The notes beneath the pieces are model-generated. The model was not told the origin of the DNA and ran no database searches. It was given only the letters and a program-made list of their open reading frames with translations. This document shows, piece after piece, positions 1 to 46,838 of a DNA stretch of 46,838 nt. Position numbers and translations under genes: made by a program. Numbering within the stretch: position 1 is the stretch's first letter; the number at the start of each line of letters is the position of its first letter. This DNA is from Thermoanaerobaculia bacterium (GTDB lineage Bacteria; Acidobacteriota; Thermoanaerobaculia; Gp7-AA8): positions 1-46,838 of the forward strand of contig JBQCJC010000201.1 of the NCBI GenBank assembly GCA_051953135.1, read 5' to 3'.

Positions 1-203
1 CACGAAATTCAAGGTAGACTCGAGGGAGCTTCGACCACAGAGGCAAACATGGATACGACCAACAATCATGAAGGTCTCCAATGCGCGTTCTCATCTCTGA
101 CCTGCAGCGAAGATTCCTGTGGCCCTTGCTGTATGCGAAAAGTCGTGATGGGTGACGGCTCAGTCATGCCTCGAAAGACATGGCGTGACCTGCGGAAAAC
201 GCC

Positions 204-722
204 ATGAAATGGCTAATGATTCTGACCGGCCTTCTCTTAGTGCAATGCGGACCCGAGCACGAACGGGCAACCGATCTGACGCGATCGACACCACTGATTG
301 ATGGTCTGAGCAGTCTTGAAGCGCCTGAAACGATCAGGGTCGCGCCCCAGATTCGTGGGCATGTGTGGGATGTTCGTGAGCGTAGTCATTCACGCCCGTA
401 TGGAACGGACGAAGATTTTAACGAACTCGTCGTATTGATCCCGGACTATGTATGCAATGGTATACAGGGCGAGTTGCTATTGCAGTTTTATAACGACCGC
501 CTGATAGCAACTACTTTTTACCCGTCCGATTTCAACCGATTCTCTAAAACGTTAAACGACATTCGCTTCGACGTAGATGAATTCGGCCGATCGCGATACC
601 CAGTTCCTAACACGTTTACAGTTATTGTCGTCGGCACCGATGTGCGCGGACGTAAGTTCGTATCCTGGGAGGATCGCCGTCTGTCGGATGCGATGGACCG
701 ATGGATAACACGGAACTCGTAA
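204..722 (+). CDS. hypothetical lipoprotein-like protein (orphan, in lower-GC segment)
   Basis: 172-aa ORF. The N-terminus MKWLMILTGLLLVQCG looks like a signal peptide ending at a Cys (lipobox-like). No family recognised. It lies in the only clearly lower-GC part of the window, and a competing antisense ORF (518..946) overlaps it. Confidence 0.5.
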   Translation: MKWLMILTGLLLVQCGPEHERATDLTRSTPLIDGLSSLEAPETIRVAPQIRGHVWDVRERSHSRPYGTDEDFNELVVLIPDYVCNGIQGELLLQFYNDRLIATTFYPSDFNRFSKTLNDIRFDVDEFGRSRYPVPNTFTVIVVGTDVRGRKFVSWEDRRLSDAMDRWITRNS

Positions 723-948
723 GTGATTTGTTGGTCCATCTCGATAGGATGGGCGTCTGTGACTTCAGTGGTCGGATGCAAAGTAACCGTTGCCTGCGCA
801 TCAACTGCTATACCGAGCCAGGTTCCTGCTGGCGACAACTCGACGTTGTCCCAATCAAGCCAACGTGTTAGCTGAGATGCTGGAAGGGTGTGCAGCCTTG
901 TACATCGAGGGCTAATGGTTCGGCATAGCGCGTGACCACCTAACAAGC

Positions 949-982
949 GAAAGGCGTGACGGTTAGAACCGCCACGCCTTTC
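949..982. terminator. hairpin downstream of the cohesin-like gene (candidate terminator)
   Basis: Perfect 10-bp arms gaaaggcgtg / cacgcctttc, with an inner ggtt..aacc pairing. Starts 23 nt past the stop of the minus-strand gene 1005..1673. There is no strong U-tract, so function is uncertain. Confidence 0.4.
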
Positions 983-1004
983 GTGTGTGCAGCAGGAAGA
1001 AGCG

Positions 1005-1673
1005 TTAGCTCAGGCGGAAACGCAGTGCGGCGATCGCGAGCGCGGCGGCGAGGAGGCCGAGGGCCCACTCTCCGAGCGTCGGGACCGAGGAGCTCGTGAC
1101 GTCGATGGCGCCGTTGACGAGTTGCAGGCGTCCGTTCTGGACGGTTTCGATCGTCGCGGGCGTGCCGCCTTCGTCGGTGAGCTGCGTGAGCACGGGATCG
1201 AGCGTGAGCGTGATGTGCGTGCCCGGAGGCGTGCCCGGCGCGATGGCGACGAGGAGATGCGCGACCTGATTGCCGGGCAGCGCCATGTTGGACGTGAACG
1301 GAATCAGGTTCGTCGTCTCGTCGAAGTTATCGAGCAGCGAGATCGATCCCGGTGCCGACGGGCTGTTCTCGAATGTCGGCGTGAGCGGAGCGGTGATGCC
1401 CGCGCGCGAGAACGTGACCGACTGCACGGCCGAAGCAGGCGAGTAGCTCACGCGAATGCTGTACGACTGGATGCGTGAACCGGACGGCTGATCGATGCCG
1501 AGCGGCGTGCCGGACGTGTCGCGGATGTAGACCGGAACGTCGACGAGACCACCGCCGCTGACGGTGCCGACGGTGATGACGTCCGGCTGCACCTGGGCCA
1601 TTGCCGGAACGGCAATGGCCAGGCTGACGAGCGCGATCCGAAGGATGTTTGATGCTTTCATCATTCTTCTCAT
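1005..1673 (-). CDS. secreted cohesin-like single-module protein with IPTL-CTERM-type C-terminal sorting signal
   Basis: Signal peptide MRRMMKASNILRIALVSLAIAVPAMAQ. The beta-rich module (VITVGTVSGGGLVDVPVYIRD...IQSYSIRVSYSP...ISLLDNFDE...HLLVAIAPG...ITLTLD) matches the cohesin sequence pattern by eye. The C-terminus VPTLGEW-ALGLLAAALAIAAL-RFRLS is an IPTL-like motif plus TM helix plus basic tail. Starts 9 nt downstream of the giant dockerin-bearing gene. Confidence 0.8.
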   Translation of the reverse strand: MRRMMKASNILRIALVSLAIAVPAMAQVQPDVITVGTVSGGGLVDVPVYIRDTSGTPLGIDQPSGSRIQSYSIRVSYSPASAVQSVTFSRAGITAPLTPTFENSPSAPGSISLLDNFDETTNLIPFTSNMALPGNQVAHLLVAIAPGTPPGTHITLTLDPVLTQLTDEGGTPATIETVQNGRLQLVNGAIDVTSSSVPTLGEWALGLLAAALAIAALRFRLS

Positions 1674-1682
1674 TCTTTCGAT

Positions 1683-4600
1683 TTACTGATCGTCACGCGA
1701 GAGCGACGGCGCGGTGACGGCACGTCCGATGGACGTGCCGCTCACGCGAAGCGAGTTACCGGAGACGCTGGCCGAGCTTTCGCCGCCGACGAGCATCGTG
1801 AGCTCAGGATCGACGTCGAAGCGGGCCGCTCCGTTGGTGCTGACTTCGATTTCGGCGATGACCACCGAGCGGTTTGCATCGAGCGCGAGCGGCGCATTGT
1901 CGCCGAAGGCAACGAGATACGCGATCGCGTCATCGGTGCGGCGGCTCACTTCGAAGATCGGCTGGCCGACGGCGCCGCGACGCATCGCTGCGTCGGTGAC
2001 GGTGTCGCTCAGCTTCACGCGAAGCGAGATGCCCTGCGGTGCGCGCGAGCCCTGGTCCATCGTCAGGATGACCGGAACGAACGTGCGGCCGTCGCGCTGC
2101 ACGGCGGTGCCGAGGCGGAGAGCGCCGGAGAACGGCTCAGCGATCGCGGTGGTCGCCGCGGAGGTGCGACGTGCGTGCGGGGCCGGGCCGCCACCGAAGA
2201 GGTAGTTGATGGCGTAGAAGATGTCGGCCGGATCGACGTGACCGTCGCCGTTCGCATCACCCGACGGCATGCCCGCGGTGCCTGCCGGAGCCGGGCCGCC
2301 GAGGAAGAGGTAGTTGATCAGATAGAAGATGTCCGACGGATCGATCATCGAGTCGCCGTTCGGATCGAAGTTCTGCTGAACGTACGTGTAGCCGTTCGTG
2401 AGCGTACCGGTCGTCGTGTTGGTGTTCGTCACGACGACGTTCACCGCGCCTGCCGCATGAGCCGGCGTCTTCGCGGTGATCTGAGTGGCGTTCACGACGA
2501 CGACGTTCGTTGCAGCCGAACCGCCGAAGGTGACGGTCGCGCCGCTGGCGAAGCCAGTGCCCGCGATGGTCACGTTCGTACCGCCGAGCGAGGATCCGCT
2601 GTTTGGTGTAACGCTGGTGACGCTAACGCTCGCGACGGTGATGGTGACGTTTGCGGAGCTCGAAGCCGAGCAGGTCGCGGCAGTCGTGACCGTCACATTG
2701 AGCGCGACCGTTCCGGAAGCGCCGGCCGTGAACGTGATGGCGTTCGTGCCGGTACCAGCGGTGATCGTTCCGTTGGTGATGCTCCACGCGTACGTGGCGC
2801 CTCCGCCGGCGTTCGCGACCGACGCGTTGTTGCCGGTCGAATTCGCACCGACAGAGCTCGGCGCGGTGATCGTGGAGTTCGGGTTCGGGTTGATCGTGAC
2901 GGTCGTCGCGGCCGACGGCAGGCTCGGGCAGCCGGACGCCGTTGCGACGACGGTGTAATCACCGGCGGCGGTCGCGACGTACGTCTGATTCGTGGCGCCG
3001 CCGATCGGGTTGCCGTTGAGGTACCACTGGTTGCCGCTCGCGCTGCTCGACGTCAGCGTGACGCTGCCGCCGGTGCAGAACGTGGTCGGGCCGCTCGGCG
3101 TGATCGTCGGGGTGGCCGGAGCCGGATTGACGGTCACGGACGTAGCCGCCGACGCGGTGCTCGGGCAGCCGCCGCCGGTGACGACGACGGTGTAGTTACC
3201 GGTCGCGGTGGCGACGTAGGCCTGATTCGTGGCGCCGCCGATCGGGTTGCCGTCGAGGTACCACTGGTTGCCGCTTGCGCTGCTCGACGTCAGCGTGACG
3301 CTGCCGCCGGCGCAGAAGGTCGTCGGGCCTCCCGGGGTGATCGTTGGTGTCGGCGGGGCCGCGTTCATGGTCACGACGATCGAGTTCGACGTGGGTGACG
3401 GGCAGCCGAGTGAGTTGAGGACCGCGGTGTATGTGCCCGCGGCGGTCGCGACGTAATTCTGGCTCGTGGCGCCGCCGATCGGATTGCCGTCGAGGTACCA
3501 CTGAATGCCGGTCGCGAGGTCGGACTGCAGCGTGACGCTGCCACCCGTGCAGAGTGTGGTCGAACCCGCGGGCGTGATGACCGCGGCACTCGGCGTCGGA
3601 TTCTGCACGACGTATCCGGCGGATGCCGCGGAGGCACAGCCGTTCGCAGTCGCGGTGACCGTGTAGGTGCCAGCGGCCGTGACGCTGACGGTCGAGTTGG
3701 TCTCGCCGCCCATCGGATTCCCGTTCTGGTACCACTGGAACGACGTGGCGCCAGCGGAAGTCGCGGTGAGCGTCAGCGGCTGCGCGGGGCAGGCCTGATC
3801 CTGCGTACCGGTGCCGTTGGTCGTGCCGGCGACGGTCGGAACCGGCGGCGGCGTGTTGACGGTGACGACGGTCGCCGCCGACTGCACGCTTTCGCAACCG
3901 GAGGTCGTGTTGGTGACGGTGTACGAACCGGCCGCGGTTGCGGTGTAGGTCTGGTTCGTGGCGCCGCCGATCGGGTTGCCATCGAGGTACCACTGGTTGC
4001 CAGTGGCGCTGTCGGACGTCAGCAGAACGCTGCCGCCAGTGCAGAACGAAGCCGAGCCAGCCGGAGTGATCGACGGCGCGGACGGAATCGGATTGATCGT
4101 GACGTTTGCGCTGCCGCTCTTCTGGCAGCCGTTCGACTCGACGACATTGAGCGTAAGGACGACCGTTCCCGACGCACCGGCCGTGTAGGTCACGGACTGG
4201 GTGTTCGTCGCCGAGGTGATCGTGCCGTTGGTGATGCCCCACGAGTACGACGTCATGCCGGCCGGGCCGGAGGCGGTGTTGCCGGTGGAGTTCGCACAGG
4301 CCGCGGCCGGAGTCGGCGTGACCGTGACGCTGCCCGAGCAGTCGAGATCATCGAAGCAGATCGAGACGTCCTGAAGCTCCGGCGTGGTCGTCGAAACAGT
4401 AGACGAGAGATACGCCTTGTACTTCAGATAGCGCAGGCCGTAGAACTGGCTCAGCGAAGCGCCGGAGGTCGTGAAGTACGTGCCTGCCGTGCCATCCGGG
4501 CCGACGAAGTTGAACGGACCGAACTCGGAATTGCTGCCGGCGACCTGGAACTGGACGTTCGTGTTCGCCGGAGTGACCGCGGTCCACGTGAGCTGACCCC

Positions 4601-7364
4601 AAACCGGCGTCAGGCCGGCCAGCGGGTTGGCATCCTTCATCGACGAAACGAATTCGCCGTTCGGAGCGAAACCGGTCTGGATGTAGATGCGGAATCCGGA
4701 ATCCGTGCTGACACCACCCGTGAGGGGGATGCTCCACACGGTGCCGCTGGTGGCGCCGGCGACGCGCGTGCCGCCCGCGTAGACATCGGCGCCGGCCGTC
4801 GACGTGCCGCTGCGAGTCAGCGCGTACGTTCCGGGCGATGGGTTCGCCGTCGGACGGATGACGAACGCGTACTGCGTGCCGGCCGTCACTGTCACCGGCG
4901 ATCCGAACGTCGCGGTGTAGTAGCCGGAGGCTCCGCTATTGAACCCGGGAATCGTTGCGCTCGCGAGATCGGCGCCCGTCGGAAGATTGCCGCTCGTGGC
5001 ACGCAGCGAAAGCGTGAGATTCGGGATGGTGCCGTTGCAACCCGAGCAGAAGAGGTTGACGTCGACGCGAACGAGCTGGCCGGTTACGGACGGCGTGAAC
5101 GTCTGGCCGCCCCACGTCGTCGTGGTGATACCGACGCCGCTCGTTCCGACAGTTCCGTTCGACTGATTGATCGACGGGGCATCGAGAAGGATCACGCTGC
5201 CCGGCGTGGTGTTGACATCGGTGTTGGTCCCCGCGCCGCCCTGGAAGTCCGCCTGCGTCGTGTCGACCAGACAGGCGGTGGTTGGGGAGAGCGAGAGCGC
5301 GAAGTCTTCCGTGGTCGTGCCACCGTCAGTGACGACGACGCTCGACGCGGAGTCCGACGAGTAGCCAGCCTTGCTGGCCGTCATCGACGGGTAGGTGCCG
5401 GCGGGGAGGCCGGGGAACGAGTAAGCGCCCGTTCCGTCCGTCGTCGCGGTGCGCGCGCCCAGCGTGACGGTCACACCGGAGATCGGCGTGCCGCCCGGCG
5501 TGACGGTGACCGTGCCGCTGATCGTTCCGCCGGCGCCAACCGGAGTGCACTCGGCATACTTGAACGAACCGATGCGCGTTCTCCAGCGCTTGTTGGATGC
5601 CTGATCCGAGTTTGCGTACTCGTTTGCCATCCAGAACGTACAGCCGTCCGGATCGAGCATCATCGTCGAGTAGTCGCCCCAGCGGGTCGAGCCCGTCTGA
5701 GAGAAGCTGCCGTTGAAGAGCGTTTGCTCGGTCTGGCCGAAGGTGTTCACCGGATCGGTCGCAAGGCGGCCGGCGTATTTGATCGAGGGGAAAGTCGTGC
5801 TGCTGGAGGTGCTGTATCCGAGTGCCATGTTGCCCGCGCGATCGATCGCGAGGCTGGGCATGAAGCGATGCATGACGTTCGCGGCGTCCGGATCGAACGT
5901 CGCGGCCTGCACGAGATTCGGGTCGACGGTGCCGCCATCGACTTTGACCTGATAGAAGCGCGGCGCGGCGAAGCCTGTCGTGTTTCCGCGGCGAACGGTG
6001 TGCGGAATCCACAGAGACTCAGTGCCACCGAAATTCGTGTATTGGTTCTGAACCATCGAGCGGATCTGCAGAACGTCGAGCAGAGTCGCGGTTCCTGATT
6101 GCGGTGCGTTCGCGACGCTCTGATTCGGCCAGCTCCCCGTCTGGGAAAGCGGAATGTCCGGGCCGGTGAACGTCGACAACGCCGGATTCGCCCAGTCGAC
6201 ATGGAACTTGTAGACCGACACGGCGTTCAGGAAGTTCCATGTCGACAGATACATGTTTGGACGGCCCGGAGGAGGCGTACCGGTCTGGAGCCTCGCGTTG
6301 CTCGGGACGACCGTGAAGTCGCCGGCGCCGATGTCGAACTGAACGATCTGTACCGTCGGCGCGCCGGCGTACATCTGCTGCTTGTTGATAGCCCACGCGC
6401 GCGCACCCTGGAATGCAGCGCCGGCAGGGAAGCCGAACATGTTTGCGGACATGTAGATGCCGTCGGTCCAGACTCCGAGCTTCTCGTAGTCATGCAGACC
6501 GTCGTTCACCTGGATGGAGTAGAAGTTCCATCCTCCGCTCAGCGGGTTGCCGTTCTGCGAAACCGCGAAGCACTGGAAGGCGACCGGCGGATTGACGTTG
6601 CCGCCGCCATCGAGCGTGAACGCGAAGTTCGACAGAATCCAGCGATCCTCGAAGGTGTCGTAGAGGATGACCGGATCGCCGAAGTTTTCGGTATCGCACT
6701 GGTTGCCGAAGTTGCCCTGACTCATCAGGGTATCGAAGGTGAATGCGGCTTCCTGGAAACCGTCCGACTTGCGGTAGATGCCGACGGACGTATTGACTGC
6801 CTGAATGTAGTAGGTAGGACCGACGTCGCCGGTGGTGTCGGGCGGGCTGCCGGCGCCCCAGAACTCGCGGTCAAGACCGTCGAAGTTCATGATCGGAGCG
6901 GGTGCTACGGCGTTGGTCGCCGGCTGAAAGGACTGCGCATTCGCGACGGGCGATTGCGCGCCATCGAGCATGCCCACCTGCACCGGAGCTGGCTCAGGTC
7001 CCTCGCGCTCCGGGCGTTCCTTTGCTTTCGGCTTACGGACCGGCAGCGAGCGCACGTCGCGCACGCGGCCCGAGGCCTTCGTCAGCACGAGTTGGACCGG
7101 CTGGCCGATCTTGACGGGTTTCGGCGGACCCTGGAGCGCGGTGGTTCCGGGCTCGAGGTCGCGCTGCTTGCGCTCAGTCGAGACGCGGGCAGTGCGCTTC
7201 CGTGCTTCGCGCTCGCGCTCTTTGGCCTCTTCGCCTTCGCGTTCGCCCGTCTCCACCTGGACGGTCACTTCTTTGACGCGTTTGCGGAATGGCCAGCGAG
7301 CCAGAGCATCGGTTGCCACACCGATGACGGACAACACGAGTAACAGCGACAACAGTCGTTTCAT
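1683..7364 (-). CDS. giant exported multidomain protein: N-terminal propeller-like domain, CarboxypepD_reg-like domain, 5 Ig-like QWYLDGNPIGGATNQ repeats, IPT/TIG domain, dockerin repeats, C-terminal cohesin-like module
   Basis: Start chosen at MKRLLSLLLVLSVIGVATDALA (signal peptide; ATG at 7364..7362, forming an ATGA overlap with the stop of the upstream receiver gene). The 64 codons further upstream in the ORF are Arg-rich junk. CarboxypepD_reg-like segment: GTISGTVTVTPGGTPISGVTVTLGARTATTDGTGAYSFPGLPAGTY. IPT/TIG-like segment: VTSVTPNSGSSLGGTNVTIAGTGFASGATVTFGG. Dockerin pair near the C-terminus. The last ~170 aa resemble the downstream cohesin-like protein in pattern. Confidence 0.9.
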   Translation of the reverse strand: MKRLLSLLLVLSVIGVATDALARWPFRKRVKEVTVQVETGEREGEEAKEREREARKRTARVSTERKQRDLEPGTTALQGPPKPVKIGQPVQLVLTKASGRVRDVRSLPVRKPKAKERPEREGPEPAPVQVGMLDGAQSPVANAQSFQPATNAVAPAPIMNFDGLDREFWGAGSPPDTTGDVGPTYYIQAVNTSVGIYRKSDGFQEAAFTFDTLMSQGNFGNQCDTENFGDPVILYDTFEDRWILSNFAFTLDGGGNVNPPVAFQCFAVSQNGNPLSGGWNFYSIQVNDGLHDYEKLGVWTDGIYMSANMFGFPAGAAFQGARAWAINKQQMYAGAPTVQIVQFDIGAGDFTVVPSNARLQTGTPPPGRPNMYLSTWNFLNAVSVYKFHVDWANPALSTFTGPDIPLSQTGSWPNQSVANAPQSGTATLLDVLQIRSMVQNQYTNFGGTESLWIPHTVRRGNTTGFAAPRFYQVKVDGGTVDPNLVQAATFDPDAANVMHRFMPSLAIDRAGNMALGYSTSSSTTFPSIKYAGRLATDPVNTFGQTEQTLFNGSFSQTGSTRWGDYSTMMLDPDGCTFWMANEYANSDQASNKRWRTRIGSFKYAECTPVGAGGTISGTVTVTPGGTPISGVTVTLGARTATTDGTGAYSFPGLPAGTYPSMTASKAGYSSDSASSVVVTDGGTTTEDFALSLSPTTACLVDTTQADFQGGAGTNTDVNTTPGSVILLDAPSINQSNGTVGTSGVGITTTTWGGQTFTPSVTGQLVRVDVNLFCSGCNGTIPNLTLSLRATSGNLPTGADLASATIPGFNSGASGYYTATFGSPVTVTAGTQYAFVIRPTANPSPGTYALTRSGTSTAGADVYAGGTRVAGATSGTVWSIPLTGGVSTDSGFRIYIQTGFAPNGEFVSSMKDANPLAGLTPVWGQLTWTAVTPANTNVQFQVAGSNSEFGPFNFVGPDGTAGTYFTTSGASLSQFYGLRYLKYKAYLSSTVSTTTPELQDVSICFDDLDCSGSVTVTPTPAAACANSTGNTASGPAGMTSYSWGITNGTITSATNTQSVTYTAGASGTVVLTLNVVESNGCQKSGSANVTINPIPSAPSITPAGSASFCTGGSVLLTSDSATGNQWYLDGNPIGGATNQTYTATAAGSYTVTNTTSGCESVQSAATVVTVNTPPPVPTVAGTTNGTGTQDQACPAQPLTLTATSAGATSFQWYQNGNPMGGETNSTVSVTAAGTYTVTATANGCASAASAGYVVQNPTPSAAVITPAGSTTLCTGGSVTLQSDLATGIQWYLDGNPIGGATSQNYVATAAGTYTAVLNSLGCPSPTSNSIVVTMNAAPPTPTITPGGPTTFCAGGSVTLTSSSASGNQWYLDGNPIGGATNQAYVATATGNYTVVVTGGGCPSTASAATSVTVNPAPATPTITPSGPTTFCTGGSVTLTSSSASGNQWYLNGNPIGGATNQTYVATAAGDYTVVATASGCPSLPSAATTVTINPNPNSTITAPSSVGANSTGNNASVANAGGGATYAWSITNGTITAGTGTNAITFTAGASGTVALNVTVTTAATCSASSSANVTITVASVSVTSVTPNSGSSLGGTNVTIAGTGFASGATVTFGGSAATNVVVVNATQITAKTPAHAAGAVNVVVTNTNTTTGTLTNGYTYVQQNFDPNGDSMIDPSDIFYLINYLFLGGPAPAGTAGMPSGDANGDGHVDPADIFYAINYLFGGGPAPHARRTSAATTAIAEPFSGALRLGTAVQRDGRTFVPVILTMDQGSRAPQGISLRVKLSDTVTDAAMRRGAVGQPIFEVSRRTDDAIAYLVAFGDNAPLALDANRSVVIAEIEVSTNGAARFDVDPELTMLVGGESSASVSGNSLRVSGTSIGRAVTAPSLSRDDQ
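2178..2366 (-). other. duplicated dockerin-type Ca-binding segment within the giant protein
   Basis: Two EF-hand-like repeats: DPNGDSMIDPSDIFYLINYLFLGGPAP and DANGDGHVDPADIFYAINYLFGGGPAP. The two halves are also recognisably repeated at the DNA level (gaagaggtagttgat...tagaagatgtc). Confidence 0.7.
2885..4085 (-). repeat. five tandem ~237-243-bp coding repeats (Ig-like modules) inside the giant gene
   Basis: Copies begin near 2985, 3222, 3461, 3698 and 3951. The first ~95 nt of the 2985 and 3222 copies differ at only 2 positions (ctgattcgtggcgccgccgatcgggttgccgt[t/c]gaggtaccactggttgccgct[c/t]gcgctgctcgacgtcagcgtgacgctgccgcc). Each encodes ...C.GGSV.L.S....GNQWYLDGNPIGGATNQ.Y.ATAAG.YTV....GC.S..S....V. 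Confidence 0.85.
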
Positions 7365-7789
7365 GAAACCGGTCCTTTCGAGTCTGTTGCGAGTAATGAA
7401 GATGTGCGCCGGACTTCGGCGCAGGAAGCGTTGACGAGATCCGCGATCTCGACGATGGATTGCGGCTTGGTCAGAACGGCAAGAGCATGGTGATCCGCCG
7501 CGATCCGCGCGACTTCGGCGGAGGGATAGGCGGTGAGCACCACCAGCGATGCGCACGGCTGCGTTGCCCGCGCTTCGGCGATCAGCGACGGCGCACCGTA
7601 AGCATGCGCGCCCGTGAGATACGGATCGACGATCACCGCATCGAAATCACCATTGATCGTCGCAGGGTCCGTCGCGGTTTCGACATCCCAGCCCTGCGCG
7701 GCGAGGTAACGCCGCAACGAGCCGATCACGACGTCATCGTCGTCGATCAGCAACATCCGCGGTGAACGGCTGTTGGCGAGATGTGACAT
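7361..7789 (-). CDS. stand-alone response-regulator receiver (CheY-like) protein
   Basis: Acidic cluster LLIDDDD, phospho-acceptor context AVIVDPYL, VVLTAY and LTKP motifs, and no output domain. Its stop TGA overlaps the ATG of the giant gene (ATGA). An alternative start lies at 7756 (MLLIDDDD). Confidence 0.8.
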   Translation of the reverse strand: MSHLANSRSPRMLLIDDDDVVIGSLRRYLAAQGWDVETATDPATINGDFDAVIVDPYLTGAHAYGAPSLIAEARATQPCASLVVLTAYPSAEVARIAADHHALAVLTKPQSIVEIADLVNASCAEVRRTSSLLATDSKGPVS

Positions 7790-7888
7790 GAATTTTTGGG
7801 ACCCGTAGGGTTGGCGAATGATCTGTCAGCCGCCCGAGAGAAAACTATCGGTGATGCTCGGTCCTGCGAGTGTCAAATTGCGGACGAG

Positions 7889-7911
7889 CTTGTCGGTAAT
7901 TTACCGACAAG
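7889..7911. promoter_or_regulatory. 23-bp perfect palindrome CTTGTCGGTAA-T-TTACCGACAAG (operator or terminator candidate)
   Basis: Read directly: the 11-nt arms are exact reverse complements around a single central T. It lies 5 nt after the stop of the NarL/LuxR-type regulator gene and about 100 nt upstream of the receiver/giant-protein operon. Confidence 0.35.
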
Positions 7912-7915
7912 TCTG

Positions 7916-8560
7916 TCACCGATCGCGGTCCGGCAGCAGGGCATGCTCCATCGCGTACTGCACGATCTCCGCATTGCCCTTCAATCCCATCTTCTCGAGC
8001 AATCGAGCGCGATGCGTGGCCACGGTCTTCACGCTCACGTTGAGCTCCGCGGCAATCTGGCGCGGCGGTTTTCCCGCGGCGATCGAGCACAAGACCTGAA
8101 ACTCCCGCTCGGATAAAGAATGATGCGAGCGTTGTCCCTGAGGTTGCACGAGCTCCAGCGCGAGACTCTCCGCCATCGCGGGCGTGAGGAATCGCTCGCG
8201 GCGCGCGACTTTCGTGATGGCTTGCACGAGATGCTCGCGCGCGTTGCTTTTGCTGACGTATCCCAACGCACCGGTACGCAACGCGCGCATCGCGTACGAC
8301 GGATGCTGCTGCATGCTGAGAATCAGCACCGGCAGCATCGGTGCGATCGCGTGAATCTGCGCGAGCACATCGAGGCCTGGTCGATCGGGAAGATTGAGGT
8401 CGAGCACGACGACATCCCAGCCGCCACGACGCACGAGATCGATCGTCTCTTCACCCGATCGCGCTTCTCCGCCGACGGTGATGTTCGACGTCTCGGCCAC
8501 GATCTGCTTGAGGCCTTCGCGCACGATGTCGTGATCGTCCGCGATCAGTACCGTGATCAT
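7916..8560 (-). CDS. NarL/FixJ (LuxR-type HTH) response regulator
   Basis: MITVLIADDHDIVREGLKQIV receiver N-terminus, VVVLDLNLPD phospho-acceptor context, and a C-terminal LSEREFQVLCSIAAGKPPRQIAAELNVSVKTVATHRARLLEKMGL GerE/LuxR helix-turn-helix. The start overlaps the kinase stop by 4 nt. Confidence 0.95.
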   Translation of the reverse strand: MITVLIADDHDIVREGLKQIVAETSNITVGGEARSGEETIDLVRRGGWDVVVLDLNLPDRPGLDVLAQIHAIAPMLPVLILSMQQHPSYAMRALRTGALGYVSKSNAREHLVQAITKVARRERFLTPAMAESLALELVQPQGQRSHHSLSEREFQVLCSIAAGKPPRQIAAELNVSVKTVATHRARLLEKMGLKGNAEIVQYAMEHALLPDRDR

Positions 8561-10269
8561 GCGAACCTCATTTTCAACGACATCGGCAATCGCGCGGAGA
8601 CGATCGTGCCGCGCGTCGGGACGCCTTCGATCTGCACCGTTCCTCCGATCAACTCCGCGCGCTCGCGAATGCCGATCAGTCCGAGCGAGAGCGGATCGCC
8701 GATTTCTTCCGGCGTCACGCCGCGTCCATCATCGCGAATCTCGAGCAGCAACTCATCGCCGCGTTGTCGCAGACGCAGTTCCGTTCGCGTGGCGTTCGAA
8801 TGGCGCGCAACGTTTGTGAGCGCTTCCTGCACGATGCGATAGATCGTCGTCACGGTCTCGGTGTCTTCCGGCACCGCGCCGGCAACCGACACTTCGCATT
8901 CGATGCCGGAGCGCGCTTCGAACAATCGCGCTTCTTCCTCGATCGCGGCGACGAGGCCGAGGTCGTCGAGCACGCTGGGACGAAGCTCGGAGGAGATGCG
9001 TTGCACCGCACTCACCGTCGCATCGAGCGTCTGAAGAATGCGTTTGCTGATCGGCTCGACCGATGGCGTCGGCGGTGTTGCTTTGATGAGTCCGAGGAAA
9101 TCCATTTTGAGCGCGGTGATCGATTGTCCGAGGTCGTCGTGCAACTCGCGTGCGATGCGGGAACGCTCTTCTTCCTGCACGTGCAGCAGCCGTTCGTGCA
9201 GCGCTTTGAGCTTTCGCTCGCTCACGCGCTTCTGCTGATCGTTGTCCTGACGGCGATCGACCATGCGATTGAATGCGCGTGCGAGATTCGCGAGCTCGAG
9301 CGGTCCCTGCACGTCGGTCACGCGCATGTACGAACCTTCATCGGTCGTTGCCGCGGCGGAGACGAGCGCATTGATCGGCCGCGTGATCTTTCGTGCGACC
9401 ACGAGAATCATCACCACGACGACGAACACGATTCCGATTCCGCCCACCGCGCCGTTCCAGATCATTTCGCGAACCGGCTCCGTGATCATCGCGCTCGGCA
9501 CTCCGACGTAGACGTACCAGCCGAACTGCGGAACGCGCGCGAATCCGTACTGACGCTCGACGCCTTCGATCCCTTTCGTTTCCGCGACGCCTTCGCGCAA
9601 CCGCGCCGCAATCTCCGCGATGCGCGTGCCTTTGATGCTGCGGCCGAGCCATTCTTTCGCGCCCGCGGAGCGCGCGATGACCGTCTCGTCGCCGTCGAGA
9701 ATCGTCATGACGGCGCCGGGAATCAGCGCGTTGCGGCCGAGCATCTCGACGAACTCCAGCAACACGATCGTGCCGCCCGTTTGCGTGCGCGACGCGATTA
9801 CCGCCATCGAGCGTCCGTCGAACGTTCGTACAGTCGGAACGTTCATCGTCAGTCGATTCGCACGCAGCTCCGGCGCGATCCATGCCTGCGCGTATTGCGA
9901 GATTCCTCTGTTCTGCGGATCGGTGTTGCCGGTACAGACGAGATTTCCTTCGCGATCGAAGAGAAAGATGTCGGCGTAGCGTGGAAAGAAATCGATCGCG
10001 GCGAAGATGCTGTGGCAGGCGTCGCGATTCATGCCGGCGATCGCGGGACGCTGAGCCATCGCATCGAGGAGCGCAATCGATTCCGAGTAACTGTCGTAAA
10101 TGCGAGCCGCGCTCGCCTGCGCCATCCTCAGCGCCCCCATTCGCGCCTCGGCCTGTTCGCGCTCGACCTGCGAGATCGACACCGCGATCAGCAGCAACAG
10201 CACCGGTAATGCGACCGCGATGACGAGAGCAGCAAGCCACCAACGCAGGGATTTCGGGCGGGAAGGCAT
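8557..10269 (-). CDS. sensor histidine kinase (periplasmic sensor, HAMP, HisKA_3-type, HATPase)
   Basis: Start chosen at MPSRPKSLRWWLAALVIAVALPVLLLLIAV (first TM helix); the upstream ORF extension is low-complexity. H-box: RIARELHDDLGQSITAL. ATPase region: LTNVARHSNAT...DDGRGV...LGLIGIRERAELIGG. Paired with the NarL-type RR. Confidence 0.9.
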   Translation of the reverse strand: MPSRPKSLRWWLAALVIAVALPVLLLLIAVSISQVEREQAEARMGALRMAQASAARIYDSYSESIALLDAMAQRPAIAGMNRDACHSIFAAIDFFPRYADIFLFDREGNLVCTGNTDPQNRGISQYAQAWIAPELRANRLTMNVPTVRTFDGRSMAVIASRTQTGGTIVLLEFVEMLGRNALIPGAVMTILDGDETVIARSAGAKEWLGRSIKGTRIAEIAARLREGVAETKGIEGVERQYGFARVPQFGWYVYVGVPSAMITEPVREMIWNGAVGGIGIVFVVVVMILVVARKITRPINALVSAAATTDEGSYMRVTDVQGPLELANLARAFNRMVDRRQDNDQQKRVSERKLKALHERLLHVQEEERSRIARELHDDLGQSITALKMDFLGLIKATPPTPSVEPISKRILQTLDATVSAVQRISSELRPSVLDDLGLVAAIEEEARLFEARSGIECEVSVAGAVPEDTETVTTIYRIVQEALTNVARHSNATRTELRLRQRGDELLLEIRDDGRGVTPEEIGDPLSLGLIGIRERAELIGGTVQIEGVPTRGTIVSARLPMSLKMRFA

Positions 10270-10380
10270 GATCGTCGTGCAGTGTAGCGTTGCTCGCGGT
10301 TGTCGGGATGTGCGCACAAGCCGCGTCACCGGTGAAGACCGCGACGAAGAGAGAGTAAGATCCGCGCGGTCCAAAATCCT

Positions 10381-12738
10381 GTGCTCCTGATCCTCTACCT
10401 TGCTACGGCTGTGGCCCTGGTGTGCCTCGTGCGCTTCGTGCGTCCGATCTCGCGCCCGGCCGTTCTCGTTTTGCTCGCGATGCCGCTCGCGCTTCTCGGT
10501 GCCGCGGTGATCACCGGCGGCGTGTGGGGGCCGCTCGATCATGCATTTCAGGACACGCCGCTGAACGCGTTCGGCGCGGAGCATGGCGTCATCAACGCGG
10601 CGAAAAACGCGTCGTCGATCGACATCTTCTCGGAGTTTTTTCCATGGCGCCGCGTGGTGCAGTTGTCGTTGCAGAATCGCGAGTGGCCGTTGTGGAATCC
10701 GTACAACCTCGCGGGACATCCACTCGCGGCCGAAGTGCAATCTGCGCCGTATCTGCCGCTCACGTGGATCGCGTGTCTGCTGCCCGCGCCTGTGAGTCTC
10801 ACGTTCACCGCGGCGATCGGTCTTTTCATCGCAGCACTCGGCGCGTTTCTGTTTGCGCGCGAGCTTGGGTGTCGTGAATCGGCGGCATTGATCGCAGCGG
10901 CAGGATGGGCATTCGCGTCATGCAACGTGCTCTACATCCTCACCGCGATGGGAATGACCACCGTCTTCCTTCCGCTGATTCTCACCGCGTGCGCGCGTGC
11001 GATTCGCAAGCCGGGCATCGCGTCGTGCATGTTTCTGATGATTGCGCTGACGCTGACGATTCTCAGCGGGCATCCGGAATCGCTGTTTCTGAACGTAAGC
11101 ATCGGAACGATCTACTCGTTCTTCGAGCTCGCGCGCAATCGTGCAACCGCATTGCGCGGCATTCTCACCGCGATTCTCGCCGGCGCACTCGCCCTCGGCA
11201 TCACTGCAATTTCATTGCTGCCGCTCATCGAAGCGATTCCGCAATCGACCGAGTTTCGTTTGAAGAATCGCATGATGGGCGAGCGCTCGCAGCGCGTGCC
11301 CGGAATCGAAGTGCTCGCGAATCTCGCGACCGATTTCTATCCGCATCTGCACGTGCGTGAATGGGCGAAGCCGAATCTCGGACGCATCGGCGCGGAAACG
11401 GCGGCGGTGGGAAGTTTGCTGCTCGCGCTCGCGGTGTATGCGATCTGGCGCAGACGCAATGCGGAGACGTGGTTCTTCGCCGCACTCGCAGTCTTCTGCA
11501 TGCTTGCCGGTGCGCGATGGAGTTTGATCGCCGACGTGGCGATGCATCTGCCGCTGCTCGAGATCACGATGCTGCATCGCCTCGCGTTCTCCGCCGCGTT
11601 GTTCTTCGTGATGCTCGCGGCGCTTGGTGTCGAGGAGTGTTTGCAGCGCGACGATCGCAAATATGCGGCGATCACGATCGCAATCGTGACGGCGATGCTT
11701 GCGATCGGATTCTTATGGCTGCAGCGCAACGTGGTGCTTGCGATCACGCCCGCGGATTACGGCAGGTATCGCGTTTTCGCGGAGTTCTTCATTCCGATCG
11801 TTGCGGTGATTGTGCTCGCGCGTGTGCGAATCAAATTCGCCGCGCCGATTCTCATCGCGCTCGTGGTCGGACAACGCGCACTGACCGAGATCGATACGTT
11901 TCCCACGTTCGCGGCGAAAGCGGCGTATCCCGCGATTCCGTTGTTCGAGCCATTGAAGAATGTGCGCGAGCCGTTTCGCATCGTTGGTGAAGGCACCGCG
12001 TTTCCGCCTGCGACGAACATCATGTACGGCCTCGAAGATCCGCGCGGCTACGACGCGCTGACGCTCGACGAATACTCGCGCACGTACAAGCTTTGGTGCC
12101 GCCGCTACGGCATCTGGTACAACCGCGTCGACGATCTGACGACGCCGTTCCTTTCGTTTCTGAATGTGCGTTACGCGATTCAACAGGCTTCGTCGCCGAT
12201 TCCGCGCGGCTGGCGTGAAGTGAAAACGGATCGCGGTGCGCGATTGATCGAGAACCTGAACGCGATCGAACGCGTGTTCATCCCGAAGTCGGTCGAGATC
12301 AACGGCTCGCATCCGATCGAACTCGTCGATCGCATGGAAGCGATTCGCGACTATCGCGACTTCGCGTTCATCACCGCAACGTCAGGCAGCGGTGGTTCGA
12401 TCAACGGTCCCGGCACCATCAACCTCCGCTCGCGAAGACTCGGCGGCGAGTACGTCTTCGACGCGAACATGCAGCGCGGCGGATGGATCGTGATCTCGGA
12501 GTGTTCGTGGAAGGGATGGAAAGCCTCGGTCGATGGCGCGAAGTCACGCGTGCATCGCGCGAACGCCGCGTTTCTCAGCGTGTTCGTGCCGGCAGGAAAC
12601 CATTTGGTCCGCGTGTGGTATCGGCCGAAGTCGTTCGTTCACGGACGCATGATCACGTTCGCGACGCTGGCGTTGGTGTTCGCGTTCGCGATAGCGCGGT
12701 TCGCATGGCAGTGGCAAGCGAAGCGACATCCTCGTTGA
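10381..12738 (+). CDS. large polytopic membrane protein, YfhO-like (GT-C-type architecture)
   Basis: 785 aa, GTG start. About a dozen predicted TM segments, then a soluble C-terminal region and a final TM helix. The motif FFPWR...REWPLWNPYNLAGHPL recalls the YfhO family. Family assignment is by pattern only. Confidence 0.65.
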   Translation: MLLILYLATAVALVCLVRFVRPISRPAVLVLLAMPLALLGAAVITGGVWGPLDHAFQDTPLNAFGAEHGVINAAKNASSIDIFSEFFPWRRVVQLSLQNREWPLWNPYNLAGHPLAAEVQSAPYLPLTWIACLLPAPVSLTFTAAIGLFIAALGAFLFARELGCRESAALIAAAGWAFASCNVLYILTAMGMTTVFLPLILTACARAIRKPGIASCMFLMIALTLTILSGHPESLFLNVSIGTIYSFFELARNRATALRGILTAILAGALALGITAISLLPLIEAIPQSTEFRLKNRMMGERSQRVPGIEVLANLATDFYPHLHVREWAKPNLGRIGAETAAVGSLLLALAVYAIWRRRNAETWFFAALAVFCMLAGARWSLIADVAMHLPLLEITMLHRLAFSAALFFVMLAALGVEECLQRDDRKYAAITIAIVTAMLAIGFLWLQRNVVLAITPADYGRYRVFAEFFIPIVAVIVLARVRIKFAAPILIALVVGQRALTEIDTFPTFAAKAAYPAIPLFEPLKNVREPFRIVGEGTAFPPATNIMYGLEDPRGYDALTLDEYSRTYKLWCRRYGIWYNRVDDLTTPFLSFLNVRYAIQQASSPIPRGWREVKTDRGARLIENLNAIERVFIPKSVEINGSHPIELVDRMEAIRDYRDFAFITATSGSGGSINGPGTINLRSRRLGGEYVFDANMQRGGWIVISECSWKGWKASVDGAKSRVHRANAAFLSVFVPAGNHLVRVWYRPKSFVHGRMITFATLALVFAFAIARFAWQWQAKRHPR

Positions 12739-15121
12739 GCACGGTGTGATGCTCGCCGTCGACGACTGCGACGTCGAGGTTCGCGCAGTACTTGCTCCAT
12801 CCAAGGTCGGGATGCAGTGCGTCGGTGCCCCAGCCGTGACGCGCGAGAAAGAGCGTGACTGATCCCGCGTACGACTGCAGCGCATCGCGTTTGCGAATGG
12901 CCATGTACGACTGCTGCAACGGCGGCACGACCGGCGGCTCGGTGAAGAGCGAGTAGCCTTTGCCGCGCATCCACATCCACACGCCGCGAATGCGACGCCC
13001 GATCGAACCAAGGTAGCGAGGTACATTGGTACCAGGGTGCTTTCGTACCAGGGTCACATGCTTGAGCATGCGCTTCCATTTCGGCGCGAGCGTCGTATCG
13101 AGCGCGGTGTCGATCATGCCGGTGAACGCGACCTCTTCGCCCGCAAGCGTGAGTTGTCGCGCGACGTCGAGTGCGACCATGCCTCCCGCGGAGTAGCCGC
13201 CGAGCCAGTACGGCCCGTGCGGCTGGATCGCGCGAATCGCGTCGGCATAGCACGCGGCCATCGCGGGGAATGTCTTCGGAAAAGTCTCGGCGAGAAAGCC
13301 ATCGTGCGTGAGGCCGATGACTGTTTGTTCAGGGCCGAGTTTTTCCGCGAGCTCGCGAAACACGATCACGCTGCCGCCTTTGCCTGAGACGAGAAACAGT
13401 GGCGTCGACTGGCCCTGCTGCACGACGACCGCGAGTCGCTCGCGATCGGCGCGCGTGCGCAAATAGTCGGCCATCTTCGCGGGCGTGTTCAGCTCGAGCA
13501 GGATCGAGAGCGCGAGACTGCGGCCGAGCACGCGCTTCACTTCGGCGGCGAGATGCGCGGCGACGATCGATTCGCCGCCGAGATCATCGAAGAAATCATC
13601 GTCGAGTGAAACGGGTGCGTCGAGCACGCGCGACCAGATGTCGAGCAACGTGCGCTCGATGTCGTCTGCCGTTTCGTTCGCCTCGCGTTCGACGATGTCG
13701 ACGCGTTCGCGCAGTGCGTTGCGATCGACTTTCGCCGCGCGTGTCATCGGAATCGCATCGAGCGCGTGAATGCGGGAGGGGATGAGATGCGCGGGAACGT
13801 GTTCGCGCAACGCCGCGCGAATCGCGCGCGCATCGAACGGGATGCCACTGCGCATGACGACGTACGCGACGAGATGCGATTCGCCATGCGCGTCGGGCTT
13901 ACCGATGGCGACGGCTTCGCGCACTTGCGTGTGCTGCAACAACGCTGCTTCGACTTCGAGCGGATCGATACGACGGCCGTGGATTTTCAGTCGCGAGTCT
14001 TTGCGGCCGACGAAGTAGTACAGGCCATCGGTATCGCGGCGCACGAGATCGCCGGTGAAAAATGCGCCGTCGCGAAATCGTTGCGCGGTGAGCTCCGCAT
14101 CGTTCCAGTAGCCGTCGACGACATGCGGCCCGCGCACGACGAGCTCTCCGGTCTCGCCATCCGCGACGTCGTTGCCTTCGTCGTCGATGACGCGCAACGA
14201 GACGTTGGGACGCGGACGTCCGATGGGGACGAGCGGTCCATCGACCGGCGTGTCATGCGTGATCGAGATGTGCGTGACCATGCCGGTCTCGGTGGCGTTG
14301 AAGCCGCGTTCGAGGGTGCAGGTGCGTGGGAAACGCGCTTTGAATGTCGCGACGTCGTCGATGGTCATGACGTCGGCGCCGATGCGCAGTTTGCGGATCG
14401 AACTGAGATCGAGATCGTGCGGCGCGACGAGCATGAATCGCCGAAAGAGCGCGGGCGTGAGCGTGAGAATCGAGATGCGCTCGCGCGCGATGAAGTCCGC
14501 GAGATCATCGAGTGATTCGTGGCGCGCGTCGTACGCGCAAAGCGTTGCGCCGTTGAGCAGCGAACCGAGGATCTCGTAGGTGGCGCGTGCGAATCCGGGC
14601 AGCGCGGTGTAACTCACGCGCTCGCCGGGTTGTCTGCCAGTGACGCGCGATTGCATGTGCATGCGCTCGACGATGCCCGCTTGTTTGTACGCGACTGCTT
14701 TCGGCGCGCCCGTCGTTCCGCTCGTGAAGAGCAGTTGCAGCAACGCATGTGGAGTGCGGTGGCGAGAGTCACCGCGTTCGAACTCCAAAGCGGTGGCACT
14801 CGTTAGATCTGCATCGGTGATGGTGATGGATGCCGTGCTCAGCTCCATCAGCGTTTCGATGCGCTCCGGATCGAGCACGATGAAGAAGTGTCCCGCTTTC
14901 ACCGCCCCGAGAATCGCGGCGACTAGCGAGATCGGTTCGCGCAACAACAATGCGATCGGACGATCGAGCGGCGCATCGCGATCGATGAGCATCGACGCCA
15001 CACGATCGGACCACGCATCGAGCTCGCGATACGTGTAGCGCGTCGTCTTCGTCGAGACCGCGATCGCATCCGCGTGTTGCGCGGCGATCTTGCGGAAGGC
15101 GTCGGCGATCATTGCTGCCAT
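12653..15121 (-). CDS. stand-alone NRPS-like enzyme: adenylation - thiolation (PCP) - thioesterase, no condensation domain
   Basis: Adenylation cores: LLFTSGTTGAPKAV (A3), FNATETG (A5), FFTGDLVRRDTDG (A7), GRKDSRLKIHGRRIDPLEVE (A8), PMTRAAKVDR (A10). Carrier motif: DDFFDDLGGESIVAAHL. Thioesterase: GYSAGG nucleophile elbow and a distal GEHH. The start overlaps the permease gene by 13 nt. Confidence 0.9.
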   Translation of the reverse strand: MAAMIADAFRKIAAQHADAIAVSTKTTRYTYRELDAWSDRVASMLIDRDAPLDRPIALLLREPISLVAAILGAVKAGHFFIVLDPERIETLMELSTASITITDADLTSATALEFERGDSRHRTPHALLQLLFTSGTTGAPKAVAYKQAGIVERMHMQSRVTGRQPGERVSYTALPGFARATYEILGSLLNGATLCAYDARHESLDDLADFIARERISILTLTPALFRRFMLVAPHDLDLSSIRKLRIGADVMTIDDVATFKARFPRTCTLERGFNATETGMVTHISITHDTPVDGPLVPIGRPRPNVSLRVIDDEGNDVADGETGELVVRGPHVVDGYWNDAELTAQRFRDGAFFTGDLVRRDTDGLYYFVGRKDSRLKIHGRRIDPLEVEAALLQHTQVREAVAIGKPDAHGESHLVAYVVMRSGIPFDARAIRAALREHVPAHLIPSRIHALDAIPMTRAAKVDRNALRERVDIVEREANETADDIERTLLDIWSRVLDAPVSLDDDFFDDLGGESIVAAHLAAEVKRVLGRSLALSILLELNTPAKMADYLRTRADRERLAVVVQQGQSTPLFLVSGKGGSVIVFRELAEKLGPEQTVIGLTHDGFLAETFPKTFPAMAACYADAIRAIQPHGPYWLGGYSAGGMVALDVARQLTLAGEEVAFTGMIDTALDTTLAPKWKRMLKHVTLVRKHPGTNVPRYLGSIGRRIRGVWMWMRGKGYSLFTEPPVVPPLQQSYMAIRKRDALQSYAGSVTLFLARHGWGTDALHPDLGWSKYCANLDVAVVDGEHHTVLNEDVASLATAMRTALSRTRTPTPASRT

Positions 15122-15861
15122 GGCGTCACACGTCGCAGGAGAGTTTGAATGATGGCGTTCACGCTGATGCCGAGAAGCGAAATGATGACGACGCCGGCGT
15201 AGAGATTTTCGGTGCGCATCGTTTGCAGCGCGAGCCAGATCACGGAGCCGATGCCGGGACTCATGACCGTGAACTCGATGGCGATCGTGACGAGCAGCCC
15301 GAGGTTCGTGGCGATGCGAATGCCGTTGAGGATCATCGGCAGACTACCGGGCAGCACGACATGACGAAACGTGTCGAAGCGTTTGCCGCCGTAGTTGCGA
15401 ATCACTTCGAGATACAGCGGCGAGATCGCGCGTGCGCCGGCCGATGCGTTGATGAGCGTGGGGAAGAAGACCGTGAGCGCGATCGACGCGATCTTGGCCC
15501 ACTCGCTCACGCCGAAGATCACGATGAACAGCGGGAACAACACGATCTTCGGCAGCGGATGAATCGCGCTGATGAACGGATCGACGACGCGTTGCAGTCG
15601 CGGCAGCCAGCCGATGCAAAGCCCGAAGAGAATGCCGGGAACCGATCCCCCGATCACGCCGCCGAAGAAGCGCACGAGCGAGATGCCGATGTTGTGAAAG
15701 AGATCCTGCCGCACGAGTGTGACGAGCGCTTTGGCGATGAGCGACGGCGGCGGAAAGACGAGCGGCTCGATCCACGCTTTGCGCGCGGCGAGCTCCCACA
15801 TCGCGATGAGAGCGATGGCGATGCTCGCGGCGAGCAGACGATCTTTCGTGTTCTCGCTCAT
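15109..15861 (-). CDS. ABC transporter permease (NitT/TauT/SsuC-type)
   Basis: 250 aa and about 6 TM segments. N-terminus ...IALIAMWELAARKAWIEPLVFPPPSLIA is typical of nitrate/sulfonate/taurine-family permeases. 4-nt overlap with the ATPase gene. Confidence 0.9.
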   Translation of the reverse strand: MSENTKDRLLAASIAIALIAMWELAARKAWIEPLVFPPPSLIAKALVTLVRQDLFHNIGISLVRFFGGVIGGSVPGILFGLCIGWLPRLQRVVDPFISAIHPLPKIVLFPLFIVIFGVSEWAKIASIALTVFFPTLINASAGARAISPLYLEVIRNYGGKRFDTFRHVVLPGSLPMILNGIRIATNLGLLVTIAIEFTVMSPGIGSVIWLALQTMRTENLYAGVVIISLLGISVNAIIQTLLRRVTPWQQ

Positions 15862-16682
15862 AGCGGCACCGCCAGACTGGCGCGCACTTCTTCTTCGAGC
15901 AGTTGCCAGATGCGTTGCTTGAGCGCCGCGATTTCCTCGACATGGAGTGGCGCGCTCGCGGCTCGCCGGCCTGTGTCTGAATCGAAATCGGCGGGCTGAG
16001 CTCCCGCCGTTCCACGCGGGCGCGGGAGCGCAACGTCGAGCTCCGCGCGAATCGTTCCGGGGCGACCGCTCATGACCACGATGCGATCGCTGAGCAGGAT
16101 CGCTTCGTCGATGTCATGTGTGATGTGCACGACGACGCGTTTGTGCTCTTGCCAGATGCGCAGCAGTTCCTGCTGCAGCACGAGTTTCGTTTGCGCGTCG
16201 AGCGATCCGAATGGCTCGTCGAGCAGGAGGATCTCGGGCTCGGCGACGAACGCGCGCGCGATGCCGACGCGCTGGCGCATGCCGATCGAAAGTTGATGTG
16301 GATGATGATGCAGGAACTTCGTGAGGCCGACCTGTTCGATGAAGTGGCGTGCGCGTTCGAGCGCGGTTTTGCGCGCGACGGTTTGAAAGCGCAATCCGAG
16401 GGCGACGTTTTCGAGGACGTCGTACCACGGCAGTAAGCCGTGATCCTGAAACACGAGCGCGGTGCGGAGGCGATTCGTGTCGCTTGTGAAGCGCACACTT
16501 CCCGCGCTCGGCGTCACGAGTCCCGCGAGAATTTTCAGCAGCGTGGTTTTGCCGCAGCCGCTCGGTCCGACGATCGAGAGAAATTCAGCGGGACGCGCGG
16601 CGAGACTCACGCCGGCGAGCGCGGTGGTTTTCGTCGAGCCGCTGCCGAACGTCTTCTCGATGTTCTCGAGAACGAAGCTCAT
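15858..16682 (-). CDS. ABC transporter ATP-binding protein (NitT/TauT-type)
   Basis: Start at MSFVLENIEKTF (ATG 16682..16680, ATGA overlap with the binding-protein stop). Walker A GPSGCGKTT, signature LSIGMRQRV, Walker B ILLLDEPF. Confidence 0.9.
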   Translation of the reverse strand: MSFVLENIEKTFGSGSTKTTALAGVSLAARPAEFLSIVGPSGCGKTTLLKILAGLVTPSAGSVRFTSDTNRLRTALVFQDHGLLPWYDVLENVALGLRFQTVARKTALERARHFIEQVGLTKFLHHHPHQLSIGMRQRVGIARAFVAEPEILLLDEPFGSLDAQTKLVLQQELLRIWQEHKRVVVHITHDIDEAILLSDRIVVMSGRPGTIRAELDVALPRPRGTAGAQPADFDSDTGRRAASAPLHVEEIAALKQRIWQLLEEEVRASLAVPL

Positions 16683-17665
16683 TGGCGCGCCGTGTCGAGG
16701 AACGCCGGGTTCCACCACTCTTCGAATTTCATCGAACGATCGAGCATCTTGTTGGCGACTGCCCAGTCGAGGAACGGCTGCACGGCGTTCGGATCGATGT
16801 GCGCATCGTCGTTGACCGCCACCCAGCACGCGCGGCGAATGATCTCGTCCGGCAGTTTCGTGTGGCGCGCGACGATCGCGACGTTGCGATCGGTCTTGCC
16901 CTGGTTGTACGTGTGCACGCCGCGCAGATACGCGCGCATGAAGCGGCGTCCGAGAGCGGGATCGTCCTGCAGCAGACGCTTGCCGAAGACGAGCAGCGCG
17001 AACTGATGATTCGGTGCGACGTCCTGCGCGGTGGCGACGACCTTCGCCCAGCCGTCGTGCATGATGCCGCTGAGATTCGGCTCGGTGGTCATGCGCACGG
17101 CGTCGGTCATGTCGCGCGATGTGGCCGGTGTGCCGGCGGGGAGTTGAATGAGCGTGACGTCCTGCATCGTCGCGCCGCGGCTTTCGACGAGCCGCGCGGT
17201 GAGGAACTCCGAGAGTCCGCCACGCAGAACCGCGATGCGTTCGCCTTTCAATTTGCCGCCGTTCTTTGCAATGCGATCAGCCATCGCAATCGGAGCGACG
17301 AATGCATCGGCGCTGCATACCTGGCTGGTGTGACCCTTGTCCGCGACGACACGCAGCACGGCTCCGCGTGCGATCGTGTTGAATATGCCCGAGCGCACGC
17401 CGGAGTTGAGCACATCGAGTTTGCCCGCGGCCGCGGCCGCGACCGCGGAGTTCGAATCGAGCTTCGCCACTTCGATCTCGATGCCTTCGTTCGCGAAGTA
17501 GCCTTCATCCATCGCGATCATCAGCGGCGCGTACGTCATGACCGGATTGAGATTCATCGTCACTTTCGTGAGCTTCGGCTGCGGCGCCGGTGCGGGCGCT
17601 TCTTTCCGGCACGACAGCACGACGAATGCGAGGACGACGAGCGCGAGTTTTCGTTGGACGTTCAT
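16679..17665 (-). CDS. ABC substrate-binding lipoprotein, NMT1/THI5-SsuA-like
   Basis: Signal/lipobox VVLAFVVLSC, then the pattern KVTMNLNPVMTYAPLMIAMDEGYFANEGIEIEV...LDSNSAV..AAAGKLDV typical of NitT/TauT-family binding proteins. The ATG overlaps the TonB-receptor stop (ATGA). Confidence 0.85.
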   Translation of the reverse strand: MNVQRKLALVVLAFVVLSCRKEAPAPAPQPKLTKVTMNLNPVMTYAPLMIAMDEGYFANEGIEIEVAKLDSNSAVAAAAAGKLDVLNSGVRSGIFNTIARGAVLRVVADKGHTSQVCSADAFVAPIAMADRIAKNGGKLKGERIAVLRGGLSEFLTARLVESRGATMQDVTLIQLPAGTPATSRDMTDAVRMTTEPNLSGIMHDGWAKVVATAQDVAPNHQFALLVFGKRLLQDDPALGRRFMRAYLRGVHTYNQGKTDRNVAIVARHTKLPDEIIRRACWVAVNDDAHIDPNAVQPFLDWAVANKMLDRSMKFEEWWNPAFLDTARQ

Positions 17666-19668
17666 TTGTTGAAGGCGGAGACGCGAATGCCGGCGGTGAA
17701 GGTGCGCGGCAATCCGTTGCGGAACGAGGTCGGCGTGAGCGCGAAGTAGTAGCCCTGATCGAATGCGTTTTCGAGCGTCGCGTAGACGTCGAGCCAGCCG
17801 CGAACCGGATGCGAAGCCGCGATGTCGACGATGCGATGCGCGGGAGAAACGGCGAGGTTCGCGGCTTCGCCGTACTGGCGGCTGAGCACGCGGCCGCGCA
17901 CGTCGAGCGTGGTGCCGCGATCGGCGCGGAACTTCACGCCGAGCGATCCGATGTGGCGCGAGACTTCGGGAATCATGTTGCCGACGATGGCGGGAACGGG
18001 ATCTTCGGTGACGGTCGAATCGGCGAACGTGTAGCCGGCGTTCATCGACCAGCGTCGCGAGATGCGCAACTCGCTCATGAACTCGAGGCCTTGCGCGCGT
18101 GCGGTGCCGAGGTTGACGGACTGGAAGACGTTGGCGGGCTGACCGTTCACGTGTGCGCGCGAAACGAGACCGTCGATCGTGCTGCGATAGAGATTCACTT
18201 CAGCGCGCGCGCGGTCGCCGGCCCACTCGAATCAGACTTCGCCGCCGACGAGTGTTTCGGGCTTGAGATACGGATTGCCGAGCACGAGACTGTTGCCGGT
18301 CTGGTTGTTGCGATACATGTCGCGCAGCGCGGGCGCGCCGAATGCGCGGTACACCGAGCCGCGAACGGCGGTCTGCGCGTTGATCGCGTAACGCACCGAG
18401 ACGCGCGGATCGAGTTGCTTCGACGATGCGGCGGGATACTCGGTCGCTTTGCCGCCGATGATCACGTCCGAGCCGTTTTCATTGCGGAAGATGTCGAGTC
18501 GCGCGCTGGTGAGTACTTCGATGCGATCGGTCGGATGCCAGCTCGTTTGCGCGAAGACGCCGATCGACGTCTGCTGCCCGGTGACGCGATTGCGTTGCGT
18601 CGTCGCGCCGCTGCGATTGAACGTCTCGCGGCTTTCTTCTGCTTTCGTGCGACGGGCATCGACGCCGATCGAGATGAACGGAATCGCGCCGCTGCGCTGG
18701 AACGACCATTCGACGGAGCCGCCGAGCGTCGTCGACGGAATGGTCGCGTCCTGCGACACGAATTCCGAGTCACGCGCGCCGATGATCGTCGAGTTGACGA
18801 GGCGTTCTTTCTGACGTTGATAGAACGCGGTGCCGTTGAGAAACCCGTTCGCGAACGTCGCGCGATGCGCGCCGGCGGAGCCTTCGAGCACATCGCGATC
18901 GGTGTACGTCGCGGGCGTGCCCTGCGAGATGTTGATCTGGGCGATGCTTGCTTTCGCGAATGCCGCGGCGGTGTCGCTGAACTTGTAGTCCGCGCGACCG
19001 GCGGTCATCCAGCTGTCGATCCAGCCGCGCGTGTCGATCGCGCCCGGATTCGGAACGCGCAGATATCCATCAGACGCATTGCGATTGTGTGAGAGGCGCA
19101 GTGCGAGCGCGTCGTTGATCGAGTGATCGATCGTGAGGACTTGCCGTTCCGTGGCATTGGTGCCGTAGGAGAGGTCGGCGGTGACGTCATTCGATTCGAC
19201 CGGCTTGGTGATGAGATTGATCGTGCCGCCGAGGGCGAAGTTTCCGAAGAGACTGGCGTTGCCGCCGCGCACCACTTCGACCTGACGCAGCGAGTCGAGC
19301 GGAACGCGCTGCCATTGCACGATGCCGCTGTACGGATCGTGCAGCGGAACGCCGTCGAGCAGCACGAGCGCGCGTGTGCCGCCGAGTCCGTGCATCGAGA
19401 TTTTCTGATTGTTCGGCGTCGAGCCGCTGCCGCTGACGATGGCCATGTGCACGCCGGGCACGGTGCGCAGAAGATCATCGACGCTGCGCACTGGCGCGGC
19501 TTCGATGTCTTTCTCGCTGACGACGGTCGCGCTCATCGGCAGATCGCTGACCTCGCGCTCGCTGCGCGTGGCGGTGACGACGATGGCCTCATCAACTTTC
19601 GGCTTGGGATCCGACGCGGGTTCGCCGGCGCCCAGCGCGAACGCCAGGAGGAAGGGAAACAGGAACAT
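17662..19668 (-). pseudogene. TonB-dependent outer-membrane receptor interrupted by a single in-frame TGA (18232..18234)
   Basis: ORFs 18232..19668 (plug plus barrel: VVTATRSEREVSDLPMSATVV, LLRTVPGVHM, MHGLGGTRALVLLDGVPL) and 17662..18198 (C-terminal barrel) are in the same frame. The 11 codons between them read FEWAGDRARAE, giving a continuous ...LVGGEV*FEWAGDRARAEVNLYRS.... Confidence 0.8.
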
Positions 19669-19677
19669 TCTGGTACC

Positions 19678-21828
19678 TCAGAAGGGACGGATTTGAACGC
19701 GCGGCAGTATACGAGCAGGTGATGCGAGCGGCGCGGGGCGATCGATGAAAAATCCCTGCGCGTAACGCACGCCGAGCGCGCGAAGCCGGTCGATCGTTTC
19801 GGCGTCCTCGACCCATTCGGCGATGCATTCGATCTCGCGCAGACGGGCAAGCTTCACGAGCGAGCCGATGATCACTTCGCTTCCGGGATCGGTGCGCAAC
19901 TGCTGCACGATTCGTCCGTCAATCTTCACGTACGTGACCGGCAGCTCCTGCAGGTACGCGAAGCTCGCGACGCCCGCGCCGAAGTCATCGAGTGCGAGAT
20001 CGAATCCGCGTGCGCGCAGATCCTTCATCGCCTGCACCGCCTGTCGCAGCCGGTGAATGACGACGCCTTCCGTTACTTCGAGACAGAGACGCCGCGGATC
20101 GACGCCGTAGCGCTCCGGAAGCTTGATGACGTGCTGGTAGAAATCGGGATCGTTGAGCGTGGAGCCGGAGACGTTGATGCTGAGTTTCAGCGTGTGATCG
20201 TCCGATTCGGCGAGATGACGGCACGCGTGCTCGACGACCCAGCGATCGATGCGATCCATCAGGCCGAAGCGTTGTGCGACCGGGAGAAACTCCGCGCTGG
20301 GATGCACCGCCTCTTGCGATGCGAGACGCAACAGCACTTCATCGAACGAGTGCGAGGTCTTGCCGGTGAGATCGATGATCGACTGGCGATAGAGCTGCAG
20401 CCGTCCGTCCTGCATCGCGATCTCGAGTTGCGAGACTTGTTGAATTGACGAGTGCCATTGCAGCATCGCTTCGTCGCGCGGGAGATAGACGTGCGAGCGA
20501 TGACGGCCATCTTCCTTCGCGACGTAGCACGCGATGTCGGCGCGGCCGAGCACCGCGTCGGCGGTATCGCCTTCGTCCGATGGAAAGAACGTGATGCCGA
20601 TGCTCACGCCGACGGCGAAGCTCATCGAGCCGTAGCGAAAGCGGTATTGCGATACCGCGTCGTGCAAACGATTCGCGATCGCGCGCGCCGCGTCTTCACC
20701 GGTGTCGTATGCGATGCAAGCGAATTCGTCGCCGCCGAGTCGCGCGAAGACCGCGCCGTCGGGTGCGGCTTCCTGCAATTCGACGGAGAGCTCCTGCAGC
20801 ATGCGATCGCCGGCCATGTGGCCGCAGGTGTCGTTGACGAGCTTGAACTGATCGAGATCGAGGTAGAGCAACGCGTGTGCGGACGGTGCGCCGGTCCTGA
20901 CGCCGAGGCTGAGGCGGCGTTCGAGCTCGTGTCGATTCACGAGACCGGTGAGCGGATCGTGATGTGCGAGTTGATAGAGACGCTTCGCGTTCAATTCGCG
21001 CTCGCCCCACACCACCGCGAGGATGTACCCCGTCACCGTCGCGGTGCCGACGAAGATGACGCGGATGATGCTGGCCATGCGCTCGACCGGCACACCGACG
21101 TGCATGCCGACGAAGATGAAGAGCAGGATCGCGCCGCTGGTCGCTGCGCCCGGAATGCCGCCGACGATCGCGGTGAAGACGACCATCGGCAACAGCAGAA
21201 AGAGCGTGGCCGAATACGTTTCGCCTGCTTGCGCGATGAGGATGCCGGCGACGATGAGCAGCAGCGAGACGGCGAGCCAGCGTTGAAACGCACGCTTCGA
21301 AACGAACGGCCAGCGGCGCCACGTGAGGATGAGCGGCACGAAGATCAGGAGACTGACGACGTCGGAGAGCCAGAAGGAGAGTCCGTCGGCGATGAGCCGT
21401 CCGACGTCGCGCGTTTCGAAAAAGTATTCGCCGGCGACGGTTGCGAGTCCGCCCGCGAAGGGCGCGACGACGGCGCCCGCGGTGAAGAGCGTGAGATCGC
21501 GCAGTCGCTGCAATTCACGCGAGACGCGGAAGTGCAGCATCGATGCGACGAAGATCGTCGTGACGAGCAGTTCGACGGATGCGACGAGCAACGCGACCCA
21601 CGGATTGTGCGAGGCGTTGTAGCTGAGAACGAATTGACCGATGACGACCGCGGGCCAGTAACGAAAGCCGAGTCCCCACAGAATCGCGGCGCCGAGTCGG
21701 GTGGCGGGATAGACGAGCGAGACACCTTTGCGCGGCTGAACGAGCAGCACGGCAAGACTGAACAGTACGAGACTCGCTGACAACGCAACGACAGCGCCGA
21801 CGTACCGCGCGAAAGGAACACCCCGCAT
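19678..21828 (-). CDS. membrane-anchored GGDEF-EAL (c-di-GMP turnover) protein with polytopic MASE1-like N-terminus
   Basis: Start chosen at MRGVPFARY (21828); the longer ORF start at 21897 would translate the heptamer-repeat element. Motifs: GGDEF (RLGGDEFACIA); EAL-domain motifs (DEVLLRL, LCLEVTEGV, LALDDFG, YVKIDG). Ends 9 nt before the TonB-receptor start. Confidence 0.85.
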   Translation of the reverse strand: MRGVPFARYVGAVVALSASLVLFSLAVLLVQPRKGVSLVYPATRLGAAILWGLGFRYWPAVVIGQFVLSYNASHNPWVALLVASVELLVTTIFVASMLHFRVSRELQRLRDLTLFTAGAVVAPFAGGLATVAGEYFFETRDVGRLIADGLSFWLSDVVSLLIFVPLILTWRRWPFVSKRAFQRWLAVSLLLIVAGILIAQAGETYSATLFLLLPMVVFTAIVGGIPGAATSGAILLFIFVGMHVGVPVERMASIIRVIFVGTATVTGYILAVVWGERELNAKRLYQLAHHDPLTGLVNRHELERRLSLGVRTGAPSAHALLYLDLDQFKLVNDTCGHMAGDRMLQELSVELQEAAPDGAVFARLGGDEFACIAYDTGEDAARAIANRLHDAVSQYRFRYGSMSFAVGVSIGITFFPSDEGDTADAVLGRADIACYVAKEDGRHRSHVYLPRDEAMLQWHSSIQQVSQLEIAMQDGRLQLYRQSIIDLTGKTSHSFDEVLLRLASQEAVHPSAEFLPVAQRFGLMDRIDRWVVEHACRHLAESDDHTLKLSINVSGSTLNDPDFYQHVIKLPERYGVDPRRLCLEVTEGVVIHRLRQAVQAMKDLRARGFDLALDDFGAGVASFAYLQELPVTYVKIDGRIVQQLRTDPGSEVIIGSLVKLARLREIECIAEWVEDAETIDRLRALGVRYAQGFFIDRPAPLASPARILPRVQIRPF

Positions 21829-21853
21829 TTTGGACGGGAGGGAGTGTACGTCA

Positions 21854-21957
21854 GTTGTTCGTTGTCGGTTGTTGGTTGTCGGGGGACCGATTCGCATTCA
21901 CGGCTTCGCGGCATGATCTTTCTCCCAACAACCAACAACCAACAGCCAAAACGAACT
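21854..21957. repeat. long imperfect hairpin element with heptamer-periodic arms (element A)
   Basis: Left arm GTTGTTC GTTGTCG GTTGTTG GTTGTCG GGGGA. Right arm TCTCCC AACAACC AACAACC AACAGCC AAAACGAAC. The inner 20 nt pair with one mismatch and one G-T. The unpaired centre is 34 nt (CC after the left arm plus GATTCGCATTCACGGCTTCGCGGCATGATCTT). Lies between the stop of 21956..22543 and the GGDEF-EAL start. Confidence 0.75.
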
Positions 21958-22543
21958 ACTGATATTGCGGGGCCACCACCATTAACTCCAACGCGGCTCC
22001 GCCGAGATTGTGGTGTGCGGTAGCGGCGATCCTTCGTGGTGGGTGGGGCGAGACTAGTCCGAAGACGTAGGTGCGGTCGCCGTTGCCGGGCGCGTTGCCG
22101 CCGCCCGCGGGTGGGTTGAAGGTGAATGTAATCGTGTTGCCGGATTTATTGGCGCTCGATGGGGCGATGTTGCCGAGGCCGAGTCCTTTGAGAATGAAGA
22201 GTTGATCGGATTGATGGTTTGCGTCGAAGTCGAGCGTGCTGATCACGGGACCGAAATCGATTGCGAGCGATGAGATGAATGGAATCGATGTGATGCCGAC
22301 GACGTCGCGGAGATCGATCGAATACTCATAGACATAGAGACCGGCGGCGGGAGTGCCGGTTGCGGCGCGATAGACGCGTGAGTGCAGTTTGCCGTTTGTC
22401 CAGATCGGCGTCACGACATCCGTCACGCGCGCGGTGCCGAACAGCGGTTCGAGTTGCGCGCGCGTCACATTGACTTTCGTGAGCTGCGCCGTTGCGTGTG
22501 GCGCGAGTGCGAGACAAACGAGTCCCAGAGCGAGCTGCTTCAT
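21956..22543 (-). CDS. secreted hypothetical protein
   Basis: 195 aa. Signal peptide MKQLALGLVCLALAPHATAQ. Strong AAGGAG Shine-Dalgarno 7 nt upstream of the ATG. No family recognised. Confidence 0.7.
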   Translation of the reverse strand: MKQLALGLVCLALAPHATAQLTKVNVTRAQLEPLFGTARVTDVVTPIWTNGKLHSRVYRAATGTPAAGLYVYEYSIDLRDVVGITSIPFISSLAIDFGPVISTLDFDANHQSDQLFILKGLGLGNIAPSSANKSGNTITFTFNPPAGGGNAPGNGDRTYVFGLVSPHPPRRIAATAHHNLGGAALELMVVAPQYQ

Positions 22544-22588
22544 CGCGATCTCCTTCGCTCGCAGTAGTGCAGGAGATCGCGTCAGCGT

Positions 22589-22653
22589 TTCAGACGCCTT
22601 TGCGCCGCGTCGTCAGGCGCCTTTGCGCGGCGTCGTCAGGCGCCTTTGCGCAT
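22589..22653. repeat. 23-bp tandem repeat (2 good copies plus 1 degenerate) spanning the 3' end of the deaminase-fold gene
   Basis: cgtcgtcaggcgcctttgcgcgg (22608..22630) and cgtcgtcaggcgcctttgcgcat (22631..22653), preceded by the degenerate ttcagacgcctttgcgccg. Each copy contains tca (stop on the minus strand) in the same context as the real stop at 22636..22638. Confidence 0.8.
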
Positions 22654-24249
22654 GGTCCACAACATGTGGCTGAGATACGAGCGACGCGATTCGCCCGTCG
22701 TCACGATCAGCAGCTTCGTGATCTTCAATTCGAGCGCGTCCGTGTAGAGCAGGATCAGCATCTCGCGAATGAAGCTCGTGTTCAGCGTGACGTCGTTGTC
22801 TGTGCCGACGCCGAGTCGCAACCCCTTCTTCTCCCACCACGAGAACGGATGATCTTTGTAATCGGACAGCGCGCCGGTCAGACGTTTGTTCGACGACGGA
22901 AGCGACACGAGCGTGAGGCGTTTGTCGATCATGCGATTGAGCACGTCGTGCTGATACGTCTCCACTTCGCGCGCGTGATGGAACTTCGTCTTCGTCGCGG
23001 CGGTGCTTTCTTCCTGCGAGAGCGGCTGGCCGTGCAGCAGCTTGTCGCGAATCTCCTCGCGTCCCGACCAGTCCATGTCCGTGAGCTCGGAATGCTCGCG
23101 CGAGCCTTCGCGCATCGCGGAGCCGCGCTGGTTCTCGACGAAGATGCGTTGCAGCAGGGAATGAAAATAGAAGTTGGGATTGATGCCGAGGGAGAGACCG
23201 TGCTCGATCGCTTCGACGTGCCAGATGTTCATGGCGTTGTCGACCGCCTGAATCCCCTGCCGCAGCGTCTTCCACGTCTCGCCGTGATGACTGCGCGTGC
23301 GGAACCCGTATGCCTGCAGCTTGCGCATGCCGACGCGCAGCTCCTGAAAATGCGCCTTGCGATAGAAGCCTCGCTCATCGCCGACGGTGTCGATCTCGGT
23401 CATCACGTCGCGCAGCTCGGGATGTTTCTTTCCGAGCTCGATGAGCTGATGCACCTGATCGTCAAAGTGCGCGCGTTTCGAAGGAAAGCGCGTCGCGTCG
23501 TAGAAGCCCGGTTCCTTGCGGAACGACGGCGAGAGCACGAAGCGGAACGATGGCACTTCGCGTTGGAACGCGCGGAAGCCTTCGTACAGACCTAACACGA
23601 CGTCTTCGGCGGTGAGTGCGGCGATGCCGGGGATTTGTTCCGCGGAGTCGGTGGTCTCGCGGAAGAGCGTGAACTTCAATCGCAGCGAGCCGACGTTCGC
23701 GGTGCGATAGAGACGCGAGGCCATGTGGTACGCGGCATCGCGATGCGCGTCGCGCGTCGTGAGGATGAGCTTCGCGAGATAGAGGATGCGCAGGTAGCGA
23801 TCGAAGCGATCTTCGTCGCCGAGTCGAATGAGTCGATCGACATCCTTTGCGCTGCTGATCGGCAACGCATCGTCGCCGTACACCTCTTTGATTTTCGTTT
23901 CGTAAATCGCGCGATCGGGACCGTTCAGTAATGATTCGAGTCGCGGCCAGATGAAGTCCGCATCGAGCGAGCCGGTGAGATGAATGTGCTCGTCGTGAAA
24001 CGGAATCGGGAAGGCTTTGAAGAATGCGCCAAGCGCGTGCGAGACGGGATGATCGAGCAGCGTTTCGATCGGTGTCTGACTGACGCGAAACTGGCCGATC
24101 AGTGAATGAAACTCGCGCAGCGAAGACGCGAGCTCCGCGTCGTTCTCCAGTTGTGGTGCGCCGTGCGCGAGGGTGAGTGTGTCGTCGAGGGAGAGGCCGG
24201 AGGTCTCGGAGATGAGTTGGGTGAGGAACCGGGTGAGGCGATCGTGCAC
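22636..24249 (-). CDS. adenosine/AMP deaminase-fold metal-dependent hydrolase (atypical, long insertion)
   Basis: GTG start. The four ADA-type metal/catalytic motifs are in order: DEHIHLTGS (HxH), RSHHGE (HxGE), AIEHGLSLG (xHG), GVGTDNDV (TDxD). About 110 aa are inserted between the third and fourth motif. Confidence 0.75.
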   Translation of the reverse strand: MHDRLTRFLTQLISETSGLSLDDTLTLAHGAPQLENDAELASSLREFHSLIGQFRVSQTPIETLLDHPVSHALGAFFKAFPIPFHDEHIHLTGSLDADFIWPRLESLLNGPDRAIYETKIKEVYGDDALPISSAKDVDRLIRLGDEDRFDRYLRILYLAKLILTTRDAHRDAAYHMASRLYRTANVGSLRLKFTLFRETTDSAEQIPGIAALTAEDVVLGLYEGFRAFQREVPSFRFVLSPSFRKEPGFYDATRFPSKRAHFDDQVHQLIELGKKHPELRDVMTEIDTVGDERGFYRKAHFQELRVGMRKLQAYGFRTRSHHGETWKTLRQGIQAVDNAMNIWHVEAIEHGLSLGINPNFYFHSLLQRIFVENQRGSAMREGSREHSELTDMDWSGREEIRDKLLHGQPLSQEESTAATKTKFHHAREVETYQHDVLNRMIDKRLTLVSLPSSNKRLTGALSDYKDHPFSWWEKKGLRLGVGTDNDVTLNTSFIREMLILLYTDALELKITKLLIVTTGESRRSYLSHMLWTMRKGA

Positions 24250-24265
24250 GGGCGCATGGTACTGC
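24250..24265 (-). promoter_or_regulatory. GCAGTACCAT motif (-10-like TACCAT) 6 nt upstream of the GTG start
   Basis: Gene-sense sequence is GCAGTACCATGCGCCC-GTG, with no Shine-Dalgarno. The same 8-mer recurs upstream of two other start codons (27680..27687, 30475..30482). Confidence 0.3.
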
Positions 24266-24360
24266 GCGGGGGGCCGGGCGGAGGGGGCACCGCCCGGCCC
24301 CCGGCGGGGGGGGTTGGTGGCGCCCCGCCCCCCCGGGGCCGGGGGCCCACCCCCCGCCTG
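24264..24360. repeat. extremely G/C-run-rich palindromic intergenic block with a 12-bp perfect hairpin
   Basis: Hairpin ggggccgggcgg-agggggca-ccgcccggcccc at 24270..24301, followed by G8 and C-run tracts (ggcggggggggttggtggcgccccgccccccggggccgggggcccaccccccgcc). Lies between the VPS10-like gene stop and the deaminase-fold gene start. Confidence 0.7.
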
Positions 24361-24373
24361 CGCTACGCGCAGG

Positions 24374-27300
24374 CTACTCCCAAACCGGAATTCGTCCCGG
24401 CGTCCATGGGGCGCCGGCGGCGTTCAACTGCTTCTCGATCGCGACAAGATCGACTTCCACGGCCTGCCGCAGTTTCTCGAGCAGCGGTCCGATTTCCTTT
24501 TCCGCGATCGACATTGCTTCGCGATGCGTGCTCGTCGGCGCGGACGTGGTGCCGAGGCCGTTGACCGCGGTGGTGATGCGATCGAACAGTGATGGGGCGC
24601 TCGGCTCGACGTATGCGCGCGTGACCGGATCGCCGTTCAGCGTCACGTCGATGTCGCGCAGCGTGTTCTCGACCGAGTTGAGTTTCGCGACGAGGCTCGC
24701 ATCGACGTTCTCCGTCTCATCGATCGCGCGGCGGAGATACGTGACGCGCGTCAGCGCTTCATCGTTCGCGCGCGCGGCGCCCATGACTGCTTTCTGCAGT
24801 CGCGATGCGCGGCGCTGGAACGCGAGCACGTCGGCGCGATCCTTGTCGCTCATCGTGGAGAGATACAACGGCGTGACGTTGAATTTCTGCGCGTCGGCGA
24901 GCGGCGATTCGACGCCATCGATGCGCTTCACGAGTCGCGCGGTGTACGTGCCCGGAACGACGAGCGGACCCGCGGGCGGCGGTGAGAACGGATCGGATTC
25001 CGGCGCGGTCAGTTCGATCGGCGATGGCGGCGGATAACGAAGATCCCACGCGATGCGATGGAATCCTTTCGCGACCGGCGCGCTGACGCGCCGAATCACA
25101 TTTCCTTCTTCATCCGAAACGATCAGTACGACCGCGGGATCGAGCTCGCGCTGTTCGGCGCGCAGCTGCTCGGCGGTCGGATAGGGGATCGGCTCATTGC
25201 CGCCGTCCTTCTCGATCTTCGTCTCCGCCTCCTGCCGCTGCTTCTTCTTGCTCTTCAACTCATCGCGCAGGTAGTACGTGAACACCGCGCCGAACGGCGG
25301 ATTCGGCGCCGTGAAGTACGAATCGCCCTGGAACGATTTATCCGGAAGCCCGAGCGGCGTCTTTTCGACGTACAACTCCGCGTCGCGCGTCGCGAACATC
25401 GTCGCCTCGTTCTTCGCGACGCTCGCGTTCATCGTGCGCAGCGGACGATAGTCATCGAGGATGAGAATGCCGCGGCCGAACGTGGCCACGACGAGATCGT
25501 TGCGGCGCTTCTGAATCCAGAGATCGCGCACGGCGATCGTCGGCATGCCGCCTTCGAGCTGAATCCAGTTCGCGCCGCCGTTTTGCGTGAAGTACAAACC
25601 GAACTCGGTGCCGACGAAGAGCAGCTTCGGATCGACGAAGTCTTCGGCGATCGCGTACGTCGTTCCGCGTTGCGGGAGATCCGCCGTGATGGACTTCCAT
25701 GTCGCGCCGCGGTCGGTGCTCTTCAGCACGTACGGTTTGAAGTCGCCGGTCTTGTGATTGTCGAATGCGGCGTAGACGACGTTCGCGTCGTGCTGCGAAG
25801 CCTCGAGGCGCGAGACGTAGCTCATGTCCGGAACGCCCGGGAACTTGTCGAGTTTTCTCCAGTTCCTGCCGCCGTCTTCCGTGACCTGAATGAGTCCGTC
25901 ATCAGTGCCGACGTAGAGCAATCCATCGACGAGCGGTGATTCCGCGAGCGAGACGATGTTGCCGTAGTACGACGTCGATGTGTTCTTCGCGACCGACTCG
26001 ATGCCCCACACGCGGCCCATCACCGGCAGCGTGTTGCGATTGATGTGGCGGGTGAGATCGGGGCTGATCGGAGTCCAGGTGTTGCCGCGATCGTCGCTGC
26101 GGAAGAGATATTGCGCGCCGAAGTACAAGCGCGTGTTGCTGTGCGGACTGACGATCAGCGCCGAGTCCCAGTTCATGCGCAGCGGATCGAGATTGCCGGT
26201 CGGTTGCGGCTGGATGTCGAGCGCTTCGCCGGTGCGCTTGTCGAAGCGCGCCAGGCCGCCATTCTGCGATTCGGCGTAGATGATGTTGGAGTCTTTCGGA
26301 TCGGGGATGGAACGGAATCCATCGCCGCCGAGTGTCACGTACCAGTCGGCGTTGGTGATGCCGTGCACGGTCGCCGTGCGATGCGGACCGCCGAGGGAGA
26401 AGTTGTCCTGCGTGCCGCCATAGACGTGGTAGAACGGCAGCGCGTCATCGGCGCTGACGCGATAGAACTGCGCAACCGGCAGGTTCTCCTTGAAGTCCCA
26501 CGTCTTCGAGCCGTCGAACGTTTCGTACAAGCCGCCGTCGCAACCGATCATGAAGTGATTCGCGTCGGTCGGATCGATCCACATCGCGTGCGAGTCGACG
26601 TGCTTGAAGCGCTCGTCGATTTTGCGGAAGGTCTTGCCCGCATCGTCGGACACGCGGCTGTACACATCCATCGAGTAGATGCGATTCGCGTTTTGCGGAT
26701 CGACGAAGATCTCGTTGTAGTACTGCGGGCCGCCCGGAATGTACGAGGACATCTTCTCGAAGTTCGCGCCTGCATCCGTCGAGCGGAAGAAGCCGCCGCT
26801 TTTGCGCGCGGCTTCGACGACGGCGTACACGGTCTTCGGTGCGAGTGGTGAGATCGCGAGACCGATGCGGCCGAGCTGTTCTTTCGGCAAGCCGGTTGTG
26901 AGTTTGTTCCACGTCGCGCCGGCGTCAGTCGATTTGTAGATTGCGGATTCCGGTCCGCCGTTGATGAGCGTGTAGACGTGACGGCGGCGCTGATACGCGG
27001 CGGCGTAGAGGATGTCCGGGTTCGACGGATCGAGCACGACGTCGGTGACGCCGGTGTTCTCGCTGATCGTCAGGACGGCTTTCCAGGTCTTGCCGCCGTC
27101 GGTCGTTTTGTAGAGACCGCGATCGCCGCCGGGATTCCAGAGCGGTCCCTGTGCGGCGACGTAGACGACGTTGGAGTCGCGCGGATCGACGACGATCTTT
27201 CCGATGTGCTCGGACGTTTTGAGCCCGACGTTCTTCCACGACTTGCCGCCGTCGACCGATTTGTACACGCCGTCGCCGTACGAGACGGAGCGCTGCGAGT

Positions 27301-27670
27301 TGTTTTCGCCGCTGCCGACCCAGATCGTCAGCGAGTCATTCGGATCGATGGTGACGCAGCCGATCGAGTACGAGCCCTGGCCGTCGAAGATCGAATTGAA
27401 GGTCGTGCCGGCGTTGGTGGTCTTCCACACGCCGCCCGACGCGATGGCCACGAACCACGTGCTGTGGTTGCGCGGATCGACGGCGATGTCGACGACGCGG
27501 CCGGAGGTGAGGGCCGGTCCGATGTTGCGAAGCTCGAGGCCCGCAAATGTGGACGCGTCGTACTTGTCCTTCGTTTCTGCTGGCGCGGATTTCTTCTTCT
27601 CCTGAGCGACCGCCGCGCCGGCGAACGCCAGACACACGAGTGCAGTGACGGCAATGAGCTGTTTTTTCAC
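24374..27670 (-). CDS. VPS10/sortilin-like BNR (Asp-box) repeat beta-propeller protein, secreted (paralogue 1)
   Basis: GTG start. Signal peptide MKKQLIAVTALVCLAFAGAAVAQ. Repeated S.DGG.TW Asp-box motifs (KTTNAGTTF, SVDGGKSWK, TTDGGKTWK, STDAGATWN, SDDRGNTWT, TEDGGRNWR, STDRGATWK, QNGGANW). About 40 percent identical by eye to 34686..37913. Confidence 0.9.
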   Translation of the reverse strand: MKKQLIAVTALVCLAFAGAAVAQEKKKSAPAETKDKYDASTFAGLELRNIGPALTSGRVVDIAVDPRNHSTWFVAIASGGVWKTTNAGTTFNSIFDGQGSYSIGCVTIDPNDSLTIWVGSGENNSQRSVSYGDGVYKSVDGGKSWKNVGLKTSEHIGKIVVDPRDSNVVYVAAQGPLWNPGGDRGLYKTTDGGKTWKAVLTISENTGVTDVVLDPSNPDILYAAAYQRRRHVYTLINGGPESAIYKSTDAGATWNKLTTGLPKEQLGRIGLAISPLAPKTVYAVVEAARKSGGFFRSTDAGANFEKMSSYIPGGPQYYNEIFVDPQNANRIYSMDVYSRVSDDAGKTFRKIDERFKHVDSHAMWIDPTDANHFMIGCDGGLYETFDGSKTWDFKENLPVAQFYRVSADDALPFYHVYGGTQDNFSLGGPHRTATVHGITNADWYVTLGGDGFRSIPDPKDSNIIYAESQNGGLARFDKRTGEALDIQPQPTGNLDPLRMNWDSALIVSPHSNTRLYFGAQYLFRSDDRGNTWTPISPDLTRHINRNTLPVMGRVWGIESVAKNTSTSYYGNIVSLAESPLVDGLLYVGTDDGLIQVTEDGGRNWRKLDKFPGVPDMSYVSRLEASQHDANVVYAAFDNHKTGDFKPYVLKSTDRGATWKSITADLPQRGTTYAIAEDFVDPKLLFVGTEFGLYFTQNGGANWIQLEGGMPTIAVRDLWIQKRRNDLVVATFGRGILILDDYRPLRTMNASVAKNEATMFATRDAELYVEKTPLGLPDKSFQGDSYFTAPNPPFGAVFTYYLRDELKSKKKQRQEAETKIEKDGGNEPIPYPTAEQLRAEQRELDPAVVLIVSDEEGNVIRRVSAPVAKGFHRIAWDLRYPPPSPIELTAPESDPFSPPPAGPLVVPGTYTARLVKRIDGVESPLADAQKFNVTPLYLSTMSDKDRADVLAFQRRASRLQKAVMGAARANDEALTRVTYLRRAIDETENVDASLVAKLNSVENTLRDIDVTLNGDPVTRAYVEPSAPSLFDRITTAVNGLGTTSAPTSTHREAMSIAEKEIGPLLEKLRQAVEVDLVAIEKQLNAAGAPWTPGRIPVWE

Positions 27671-27687
27671 GCGCGAGATGGTACTGC
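27671..27687 (-). promoter_or_regulatory. GCAGTACCAT motif (-10-like TACCAT) 7 nt upstream of the GTG start
   Basis: Gene-sense sequence is ACAGCAGTACCATCTCGCGC-GTG. It fills the 20-nt gap between the JAMM-motif gene stop and the VPS10-like start. No Shine-Dalgarno. Confidence 0.3.
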
Positions 27688-27690
27688 TGT

Positions 27691-28149
27691 TCAGCTCAGT
27701 ACCGAGCAGACGTCACCACCCCGTTTCATCGCGCGGATCCAGTCCTTGTTTCCAACGATCCGTTGCGTGGAGTGATCGGGATCGACGCGTTCGATCGACG
27801 TGCGTGTTACGACGAAGATCGGCAGGCCGATGCGCGCGGATTCGTTGATGTCGTGCGACGAGGCCTGCGGCATGCCGGTGGGATGCGTGTGCGCGATGCC
27901 GACGGTGTTCGGCGGGATCGCGCCGATGAAACTCGCTTTGCGTCGTTCGTACGTCGCGGGCCACAACTCGTACCCGAGGTTGCCGTGTTCGTCCCTTGTG
28001 AGAAACAGCGCGCGCTCGGCGTCTTTTGCCGCGCTGCGCGATTTCGCAAAGAGATCGCCGAGAATCGGGAAGAGTTGCTGATGGACGAGGTCGCAGGCAG
28101 GACCGAGACCGAGTTGCAGAACGAGGAAGAATGCAGCCGCGGCGTTCAT
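27691..28149 (-). CDS. small JAMM/MPN-motif metalloprotease-like protein with hydrophobic N-terminus
   Basis: HTHPTGMPQASSHD fits HxH-x7-S-xx-D exactly, and there is an upstream Glu (RDEHGNLGYE). The N-terminus MNAAAAFFLVLQLGLGPAC is signal-peptide-like. Confidence 0.6.
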   Translation of the reverse strand: MNAAAAFFLVLQLGLGPACDLVHQQLFPILGDLFAKSRSAAKDAERALFLTRDEHGNLGYELWPATYERRKASFIGAIPPNTVGIAHTHPTGMPQASSHDINESARIGLPIFVVTRTSIERVDPDHSTQRIVGNKDWIRAMKRGGDVCSVLS

Positions 28150-28226
28150 ACTCGTGTGTATGCGCGAACGCGACGAATGTTTCGTGCGAAGAGGTCGCGG
28201 AGCGGTAGCGGAGATGTGAACGGCGA

Positions 28227-28580
28227 TTACGATTTCAACGCGGCGCGAATGGTTTCCATGCGCTTGCGATTGACGCCGAGGTCGGAGCGGCCGACGCGCG
28301 AGGCGGAGCGGAAGCGAATCGTTTTCGTCGAGTCGTCGATGACGAAGGTCGCGTCATCGGTGAAGCGAAAGATCGCGGTGGTGAACTCGGCGCGAATCGT
28401 CGTGGCACCGGCGGAGACGATCTTCGTGCGCGGCATGTGCTTCAGCACGTCAACCAGTTTCGCGCGCGCCTCGGATGCCGAGCCGCTGTAGCGATACGGC
28501 GCGATCGCATGCGTGGTGTCAGTCGCTTCGGTGGAGACGCAGTTCGGCGTCTTCGGGCACGGCTTCAGCTCGGGATGCAT
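28227..28580 (-). CDS. DUF1499 family protein
   Basis: Hallmark motif KPCPKTPNCVSTEA near the N-terminus. Start chosen at MHPELKPCP (28580), because the longer ORF start (28667) would overlap the divergent DUF2277 gene. Confidence 0.65.
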   Translation of the reverse strand: MHPELKPCPKTPNCVSTEATDTTHAIAPYRYSGSASEARAKLVDVLKHMPRTKIVSAGATTIRAEFTTAIFRFTDDATFVIDDSTKTIRFRSASRVGRSDLGVNRKRMETIRAALKS

Positions 28581-28604
28581 CTCGTTGCACACTACACTCT
28601 TCGC

Positions 28605-28877
28605 ATGTGCCGCAACATCAAAACTCTTTTCAATTTCGAGCCGCCCGCGACCGATGCGGAGATTCACGACGCGTCGCTGCAGTTCGTGCGCAAGCTCGCG
28701 GGATTCACGAAACCATCGAAAGCGAATGAAGACGTGTTCGACCGCGCGGTGGAAGACATCTCGAAGATCGCACGCGTGCTGATCGATTCACTCACGACGA
28801 CGGCGGAGCCGAAGGATCGTGAAGTGGAAGCGGAGAAGGCGAGGGAACGCGCGAAGGAAAGGTATGGGACACGGTAG
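28605..28877 (+). CDS. DUF2277 family protein
   Basis: Begins MCRNIKTLFNFEPPATDAEIHDASLQFVRKLAGFTKPSKANEDVF, the characteristic N-terminus of this family. 90 aa. The upstream ORF extension is Arg-rich junk. Confidence 0.75.
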   Translation: MCRNIKTLFNFEPPATDAEIHDASLQFVRKLAGFTKPSKANEDVFDRAVEDISKIARVLIDSLTTTAEPKDREVEAEKARERAKERYGTR

Positions 28878-28983
28878 CCGGTTGTCGGTAGTCGGTAGTC
28901 GGGAGTCGGGAGTCGGGAGACCACCGCCCGTCCACGAGTTTCTCGGCAGAGCGGTTCTCCCGACTGCTGACTACCGACTACCG
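28873..28983. repeat. long hairpin element with heptamer-periodic arms (element B)
   Basis: Left arm is seven tandem heptamers: GGTAGCC GGTTGTC GGTAGTC GGTAGTC GGGAGTC GGGAGTC GGGAGAC. The reverse complement of the right arm is CGGTAGT CGGTAGT CAGCAGT CGGGAGA. The left arm carries one extra heptamer. The unpaired centre is 35 nt. The element overlaps the stops of both convergent flanking genes. Confidence 0.8.
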
Positions 28984-30465
28984 CTTCCCACCTTCCCAAT
29001 ACGCTTTGATTCGCGGCCATTCGAACTCCGCGACGTTTCTCCCAAGCTTCAGCCCTTCCACGTTGTCGGCCTGGATGTGATAGCCGCCCATGATGCGTGA
29101 GACGCCGGCCATCTCCGCGGTCGCCGTAAATGTGGGGAGCGCGAGCTCGACTTCTTTCTTCGCGCATTCGGCATCTGGCTCCGTGAGCGCGCCGGGATGA
29201 CGGCGTTCGACGAATCCGAACTCGTCGCTGCCGGTGAAGAGCTCGAGCATCTTCGCGCACGCGGCGCTGACGGTGCTGTGTCCGGAGACGTAGCCGGGGA
29301 ACGGCGGCGTGACGAAGGTGTCGGGCGAGTATGGATGCCACTGGCTCGACTGCAATTTCGCGTAGCCTTTCGCCGGTCCCATCCAGCCGTCGATTTGCTG
29401 ATCGGCGTAGTACTGACGAATGAGCGTCCACGGTCGCGATGAGTCGTAGTAGCGCTTTGCTTCCCACGCCGCGATGAATGCATCCATCGCAACATTCGAG
29501 ACGGCGAAGAAGAGTTTCACATCCTGATCGAGCGTGTAGCGATCGCGACGCGAGACGTCCTGCGCGAAGCGAAGCCAGTGTCCCGATTGTCCCGTGGAGC
29601 GCGGGCCGTCGCGCATGAACTCGACGATCGCTTTCTGTTCGTCGGTGAGTGAGGCGTTGTACTGCATCACCTCGTCGACTTCTTTCTTCAATTCATCGGA
29701 ACCGAATTTCGGCGGCGCGGGCGGACGGAACTGATCGCTGCGATCGAGCGCGAATGGTTTGACGCGGTACCAGTGCGGAGTGAGGAAGTTGGGATGGACG
29801 GTGCCGCCTTTGCCGTTGGCGAAGGGGATCTGTTGCCAGCGATCGGGATCGCTGACTTTGTCGATGGCGTTTTTCGGCGCGTAGAAGGTGTAGTCGGAGT
29901 AGGGCTTGCCGTTGGATCCGACTTCGTCGCCGAGTTGGTTGGCGCCGTCGTGATGGCGATAGTCGCAAACGGCTTTCGCGGCGAGGTTGCCGATGCCCGC
30001 GGGTTTGGTGACGTCAGTGGTGGCGTCGTTAGGATCGTAGCCGAGATTGCGTAGCTGGTCGTCGAGCCAGGGTTTGTCGGCGGGATAGACGTCGACGAGT
30101 GCTCGATACGTTGCGTAGGCGATGGCAGTCTCTTTGTTCTTCTGCGTGCGTTCTGCGGCTGGTCTGCGCAATTGATCGCCGAGTCGCGTGCCGATGGCGC
30201 GATCGTCGTACGCAGCCCAGGCGTCGTACATGGCGGTGAGTGCGACGGCGAGTGTGCGGGAGATGATGGTGGGTCGCGCACCGACGCGGTCGACTTCGCG
30301 CGCGGTGGCTTCGAGTGAGATCTCGAGCCACTGGTAGGCAGCGGTGGGTTTGAAGTCCGGATCAGGTTTGGCGTGGAGGAGCGGTTTCTTCGCGGGCGCT
30401 GCGAAGAGTGCGATTGCGAAGACACACGTCACGCAGAGAAGGGCACCGCGAAGCGATCTGGACAT
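28978..30465 (-). CDS. secreted PAP2-superfamily / vanadium-dependent haloperoxidase-like protein
   Basis: Start at MSRSLRGALLCVTCVFAIALFAAPA (signal peptide). The PAP2 tripartite motif is complete: KRYYDSSRP (Kx6RP), YVSGHS (PSGH-like), SRIMGGYHIQAD (SRx5Hx3D). Confidence 0.8.
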   Translation of the reverse strand: MSRSLRGALLCVTCVFAIALFAAPAKKPLLHAKPDPDFKPTAAYQWLEISLEATAREVDRVGARPTIISRTLAVALTAMYDAWAAYDDRAIGTRLGDQLRRPAAERTQKNKETAIAYATYRALVDVYPADKPWLDDQLRNLGYDPNDATTDVTKPAGIGNLAAKAVCDYRHHDGANQLGDEVGSNGKPYSDYTFYAPKNAIDKVSDPDRWQQIPFANGKGGTVHPNFLTPHWYRVKPFALDRSDQFRPPAPPKFGSDELKKEVDEVMQYNASLTDEQKAIVEFMRDGPRSTGQSGHWLRFAQDVSRRDRYTLDQDVKLFFAVSNVAMDAFIAAWEAKRYYDSSRPWTLIRQYYADQQIDGWMGPAKGYAKLQSSQWHPYSPDTFVTPPFPGYVSGHSTVSAACAKMLELFTGSDEFGFVERRHPGALTEPDAECAKKEVELALPTFTATAEMAGVSRIMGGYHIQADNVEGLKLGRNVAEFEWPRIKAYWEGGKR

Positions 30466-30501
30466 GCCGAAAAAGGTACTGCCGGAAGGGTGTACGCGCA
30501 A
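30466..30501 (-). promoter_or_regulatory. candidate promoter TTGCGC-17 nt-TACCTT placed 7 nt from the ATG; contains GCAGTACC
   Basis: Gene-sense sequence is TTGCGCGTACACCCTTCCGGCAGTACCTTTTTCGGC-ATG. No Shine-Dalgarno. The geometry fits a leaderless transcript. Confidence 0.3.
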
Positions 30502-30517
30502 GAGAGCGACGACCGGG

Positions 30518-30658
30518 GAGCGCCTCCGGCGGGCGGCCACGGGCCGCCGCGCTTGTTGTTCCATCTAACGCGTTAGAAGGCGAGCGCACAGGAATCCCGC
30601 GAACACGTTAGCGGGAACAATCAGCGCGGCGGCCCGTGGCCGCCCGCCGGAGGCGCTC
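30518..30658. repeat. 141-bp element with perfect 36-bp terminal inverted repeats (MITE/REP-like or structured regulatory element)
   Basis: 30518..30553 gagcgcctccggcgggcggccacgggccgccgcgct is the exact reverse complement of 30623..30658. After a 2x2 mismatch the pairing continues (ttgttcc / ggaacaa). The spacer holds a 12-bp palindrome ctaacgcgttag and a cccgc...gcggg stem. Confidence 0.85.
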
Positions 30659-30757
30659 ACGGTCGTGGTCTCTTTTGCATACGTCCTGCTCTGCACCCGT
30701 CCGAACGGCGGTAGTAACACTACCATCGGCAATTCGAGATTGGGGATGAGGTGCAGC

Positions 30758-33700
30758 ATGATGTCGTTCTTGAGAGGTAAGTCATTTTTAATCATTACAT
30801 TAGCTCTGCTCGTCACGGGCAGCGCAGCGGCGCAGGTAAAACTTGCCGCAAAGTTCAACTCCGCGTACGGCTGGGTCAAGCCCGGCGAGACCTATCCATT
30901 CTTCATTGAGTACTCCGCTGGCGCGGCGGGGGCGAGCTCCGTCTCCGTTCAGGCCACGTTGCCACCCTCGGCGATCTACATCGGCGCGACTCCCGCGCCG
31001 AGCTCCGGCAACGGCGCCAGCGCCTCGCCGCTGACCTGGAACCTCGGCTCCCTCGGACCGAACGCCAGCGGCCGCATCCTCGTCCGCGCGCGCGCCGCGA
31101 GTCTTGCGGAAGATCCCGAGGTCGTTTGGAAGAATCTGTCGGCGTCCGTGAGAGCGACATCCTCGCTCCTCGGCGTCGCACAACCCGCGATCACCGCGAA
31201 AACCATGGGACCGAAAGTCACCATGTTGACTACCGCACGCTACGGCGAACGGCCATTCCCCGTCGTCATGGTGCAGTACCAGGACATCAAGCATTGCACC
31301 GGCGCCGGCACACCATTCACCGAATGCACCGGCAATCACACCGCCGAAGCACTCGATGCCGCGGTCAACTCGCGTACATCGGGAAAGAGCCTCTGGCAGC
31401 TCTACAACGACATGTCCTTCGGACAACTCTCGCCGAGCGGCAGCGTGCGTCCGCGCGTCGGCTCGACGAACACACCATTCGATCCGACCTACAACCATAA
31501 ATTCTCGACGCTCACGCCGGGAGGCTTGTGCACCGGCGCAACACTCGCCGCGGTCAAGGGCACGCCGCTGTATCTCAATCGCATCGAGAACGGCTGGTAC
31601 ACATTGCCCGGCACGCAGGGTTACTACGGAGCGGACAAAACCGGCCACGCACTTGTTGGCGCTTTGACGGGACAGGGATTGCTCTTCGGCGTCGATGACG
31701 CGTGCGGACCGACCGGCAAGATCGTTTACGACGCCGCGTCGCTCGCCGATCCCGATCTCGACTACAACGACTTCGACACCGACAAGGACGGCGTCGTCGA
31801 TTTCTTCAACCTGATGTTCGCGGGTGATGGCGGCAACGGCAACACGAGCGTTACCGGCATCAACAACGTCTGGCCGCACAAATCGGATCTTCGTTACTAC
31901 TTCACCGATGCGAATGGCGAGACGGGCTACGTCTCGAACGATCAGTTGCGCAATCACGAAGGCGCGTTGATGTACTGGACGAACGCCGCGCGCAAGACGA
32001 TGACGACGACGAACACGGGACTCCCGGTGTACGTGCGCATCGGTCCGTACAACGTGAATCCTGAATCGGCCGTCGAGCAGATGTCCGTCATCGCACACGA
32101 GTACGGCCATTCACTCGGTCTGCCGGATTTCTATTCGACCGGCTCGCGCGAAACGATGGGCACGTGGGAACTGATGGCGGCCGATCACGCGCAGTTCATG
32201 ACGATCTTCTCGCGCCAGGACCTCGGCTGGATCGTGCCGGTCGACGCGAACGACGGCGTCTACACGTTGCGCGAGTCGAAGAAAGACACCGGCGCAATTA
32301 CGTGGAAGCGTCCCGATGGAACTCCGTACACGCTCACCGGCGACGGCATTCACAACGCCGACGCGCTACGCGTGCAATTGCCGAAAGTGAAGCTGATCGA
32401 CAGCGTTCCTTCCGGCACGCGCGCATGGCACTCGGGCGCGGGCAATGACTTCGGTTGTCCGGGACACACACTCGACGTGTTCATTCCGGAACTCGAACAG
32501 AATCCGAATGCGACCTCGATCGCGTTGAAATTCAAGTCGCTGTACGAAATCGAATGGGACTGGGACTTCGCGTTCGTGCTCGCATCGACCGATGGCGGCC
32601 GCACGTGGAAATCACTGCCGTCGAAGAACGGCACGACGCTCAGCAACTGGAATCCGAACAACGCCGCGTGCTACGCCGAATATCAGAACGGCATCACCGG
32701 CGTGTCTGGTGACGCGAACACGCTCACGAACACCGATCGCCACCTCGGTTCTTATCCCGCCGCCCAATGGATCGATGACGAATTCGATCTCTCCGAATTC
32801 CGCGGCAAGAGCCTCATCCTTCGCTTCTCGTACTTCACCGATCCTGCGGCCGTGAAGCGCGGCTGGTTCATCGACGATCTCTCGATCACCGCCGACGGCC
32901 GCGATCTCTATCGCACCGATTTCGAAACGAGCGATGAGAACACGCGACTCTTCTCGAATGGCTTCGCGCGCGTCAGCAGCGCCGATGGTCTTGACGTCGA
33001 TCACGCGTACTACATCGAGCTGCGCGATCGCGTGAGCTGGGACAAAGACGGCAAGAATCAGAGCGAGCGCGGTGCGCCGACGTGGGCGCCGGGCGTCGCA
33101 ATTCTCTACACCGACGAAAATCACGGTTACGGCAACACGGGCGCGGAAGGCGTGCCGGCGCAGACGATCGTCGACTCGCAGCCGCAGCCCGGCAACGCGA
33201 CGCCGAATCTCGACGATGCCGCGTTCACGCTCACCGCGGGCGACTCGGAATTCAACGGCTGCACGCACATCGACAACTACGTTCCGTCCGATGCCGACAC
33301 GTGGAAACTGCCCAATGGTCTGACGTTGACGGTGACGTCGCTGTCCGGTTTGTCGAGCGACGGCGTGAGCTCGAATGCAAGCGCGACCATCGTCGCGAAC
33401 ATCGATCCGGATTGTTCCGTCGTCAACGAACCGCCGGTACTACGACTCGGCGACGGTCAATCGGATCCCGACACCGACGGCGCGATCGATCTCGCGTGGA
33501 CGCGTCCCAACGGCGCGACCGGTCCCGATCAGGTGCAGGAAGCAACGATGCTCGCAACGCTGGTCGATGATGATGCAGAGAACGGTCTCGGCAAGTGGAC
33601 CACCACCGCGAGCACCGGCACGATGGCGTGGGAAACGTCATCGCTGAAGAGTGTCTCCGGTTCATCGTTCTGGGGTCGTGCGATCGAAGGCGCGGTGAAT

Positions 33701-34564
33701 GTCGCGACGAGTCTCACGTACGCCGAACCGATCGCGGTTCCGAACGCCGGTATCGCAACGCTGACGTTCTCCGACTGGCACATGAATGAAGGCGACGACA
33801 CGGTTGCGGTCGAAGTGTCAGAAGACGGACGCGTGTGGGCGCCGATCTACGAGAGCTCGCGTTCCGAGCTCGCGCCGGACGCCGTGCTCGCGTTTGCGAA
33901 TGAAGGCATGACGCCGCAGACCGTGAGCCTCGCGGCATATCGCGGCAAAACGATCCGGCTTCGCTTCACGATGTACGCGGGCGCGGAGAATCGTGCGGGC
34001 TCGACGCCGATGGGCTGGTACGTCGACAACATTCGCCTCGAAGCGGCGAACTGGTACGACGTCGGAACCGCGAGCGGCACGACGTTCACGCGCACGGGAG
34101 TGACGACTGGCAAGTACTTCTATCGCGTGCGCACGACGTTCGGCAGCGGCGCGACCGGTGTGCCGAGTCCGTGGTCGAACATCGTCGGCGTGCAGGTCTA
34201 CTACCAGCCGCCCGCACCGAAGTCCGACCTCGGCGTCGCATCCGTGCGCGTGACAACGAAGAAGAAAGACGACACGCCTGCATCGATCACCGCGGTCATT
34301 CGCAACAGTGGCAACGCCATGGCCGGTCCGTCGCGCACGTTGTTCAAGCTCGACGGCACGACCATTCTCGGCAGCATCGACACGCCGTCGCTCGCACCAG
34401 GCGGTTCCACCGAAGTCGCGGTGCCGTGGGATGCGAGCAATCTCAGCGGCGATCACACGATCACCGTCATCGCCGACGAACGGAACGTCGTGGCCGAATC
34501 GAATGAATCGAACAACGACTTGTCCGTCACCGTGACGATCAACGCGAAGGGGAAAAACAAATAG
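30758..34564 (+). CDS. secreted M6-family (immune inhibitor A / InhA-like) zinc metalloprotease with C-terminal CARDB-like domain
   Basis: Start at MMSFLRGKSFLIITLALLVTGSAAAQ, with GAGG 6 nt upstream. Zinc motif VIAHEYGHSLGLPDFY matches the M6 HEYGHxLGLPDxY signature. The C-terminus (DLGVASVRV...AVIRNSGNAMAG...APGGSTEVAVPW...ESNESNND) is CARDB-like. Confidence 0.9.
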   Translation: MMSFLRGKSFLIITLALLVTGSAAAQVKLAAKFNSAYGWVKPGETYPFFIEYSAGAAGASSVSVQATLPPSAIYIGATPAPSSGNGASASPLTWNLGSLGPNASGRILVRARAASLAEDPEVVWKNLSASVRATSSLLGVAQPAITAKTMGPKVTMLTTARYGERPFPVVMVQYQDIKHCTGAGTPFTECTGNHTAEALDAAVNSRTSGKSLWQLYNDMSFGQLSPSGSVRPRVGSTNTPFDPTYNHKFSTLTPGGLCTGATLAAVKGTPLYLNRIENGWYTLPGTQGYYGADKTGHALVGALTGQGLLFGVDDACGPTGKIVYDAASLADPDLDYNDFDTDKDGVVDFFNLMFAGDGGNGNTSVTGINNVWPHKSDLRYYFTDANGETGYVSNDQLRNHEGALMYWTNAARKTMTTTNTGLPVYVRIGPYNVNPESAVEQMSVIAHEYGHSLGLPDFYSTGSRETMGTWELMAADHAQFMTIFSRQDLGWIVPVDANDGVYTLRESKKDTGAITWKRPDGTPYTLTGDGIHNADALRVQLPKVKLIDSVPSGTRAWHSGAGNDFGCPGHTLDVFIPELEQNPNATSIALKFKSLYEIEWDWDFAFVLASTDGGRTWKSLPSKNGTTLSNWNPNNAACYAEYQNGITGVSGDANTLTNTDRHLGSYPAAQWIDDEFDLSEFRGKSLILRFSYFTDPAAVKRGWFIDDLSITADGRDLYRTDFETSDENTRLFSNGFARVSSADGLDVDHAYYIELRDRVSWDKDGKNQSERGAPTWAPGVAILYTDENHGYGNTGAEGVPAQTIVDSQPQPGNATPNLDDAAFTLTAGDSEFNGCTHIDNYVPSDADTWKLPNGLTLTVTSLSGLSSDGVSSNASATIVANIDPDCSVVNEPPVLRLGDGQSDPDTDGAIDLAWTRPNGATGPDQVQEATMLATLVDDDAENGLGKWTTTASTGTMAWETSSLKSVSGSSFWGRAIEGAVNVATSLTYAEPIAVPNAGIATLTFSDWHMNEGDDTVAVEVSEDGRVWAPIYESSRSELAPDAVLAFANEGMTPQTVSLAAYRGKTIRLRFTMYAGAENRAGSTPMGWYVDNIRLEAANWYDVGTASGTTFTRTGVTTGKYFYRVRTTFGSGATGVPSPWSNIVGVQVYYQPPAPKSDLGVASVRVTTKKKDDTPASITAVIRNSGNAMAGPSRTLFKLDGTTILGSIDTPSLAPGGSTEVAVPWDASNLSGDHTITVIADERNVVAESNESNNDLSVTVTINAKGKNK

Positions 34565-34632
34565 TCAACCAGCTTACCGGCGGCGCACACACTCATCCCG
34601 CAATCACACCCCATCCCCGTCGCCGGTAGGGA

Positions 34633-34666
34633 AGGCGGCCTCCGATCTCAGGGGCCGCCTCTTTTT
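34633..34666 (+). terminator. rho-independent terminator
   Basis: Stem aggcggcc / ggccgcct, 12-nt loop, followed by cTTTTT. Begins 69 nt after the M6 protease stop. Confidence 0.7.
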
Positions 34667-34671
34667 ATGCG

Positions 34672-34677
34672 TAAAAT
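34672..34677 (+). promoter_or_regulatory. -10-like TAAAAT hexamer 8 nt upstream of the ATG (leaderless geometry)
   Basis: Sequence is tgcgTAAAATcgcggcccATG, with no Shine-Dalgarno between hexamer and start. Confidence 0.35.
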
Positions 34678-34685
34678 CGCGGCCC

Positions 34686-37600
34686 ATGTCGCGCAGAGCA
34701 CTGGCCCTTCTCTCGCTCACACTGCTCGTCTGCTCCTCACTCTCCGCCGCGAACTTCGACGCGAATCAATTCAAAGCGTTGCAATGGCGCGAAGTGGGTC
34801 CGTATCGCGGCGGGCGTTCCGCTGCCGTCGAAGGCGTGCCGTCGCAGCCGAACACGTACTACTTCGGCTCCGTCGGTGGCGGCGTTTGGAAAACGCTCGA
34901 CGGCGGGGAAACGTGGATGCCGGTCTCCGACGGATTCTTCGGCGGCTCGATCGGCGCCGTCGCCGTCGCGGAATCCGATCCGAACATCGTCTACGTCGGC
35001 GGCGGCGAGAAAACCGTGCGCGGCAACGTGTCGCATGGCGACGGCATGTGGAAGTCGATGGACGCCGGCAAAACCTGGGTGAACATCGGCCTCAAAGACT
35101 CGCGACAGATTCCGCGCGTGCGCATTCATCCGCGCAATCCCGATCTCGTTTACGCCGCCGTGCTCGGCCATCTCTTCGCGCCATCGCAGGAGCGCGGCGT
35201 CTATCGCAGCAAAGACGGCGGCAAAACGTGGGAGCGCATTCTCTTCGCGAACGAAAACGCCGGCGCGGTCGATCTCATCCTCGATCCCACGAACCCGCGC
35301 GTCATCTACGCATCGACGTGGCGCGTGCGTCGTACGCCGTACTCGCTCGAAAGCGGCGGCGAGGGCTCAGCGTTGTGGAAGTCGACGGATGGCGGCGATA
35401 CGTGGCGCAATCTCAGCGCGATGAAAGGCATGCCGAAAGGGCCTCTCGGCATCATCGGCATCACCGTCTCGCGATCGAATCCGCAGAACCTTTACGCGAT
35501 CGTCGAAGCGAACGACGGCGGCGTCTTCCGTTCGCGTGACGGCGGCGAAACGTGGGATCGCACGAGCGACTCGCGCGACCTGCGTCAGCGCGCCTGGTAC
35601 TACACGCGCATCACCGCGGATCCGAAAGACGAAGACACGGTCTACGTCACGAACGTCCGCTTTCACAAATCGAAAGACGGCGGCAAGACATTCTCTTCGA
35701 TCGCTACGCCACACGGTGACAATCACGATCTCTGGATTGCACCCGACGATCCGCTGCGCTTGATCGATTCGACGGACGGCGGCGCAAACGTGAGCGTCGA
35801 CGGTGGTCGCACGTGGACCACTGAAGACAATCAACCGACCGCGCAGATCTACCGCGTCACCACCGACAACTCTTTCCCCTACCGCATCCTCGGCGCACAG
35901 CAGGACAACAGTGCCCTCCGCATTCGTCATCGCTCCACGAGCGGCGGCAGCATCGACGACGATCAGTGGGAAGAAACCGCGGGCGGGGAGAGCGGCCACA
36001 TCGTCGCGAAACCCGATGATCCCGAAATCGTTTTCGGCGGCTCGTACGGCGGCTATCTCGCGATGGCCAATCACCGCACCGACGAATATCGCGATGTGAA
36101 TCCGTGGCCCGACAACCCGATGGGCTACGGCGCCGAAGGTGCGACGGAGCGCTTCCAGTGGAACTTTCCGCTGCTCTTCTCGCCGCACGACGCGAACACG
36201 ATGTACGCCGCGTCGCAGCATCTCTTCCGCTCGACGAATGGCGGCTCGAGCTGGGAACGCATCAGCGACGATCTCACGCGCAACGACAAATCGAAGATGG
36301 GACCGTCCGGTGGTCCGATCACGAAAGACAACACCAGCGTCGAGTACTACGGAACGGTCTTCGCCGTCGCCGAATCCGCGCTCGAACCCGGCGTGATTTG
36401 GACCGGCTCCGACGACGGACTCATTCACATTTCGCGCGACGCCGGCAAGACGTGGAAGAACGTCACCACGAAGACCATCCCCGAATGGATCATGATCAAC
36501 AGCATCGATCCGTCGCCATTCGACAAAGGCACCGTGTACGTCGCCGCGACGATGTACAAGTCGGACGACTTCAAGCCGTATCTCTTCAAGACCACCGACT
36601 ACGGCACGACGTGGACGAAGATCACGAACGGCATCGCGGCCGATCACTTCACGCGCGTCGTGCGCAGCGACAAGCGACGCAAAGGATTGTTGTACGCGGG
36701 CACCGAGCGCGGGATGTACGTCTCGTTCGATGACGGCGCGAACTGGCAATCGCTGCAACTCAATCTGCCAATCGTTCCGATCACCGATCTCACGTTGCGC
36801 GACGACGATCTCATCGCCGCGACGCAGGGTCGTTCGTTCTGGATGATCGACGACATCACGCCGCTGCAGCAATTCGCATCCGTCGATGCGAAGAAGCCGT
36901 ATCTCTTCGCGTCGCGCGAATCGTGGCGCACCGGCGGCTACGTTTCGGATCGCACGCGCAACGCCGGAAAGAACGCGCCGAACGGCATCGTCGTGAATTA
37001 CTGGCTGCCCACGGACATCAAGAACGGCATGAAGGTGAAGCTCGCGTTTCTCAACGCCGACGGTTCCGCGATTCGCGAGCTCGAAGGCGAAGTGAAGCCG
37101 CCGGTCGAGCCCGAGAAGGCGCGCGAACAGAAAGACGCGATGAAAGAACCGCCGCCCGCGGAGCCGGAGAAAAAAATCGGCGTGAAGAGCGAAGGAGGCG
37201 AGGCGGAGCAGCAGGAGAAGGATCCGAAAGCGGAGAAGGAAAAAGAAAAGAACAAGCTCGCCGATTCGCGTCCCGGCTTCAATCGCTACGTCTGGAATCT
37301 GCGATATCCCGAAGCGAAGAAATTCGAAGGATTGATTCTGTGGGGCGGCGGCACCGATGGACCGCGCGTCGTGCCCGGCACGTACACGGTGCGATTGACG
37401 GTCGGCGAGGACGCGCCGATCACCACGACCGCGGTGTTGAAGCAGGACCCGCGCACGTCCGCATCACAAGCGGATCTGCAGGCGCAATTCGAGCTGCTCA
37501 TCGGCGCGAATCGCAAACTCAGCGAAGTGCATGAACAGATCGAGCGCATCCGCGAGATGCGCAAACAACTCACCGATCTCAAGTCGCGAGCGAAGGACAA

Positions 37601-37913
37601 CAAAGCGATCGTCGATGCCGCGAAAGATCTCGACAAGAAGATGACGACGATCGAGGAAGCGCTGTATCAGACGAAGAATCGCTCGTCGCAGGATCCGCTG
37701 AATTTCCCCATTCGCCTGAACGACAAACTCGCCGCGGTTGCGAGCTCCGCCGCGTCCGGCGATTTCGCGCCGACCGCGCAGCAGAAGGCCGTGTACACGG
37801 AGCTCGTCACGAAGATCGACGCGCAGTTGTCCGCGTTGCGCGCGCTGTGGGAGAAGGATCTGCCCGCGTTGAACGCGCTCGTGAAATCGAGTGACGTGGC
37901 GGCAGTGAAGTAG
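34686..37913 (+). CDS. VPS10/sortilin-like BNR (Asp-box) repeat beta-propeller protein, secreted (paralogue 2)
   Basis: Signal peptide MSRRALALLSLTLLVCSSLSAA. Asp-box repeats (KTLDGGETW, SMDAGKTW, SKDGGKTW, STDGGDTW, SRDGGETW, SKDGGKTF, SVDGGRTW, STNGGSSW, SRDAGKTW, TTDYGTTW, FDDGANW). Lys/Glu-rich linker and a helical C-terminal region, as in paralogue 1. Confidence 0.9.
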   Translation: MSRRALALLSLTLLVCSSLSAANFDANQFKALQWREVGPYRGGRSAAVEGVPSQPNTYYFGSVGGGVWKTLDGGETWMPVSDGFFGGSIGAVAVAESDPNIVYVGGGEKTVRGNVSHGDGMWKSMDAGKTWVNIGLKDSRQIPRVRIHPRNPDLVYAAVLGHLFAPSQERGVYRSKDGGKTWERILFANENAGAVDLILDPTNPRVIYASTWRVRRTPYSLESGGEGSALWKSTDGGDTWRNLSAMKGMPKGPLGIIGITVSRSNPQNLYAIVEANDGGVFRSRDGGETWDRTSDSRDLRQRAWYYTRITADPKDEDTVYVTNVRFHKSKDGGKTFSSIATPHGDNHDLWIAPDDPLRLIDSTDGGANVSVDGGRTWTTEDNQPTAQIYRVTTDNSFPYRILGAQQDNSALRIRHRSTSGGSIDDDQWEETAGGESGHIVAKPDDPEIVFGGSYGGYLAMANHRTDEYRDVNPWPDNPMGYGAEGATERFQWNFPLLFSPHDANTMYAASQHLFRSTNGGSSWERISDDLTRNDKSKMGPSGGPITKDNTSVEYYGTVFAVAESALEPGVIWTGSDDGLIHISRDAGKTWKNVTTKTIPEWIMINSIDPSPFDKGTVYVAATMYKSDDFKPYLFKTTDYGTTWTKITNGIAADHFTRVVRSDKRRKGLLYAGTERGMYVSFDDGANWQSLQLNLPIVPITDLTLRDDDLIAATQGRSFWMIDDITPLQQFASVDAKKPYLFASRESWRTGGYVSDRTRNAGKNAPNGIVVNYWLPTDIKNGMKVKLAFLNADGSAIRELEGEVKPPVEPEKAREQKDAMKEPPPAEPEKKIGVKSEGGEAEQQEKDPKAEKEKEKNKLADSRPGFNRYVWNLRYPEAKKFEGLILWGGGTDGPRVVPGTYTVRLTVGEDAPITTTAVLKQDPRTSASQADLQAQFELLIGANRKLSEVHEQIERIREMRKQLTDLKSRAKDNKAIVDAAKDLDKKMTTIEEALYQTKNRSSQDPLNFPIRLNDKLAAVASSAASGDFAPTAQQKAVYTELVTKIDAQLSALRALWEKDLPALNALVKSSDVAAVK

Positions 37914-37927
37914 GGAACGTTCGTGAA

Positions 37928-37955
37928 GCGGAGCGCCGGCGCCTCGGCGCTCCGC
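37928..37955 (+). terminator. GC-rich hairpin after the VPS10-like paralogue 2 (candidate terminator)
   Basis: 11-bp perfect stem gcggagcgccg / cggcgctccgc with loop gcgcct, 15 nt after the stop. No U-tract. Confidence 0.4.
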
Positions 37956-37958
37956 GGT

Positions 37959-37964
37959 TACACT
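37959..37964 (+). promoter_or_regulatory. -10-like TACACT hexamer 7 nt upstream of the ATG (leaderless geometry)
   Basis: Sequence is ggtTACACTtaacctcATG, with no Shine-Dalgarno. Confidence 0.3.
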
Positions 37965-37971
37965 TAACCTC

Positions 37972-38652
37972 ATGGCCACGATCCTCGTCGTCGAGGATGA
38001 GCTGTTGATGCGGCGGACGTTGCAGGATCTTCTGCAGCGGGAGGGATTCGTGGTCACGACCGCCGGGACCGTCGCGGAAGCGTTGGGCGAAGTGAATCGC
38101 CGCGACTTCGCGCTCATCCTGCTCGACATCGTGTTGCCCGACGGCGATGGTCTCGATGCATGCAGACGCATTCGCGAGCGTCATCGCATGCCGATCGTCA
38201 TGCTCAGCACGAAACGGCAGCTCGAAGATCGCGTCGCGGGACTCGAGAACGGCGCCGACGACTACATCGCCAAACCGTTCGAGCCCGCGGAAGTCATCGC
38301 TCGCGTGCGCGCGCAACTGCGACGCGCCGGACAATTCAGCAGCGACGGCGATGGCCGCGTCATTCGCAGTGGCGCACTCACGGTCGATCCAGCGTTGCGC
38401 GACGCGCTCATCAACGGCAAGCCCGCCGGTCTGACGCACAAAGAATTCGAGCTCCTGCATCTGCTCGCCACGCGCGCGGGCAAAGCGGTCAGTCGTGATT
38501 TCCTGATCGAGCAGCTTTGGTCCGAGGATGAGCTCGGGTCGGATAAGAACGTGGCGGTTTACATTCGCCGCATTCGCCAGAAGATCGAGAAAGATCCCGA
38601 CGATCCCGAGATCCTGCTGACCGTGCGCGGCTTCGGCTATCGCCTCGCGTAA
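37972..38652 (+). CDS. OmpR/PhoB-type winged-helix response regulator
   Basis: ILVVEDELLMRRTL, ALILLDIVLPDGDG, ADDYIAKPF, then LTHKEFELLHLL...VRGFGYRLA (Trans_reg_C pattern). Confidence 0.95.
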   Translation: MATILVVEDELLMRRTLQDLLQREGFVVTTAGTVAEALGEVNRRDFALILLDIVLPDGDGLDACRRIRERHRMPIVMLSTKRQLEDRVAGLENGADDYIAKPFEPAEVIARVRAQLRRAGQFSSDGDGRVIRSGALTVDPALRDALINGKPAGLTHKEFELLHLLATRAGKAVSRDFLIEQLWSEDELGSDKNVAVYIRRIRQKIEKDPDDPEILLTVRGFGYRLA

Positions 38653-38693
38653 TCCAACCGTAATCTCCGCGGCGGAGCATACGAGTACGCCGC

Positions 38694-40997
38694 ATGCTTC
38701 CGCCGCCCACGATTCCCGCCGAATCATCGCGTCTCGCCGCACTCGCGCGCTACGCGATTCTCGACACGGCGCCGGAAGTCGCGTTCGATGAGATCGTTGG
38801 TCTCGCGTCGACGTTGTGTGCAACACCGATCGCGCTCATCAGTCTCGTCGACGATCATCGCCAGTGGTTCAAAGCGCGGCATGGACTCGACACTTGCGAA
38901 ACACCGCGCGAACTTTCGTTCTGCGCGCATGCCATCGCGGAGAGCGATCTCTTCGCCGTCGCCGACACGCACCGCGATCCGCGCTTTCACGATCATCCGC
39001 TCGTTACCGGAGATCCGTTCATTCGCTTCTACGCCGGAATGCAACTCACGACTCCCGATGGTCACAACCTCGGCGCGTTGTGTGTGATCGATCGCGTGCC
39101 GCGCGTGCTCACGCCGATGCAGACGAACGCACTGCACGCGCTCGCGCGGCAGGTGATCGTGCAACTCGAACTGCGACGCCAGATCGCGGAGCGCACGAAA
39201 GCAGAGCGCGAGCTCGATCAGTTCTTCGGCTTGTCGCTCGAGTTGTTGTGCATCGCAAATTTCGAAGGACGTTTCCAGCGACTCAATTCCGCATTCGAGC
39301 ACGTCCTCGGACACTCACTCGATGAGTTGCTGCAGCTCCCGTTTCTCGAGCTCGTGCATCCCGACGATCGCGAATCGACGATGCGCGAGCTGGCGCAACT
39401 GCGCGCCGGAGTGAAAACCGCGTACTTCGAGAATCGCTACGCGTGCAGAGATGGCACGTCGAAATGGATCTCGTGGACCGCGGTGCCGCTGACGGAAGAA
39501 GGATTGATCTACGCCGCGGGACGCGACATCACCCGTCTCAAAGTCTCGGATGAAGAACTGCGCCGCAGCGAAGCGCGCACGCGCGCAATCGTCGATCACG
39601 CACCCGGCGGTCTCATCACCTCCGATCATCGCGGCATCATTCAAAGCGTGAATCCTGCGGCGCAGCGCATGTTCGGCTACACCGCGCCGCAACTCATCGG
39701 CAAAAGCGCGAGCGTCCTCGTCGATGATGACCGCGCGAGCGGCGAAGACTGTCTGCGCGACATTCGCAAGCGTGCCCTCGGCCGCATCACGCGCTGGCAG
39801 GGACGGCGCCGCGATGGCCAGTCGTTCCCGTGCGAGCTCTCGCTCTTCGAATTCTCGACCGACGATCATCATCGCCACTTCGCCGCGCACATCATGGACG
39901 TCTCGCAGCGTCAGGAAGTGGAGCGGATGAAACGCGATTTCGTTTCGAACGTGAGTCACGAGTTGCGCACGCCGCTCACCTCCATTCGCGGTTCCCTCGG
40001 CTTACTCGCGTCCGGCGTGATGGGCGAGCTCAGTGCGGACGCGCGGCAGATGGTTTCGGTCGCGGAACGCAACTCCCTGCGACTCATCGCCCTAATCAAC
40101 GACATCATCGACTTCGAGAAACTCGAGAACGGCAAGATGGATCTGGACCTTCGTCCCATGCCGCTCCTGCGCATGCTCGAGCGATCGATTGAAACCGTGA
40201 GTGCCTCCGCGCTGCAGGAAGGCGTCGCGATCGAATTGCATTGTCCGTGCGCCATCGTCCACGGCGATGAAACGCGACTCAGTCAGGTCACCACGAACCT
40301 GCTCTCGAACGCGGTGAAGTACTCGAGTCGTGGCGATGTCGTGAAGGTCACCGCGCAAGTGCGCGATGGCAGCGTCGAAGTGCGCGTCGCCGATCGTGGC
40401 CGTGGCATTTCTGCCGCGATGCAACATCGCTTGTTCCAGCGATTCGAATCCGGCACCGGAGTTGGACTCGCGATCTGCCGCGCGATCATCGAACGACACG
40501 GCGGCGAGATCGGTGTCGAAAGCAGAGAAGGCGAGGGCAGCACGTTCTGGTTTCGCGTGCGTGCGGCCGCTGAGGGAAGCGATCTCGCGACGCAAGCGAA
40601 ACGCGACGTCGAAGTGCTGATCATCGAAGACGATGTGGAACTCCTCGACGTCCTGTCGCGACAACTCGCCGCCGATGGATTGCGCGTGCGCACAGCGCAA
40701 TCGGGATGGGCCGGACTCGCCGCCATCGCCGAACGCGCGCCCGCGTTGATCGTGCTCGACGCCGACCTGCCGGACATCGACGGCTTTGGCGTCGTCGCGG
40801 AGTTGCGCAATCTGCCGGCGCATCGCAATGTTCCGCTGCTCGTGCACACCGGTAAGGATCTCACCGCCGCGCAACGCAATCGTCTGCAGCTCGGACCGAC
40901 GCGATTCCTCCTGAAGAGCCGTTCGAGCGACGGCGAGTTGCGCAGCGCGGTCCGCATGCTTCTCGAGTCGATGCGCGCAAGAGAGCTGGCCAGATGA
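38694..40997 (+). CDS. hybrid sensor histidine kinase: GAF - PAS - PAS - HisKA - HATPase - receiver
   Basis: GAF region: ESSRLAALARYAILDT...FCAHAI...FYAGMQL. Two PAS-like segments. H-box FVSNVSHELRTPLTSIRG. ATPase region: NLLSNAVKYS...DRGRGI...GTGVGLAI. C-terminal receiver: VLIIEDDVEL...LIVLDADLPDIDG. Confidence 0.9.
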   Translation: MLPPPTIPAESSRLAALARYAILDTAPEVAFDEIVGLASTLCATPIALISLVDDHRQWFKARHGLDTCETPRELSFCAHAIAESDLFAVADTHRDPRFHDHPLVTGDPFIRFYAGMQLTTPDGHNLGALCVIDRVPRVLTPMQTNALHALARQVIVQLELRRQIAERTKAERELDQFFGLSLELLCIANFEGRFQRLNSAFEHVLGHSLDELLQLPFLELVHPDDRESTMRELAQLRAGVKTAYFENRYACRDGTSKWISWTAVPLTEEGLIYAAGRDITRLKVSDEELRRSEARTRAIVDHAPGGLITSDHRGIIQSVNPAAQRMFGYTAPQLIGKSASVLVDDDRASGEDCLRDIRKRALGRITRWQGRRRDGQSFPCELSLFEFSTDDHHRHFAAHIMDVSQRQEVERMKRDFVSNVSHELRTPLTSIRGSLGLLASGVMGELSADARQMVSVAERNSLRLIALINDIIDFEKLENGKMDLDLRPMPLLRMLERSIETVSASALQEGVAIELHCPCAIVHGDETRLSQVTTNLLSNAVKYSSRGDVVKVTAQVRDGSVEVRVADRGRGISAAMQHRLFQRFESGTGVGLAICRAIIERHGGEIGVESREGEGSTFWFRVRAAAEGSDLATQAKRDVEVLIIEDDVELLDVLSRQLAADGLRVRTAQSGWAGLAAIAERAPALIVLDADLPDIDGFGVVAELRNLPAHRNVPLLVHTGKDLTAAQRNRLQLGPTRFLLKSRSSDGELRSAVRMLLESMRARELAR

Positions 40998-41359
40998 AAG
41001 TCCTCGTTGTCGATGATGAAGAAGACGTGCGCTTCGTGGCGCAAATGTCGCTCGAGCGTGTCGGCGGCATGACGGTCGTGCTTGCATCGAGCGGCGAGGA
41101 AGGCATCGCGCGCGCACGCAGCGAACAGCCCGATTTCATCCTGCTCGACCTGATGATGCCGGGCATGGACGGCGCGGCCACGTTCCAGCAGTTACGCATT
41201 GAGAAAGAGACGTCGTCGATCCCGGTAGTGTTCTTCACCGCGACGGCGATGGCGCCCGAGGTGCAGGGGCTGAAGGACCTTGGTGCGAAGGGAGTGGTGG
41301 TAAAACCTTTCAATCCGATGACGCTGGCGGCTGAAGTCGCGGCTATCCTGATGGAATGA
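40994..41359 (+). CDS. CheY-like single-domain response regulator
   Basis: MKVLVVDDEEDVR, FILLDLMMPGMDG, VVFFTA, VVKPF. ATGA overlaps with the genes on both sides. Confidence 0.9.
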   Translation: MKVLVVDDEEDVRFVAQMSLERVGGMTVVLASSGEEGIARARSEQPDFILLDLMMPGMDGAATFQQLRIEKETSSIPVVFFTATAMAPEVQGLKDLGAKGVVVKPFNPMTLAAEVAAILME

Positions 41360-42093
41360 ATGATCCGCTTCTCGCGGAGCTGCAGGCGCGATTTCGGGAA
41401 ACGACGCGCGCGCGCCTGCGCGACATGCACTCTTCGCTCGCGCGTCTCGATGAAAATTCGTCGCACGCCGACGCCTTGTCTTCGTTGACGCGCAACTTTC
41501 ACGCGCTCGCGGGACTCGGCGGAACGTATGGGTTCCCAAGGATCTCGGAGCTCGGCGATGAAGCGGAAGCGTCGCTCTTTCAGCTCGAGTTGCCGGTCGC
41601 GCCGGCAATCCGCACGCGATGGCGCGCGATTCTCGACGATGTCGAGAAAGAGCTCGCCGAGCGTCGTGTAATGACCGCGCCGCAGGACGTGCCGTCGTGC
41701 GACGTGCTCGTCGTTACACACGAGAACGATATCGTCTCGTCGCTTCATCGCGCGCTCGAACAGGAGCGCGCGAGCGTACGCGCGTGCGACAGCGCGGAGG
41801 GCGTGTTCGCGGAGCTCGACTTCGGCACACCCGATGTCGTCATCCTCGATCTGCAATTGCAGGACGGCACCGCGTCGTCGCTCATTCAGGCCGTTCGCCA
41901 GTCACAGCAGGGCGCGAGCGTCGGGATTCTTGTGATCGGCAACGCGGCGGATCTCGATGCGAAAGTGCGCGCGCTGCGCGCGGGCGCGAATGCGTTTCTG
42001 CCGAAGCCGCTCGATCTCGCGCATCTCGTGCGGCGCGTGATGTCGTTTCGCGATCGCCAGCGTCGTCCGCCCTCGCGCGTGCTCGTGGTCTAA
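41356..42093 (+). CDS. Hpt domain - receiver domain protein (frame continues into the next gene across a TAA)
   Basis: Hpt motif LTRNFHALAGLGGTYGF. Receiver with VVILDLQL and LPKP but a degenerate acidic pocket (VLVVTHEND). Ends ...PSRVLVV-TAA, which is the first beta-strand of the next receiver domain. Confidence 0.8.
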   Translation: MNDPLLAELQARFRETTRARLRDMHSSLARLDENSSHADALSSLTRNFHALAGLGGTYGFPRISELGDEAEASLFQLELPVAPAIRTRWRAILDDVEKELAERRVMTAPQDVPSCDVLVVTHENDIVSSLHRALEQERASVRACDSAEGVFAELDFGTPDVVILDLQLQDGTASSLIQAVRQSQQGASVGILVIGNAADLDAKVRALRAGANAFLPKPLDLAHLVRRVMSFRDRQRRPPSRVLVV

Positions 42094-42150
42094 GATGATC
42101 CGACGCAGATCGCAATTCTGCGCAAGGTTCTCGGCGGCGCGGGCTACGAC

Positions 42151-42918
42151 GTGTTCTTTTGCACTGATCCTCGCGAGTTCGAGAACGCGCTCACGAGTTG
42201 CGCGCCCGACCTTTTGCTGATGGACATTCACCTCGGCCGCGGCGATGACCTCAACGGCTTCGATCTCGTGCGACTGCTTCGTCAGCACGATAAGCTCGCG
42301 CACGTCCCGGTGATCTTCGTCTCCGGCGATCGGGTGCGCGACGCACGACTCGGCGGCGCAATGTCCGGCGGCGACACGTTCGTCACGAAACCGATCGACT
42401 GGGCATTGCTGCTTTCGCACATTCAATCGAGTCTCGAGCGCACGAGTGCGTTGCGCGATCGCGCCGACATCGACACCGTCACCGGCGTGCTCACGCGCAC
42501 CGCGTTCTTCGCGCGTGCGCCGCTGCGCATTTCGCCGCGAACCGTTGCGGTGATCCTCGACCTCGATCACTTCAAGCAAATCAACGATACGTTCGGTCAC
42601 GGCACCGGCGATCGCGTGCTCGCGTCCGTCGGCATGTGTCTGCGTCGCGGCGTGCGTCACGAATACGATCTCGTCGGACGGTACGGCGGCGAGGAGTTCG
42701 TGCTGCTGCTCGAAGCGATCTCGCGCGACGACGCGAAGAGACTGATGGAGCGTCTGCTCGCGGATTGTGCGCGCATCGATCACGGCAACGATTTGCGCGT
42801 CACGTTCAGCGCCGGTGTGGCGGCGTTCGAGGAATCGCTCGAGGCGACGCTGCAGCAGGCCGATGCCGCGATGTACGAAGCAAAGCGTGCGGGACGGGCG
42901 AGGGTCGTGCTGGCGTAG
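42151..42918 (+). CDS. REC-GGDEF diguanylate cyclase, 5'-truncated as an ORF (possible pseudogene or split gene)
   Basis: GTG 42151 is the first in-frame ATG/GTG/TTG after the TAA at 42091..42093. The domain itself starts upstream (VLVV*DDPTQIAILRKVLGGAGYDV-FFCTD...). Receiver motifs LLLMDIHL, VIFVSG and VTKP are intact. GGDEF motif is RYGGEEFVLLL. Confidence 0.65.
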   Translation: MFFCTDPREFENALTSCAPDLLLMDIHLGRGDDLNGFDLVRLLRQHDKLAHVPVIFVSGDRVRDARLGGAMSGGDTFVTKPIDWALLLSHIQSSLERTSALRDRADIDTVTGVLTRTAFFARAPLRISPRTVAVILDLDHFKQINDTFGHGTGDRVLASVGMCLRRGVRHEYDLVGRYGGEEFVLLLEAISRDDAKRLMERLLADCARIDHGNDLRVTFSAGVAAFEESLEATLQQADAAMYEAKRAGRARVVLA

Positions 42919-42946
42919 CCGATTGTGTTAAAACGCGCCCTTCTTT

Positions 42947-43456
42947 ATGTGGACCGCCCGACGCATTCTCAAAGAGCTCGCCGGCGCCGATCGCCGTCGC
43001 GCCATCCTCGCCTCGTTCTGGAAATACGCCGATCAGCAACAGCGCCTGATCGTGCAGATGCATCTCGCGAAGGCTTTGCACTTCCGCGATGAGACCATTC
43101 GCAAAATCCCGCCGGAGAAGAAAGCGGATCTCCTTGCGACGCGCATCGGCGTCGCGGAGTTCGAGCAATTCTTCGAGATGGCGCTGATGCTCTATCACAC
43201 GCACGAGAAGAATCAGATGCTCGGCGCGTTCCTCGATCAGTGGGGCGTGCCGCACGACAACGGCTCGATCGAGACCGATGAGTACACGACGCCGAGCACC
43301 GATCAGGTGCGCGCCGCGGTGACGTCGCTCGAAGGTCAGTACGGGAAGGAAGACGTGCTCGTGTATCTCGCGACCGCCGGTCTGCTCATGGCAGATGGCT
43401 GGCGCGATGCGACCTGGCCTGTTGTCGATGAACTCAGTGGAGCGGCGGGCTCTTAG
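42947..43456 (+). CDS. hypothetical protein
   Basis: 169-aa ORF of ordinary, non-repetitive composition that fills the gap between neighbouring genes. No family recognised. Confidence 0.6.
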   Translation: MWTARRILKELAGADRRRAILASFWKYADQQQRLIVQMHLAKALHFRDETIRKIPPEKKADLLATRIGVAEFEQFFEMALMLYHTHEKNQMLGAFLDQWGVPHDNGSIETDEYTTPSTDQVRAAVTSLEGQYGKEDVLVYLATAGLLMADGWRDATWPVVDELSGAAGS

Positions 43457-43511
43457 CCCGCCGAATCATCATGGCGGGCTGAGAGCCGGTATGGCGGGCT
43501 GAGAGCCCGCC
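43444..43511. terminator. cluster of GGCGGGCT/AGCCCGCC hairpins with a 17-bp direct repeat (bidirectional terminator candidate)
   Basis: Three hairpins: ggcgggct-ctt-agcccgcc, agcccgcc-gaatcatcat-ggcgggct and ggcgggc-tgaga-gcccgcc. Direct repeat atggcgggctgagagcc at 43471..43487 and 43491..43507. Lies between convergent genes. Confidence 0.5.
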
Positions 43512-43517
43512 ACTCCA

Positions 43518-44081
43518 CTACTCAATCTTCAACACACTCCAACTCGTTCCGTCCCAGATCAGCGTGGCCTTCGACGTTCTCGGCGTCGAGTAGCGTTCGT
43601 GCAGCGTTCCGGTCTTGAACGCCGTGCCGACTTCATTCGCGATCCATTTCCACGAAAACTCCGCGGTCGCGGTGCCGTCGGCGTTCGCGGTCACTGCACT
43701 GACATCGCCCATTTCCTTCTTCGCGAGCGGCACGACGTCGAGGATCCCGTTCTCGCGCATCAGAAAACGTTTGTCGCCGCGCGATTTCTGCGTCAGCGTC
43801 ACGGTGCTGCCGTCGATCGCGATCCATCCCGCATCCGCCAGTTCCTTCGCCGATGCCTTCACCGGCTCGCTCGCATTCGCGAGATTCACCGGCGTCGTGA
43901 ACGCCGCATTCGTGAACTCGAACTCGCCGAGCTCCGCCGAGCTCGCGATCAACTCGCGCGCCTGCGCAATCGAGGGCGGGGGCGTCGTCGGTTTTGCGGG
44001 CTCGGCCGAGGACGTCGTGGCGGGGGATTCGCCTTGGCACGCGGCGAAAACGAAAAGCAGCGCGAGGAGAAAACGCTTCAT
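43518..44081 (-). CDS. hypothetical lipoprotein
   Basis: Start at MKRFLLALLFVFAAC (lipobox FAAC), followed by a Ser/Thr/Pro-rich linker. The long upstream ORF extension is the out-of-frame shadow of the pseudouridine synthase gene. ATGA overlap with that gene. Confidence 0.75.
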   Translation of the reverse strand: MKRFLLALLFVFAACQGESPATTSSAEPAKPTTPPPSIAQARELIASSAELGEFEFTNAAFTTPVNLANASEPVKASAKELADAGWIAIDGSTVTLTQKSRGDKRFLMRENGILDVVPLAKKEMGDVSAVTANADGTATAEFSWKWIANEVGTAFKTGTLHERYSTPRTSKATLIWDGTSWSVLKIE

Positions 44082-44824
44082 GTCGCGGAGTGTAGTGCGC
44101 GTAGTTCCTCTTTCGTCAACGCGCGCGTTTCGCCGACCGCCAGCTCGCCGAGTTGCACGCTGCCGATCGCGATGCGCGTCAATGACACGACCTTCGCTTC
44201 CAGCGCCTCCACCATTCTCCGCACCTGCCGATTGCGTCCCTCGGTGATCGTGATCTCGAAGACCGTCTTGCCGCCGGGATCGCGCAATCGCGAAACGATT
44301 GCAGGTCTCGTCATCCCATCGCGTAACTCGATTCCTTCGCGCAATCGATCGAGCAACTCGTCCGAAAGAAATCGCGACGCCTTCACGACGTACGTCTTCG
44401 GCACGTGATACTCGGGATTGGTCATCCGCTCCGCGAACGCGGTGTCGTTCGTCAGGATCAGCAACCCACTCGTGTCCATGTCCAGACGTCCAACGGGAAA
44501 GAGGTAACGATCGCGATCCGGAAGGAGGTCGTAGATCGTCTTCCGTCCTTCGGGATCGCGGTACGTCGTGAGATATCCAGTGGGCTTGTGCAGAAGCAGA
44601 TACACCGGCTCCGACTGTTCGATCGGCTTGTCGTCGAACGTCACGGTGTCGCGCTCGAGATCGATCCACCGATTCGGATCGCCTTCGACGCGGCCGTTCA
44701 CTTTTACGCGACCCGCACCGATCCACTTGCGCGCTTCAGTACGCGAGCCGAGTCCCGCTTTCGAGATCACGCGCTCGAGCGTTTTGATCGGACGATCGCC
44801 GGTGGAAGGAGCTTTTGCGGCCAT
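44078..44824 (-). CDS. pseudouridine synthase, RsuA/RluB/RluF family (S4 domain plus catalytic domain)
   Basis: Start at MAAKAPSTGDRPIKTLERVISKAGLGSRTEARKWIGAGRVKVNG (S4-like). Catalytic motif VGRLDMDTSGLLILTND. Also EGRNRQVRRM. Confidence 0.9.
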   Translation of the reverse strand: MAAKAPSTGDRPIKTLERVISKAGLGSRTEARKWIGAGRVKVNGRVEGDPNRWIDLERDTVTFDDKPIEQSEPVYLLLHKPTGYLTTYRDPEGRKTIYDLLPDRDRYLFPVGRLDMDTSGLLILTNDTAFAERMTNPEYHVPKTYVVKASRFLSDELLDRLREGIELRDGMTRPAIVSRLRDPGGKTVFEITITEGRNRQVRRMVEALEAKVVSLTRIAIGSVQLGELAVGETRALTKEELRALHSAT

Positions 44825-45429
44825 CAGTGCCTGACGATCAACTCGACGTCGTCGCCGATCTTCATCCGCTCGATCGCGCCGTCTTTTTTGTTCACGCGCA
44901 GCTCGTGCACGTTGCCGGTGTTCGCATCGGTGAAGCGCCACGTATTCGTGTTCGCATCGGAAGAGGCGAGCTGGGCCAATCCTTCTTTCTTCTGCGGATC
45001 GAACGCGAGCGTCACGCGCTGATACATGCGCCCGCCGTACTCCGGCGCCGTCGCTTCCTTCCACACGTTGCCGTTGCGTGTCGACCACACCACGCCGCGC
45101 GTTCCCGCAGCCGCGCGCCATTCGATGCCCTCCGCTTTCAGCGTGACCACTTCTTCGCCGATGCGCGTGCGTTTCATTTCGCCATTCGCCGTGACGCCAC
45201 GATCGTTCAACGTGAATGCGAACCCGGAATTCGATTTCAGCCACGTCATCGCATCGTCGTAGGAGCCGTGATCGATCGGCGTCGCGACGGGAGTGACGGA
45301 GGTGATAGCCGGGGAGGATGTTGTTGTTGCCGGCGGAGTCGGTTCCGACGATGAGGTCGTGGCCGGCGCGGGCGTTTCGCGCGAGCAGGCGAGGGTCAGT
45401 GCAAGAAGAACGAGAGCGAAGCGACGCAT
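44824..45429 (-). CDS. hypothetical lipoprotein
   Basis: Start at MRRFALVLLALTLAC (lipobox LTLAC), followed by a Ser/Thr/Pro-rich linker. The stop shares one nucleotide with the pseudouridine synthase ATG (TGATG). The upstream 374 codons of the ORF are antisense junk. Confidence 0.7.
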   Translation of the reverse strand: MRRFALVLLALTLACSRETPAPATTSSSEPTPPATTTSSPAITSVTPVATPIDHGSYDDAMTWLKSNSGFAFTLNDRGVTANGEMKRTRIGEEVVTLKAEGIEWRAAAGTRGVVWSTRNGNVWKEATAPEYGGRMYQRVTLAFDPQKKEGLAQLASSDANTNTWRFTDANTGNVHELRVNKKDGAIERMKIGDDVELIVRH

Positions 45430-45540
45430 TGCGGCGCGTACTTTAACGTGCAACGGGAGAGTGCCGTGCGTTCGCAGGCTCGTCACAGTTATGCGGAATG
45501 TCCGTGCTACTCTCGCTGTCGAAGTTCGTGAGGAATCGTC

Positions 45541-46791
45541 ATGCGGAAAACTTCGTGGATGTGGTGGGTGGCTGTAGGTGCGGCTTCCGGCTGCGTGCTG
45601 TTTGGCGTGTCGCGCGTTCCCTTCGGTGATACCGAAGTGCAGCACGCGAGCGTGCTCCGGCCTCCGCATCGACCCGCGCCTCCTCCGGTCTTCATCCCCG
45701 AGCCGCCGCCCGCGGAACCATCGAACGAAACGCCGACGCTCCTTCAGGTCTCGGAAAAGAAAACCGATCTGCGTGTGAAAGCGCTCGCGCGCGAGATGGC
45801 GGACATGTGGACGCGCAACCCCGAGGAGCTCGTGGTGGCGATTGATGATGCGGCGCGCTCGATGCCGAGCTCTCCCTCCGTCACGCTGCTCCTCGCGATC
45901 GCGCACGCCGAAACGAACGGCAAGATTCTCGACGTCAGCGAAGCAGGCGCGGTCGGACTCGCGCAGGCGACGCCCGTCGCGTATCGACAGGAAGGCTTCG
46001 ACGGAAAGCTCTTCGTCACGAAGGACTATCTGATCGGTTCGCGCGCGTACATCATGAAGAAGCCCCTCGGCGATGCCGACACGATCGCATCGCTCATCGT
46101 CGACAAAGACACGCCCGCGAATCGCAAGAAAGCGAAGCGCCTGCTCAAATCGGCGAAGGATCTGCGACGCGAAGGCATCGACGAGCTCGAACTGCTCGCG
46201 CCGTACGCATCGAAGAATTACTTCACGCGCATCGAGGAGATGGACGAGCACAATCGCGTCACGCTCAATCGCCTCGGCAAGTTGCTGGAGACCGGATCGA
46301 AGGCGCAGCTCCGCACGTTCCGCAACGATGTGCGCAAGGAGTATCGCGCACTGAAAGCATCGCAGCTCGAAACGTGGGCGCGGTATCAAAAGGATTTGAT
46401 CGCGGAACGCGATGCGATGCTCGCGAAGCACTTCGGTGCGAATCCCGAGATCGTGAAGAAGTCGATGGCCTACGAGGCGAGCGAATACCTCGGCGCGAAT
46501 CTCGATGATCGCTTCTCCGCGAAGAGCATGTCGCGCTTCCTCGTGCGTCATCTCGATCGCAAATCGAATGAGGCGCGGCAGCTCGCGAAACGCGATCAGG
46601 ATGTCGAAGAGATGACGGCCGCGCTGTACAACGGCGGCTCACACAACGTGAAGCGCATGCTCGCGGGCTTGATTCGCACGCTGCCCGAGACCGAGAAGTA
46701 CATGCGCAAAGTTCCGGCGACACGTCGCAGACTCGATGGCGTGATCGCAGGTGTGCCGATGGGTGAGAACGCCGTGCGGACGCTCCGGTAA
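45541..46791 (+). CDS. membrane-anchored SLT-domain (lytic transglycosylase-like) protein
   Basis: GAGGA Shine-Dalgarno. N-terminal TM helix WMWWVAVGAASGCVLFGV and a Pro-rich linker. SLT-like motifs LLAIAHAETNG and SEAGAVGLAQATP, later LYNGG. Confidence 0.7.
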   Translation: MRKTSWMWWVAVGAASGCVLFGVSRVPFGDTEVQHASVLRPPHRPAPPPVFIPEPPPAEPSNETPTLLQVSEKKTDLRVKALAREMADMWTRNPEELVVAIDDAARSMPSSPSVTLLLAIAHAETNGKILDVSEAGAVGLAQATPVAYRQEGFDGKLFVTKDYLIGSRAYIMKKPLGDADTIASLIVDKDTPANRKKAKRLLKSAKDLRREGIDELELLAPYASKNYFTRIEEMDEHNRVTLNRLGKLLETGSKAQLRTFRNDVRKEYRALKASQLETWARYQKDLIAERDAMLAKHFGANPEIVKKSMAYEASEYLGANLDDRFSAKSMSRFLVRHLDRKSNEARQLAKRDQDVEEMTAALYNGGSHNVKRMLAGLIRTLPETEKYMRKVPATRRRLDGVIAGVPMGENAVRTLR

Positions 46792-46794
46792 GCG

Positions 46795-46838
46795 GAACGC
46801 CGCCGGCCCGGCGGCGGTGGCCGCCGCGGCCCCCCGCC
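46795..46838. repeat. GC-rich palindromic tract after the stop codon (cut by the window end)
   Basis: gaacgccgccggcccggcggcggtggccgccgcggccccccgcc contains gccgccgg/ccggcggc and ggtggccgcc/ggcggcc-type self-complementarity. Same compositional class as 24264..24360. Confidence 0.4.

Follow-up and report, generated by a model that had tools for sequence, protein, structure and literature searches.

A conserved operon of the Thermoanaerobaculia, seen here in a soil-type acidobacterium of that class, on balance probably encodes a display system of the cell envelope that has two parts and relies on a cohesin-dockerin pair. The window (the whole stretch of DNA that was analysed, 46,838 nucleotides) carries all genes of this locus on the minus strand. 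As Pfam and PDB sequence searches are blind to the family, we infer its function from predicted fold and gene neighbourhood. Under the proposed mechanism, a giant cargo protein and a small anchor protein would both be exported by Sec, and the anchor would stay in the envelope by means of its C-terminal helix, perhaps being processed at VPTL by a sorting enzyme and then passed to the surface. The cohesin of the anchor would bind the Ca-loaded dockerin of the giant, thereby tethering a stalked beta-propeller of ~1900 aa to the cell. The module at the end of the cargo may stabilise the dockerin or may accept the dockerin of another giant, giving rise to chains. An adjacent dCache kinase and NarL-type regulator probably control expression in this genome, with a single-domain receiver as a putative second phosphoacceptor. 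Every element named in an earlier note on this DNA was located again at the same positions on the minus strand, and none of the outcomes which that note had listed as refuting its reading was encountered. The features are as follows.

948..983, minus strand: 16-bp perfect hairpin, 22 nt past the anchor stop, likely operon end
1005..1673, minus strand: anchor gene, 222 aa (ORF and translation)
1008..1088, minus strand: IPTL-CTERM sorting signal of the anchor, VPTLGEW, TM helix and RFRLS (PF18203, aa 196-218; TIGR04174)
1089..1592, minus strand: predicted cohesin-fold module of the anchor, aa ~28-195 (AF2 and Foldseek)
1596..1673, minus strand: signal peptide of the anchor, aa 1-26, ending AVPAMA and followed by QVQ (translation; AF2 N-terminal helix, aa 2-25)
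1683..7364, minus strand: cargo gene, giant exported protein, 1893 aa (translation, ATG, SD-like AAAGGA, Pfam domains)
1686..2147, minus strand: C-terminal cohesin-like module of the cargo, aa ~1740-1893 (hhalign and HMM)
2199..2366, minus strand: type I dockerin of the cargo, aa 1667-1722, two near-identical F-hand repeats (Pfam PF00404)
2382..2624, minus strand: TIG/IPT domain of the cargo, aa 1581-1661 (Pfam PF01833, 54.9 bits)
2643..4283, minus strand: stalk of Ig_7/PKD-like repeats of the cargo, aa 1028-1574 (Pfam Ig_7, PKD_6, K319L-like_PKD)
4290..5291, minus strand: middle domain of the cargo, aa ~692-1025, no Pfam match, kept together with the head in related giants
5292..5525, minus strand: CarboxypepD_reg domain of the cargo, aa 614-691 (Pfam PF13620, 54.1 bits)
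5529..6824, minus strand: predicted beta-propeller head of the cargo, aa ~181-612 (AF2; uncharacterised widespread family)
7361..7789, minus strand: stand-alone receiver, 142 aa (Pfam Response_reg)
7916..8560, minus strand: NarL/LuxR-type response regulator, Response_reg and GerE (Pfam)
8557..10740, minus strand: sensor histidine kinase, dCache (weak), HAMP, HisKA_3 and HATPase_c (Pfam; maximal ORF)

The length of the cargo is counted from the ATG ahead of a signal-peptide-like segment, MKRLLSLLLVLSVIGVATDALA. As the earlier note had described, only 9 nt, ATCGAAAGA, separate the cargo and anchor genes, the stop of the receiver overlaps the start of the cargo in an ATGA, and a NarL-type kinase/regulator pair recognised by Pfam lies upstream on the same strand. 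The hairpin at 948..983 is unusually stable for its composition by RNA folding (dG -36.6 kcal/mol, z = -5.95, 0 of 200 shuffles equally stable). It was missed by the terminator scan because no T-run follows it, and the promoter and terminator scan of the window gave chance-level results. This strong hairpin 3' of the anchor likely marks the end of the operon here.

The pairing of giant and anchor is close to universal in the class. Based on 38 informative loci, that is, anchors with readable upstream DNA in Thermoanaerobaculia, the anchor lies directly 3' of a dockerin-tailed giant in 37; the giant is at most 400 nt upstream in 34 of the 38, and three more are added by allowing frameshifts or a spacing of 422 nt. 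The intergenic gaps between giant and anchor are 9-27 nt. The unit of both genes is duplicated in tandem in two loci (L003 and L018), and a second giant sits beside a single anchor in L016 and L025. The giants have a common tail of Ig repeats, TIG, dockerin and cohesin-like module, while their heads vary, with the uncharacterised beta-propeller here and Kelch, Calx-beta or LTD in other loci. The synteny expected for receiver, cargo and anchor is found for the cargo and anchor (37/38 loci) but not for the receiver (about 8/27 loci). A third gene, encoding ~620 aa with an N-terminal cohesin, is present in 22 of 39 relatives, in L001 for example at 10666-12537, and is missing at this locus, where the hairpin would close the operon. 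Given this third cohesin-bearing gene, there are up to three candidate cohesin partners per dockerin: the cargo's own end module, the anchor and the ~620-aa protein of the relatives. The window encodes no further cohesin or dockerin proteins.

The anchor module is predicted to have the beta jelly-roll fold of cohesins. Its AF2 model has a mean pLDDT of 77, with many strand blocks of at least 90, and in a Foldseek search of the PDB with this model ranks 1-45 are cohesins without exception, the best fold matches being 6kgc_A (E 4e-9, TMt 0.78) and 5nrm_A (TMt 0.80). The match at rank 46, a CLIPPER domain, was dismissed as an isopeptide-bond domain. The small protein had been called a cohesin from its sequence pattern; the fold bears out the assignment (top 45 PDB matches all cohesins) but the sequence pattern does not, as Pfam Cohesin (PF00963) gave no match at E <= 0.1 to either the anchor or the cargo. 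The assignment therefore rests on predicted structure. Likewise, none of 108 family representatives matched Pfam Cohesin (0/108), and PDB sequence searches with the anchor as a single sequence and with the family profile returned no relative. The Pfam model thus misses a family of ~400 sequence clusters, and surveys based on it therefore undercount cohesins. Long, near-invariant loops in the anchor cohesin, absent from the end module of the cargo, are poorly modelled (AF2 pLDDT 52-68), so the binding mode of the anchor cohesin may not be canonical.

The blindness of Pfam Cohesin to this family also fits a different reading, in which the two proteins would not interact at all. The cohesin folds would then be ligand-binding or structural beta-sandwiches, the dockerin a Ca-binding stabiliser, and the adjacency of the genes a matter of co-regulation of envelope proteins. 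Relatives of the anchor module occur mostly with fn3, Big_3_5 or FG-GAP, with a dockerin in the same protein in only 7 of 108, and in several phyla dockerins of this type are found in a wide range of unrelated domain architectures (with NHL, FG-GAP, peptidase M12B and others), both as such a reading would have it. We consider it very unlikely, however, since the fold match is specific for cohesins and not for jelly-rolls generally, co-regulation would not call for linkage anywhere near as tight as that seen (37 of 38 loci, gaps of 9-27 nt), and strong constraint acts on the dockerin as well as on the anchor cohesin.

The dockerin of the cargo is recognised directly. Dockerin_1 (PF00404) reaches 28.6 bits (cutoff 22.9) over profile positions 3-56 of 57, in agreement with the two dockerin repeats that had been read at the end of the cargo, DPNGDSMIDPSDIFYLINYLF and DANGDGHVDPADIFYAINYLF (aa 1667-1722), and related giants likewise score above the cutoff. 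The two Ca-loops read D-P-N-G-D-S-M-I-D-P-S-D and D-A-N-G-D-G-H-V-D-P-A-D, with Asp/Asn at positions 1, 3, 5, 9 and 12, and the duplicated F-hand segments of ~22 residues are kept in 34 loci. A further module, also seen earlier, is indeed present C-terminal to the dockerin, which is followed by 171 aa. The suggestion that the cargo itself carries a cohesin-like module holds as well, this module being a diverged homologue of the anchor's cohesin by hhalign and HMM: hhalign of the anchor family with the cargo-tail family gives a probability of 97.3% (E 1.8e-11, 121 columns), and the HMM of the tail family matches the anchor of the window at E 2.2e-11. The first hint of this homology had come from a MAFFT alignment of a cargo tail-anchor chimera with real homologues, in which the end modules of the cargo were wrongly aligned with the anchor cohesin.

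The position of this homologue raises the possibility that the dockerin binds within the giants themselves. The cohesin homologue always follows the dockerin, after a linker of ~18 aa in the giants, and could bind it in cis as a stabilising Doc-Coh didomain or between molecules in head-to-tail polymers, leaving the anchor cohesin to another ligand. The distant loci L047-L049 keep this Doc-Coh arrangement with an end module closer to the anchor cohesin, and L050 keeps the dockerin with no end module seen. Proteins bearing cohesin and dockerin together have been reported in Archaeoglobus fulgidus, and a cohesin of that species (2xdh) is among the anchor's fold matches. Self-association of this kind is nevertheless unlikely, as it does not account for the gene of an anchored cohesin behind the giant at 37 of 38 loci, and as a mean pairwise identity of 0.45 for the end module is hard to square with partnership to a dockerin at 0.73 (34 paired loci). 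To judge from these comparisons, the end module evolves fast and varies more than any other part of the tail. The anchor cohesin (0.67), like the dockerin, is far more conserved, which fits a conserved interface between dockerin and anchor. Mirror-tree comparison of the dockerin with each cohesin-type module gave correlations of 0.3-0.4 throughout, without discrimination, and is uninformative because the TIG control gives equal correlations.

Export and retention of the anchor in the envelope are suggested by its two ends. The N-terminus, MRRMMKASNILRIALVSLAIAVPAMA, is a predicted signal peptide read from the translation. At the C-terminus the order is VPTLGEW, ALGLLAAALAIAAL and RFRLS before the stop, that is, the motif, hydrophobic helix and basic cluster of the IPTL-CTERM layout. 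The earlier identification of an IPTL-CTERM-type tail in the 222-aa protein stands, the tail scoring above the cutoffs of both PF18203 (28.3 bits, cutoff 20.8, aa 196-218 in Pfam) and TIGR04174 (28.2 bits, cutoff 20.5). Membership in midcut_by_XrtH was rejected, as the tail scores 25.5 bits against a cutoff of 45 (NCBIfam), a mere likeness of sorting signals. The anchor has 894 homologues, all from Thermoanaerobaculia/Acidobacteriota wherever the organism is named, and identity is 59-100% among the best 120 of the 894. Nearly all of 41 anchor relatives have tails of the same type, and the motif before the helix is kept across relatives as [IV]P[TAL][LM], with the variants VPTL, VPAM, VPAL and IPLL. 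In public annotation the small protein is 'hypothetical' or 'IPTL-CTERM sorting domain-containing'.

In topology, this tail is also that of an ordinary C-terminal membrane anchor. Were the helix to remain unprocessed, the cohesin would sit on the periplasmic face of the inner membrane and capture the giant during export or assembly, with no surface display. The window contains no sorting enzyme or exosortase-like gene, no sorting enzyme is known for such tails, and the searchable literature describes neither the processing enzyme nor the destination of IPTL-CTERM proteins, all of which would be compatible with a periplasmic role. Conservation of the [IV]P[TAL][LM] motif across relatives, however, argues for enzyme recognition and against a plain helix, and mela_00855, the S-layer protein that was immunolocalised in the diderm Methylomirabilis lanthanidiphila, is an IPTL-CTERM protein (PMC8671808). 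As that S-layer is the outermost layer of the cell, transport of IPTL-CTERM proteins to the very outside of a diderm is possible, and we regard a purely periplasmic role as quite improbable. Like mela_00855, the anchor combines an N-terminal signal peptide with a C-terminal motif, helix and basic tail; unlike mela_00855, its passenger is a predicted docking module and not a self-assembling S-layer protein.

In the display system that we favour, the giant would present its head at the end of a long stalk. The head has no Pfam match but contains invariant Arg, Asp, Tyr and Glu residues, and neither the head nor the middle domain has sequence relatives in the PDB. Homologues of the head number at least 4153, from several phyla, and its AF2 model (pLDDT 88.8, pTM 0.89) retrieved only generic propellers with Foldseek (TM at most 0.5), the weak nearest neighbours including sialidase/GH33 and GH43 enzymes. 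The earlier statement that no glycoside hydrolase or CBM is present is provisionally upheld by Pfam, which detected no GH or CBM family, the propeller head being weakly like sialidase/GH43 propellers (TM <= 0.5). The stalk matches repeats of the Aureispira grappling-hook protein GhpA (9flp_A, E 2e-86). The giant is thus like GhpA, with its CHU_C-associated Ig repeats (9flp), in having a long stalk of Ig_7 type with a distal head. The likeness stops at the repeats, with no relationship in head, dockerin tail or mode of attachment.

The stand-alone receiver can be taken as genuine from its sequence. Although Pfam Response_reg (PF00072) scores 28.8 bits (E 1.5e-6), just below the cutoff of 30.2, the signature residues DD, D, T and K (in the motifs LLIDDDD, VVDPYL, LTAY and LTKPQ) are conserved in 8 orthologues. 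A receiver translationally coupled to the cargo had been proposed as part of the system; the overlap exists here but is not a defining trait, the spacing in L003 being ~200 nt without overlap. As the receiver occurs in about 8 of 27 loci, it is an optional accessory. The NarL-type regulator (Response_reg 90.8 bits, GerE 62.2 bits in Pfam) and the kinase (HisKA_3 48.9 bits, HATPase_c 52.9 bits in Pfam) together form a NarL/LuxR-class pair. The best NCBIfam likenesses of the regulator are UvrY/GacA, MctR and NarL, all under the equivalog cutoffs. The true start of the kinase is probably further downstream than that of the maximal ORF; the orthologue in L001 was called at 570 aa.

The principle of the proposed system is not new. 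It follows cellulosome logic, in which a single-cohesin envelope protein holds a dockerin protein, with a new host and a new anchor. ScaE of Ruminococcus flavefaciens consists of one cohesin and a C-terminal LPXTG sortase signal. Like ScaE and the SLH-anchored cell-anchoring scaffoldins of Clostridium thermocellum, the anchor is a small exported cohesin with an envelope anchor, encoded beside a large dockerin partner, and its fold matches include the cohesin of ScaE (2zf9) and OlpC of C. thermocellum (4dh2). The tripartite layout of IPTL-CTERM (motif, helix, basic tail) is also the same as that of LPXTG. Unlike those scaffoldins, the protein here belongs to a diderm acidobacterial host and its anchor is IPTL-CTERM in place of LPXTG or SLH. 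In contrast to cellulosomes, the cargo has no carbohydrate-active enzyme or CBM detected by Pfam, and the cohesin is too diverged for Pfam. With one cohesin-fold module per protein, no CBM match and no multi-cohesin scaffoldin, the locus does not encode a cellulosome scaffoldin.

The modules also resemble cohesins and dockerins found outside cellulose degradation, of which Peer et al. in 2009 reportedly made a survey. Like those, they occur in low copy and with PKD/TIG-type domains, and the A. fulgidus cohesin 2xdh and the cohesin-like module of a Clostridium perfringens toxin complex (2jh2) are both fold matches of the anchor. The Ruminococcus bromii amylosome is another non-cellulosomal cohesin/dockerin system (PMC4611034). 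As far as the searchable literature goes, the Thermoanaerobaculia locus differs from these three in its class-wide operon, its IPTL-CTERM anchor, its dockerin followed by a cohesin homologue and its swappable heads. No cohesin-dockerin system of this kind in Acidobacteria was found in that literature.

In many non-cellulolytic bacteria, large secreted proteins commonly carry dockerin-like modules. We know of no cohesin partner for most of these modules, and their role is guesswork. The giant and the small protein described here offer a concrete, testable dockerin/cohesin partner pair, and the small protein, as a simple and highly conserved IPTL-CTERM substrate, would be useful as a defined one. 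It is possible, though we advance this only tentatively, that the Thermoanaerobaculia possess a class-wide, modular plug-in surface system, in which an IPTL-CTERM-sorted cohesin socket would receive interchangeable giant fibres with beta-propeller, Kelch, Calx-beta or LTD heads on one Ig-TIG-dockerin-cohesin tail, and extra cohesins would form chains or branches. If so, the widespread 'orphan' dockerins of diderm bacteria would have their first defined cohesin partner, and the uncharacterised IPTL-CTERM sorting pathway its first cargo/anchor pair to be defined.

Five co-directional genes, all on the minus strand, were read as ORFs in the anchor-cargo region of the window:

8557-10740, minus strand: sensor kinase
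7916-8560, minus strand: NarL-type regulator
7361-7789, minus strand: single-domain receiver
1683-7364, minus strand: cargo, a 1893-aa exported protein
1005-1673, minus strand: anchor, a 222-aa protein

All strings quoted in the earlier note are found in the translations. The receiver's stop codon overlaps the cargo's start codon in an ATGA, AAAGGA lies 8 nt 5' of the cargo ATG, and 9 nt separate the cargo stop from the anchor start. A perfect 16-bp hairpin 3' of the anchor (948-983; dG -36.6 kcal/mol, z = -5.95 by RNA folding) is probably the operon end. On its 3' side is a lower-GC stretch (GC of 0.59 in the first 2 kb of the window) with an unrelated plus-strand ORF (204-722, 172 aa) that has a lipoprotein-like N-terminus (MKWLMILTGLLLVQC) and no match in Pfam or NCBIfam. 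This stretch occupies the place of a ~620-aa gene of relatives (window 1-1000) and may be a replacement or insertion. Elsewhere, a TonB-dependent receptor (Plug and beta-barrel; 17662-19668, minus strand) has a single in-frame stop (...LVGGEV*FEWAGD...), which could reflect pseudogene formation, an error in sequencing or recoding of the codon. Three further large proteins of the window (24374-27670, minus; 30665-34564, plus; 34686-37913, plus), two of them Sortilin/BNR-repeat proteins of ~1100 aa and one an M6 (InhA-like) peptidase of 1299 aa that also has MAM-like and CARDB domains, have no dockerin, cohesin or C-terminal sorting tail.

The cargo and anchor form a conserved pair. Scanning one genome per species gave 48 loci, whose six-frame ORFs were searched with the window's modules before arrangements were counted. 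Anchors with a C-terminal helix and basic tail numbered 41, with readable upstream DNA in 38. A dockerin-bearing giant lies at most 400 nt upstream of the anchor in 34 of these 38, and co-conservation of the pair, with the giant directly upstream, reaches 37 of 38 once the frameshifted giants of two related loci, L010 and L020, and a 422-nt spacing in a third, L016, are allowed. Giant-anchor units are tandemly duplicated in L003 and L018, and a second giant stands beside a single anchor in L016 and L025. The giants have an Ig-TIG-dockerin-cohesin tail in common and vary in their heads: the head and middle domain of the window's cargo recur in the majority, and Kelch propellers (L012), Calx-beta (L034) or a lamin-tail domain (L032) take their place in others. 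Breaks in the reading frame divide the giant's tail in L010 (9219-10669) and L020 (3928-9917), either by assembly frameshift or by genuine decay, and in L010 the anchor ORF continues in frame from the cohesin-like end module that follows the dockerin. An anchor-like cohesin, 57% identical, in a MAG labelled Rhodanobacteraceae (L040, 9854-10600) has no adjoining giant and no membrane tail, and may reflect binning error or horizontal transfer.

The anchor C-terminus is of the IPTL-CTERM type, as the earlier note had read it, scoring above cutoff in both the Pfam model (28.3 bits; cutoff 20.8) and NCBIfam TIGR04174 (28.2 bits; cutoff 20.5). The signal is kept across anchors as its motif drifts among VPTL, VPAM, VPAL and IPLL. 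As a relevant precedent, in the diderm Methylomirabilis lanthanidiphila the S-layer protein, which has been immunolocalised, carries an IPTL-CTERM domain (PMC8671808). The anchor would be a candidate for processing at VPTL, and anchor and giant would lie at the cell surface. Alternatively, the anchor could be an unprocessed inner-membrane holdfast, against which stands the conservation of the motif ahead of its helix.

The cohesin assignment of the anchor stood by predicted fold and not by the Pfam Cohesin profile, which matched neither anchor nor cargo. A PDB sequence search likewise returned nothing for the anchor, either as a single sequence or as a 45-sequence profile. The AlphaFold2 model has a mean pLDDT of 77, with many modelled strand blocks at or above 90. 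Since the first 45 Foldseek ranks against the PDB are exclusively cohesins, the anchor is, on its model, a cohesin by fold in a family beyond the Pfam model's reach. The best matches are 6kgc_A (E 4e-9, TM 0.78) and 5nrm_A (TM 0.80), and also listed are 2xdh and 2jh2, which are non-cellulosomal, and 2zf9 and 4dh2, which are anchoring cohesins. That there is no dockerin-cohesin interaction at all is a rival reading; the cohesin-specific fold match and the giant-anchor linkage in 37/38 loci both argue against it. By full-library profile search the family comprises 397 clusters at 50% identity. None of 108 scanned representatives matches Pfam Cohesin, and co-occurring domains among them are fn3, Big_3_5, FG-GAP, Dockerin_1, SLH and IPTL-CTERM. 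Among 894 anchor homologues, every one with an organism name is from Thermoanaerobaculia or Acidobacteriota, with 59-100% identity among the 120 matches listed, which places the window in that class. Four long loops (aa 51-69, 90-105, 117-134 and 159-176; about nt 1146-1523, minus strand) are near-invariant across 45 homologues and may form a non-canonical binding surface; the first three are poorly modelled (pLDDT 52-68), the fourth better (about 77-95).

Pfam matches in the cargo, all on the minus strand, were:

aa 614-691, minus strand: CarboxypepD_reg
aa 1028-1574, minus strand: Ig_7/PKD-type repeats
aa 1581-1661, minus strand: TIG
aa 1667-1722, minus strand: Dockerin_1

The dockerin that the earlier note had proposed scores 28.6 bits against a cutoff of 22.9. 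The suggestion that the cargo has a cohesin-like module of its own holds, because the anchor and cargo-tail families match profile to profile (probability 97.3%, E 1.8e-11, 121 columns) and the tail-family HMM matches the window anchor (E 2.2e-11). This end module is without the anchor's long near-invariant loops (e.g. RDTSGTPLGIDQPSGSRIQ); the first anchor loop is missing from it. Across 34 paired loci it evolves much faster (mean pairwise identity 0.45) than the dockerin (0.73), TIG (0.69) or anchor cohesin (0.67). The dockerin might instead bind its own end module, in cis or by self-association, and the slow evolution of the one beside the fast evolution of the other is a mild counter-argument.

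A third gene, absent from the window, lies 3' of the anchor in 22 of 39 loci and encodes a protein of about 620 aa whose N-terminal cohesin is a paralogue of the anchor's. In the example from L001 (10666-12537) a signal peptide and this paralogue precede regions resembling Ig or FN3, and the C-terminal domain is unassigned. The protein matches nothing in Pfam, lacks a membrane tail, and is a second candidate dockerin partner in relatives. L047-L049 are more distant Thermoanaerobaculia loci. Genes in L047 (1-14781), L048 (4326-14772) and L049 (3125-14257) encode proteins with a cohesin at each end, the N-terminal one followed by about 900 aa and the C-terminal one preceded by a dockerin, an arrangement that looks suited to head-to-tail chains. 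L047 and L048 have such genes in tandem, after which comes a small cohesin protein that lacks a membrane tail, and L050 (4431-13489) encodes related dockerin proteins with no end module detected.

The receiver falls just under the Pfam cutoff (28.8 bits versus 30.2; E 1.5e-6). It looks functional by sequence because the acidic pair, phosphoacceptor Asp, Thr and Lys are kept in its eight orthologues. The ATGA overlap cited for a receiver/cargo/anchor unit is real in the window; start/stop overlaps of this kind are ordinary in operons. The unit itself did not generalise: of 27 Thermoanaerobaculia loci in which the giant's N-terminus is complete, only about 8 have a receiver directly 5' of the giant, and in most of those 8 or so the kinase and NarL-type regulator lie upstream of the receiver. 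At the junction L001 has an overlap of 1 nt, and in L003 the two genes are about 200 nt apart. The receiver is an optional regulatory accessory.

The cargo head (aa ~135-612; window 5529-6960, minus strand) belongs to a very large family that Pfam does not model and whose members bear no informative name; there are at least 4153 matches, with 53-80% identity among the 120 listed, from Acidobacteriota, Gamma- and Betaproteobacteria, Verrucomicrobia, Anaerolineae and Deltaproteobacteria. AlphaFold2 confidently models it as a beta-propeller (pLDDT 88.8, pTM 0.89). A PDB sequence search found no relative, and Foldseek gave generic propeller likeness only (TM at most 0.5; sialidases, GH43 enzymes, integrins, semaphorins). 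Asp, Arg, Tyr and Glu are invariant at many positions in the family, a pattern that suggests either an enzyme or a site for a specific ligand. Because these residues could fit an enzyme, the statement that no glycoside hydrolase is present holds for family assignment and not as proof. For the Ig repeats, a match to the stalk of GhpA, the grappling-hook protein of Aureispira (E 2e-86), supports a fibre-like stalk for the cargo and nothing beyond that.

Given the above, the best-supported model, on sequence and predicted structure, is that of the earlier note, in which a single cohesin anchored in the envelope would dock a giant stalked protein by its dockerin. The anchor's cohesin, held in the envelope, would bind that dockerin and would be its partner. 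Domain identities, near-universal adjacency, strong constraint on the dockerin as well as on the anchor cohesin, a tail that stays constant as heads are exchanged, and the conserved sorting signal back this model. The nearest analogues are the cellulosomal single-cohesin anchoring scaffoldins, with LPXTG or SLH anchors, and catalogued non-cellulosomal cohesin/dockerin modules. The window system, which may work like them, differs in its diderm acidobacterial host, its IPTL-CTERM anchor, a cohesin family missed by Pfam, a cohesin homologue directly after the dockerin in the cargo and no detectable carbohydrate-active module. No description of this cohesin-dockerin/IPTL-CTERM system was found in the searchable literature. 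Its underlying principle is familiar. The system offers a concrete candidate partner for otherwise orphan dockerins, and its anchor is a clean substrate for studies of IPTL-CTERM sorting.
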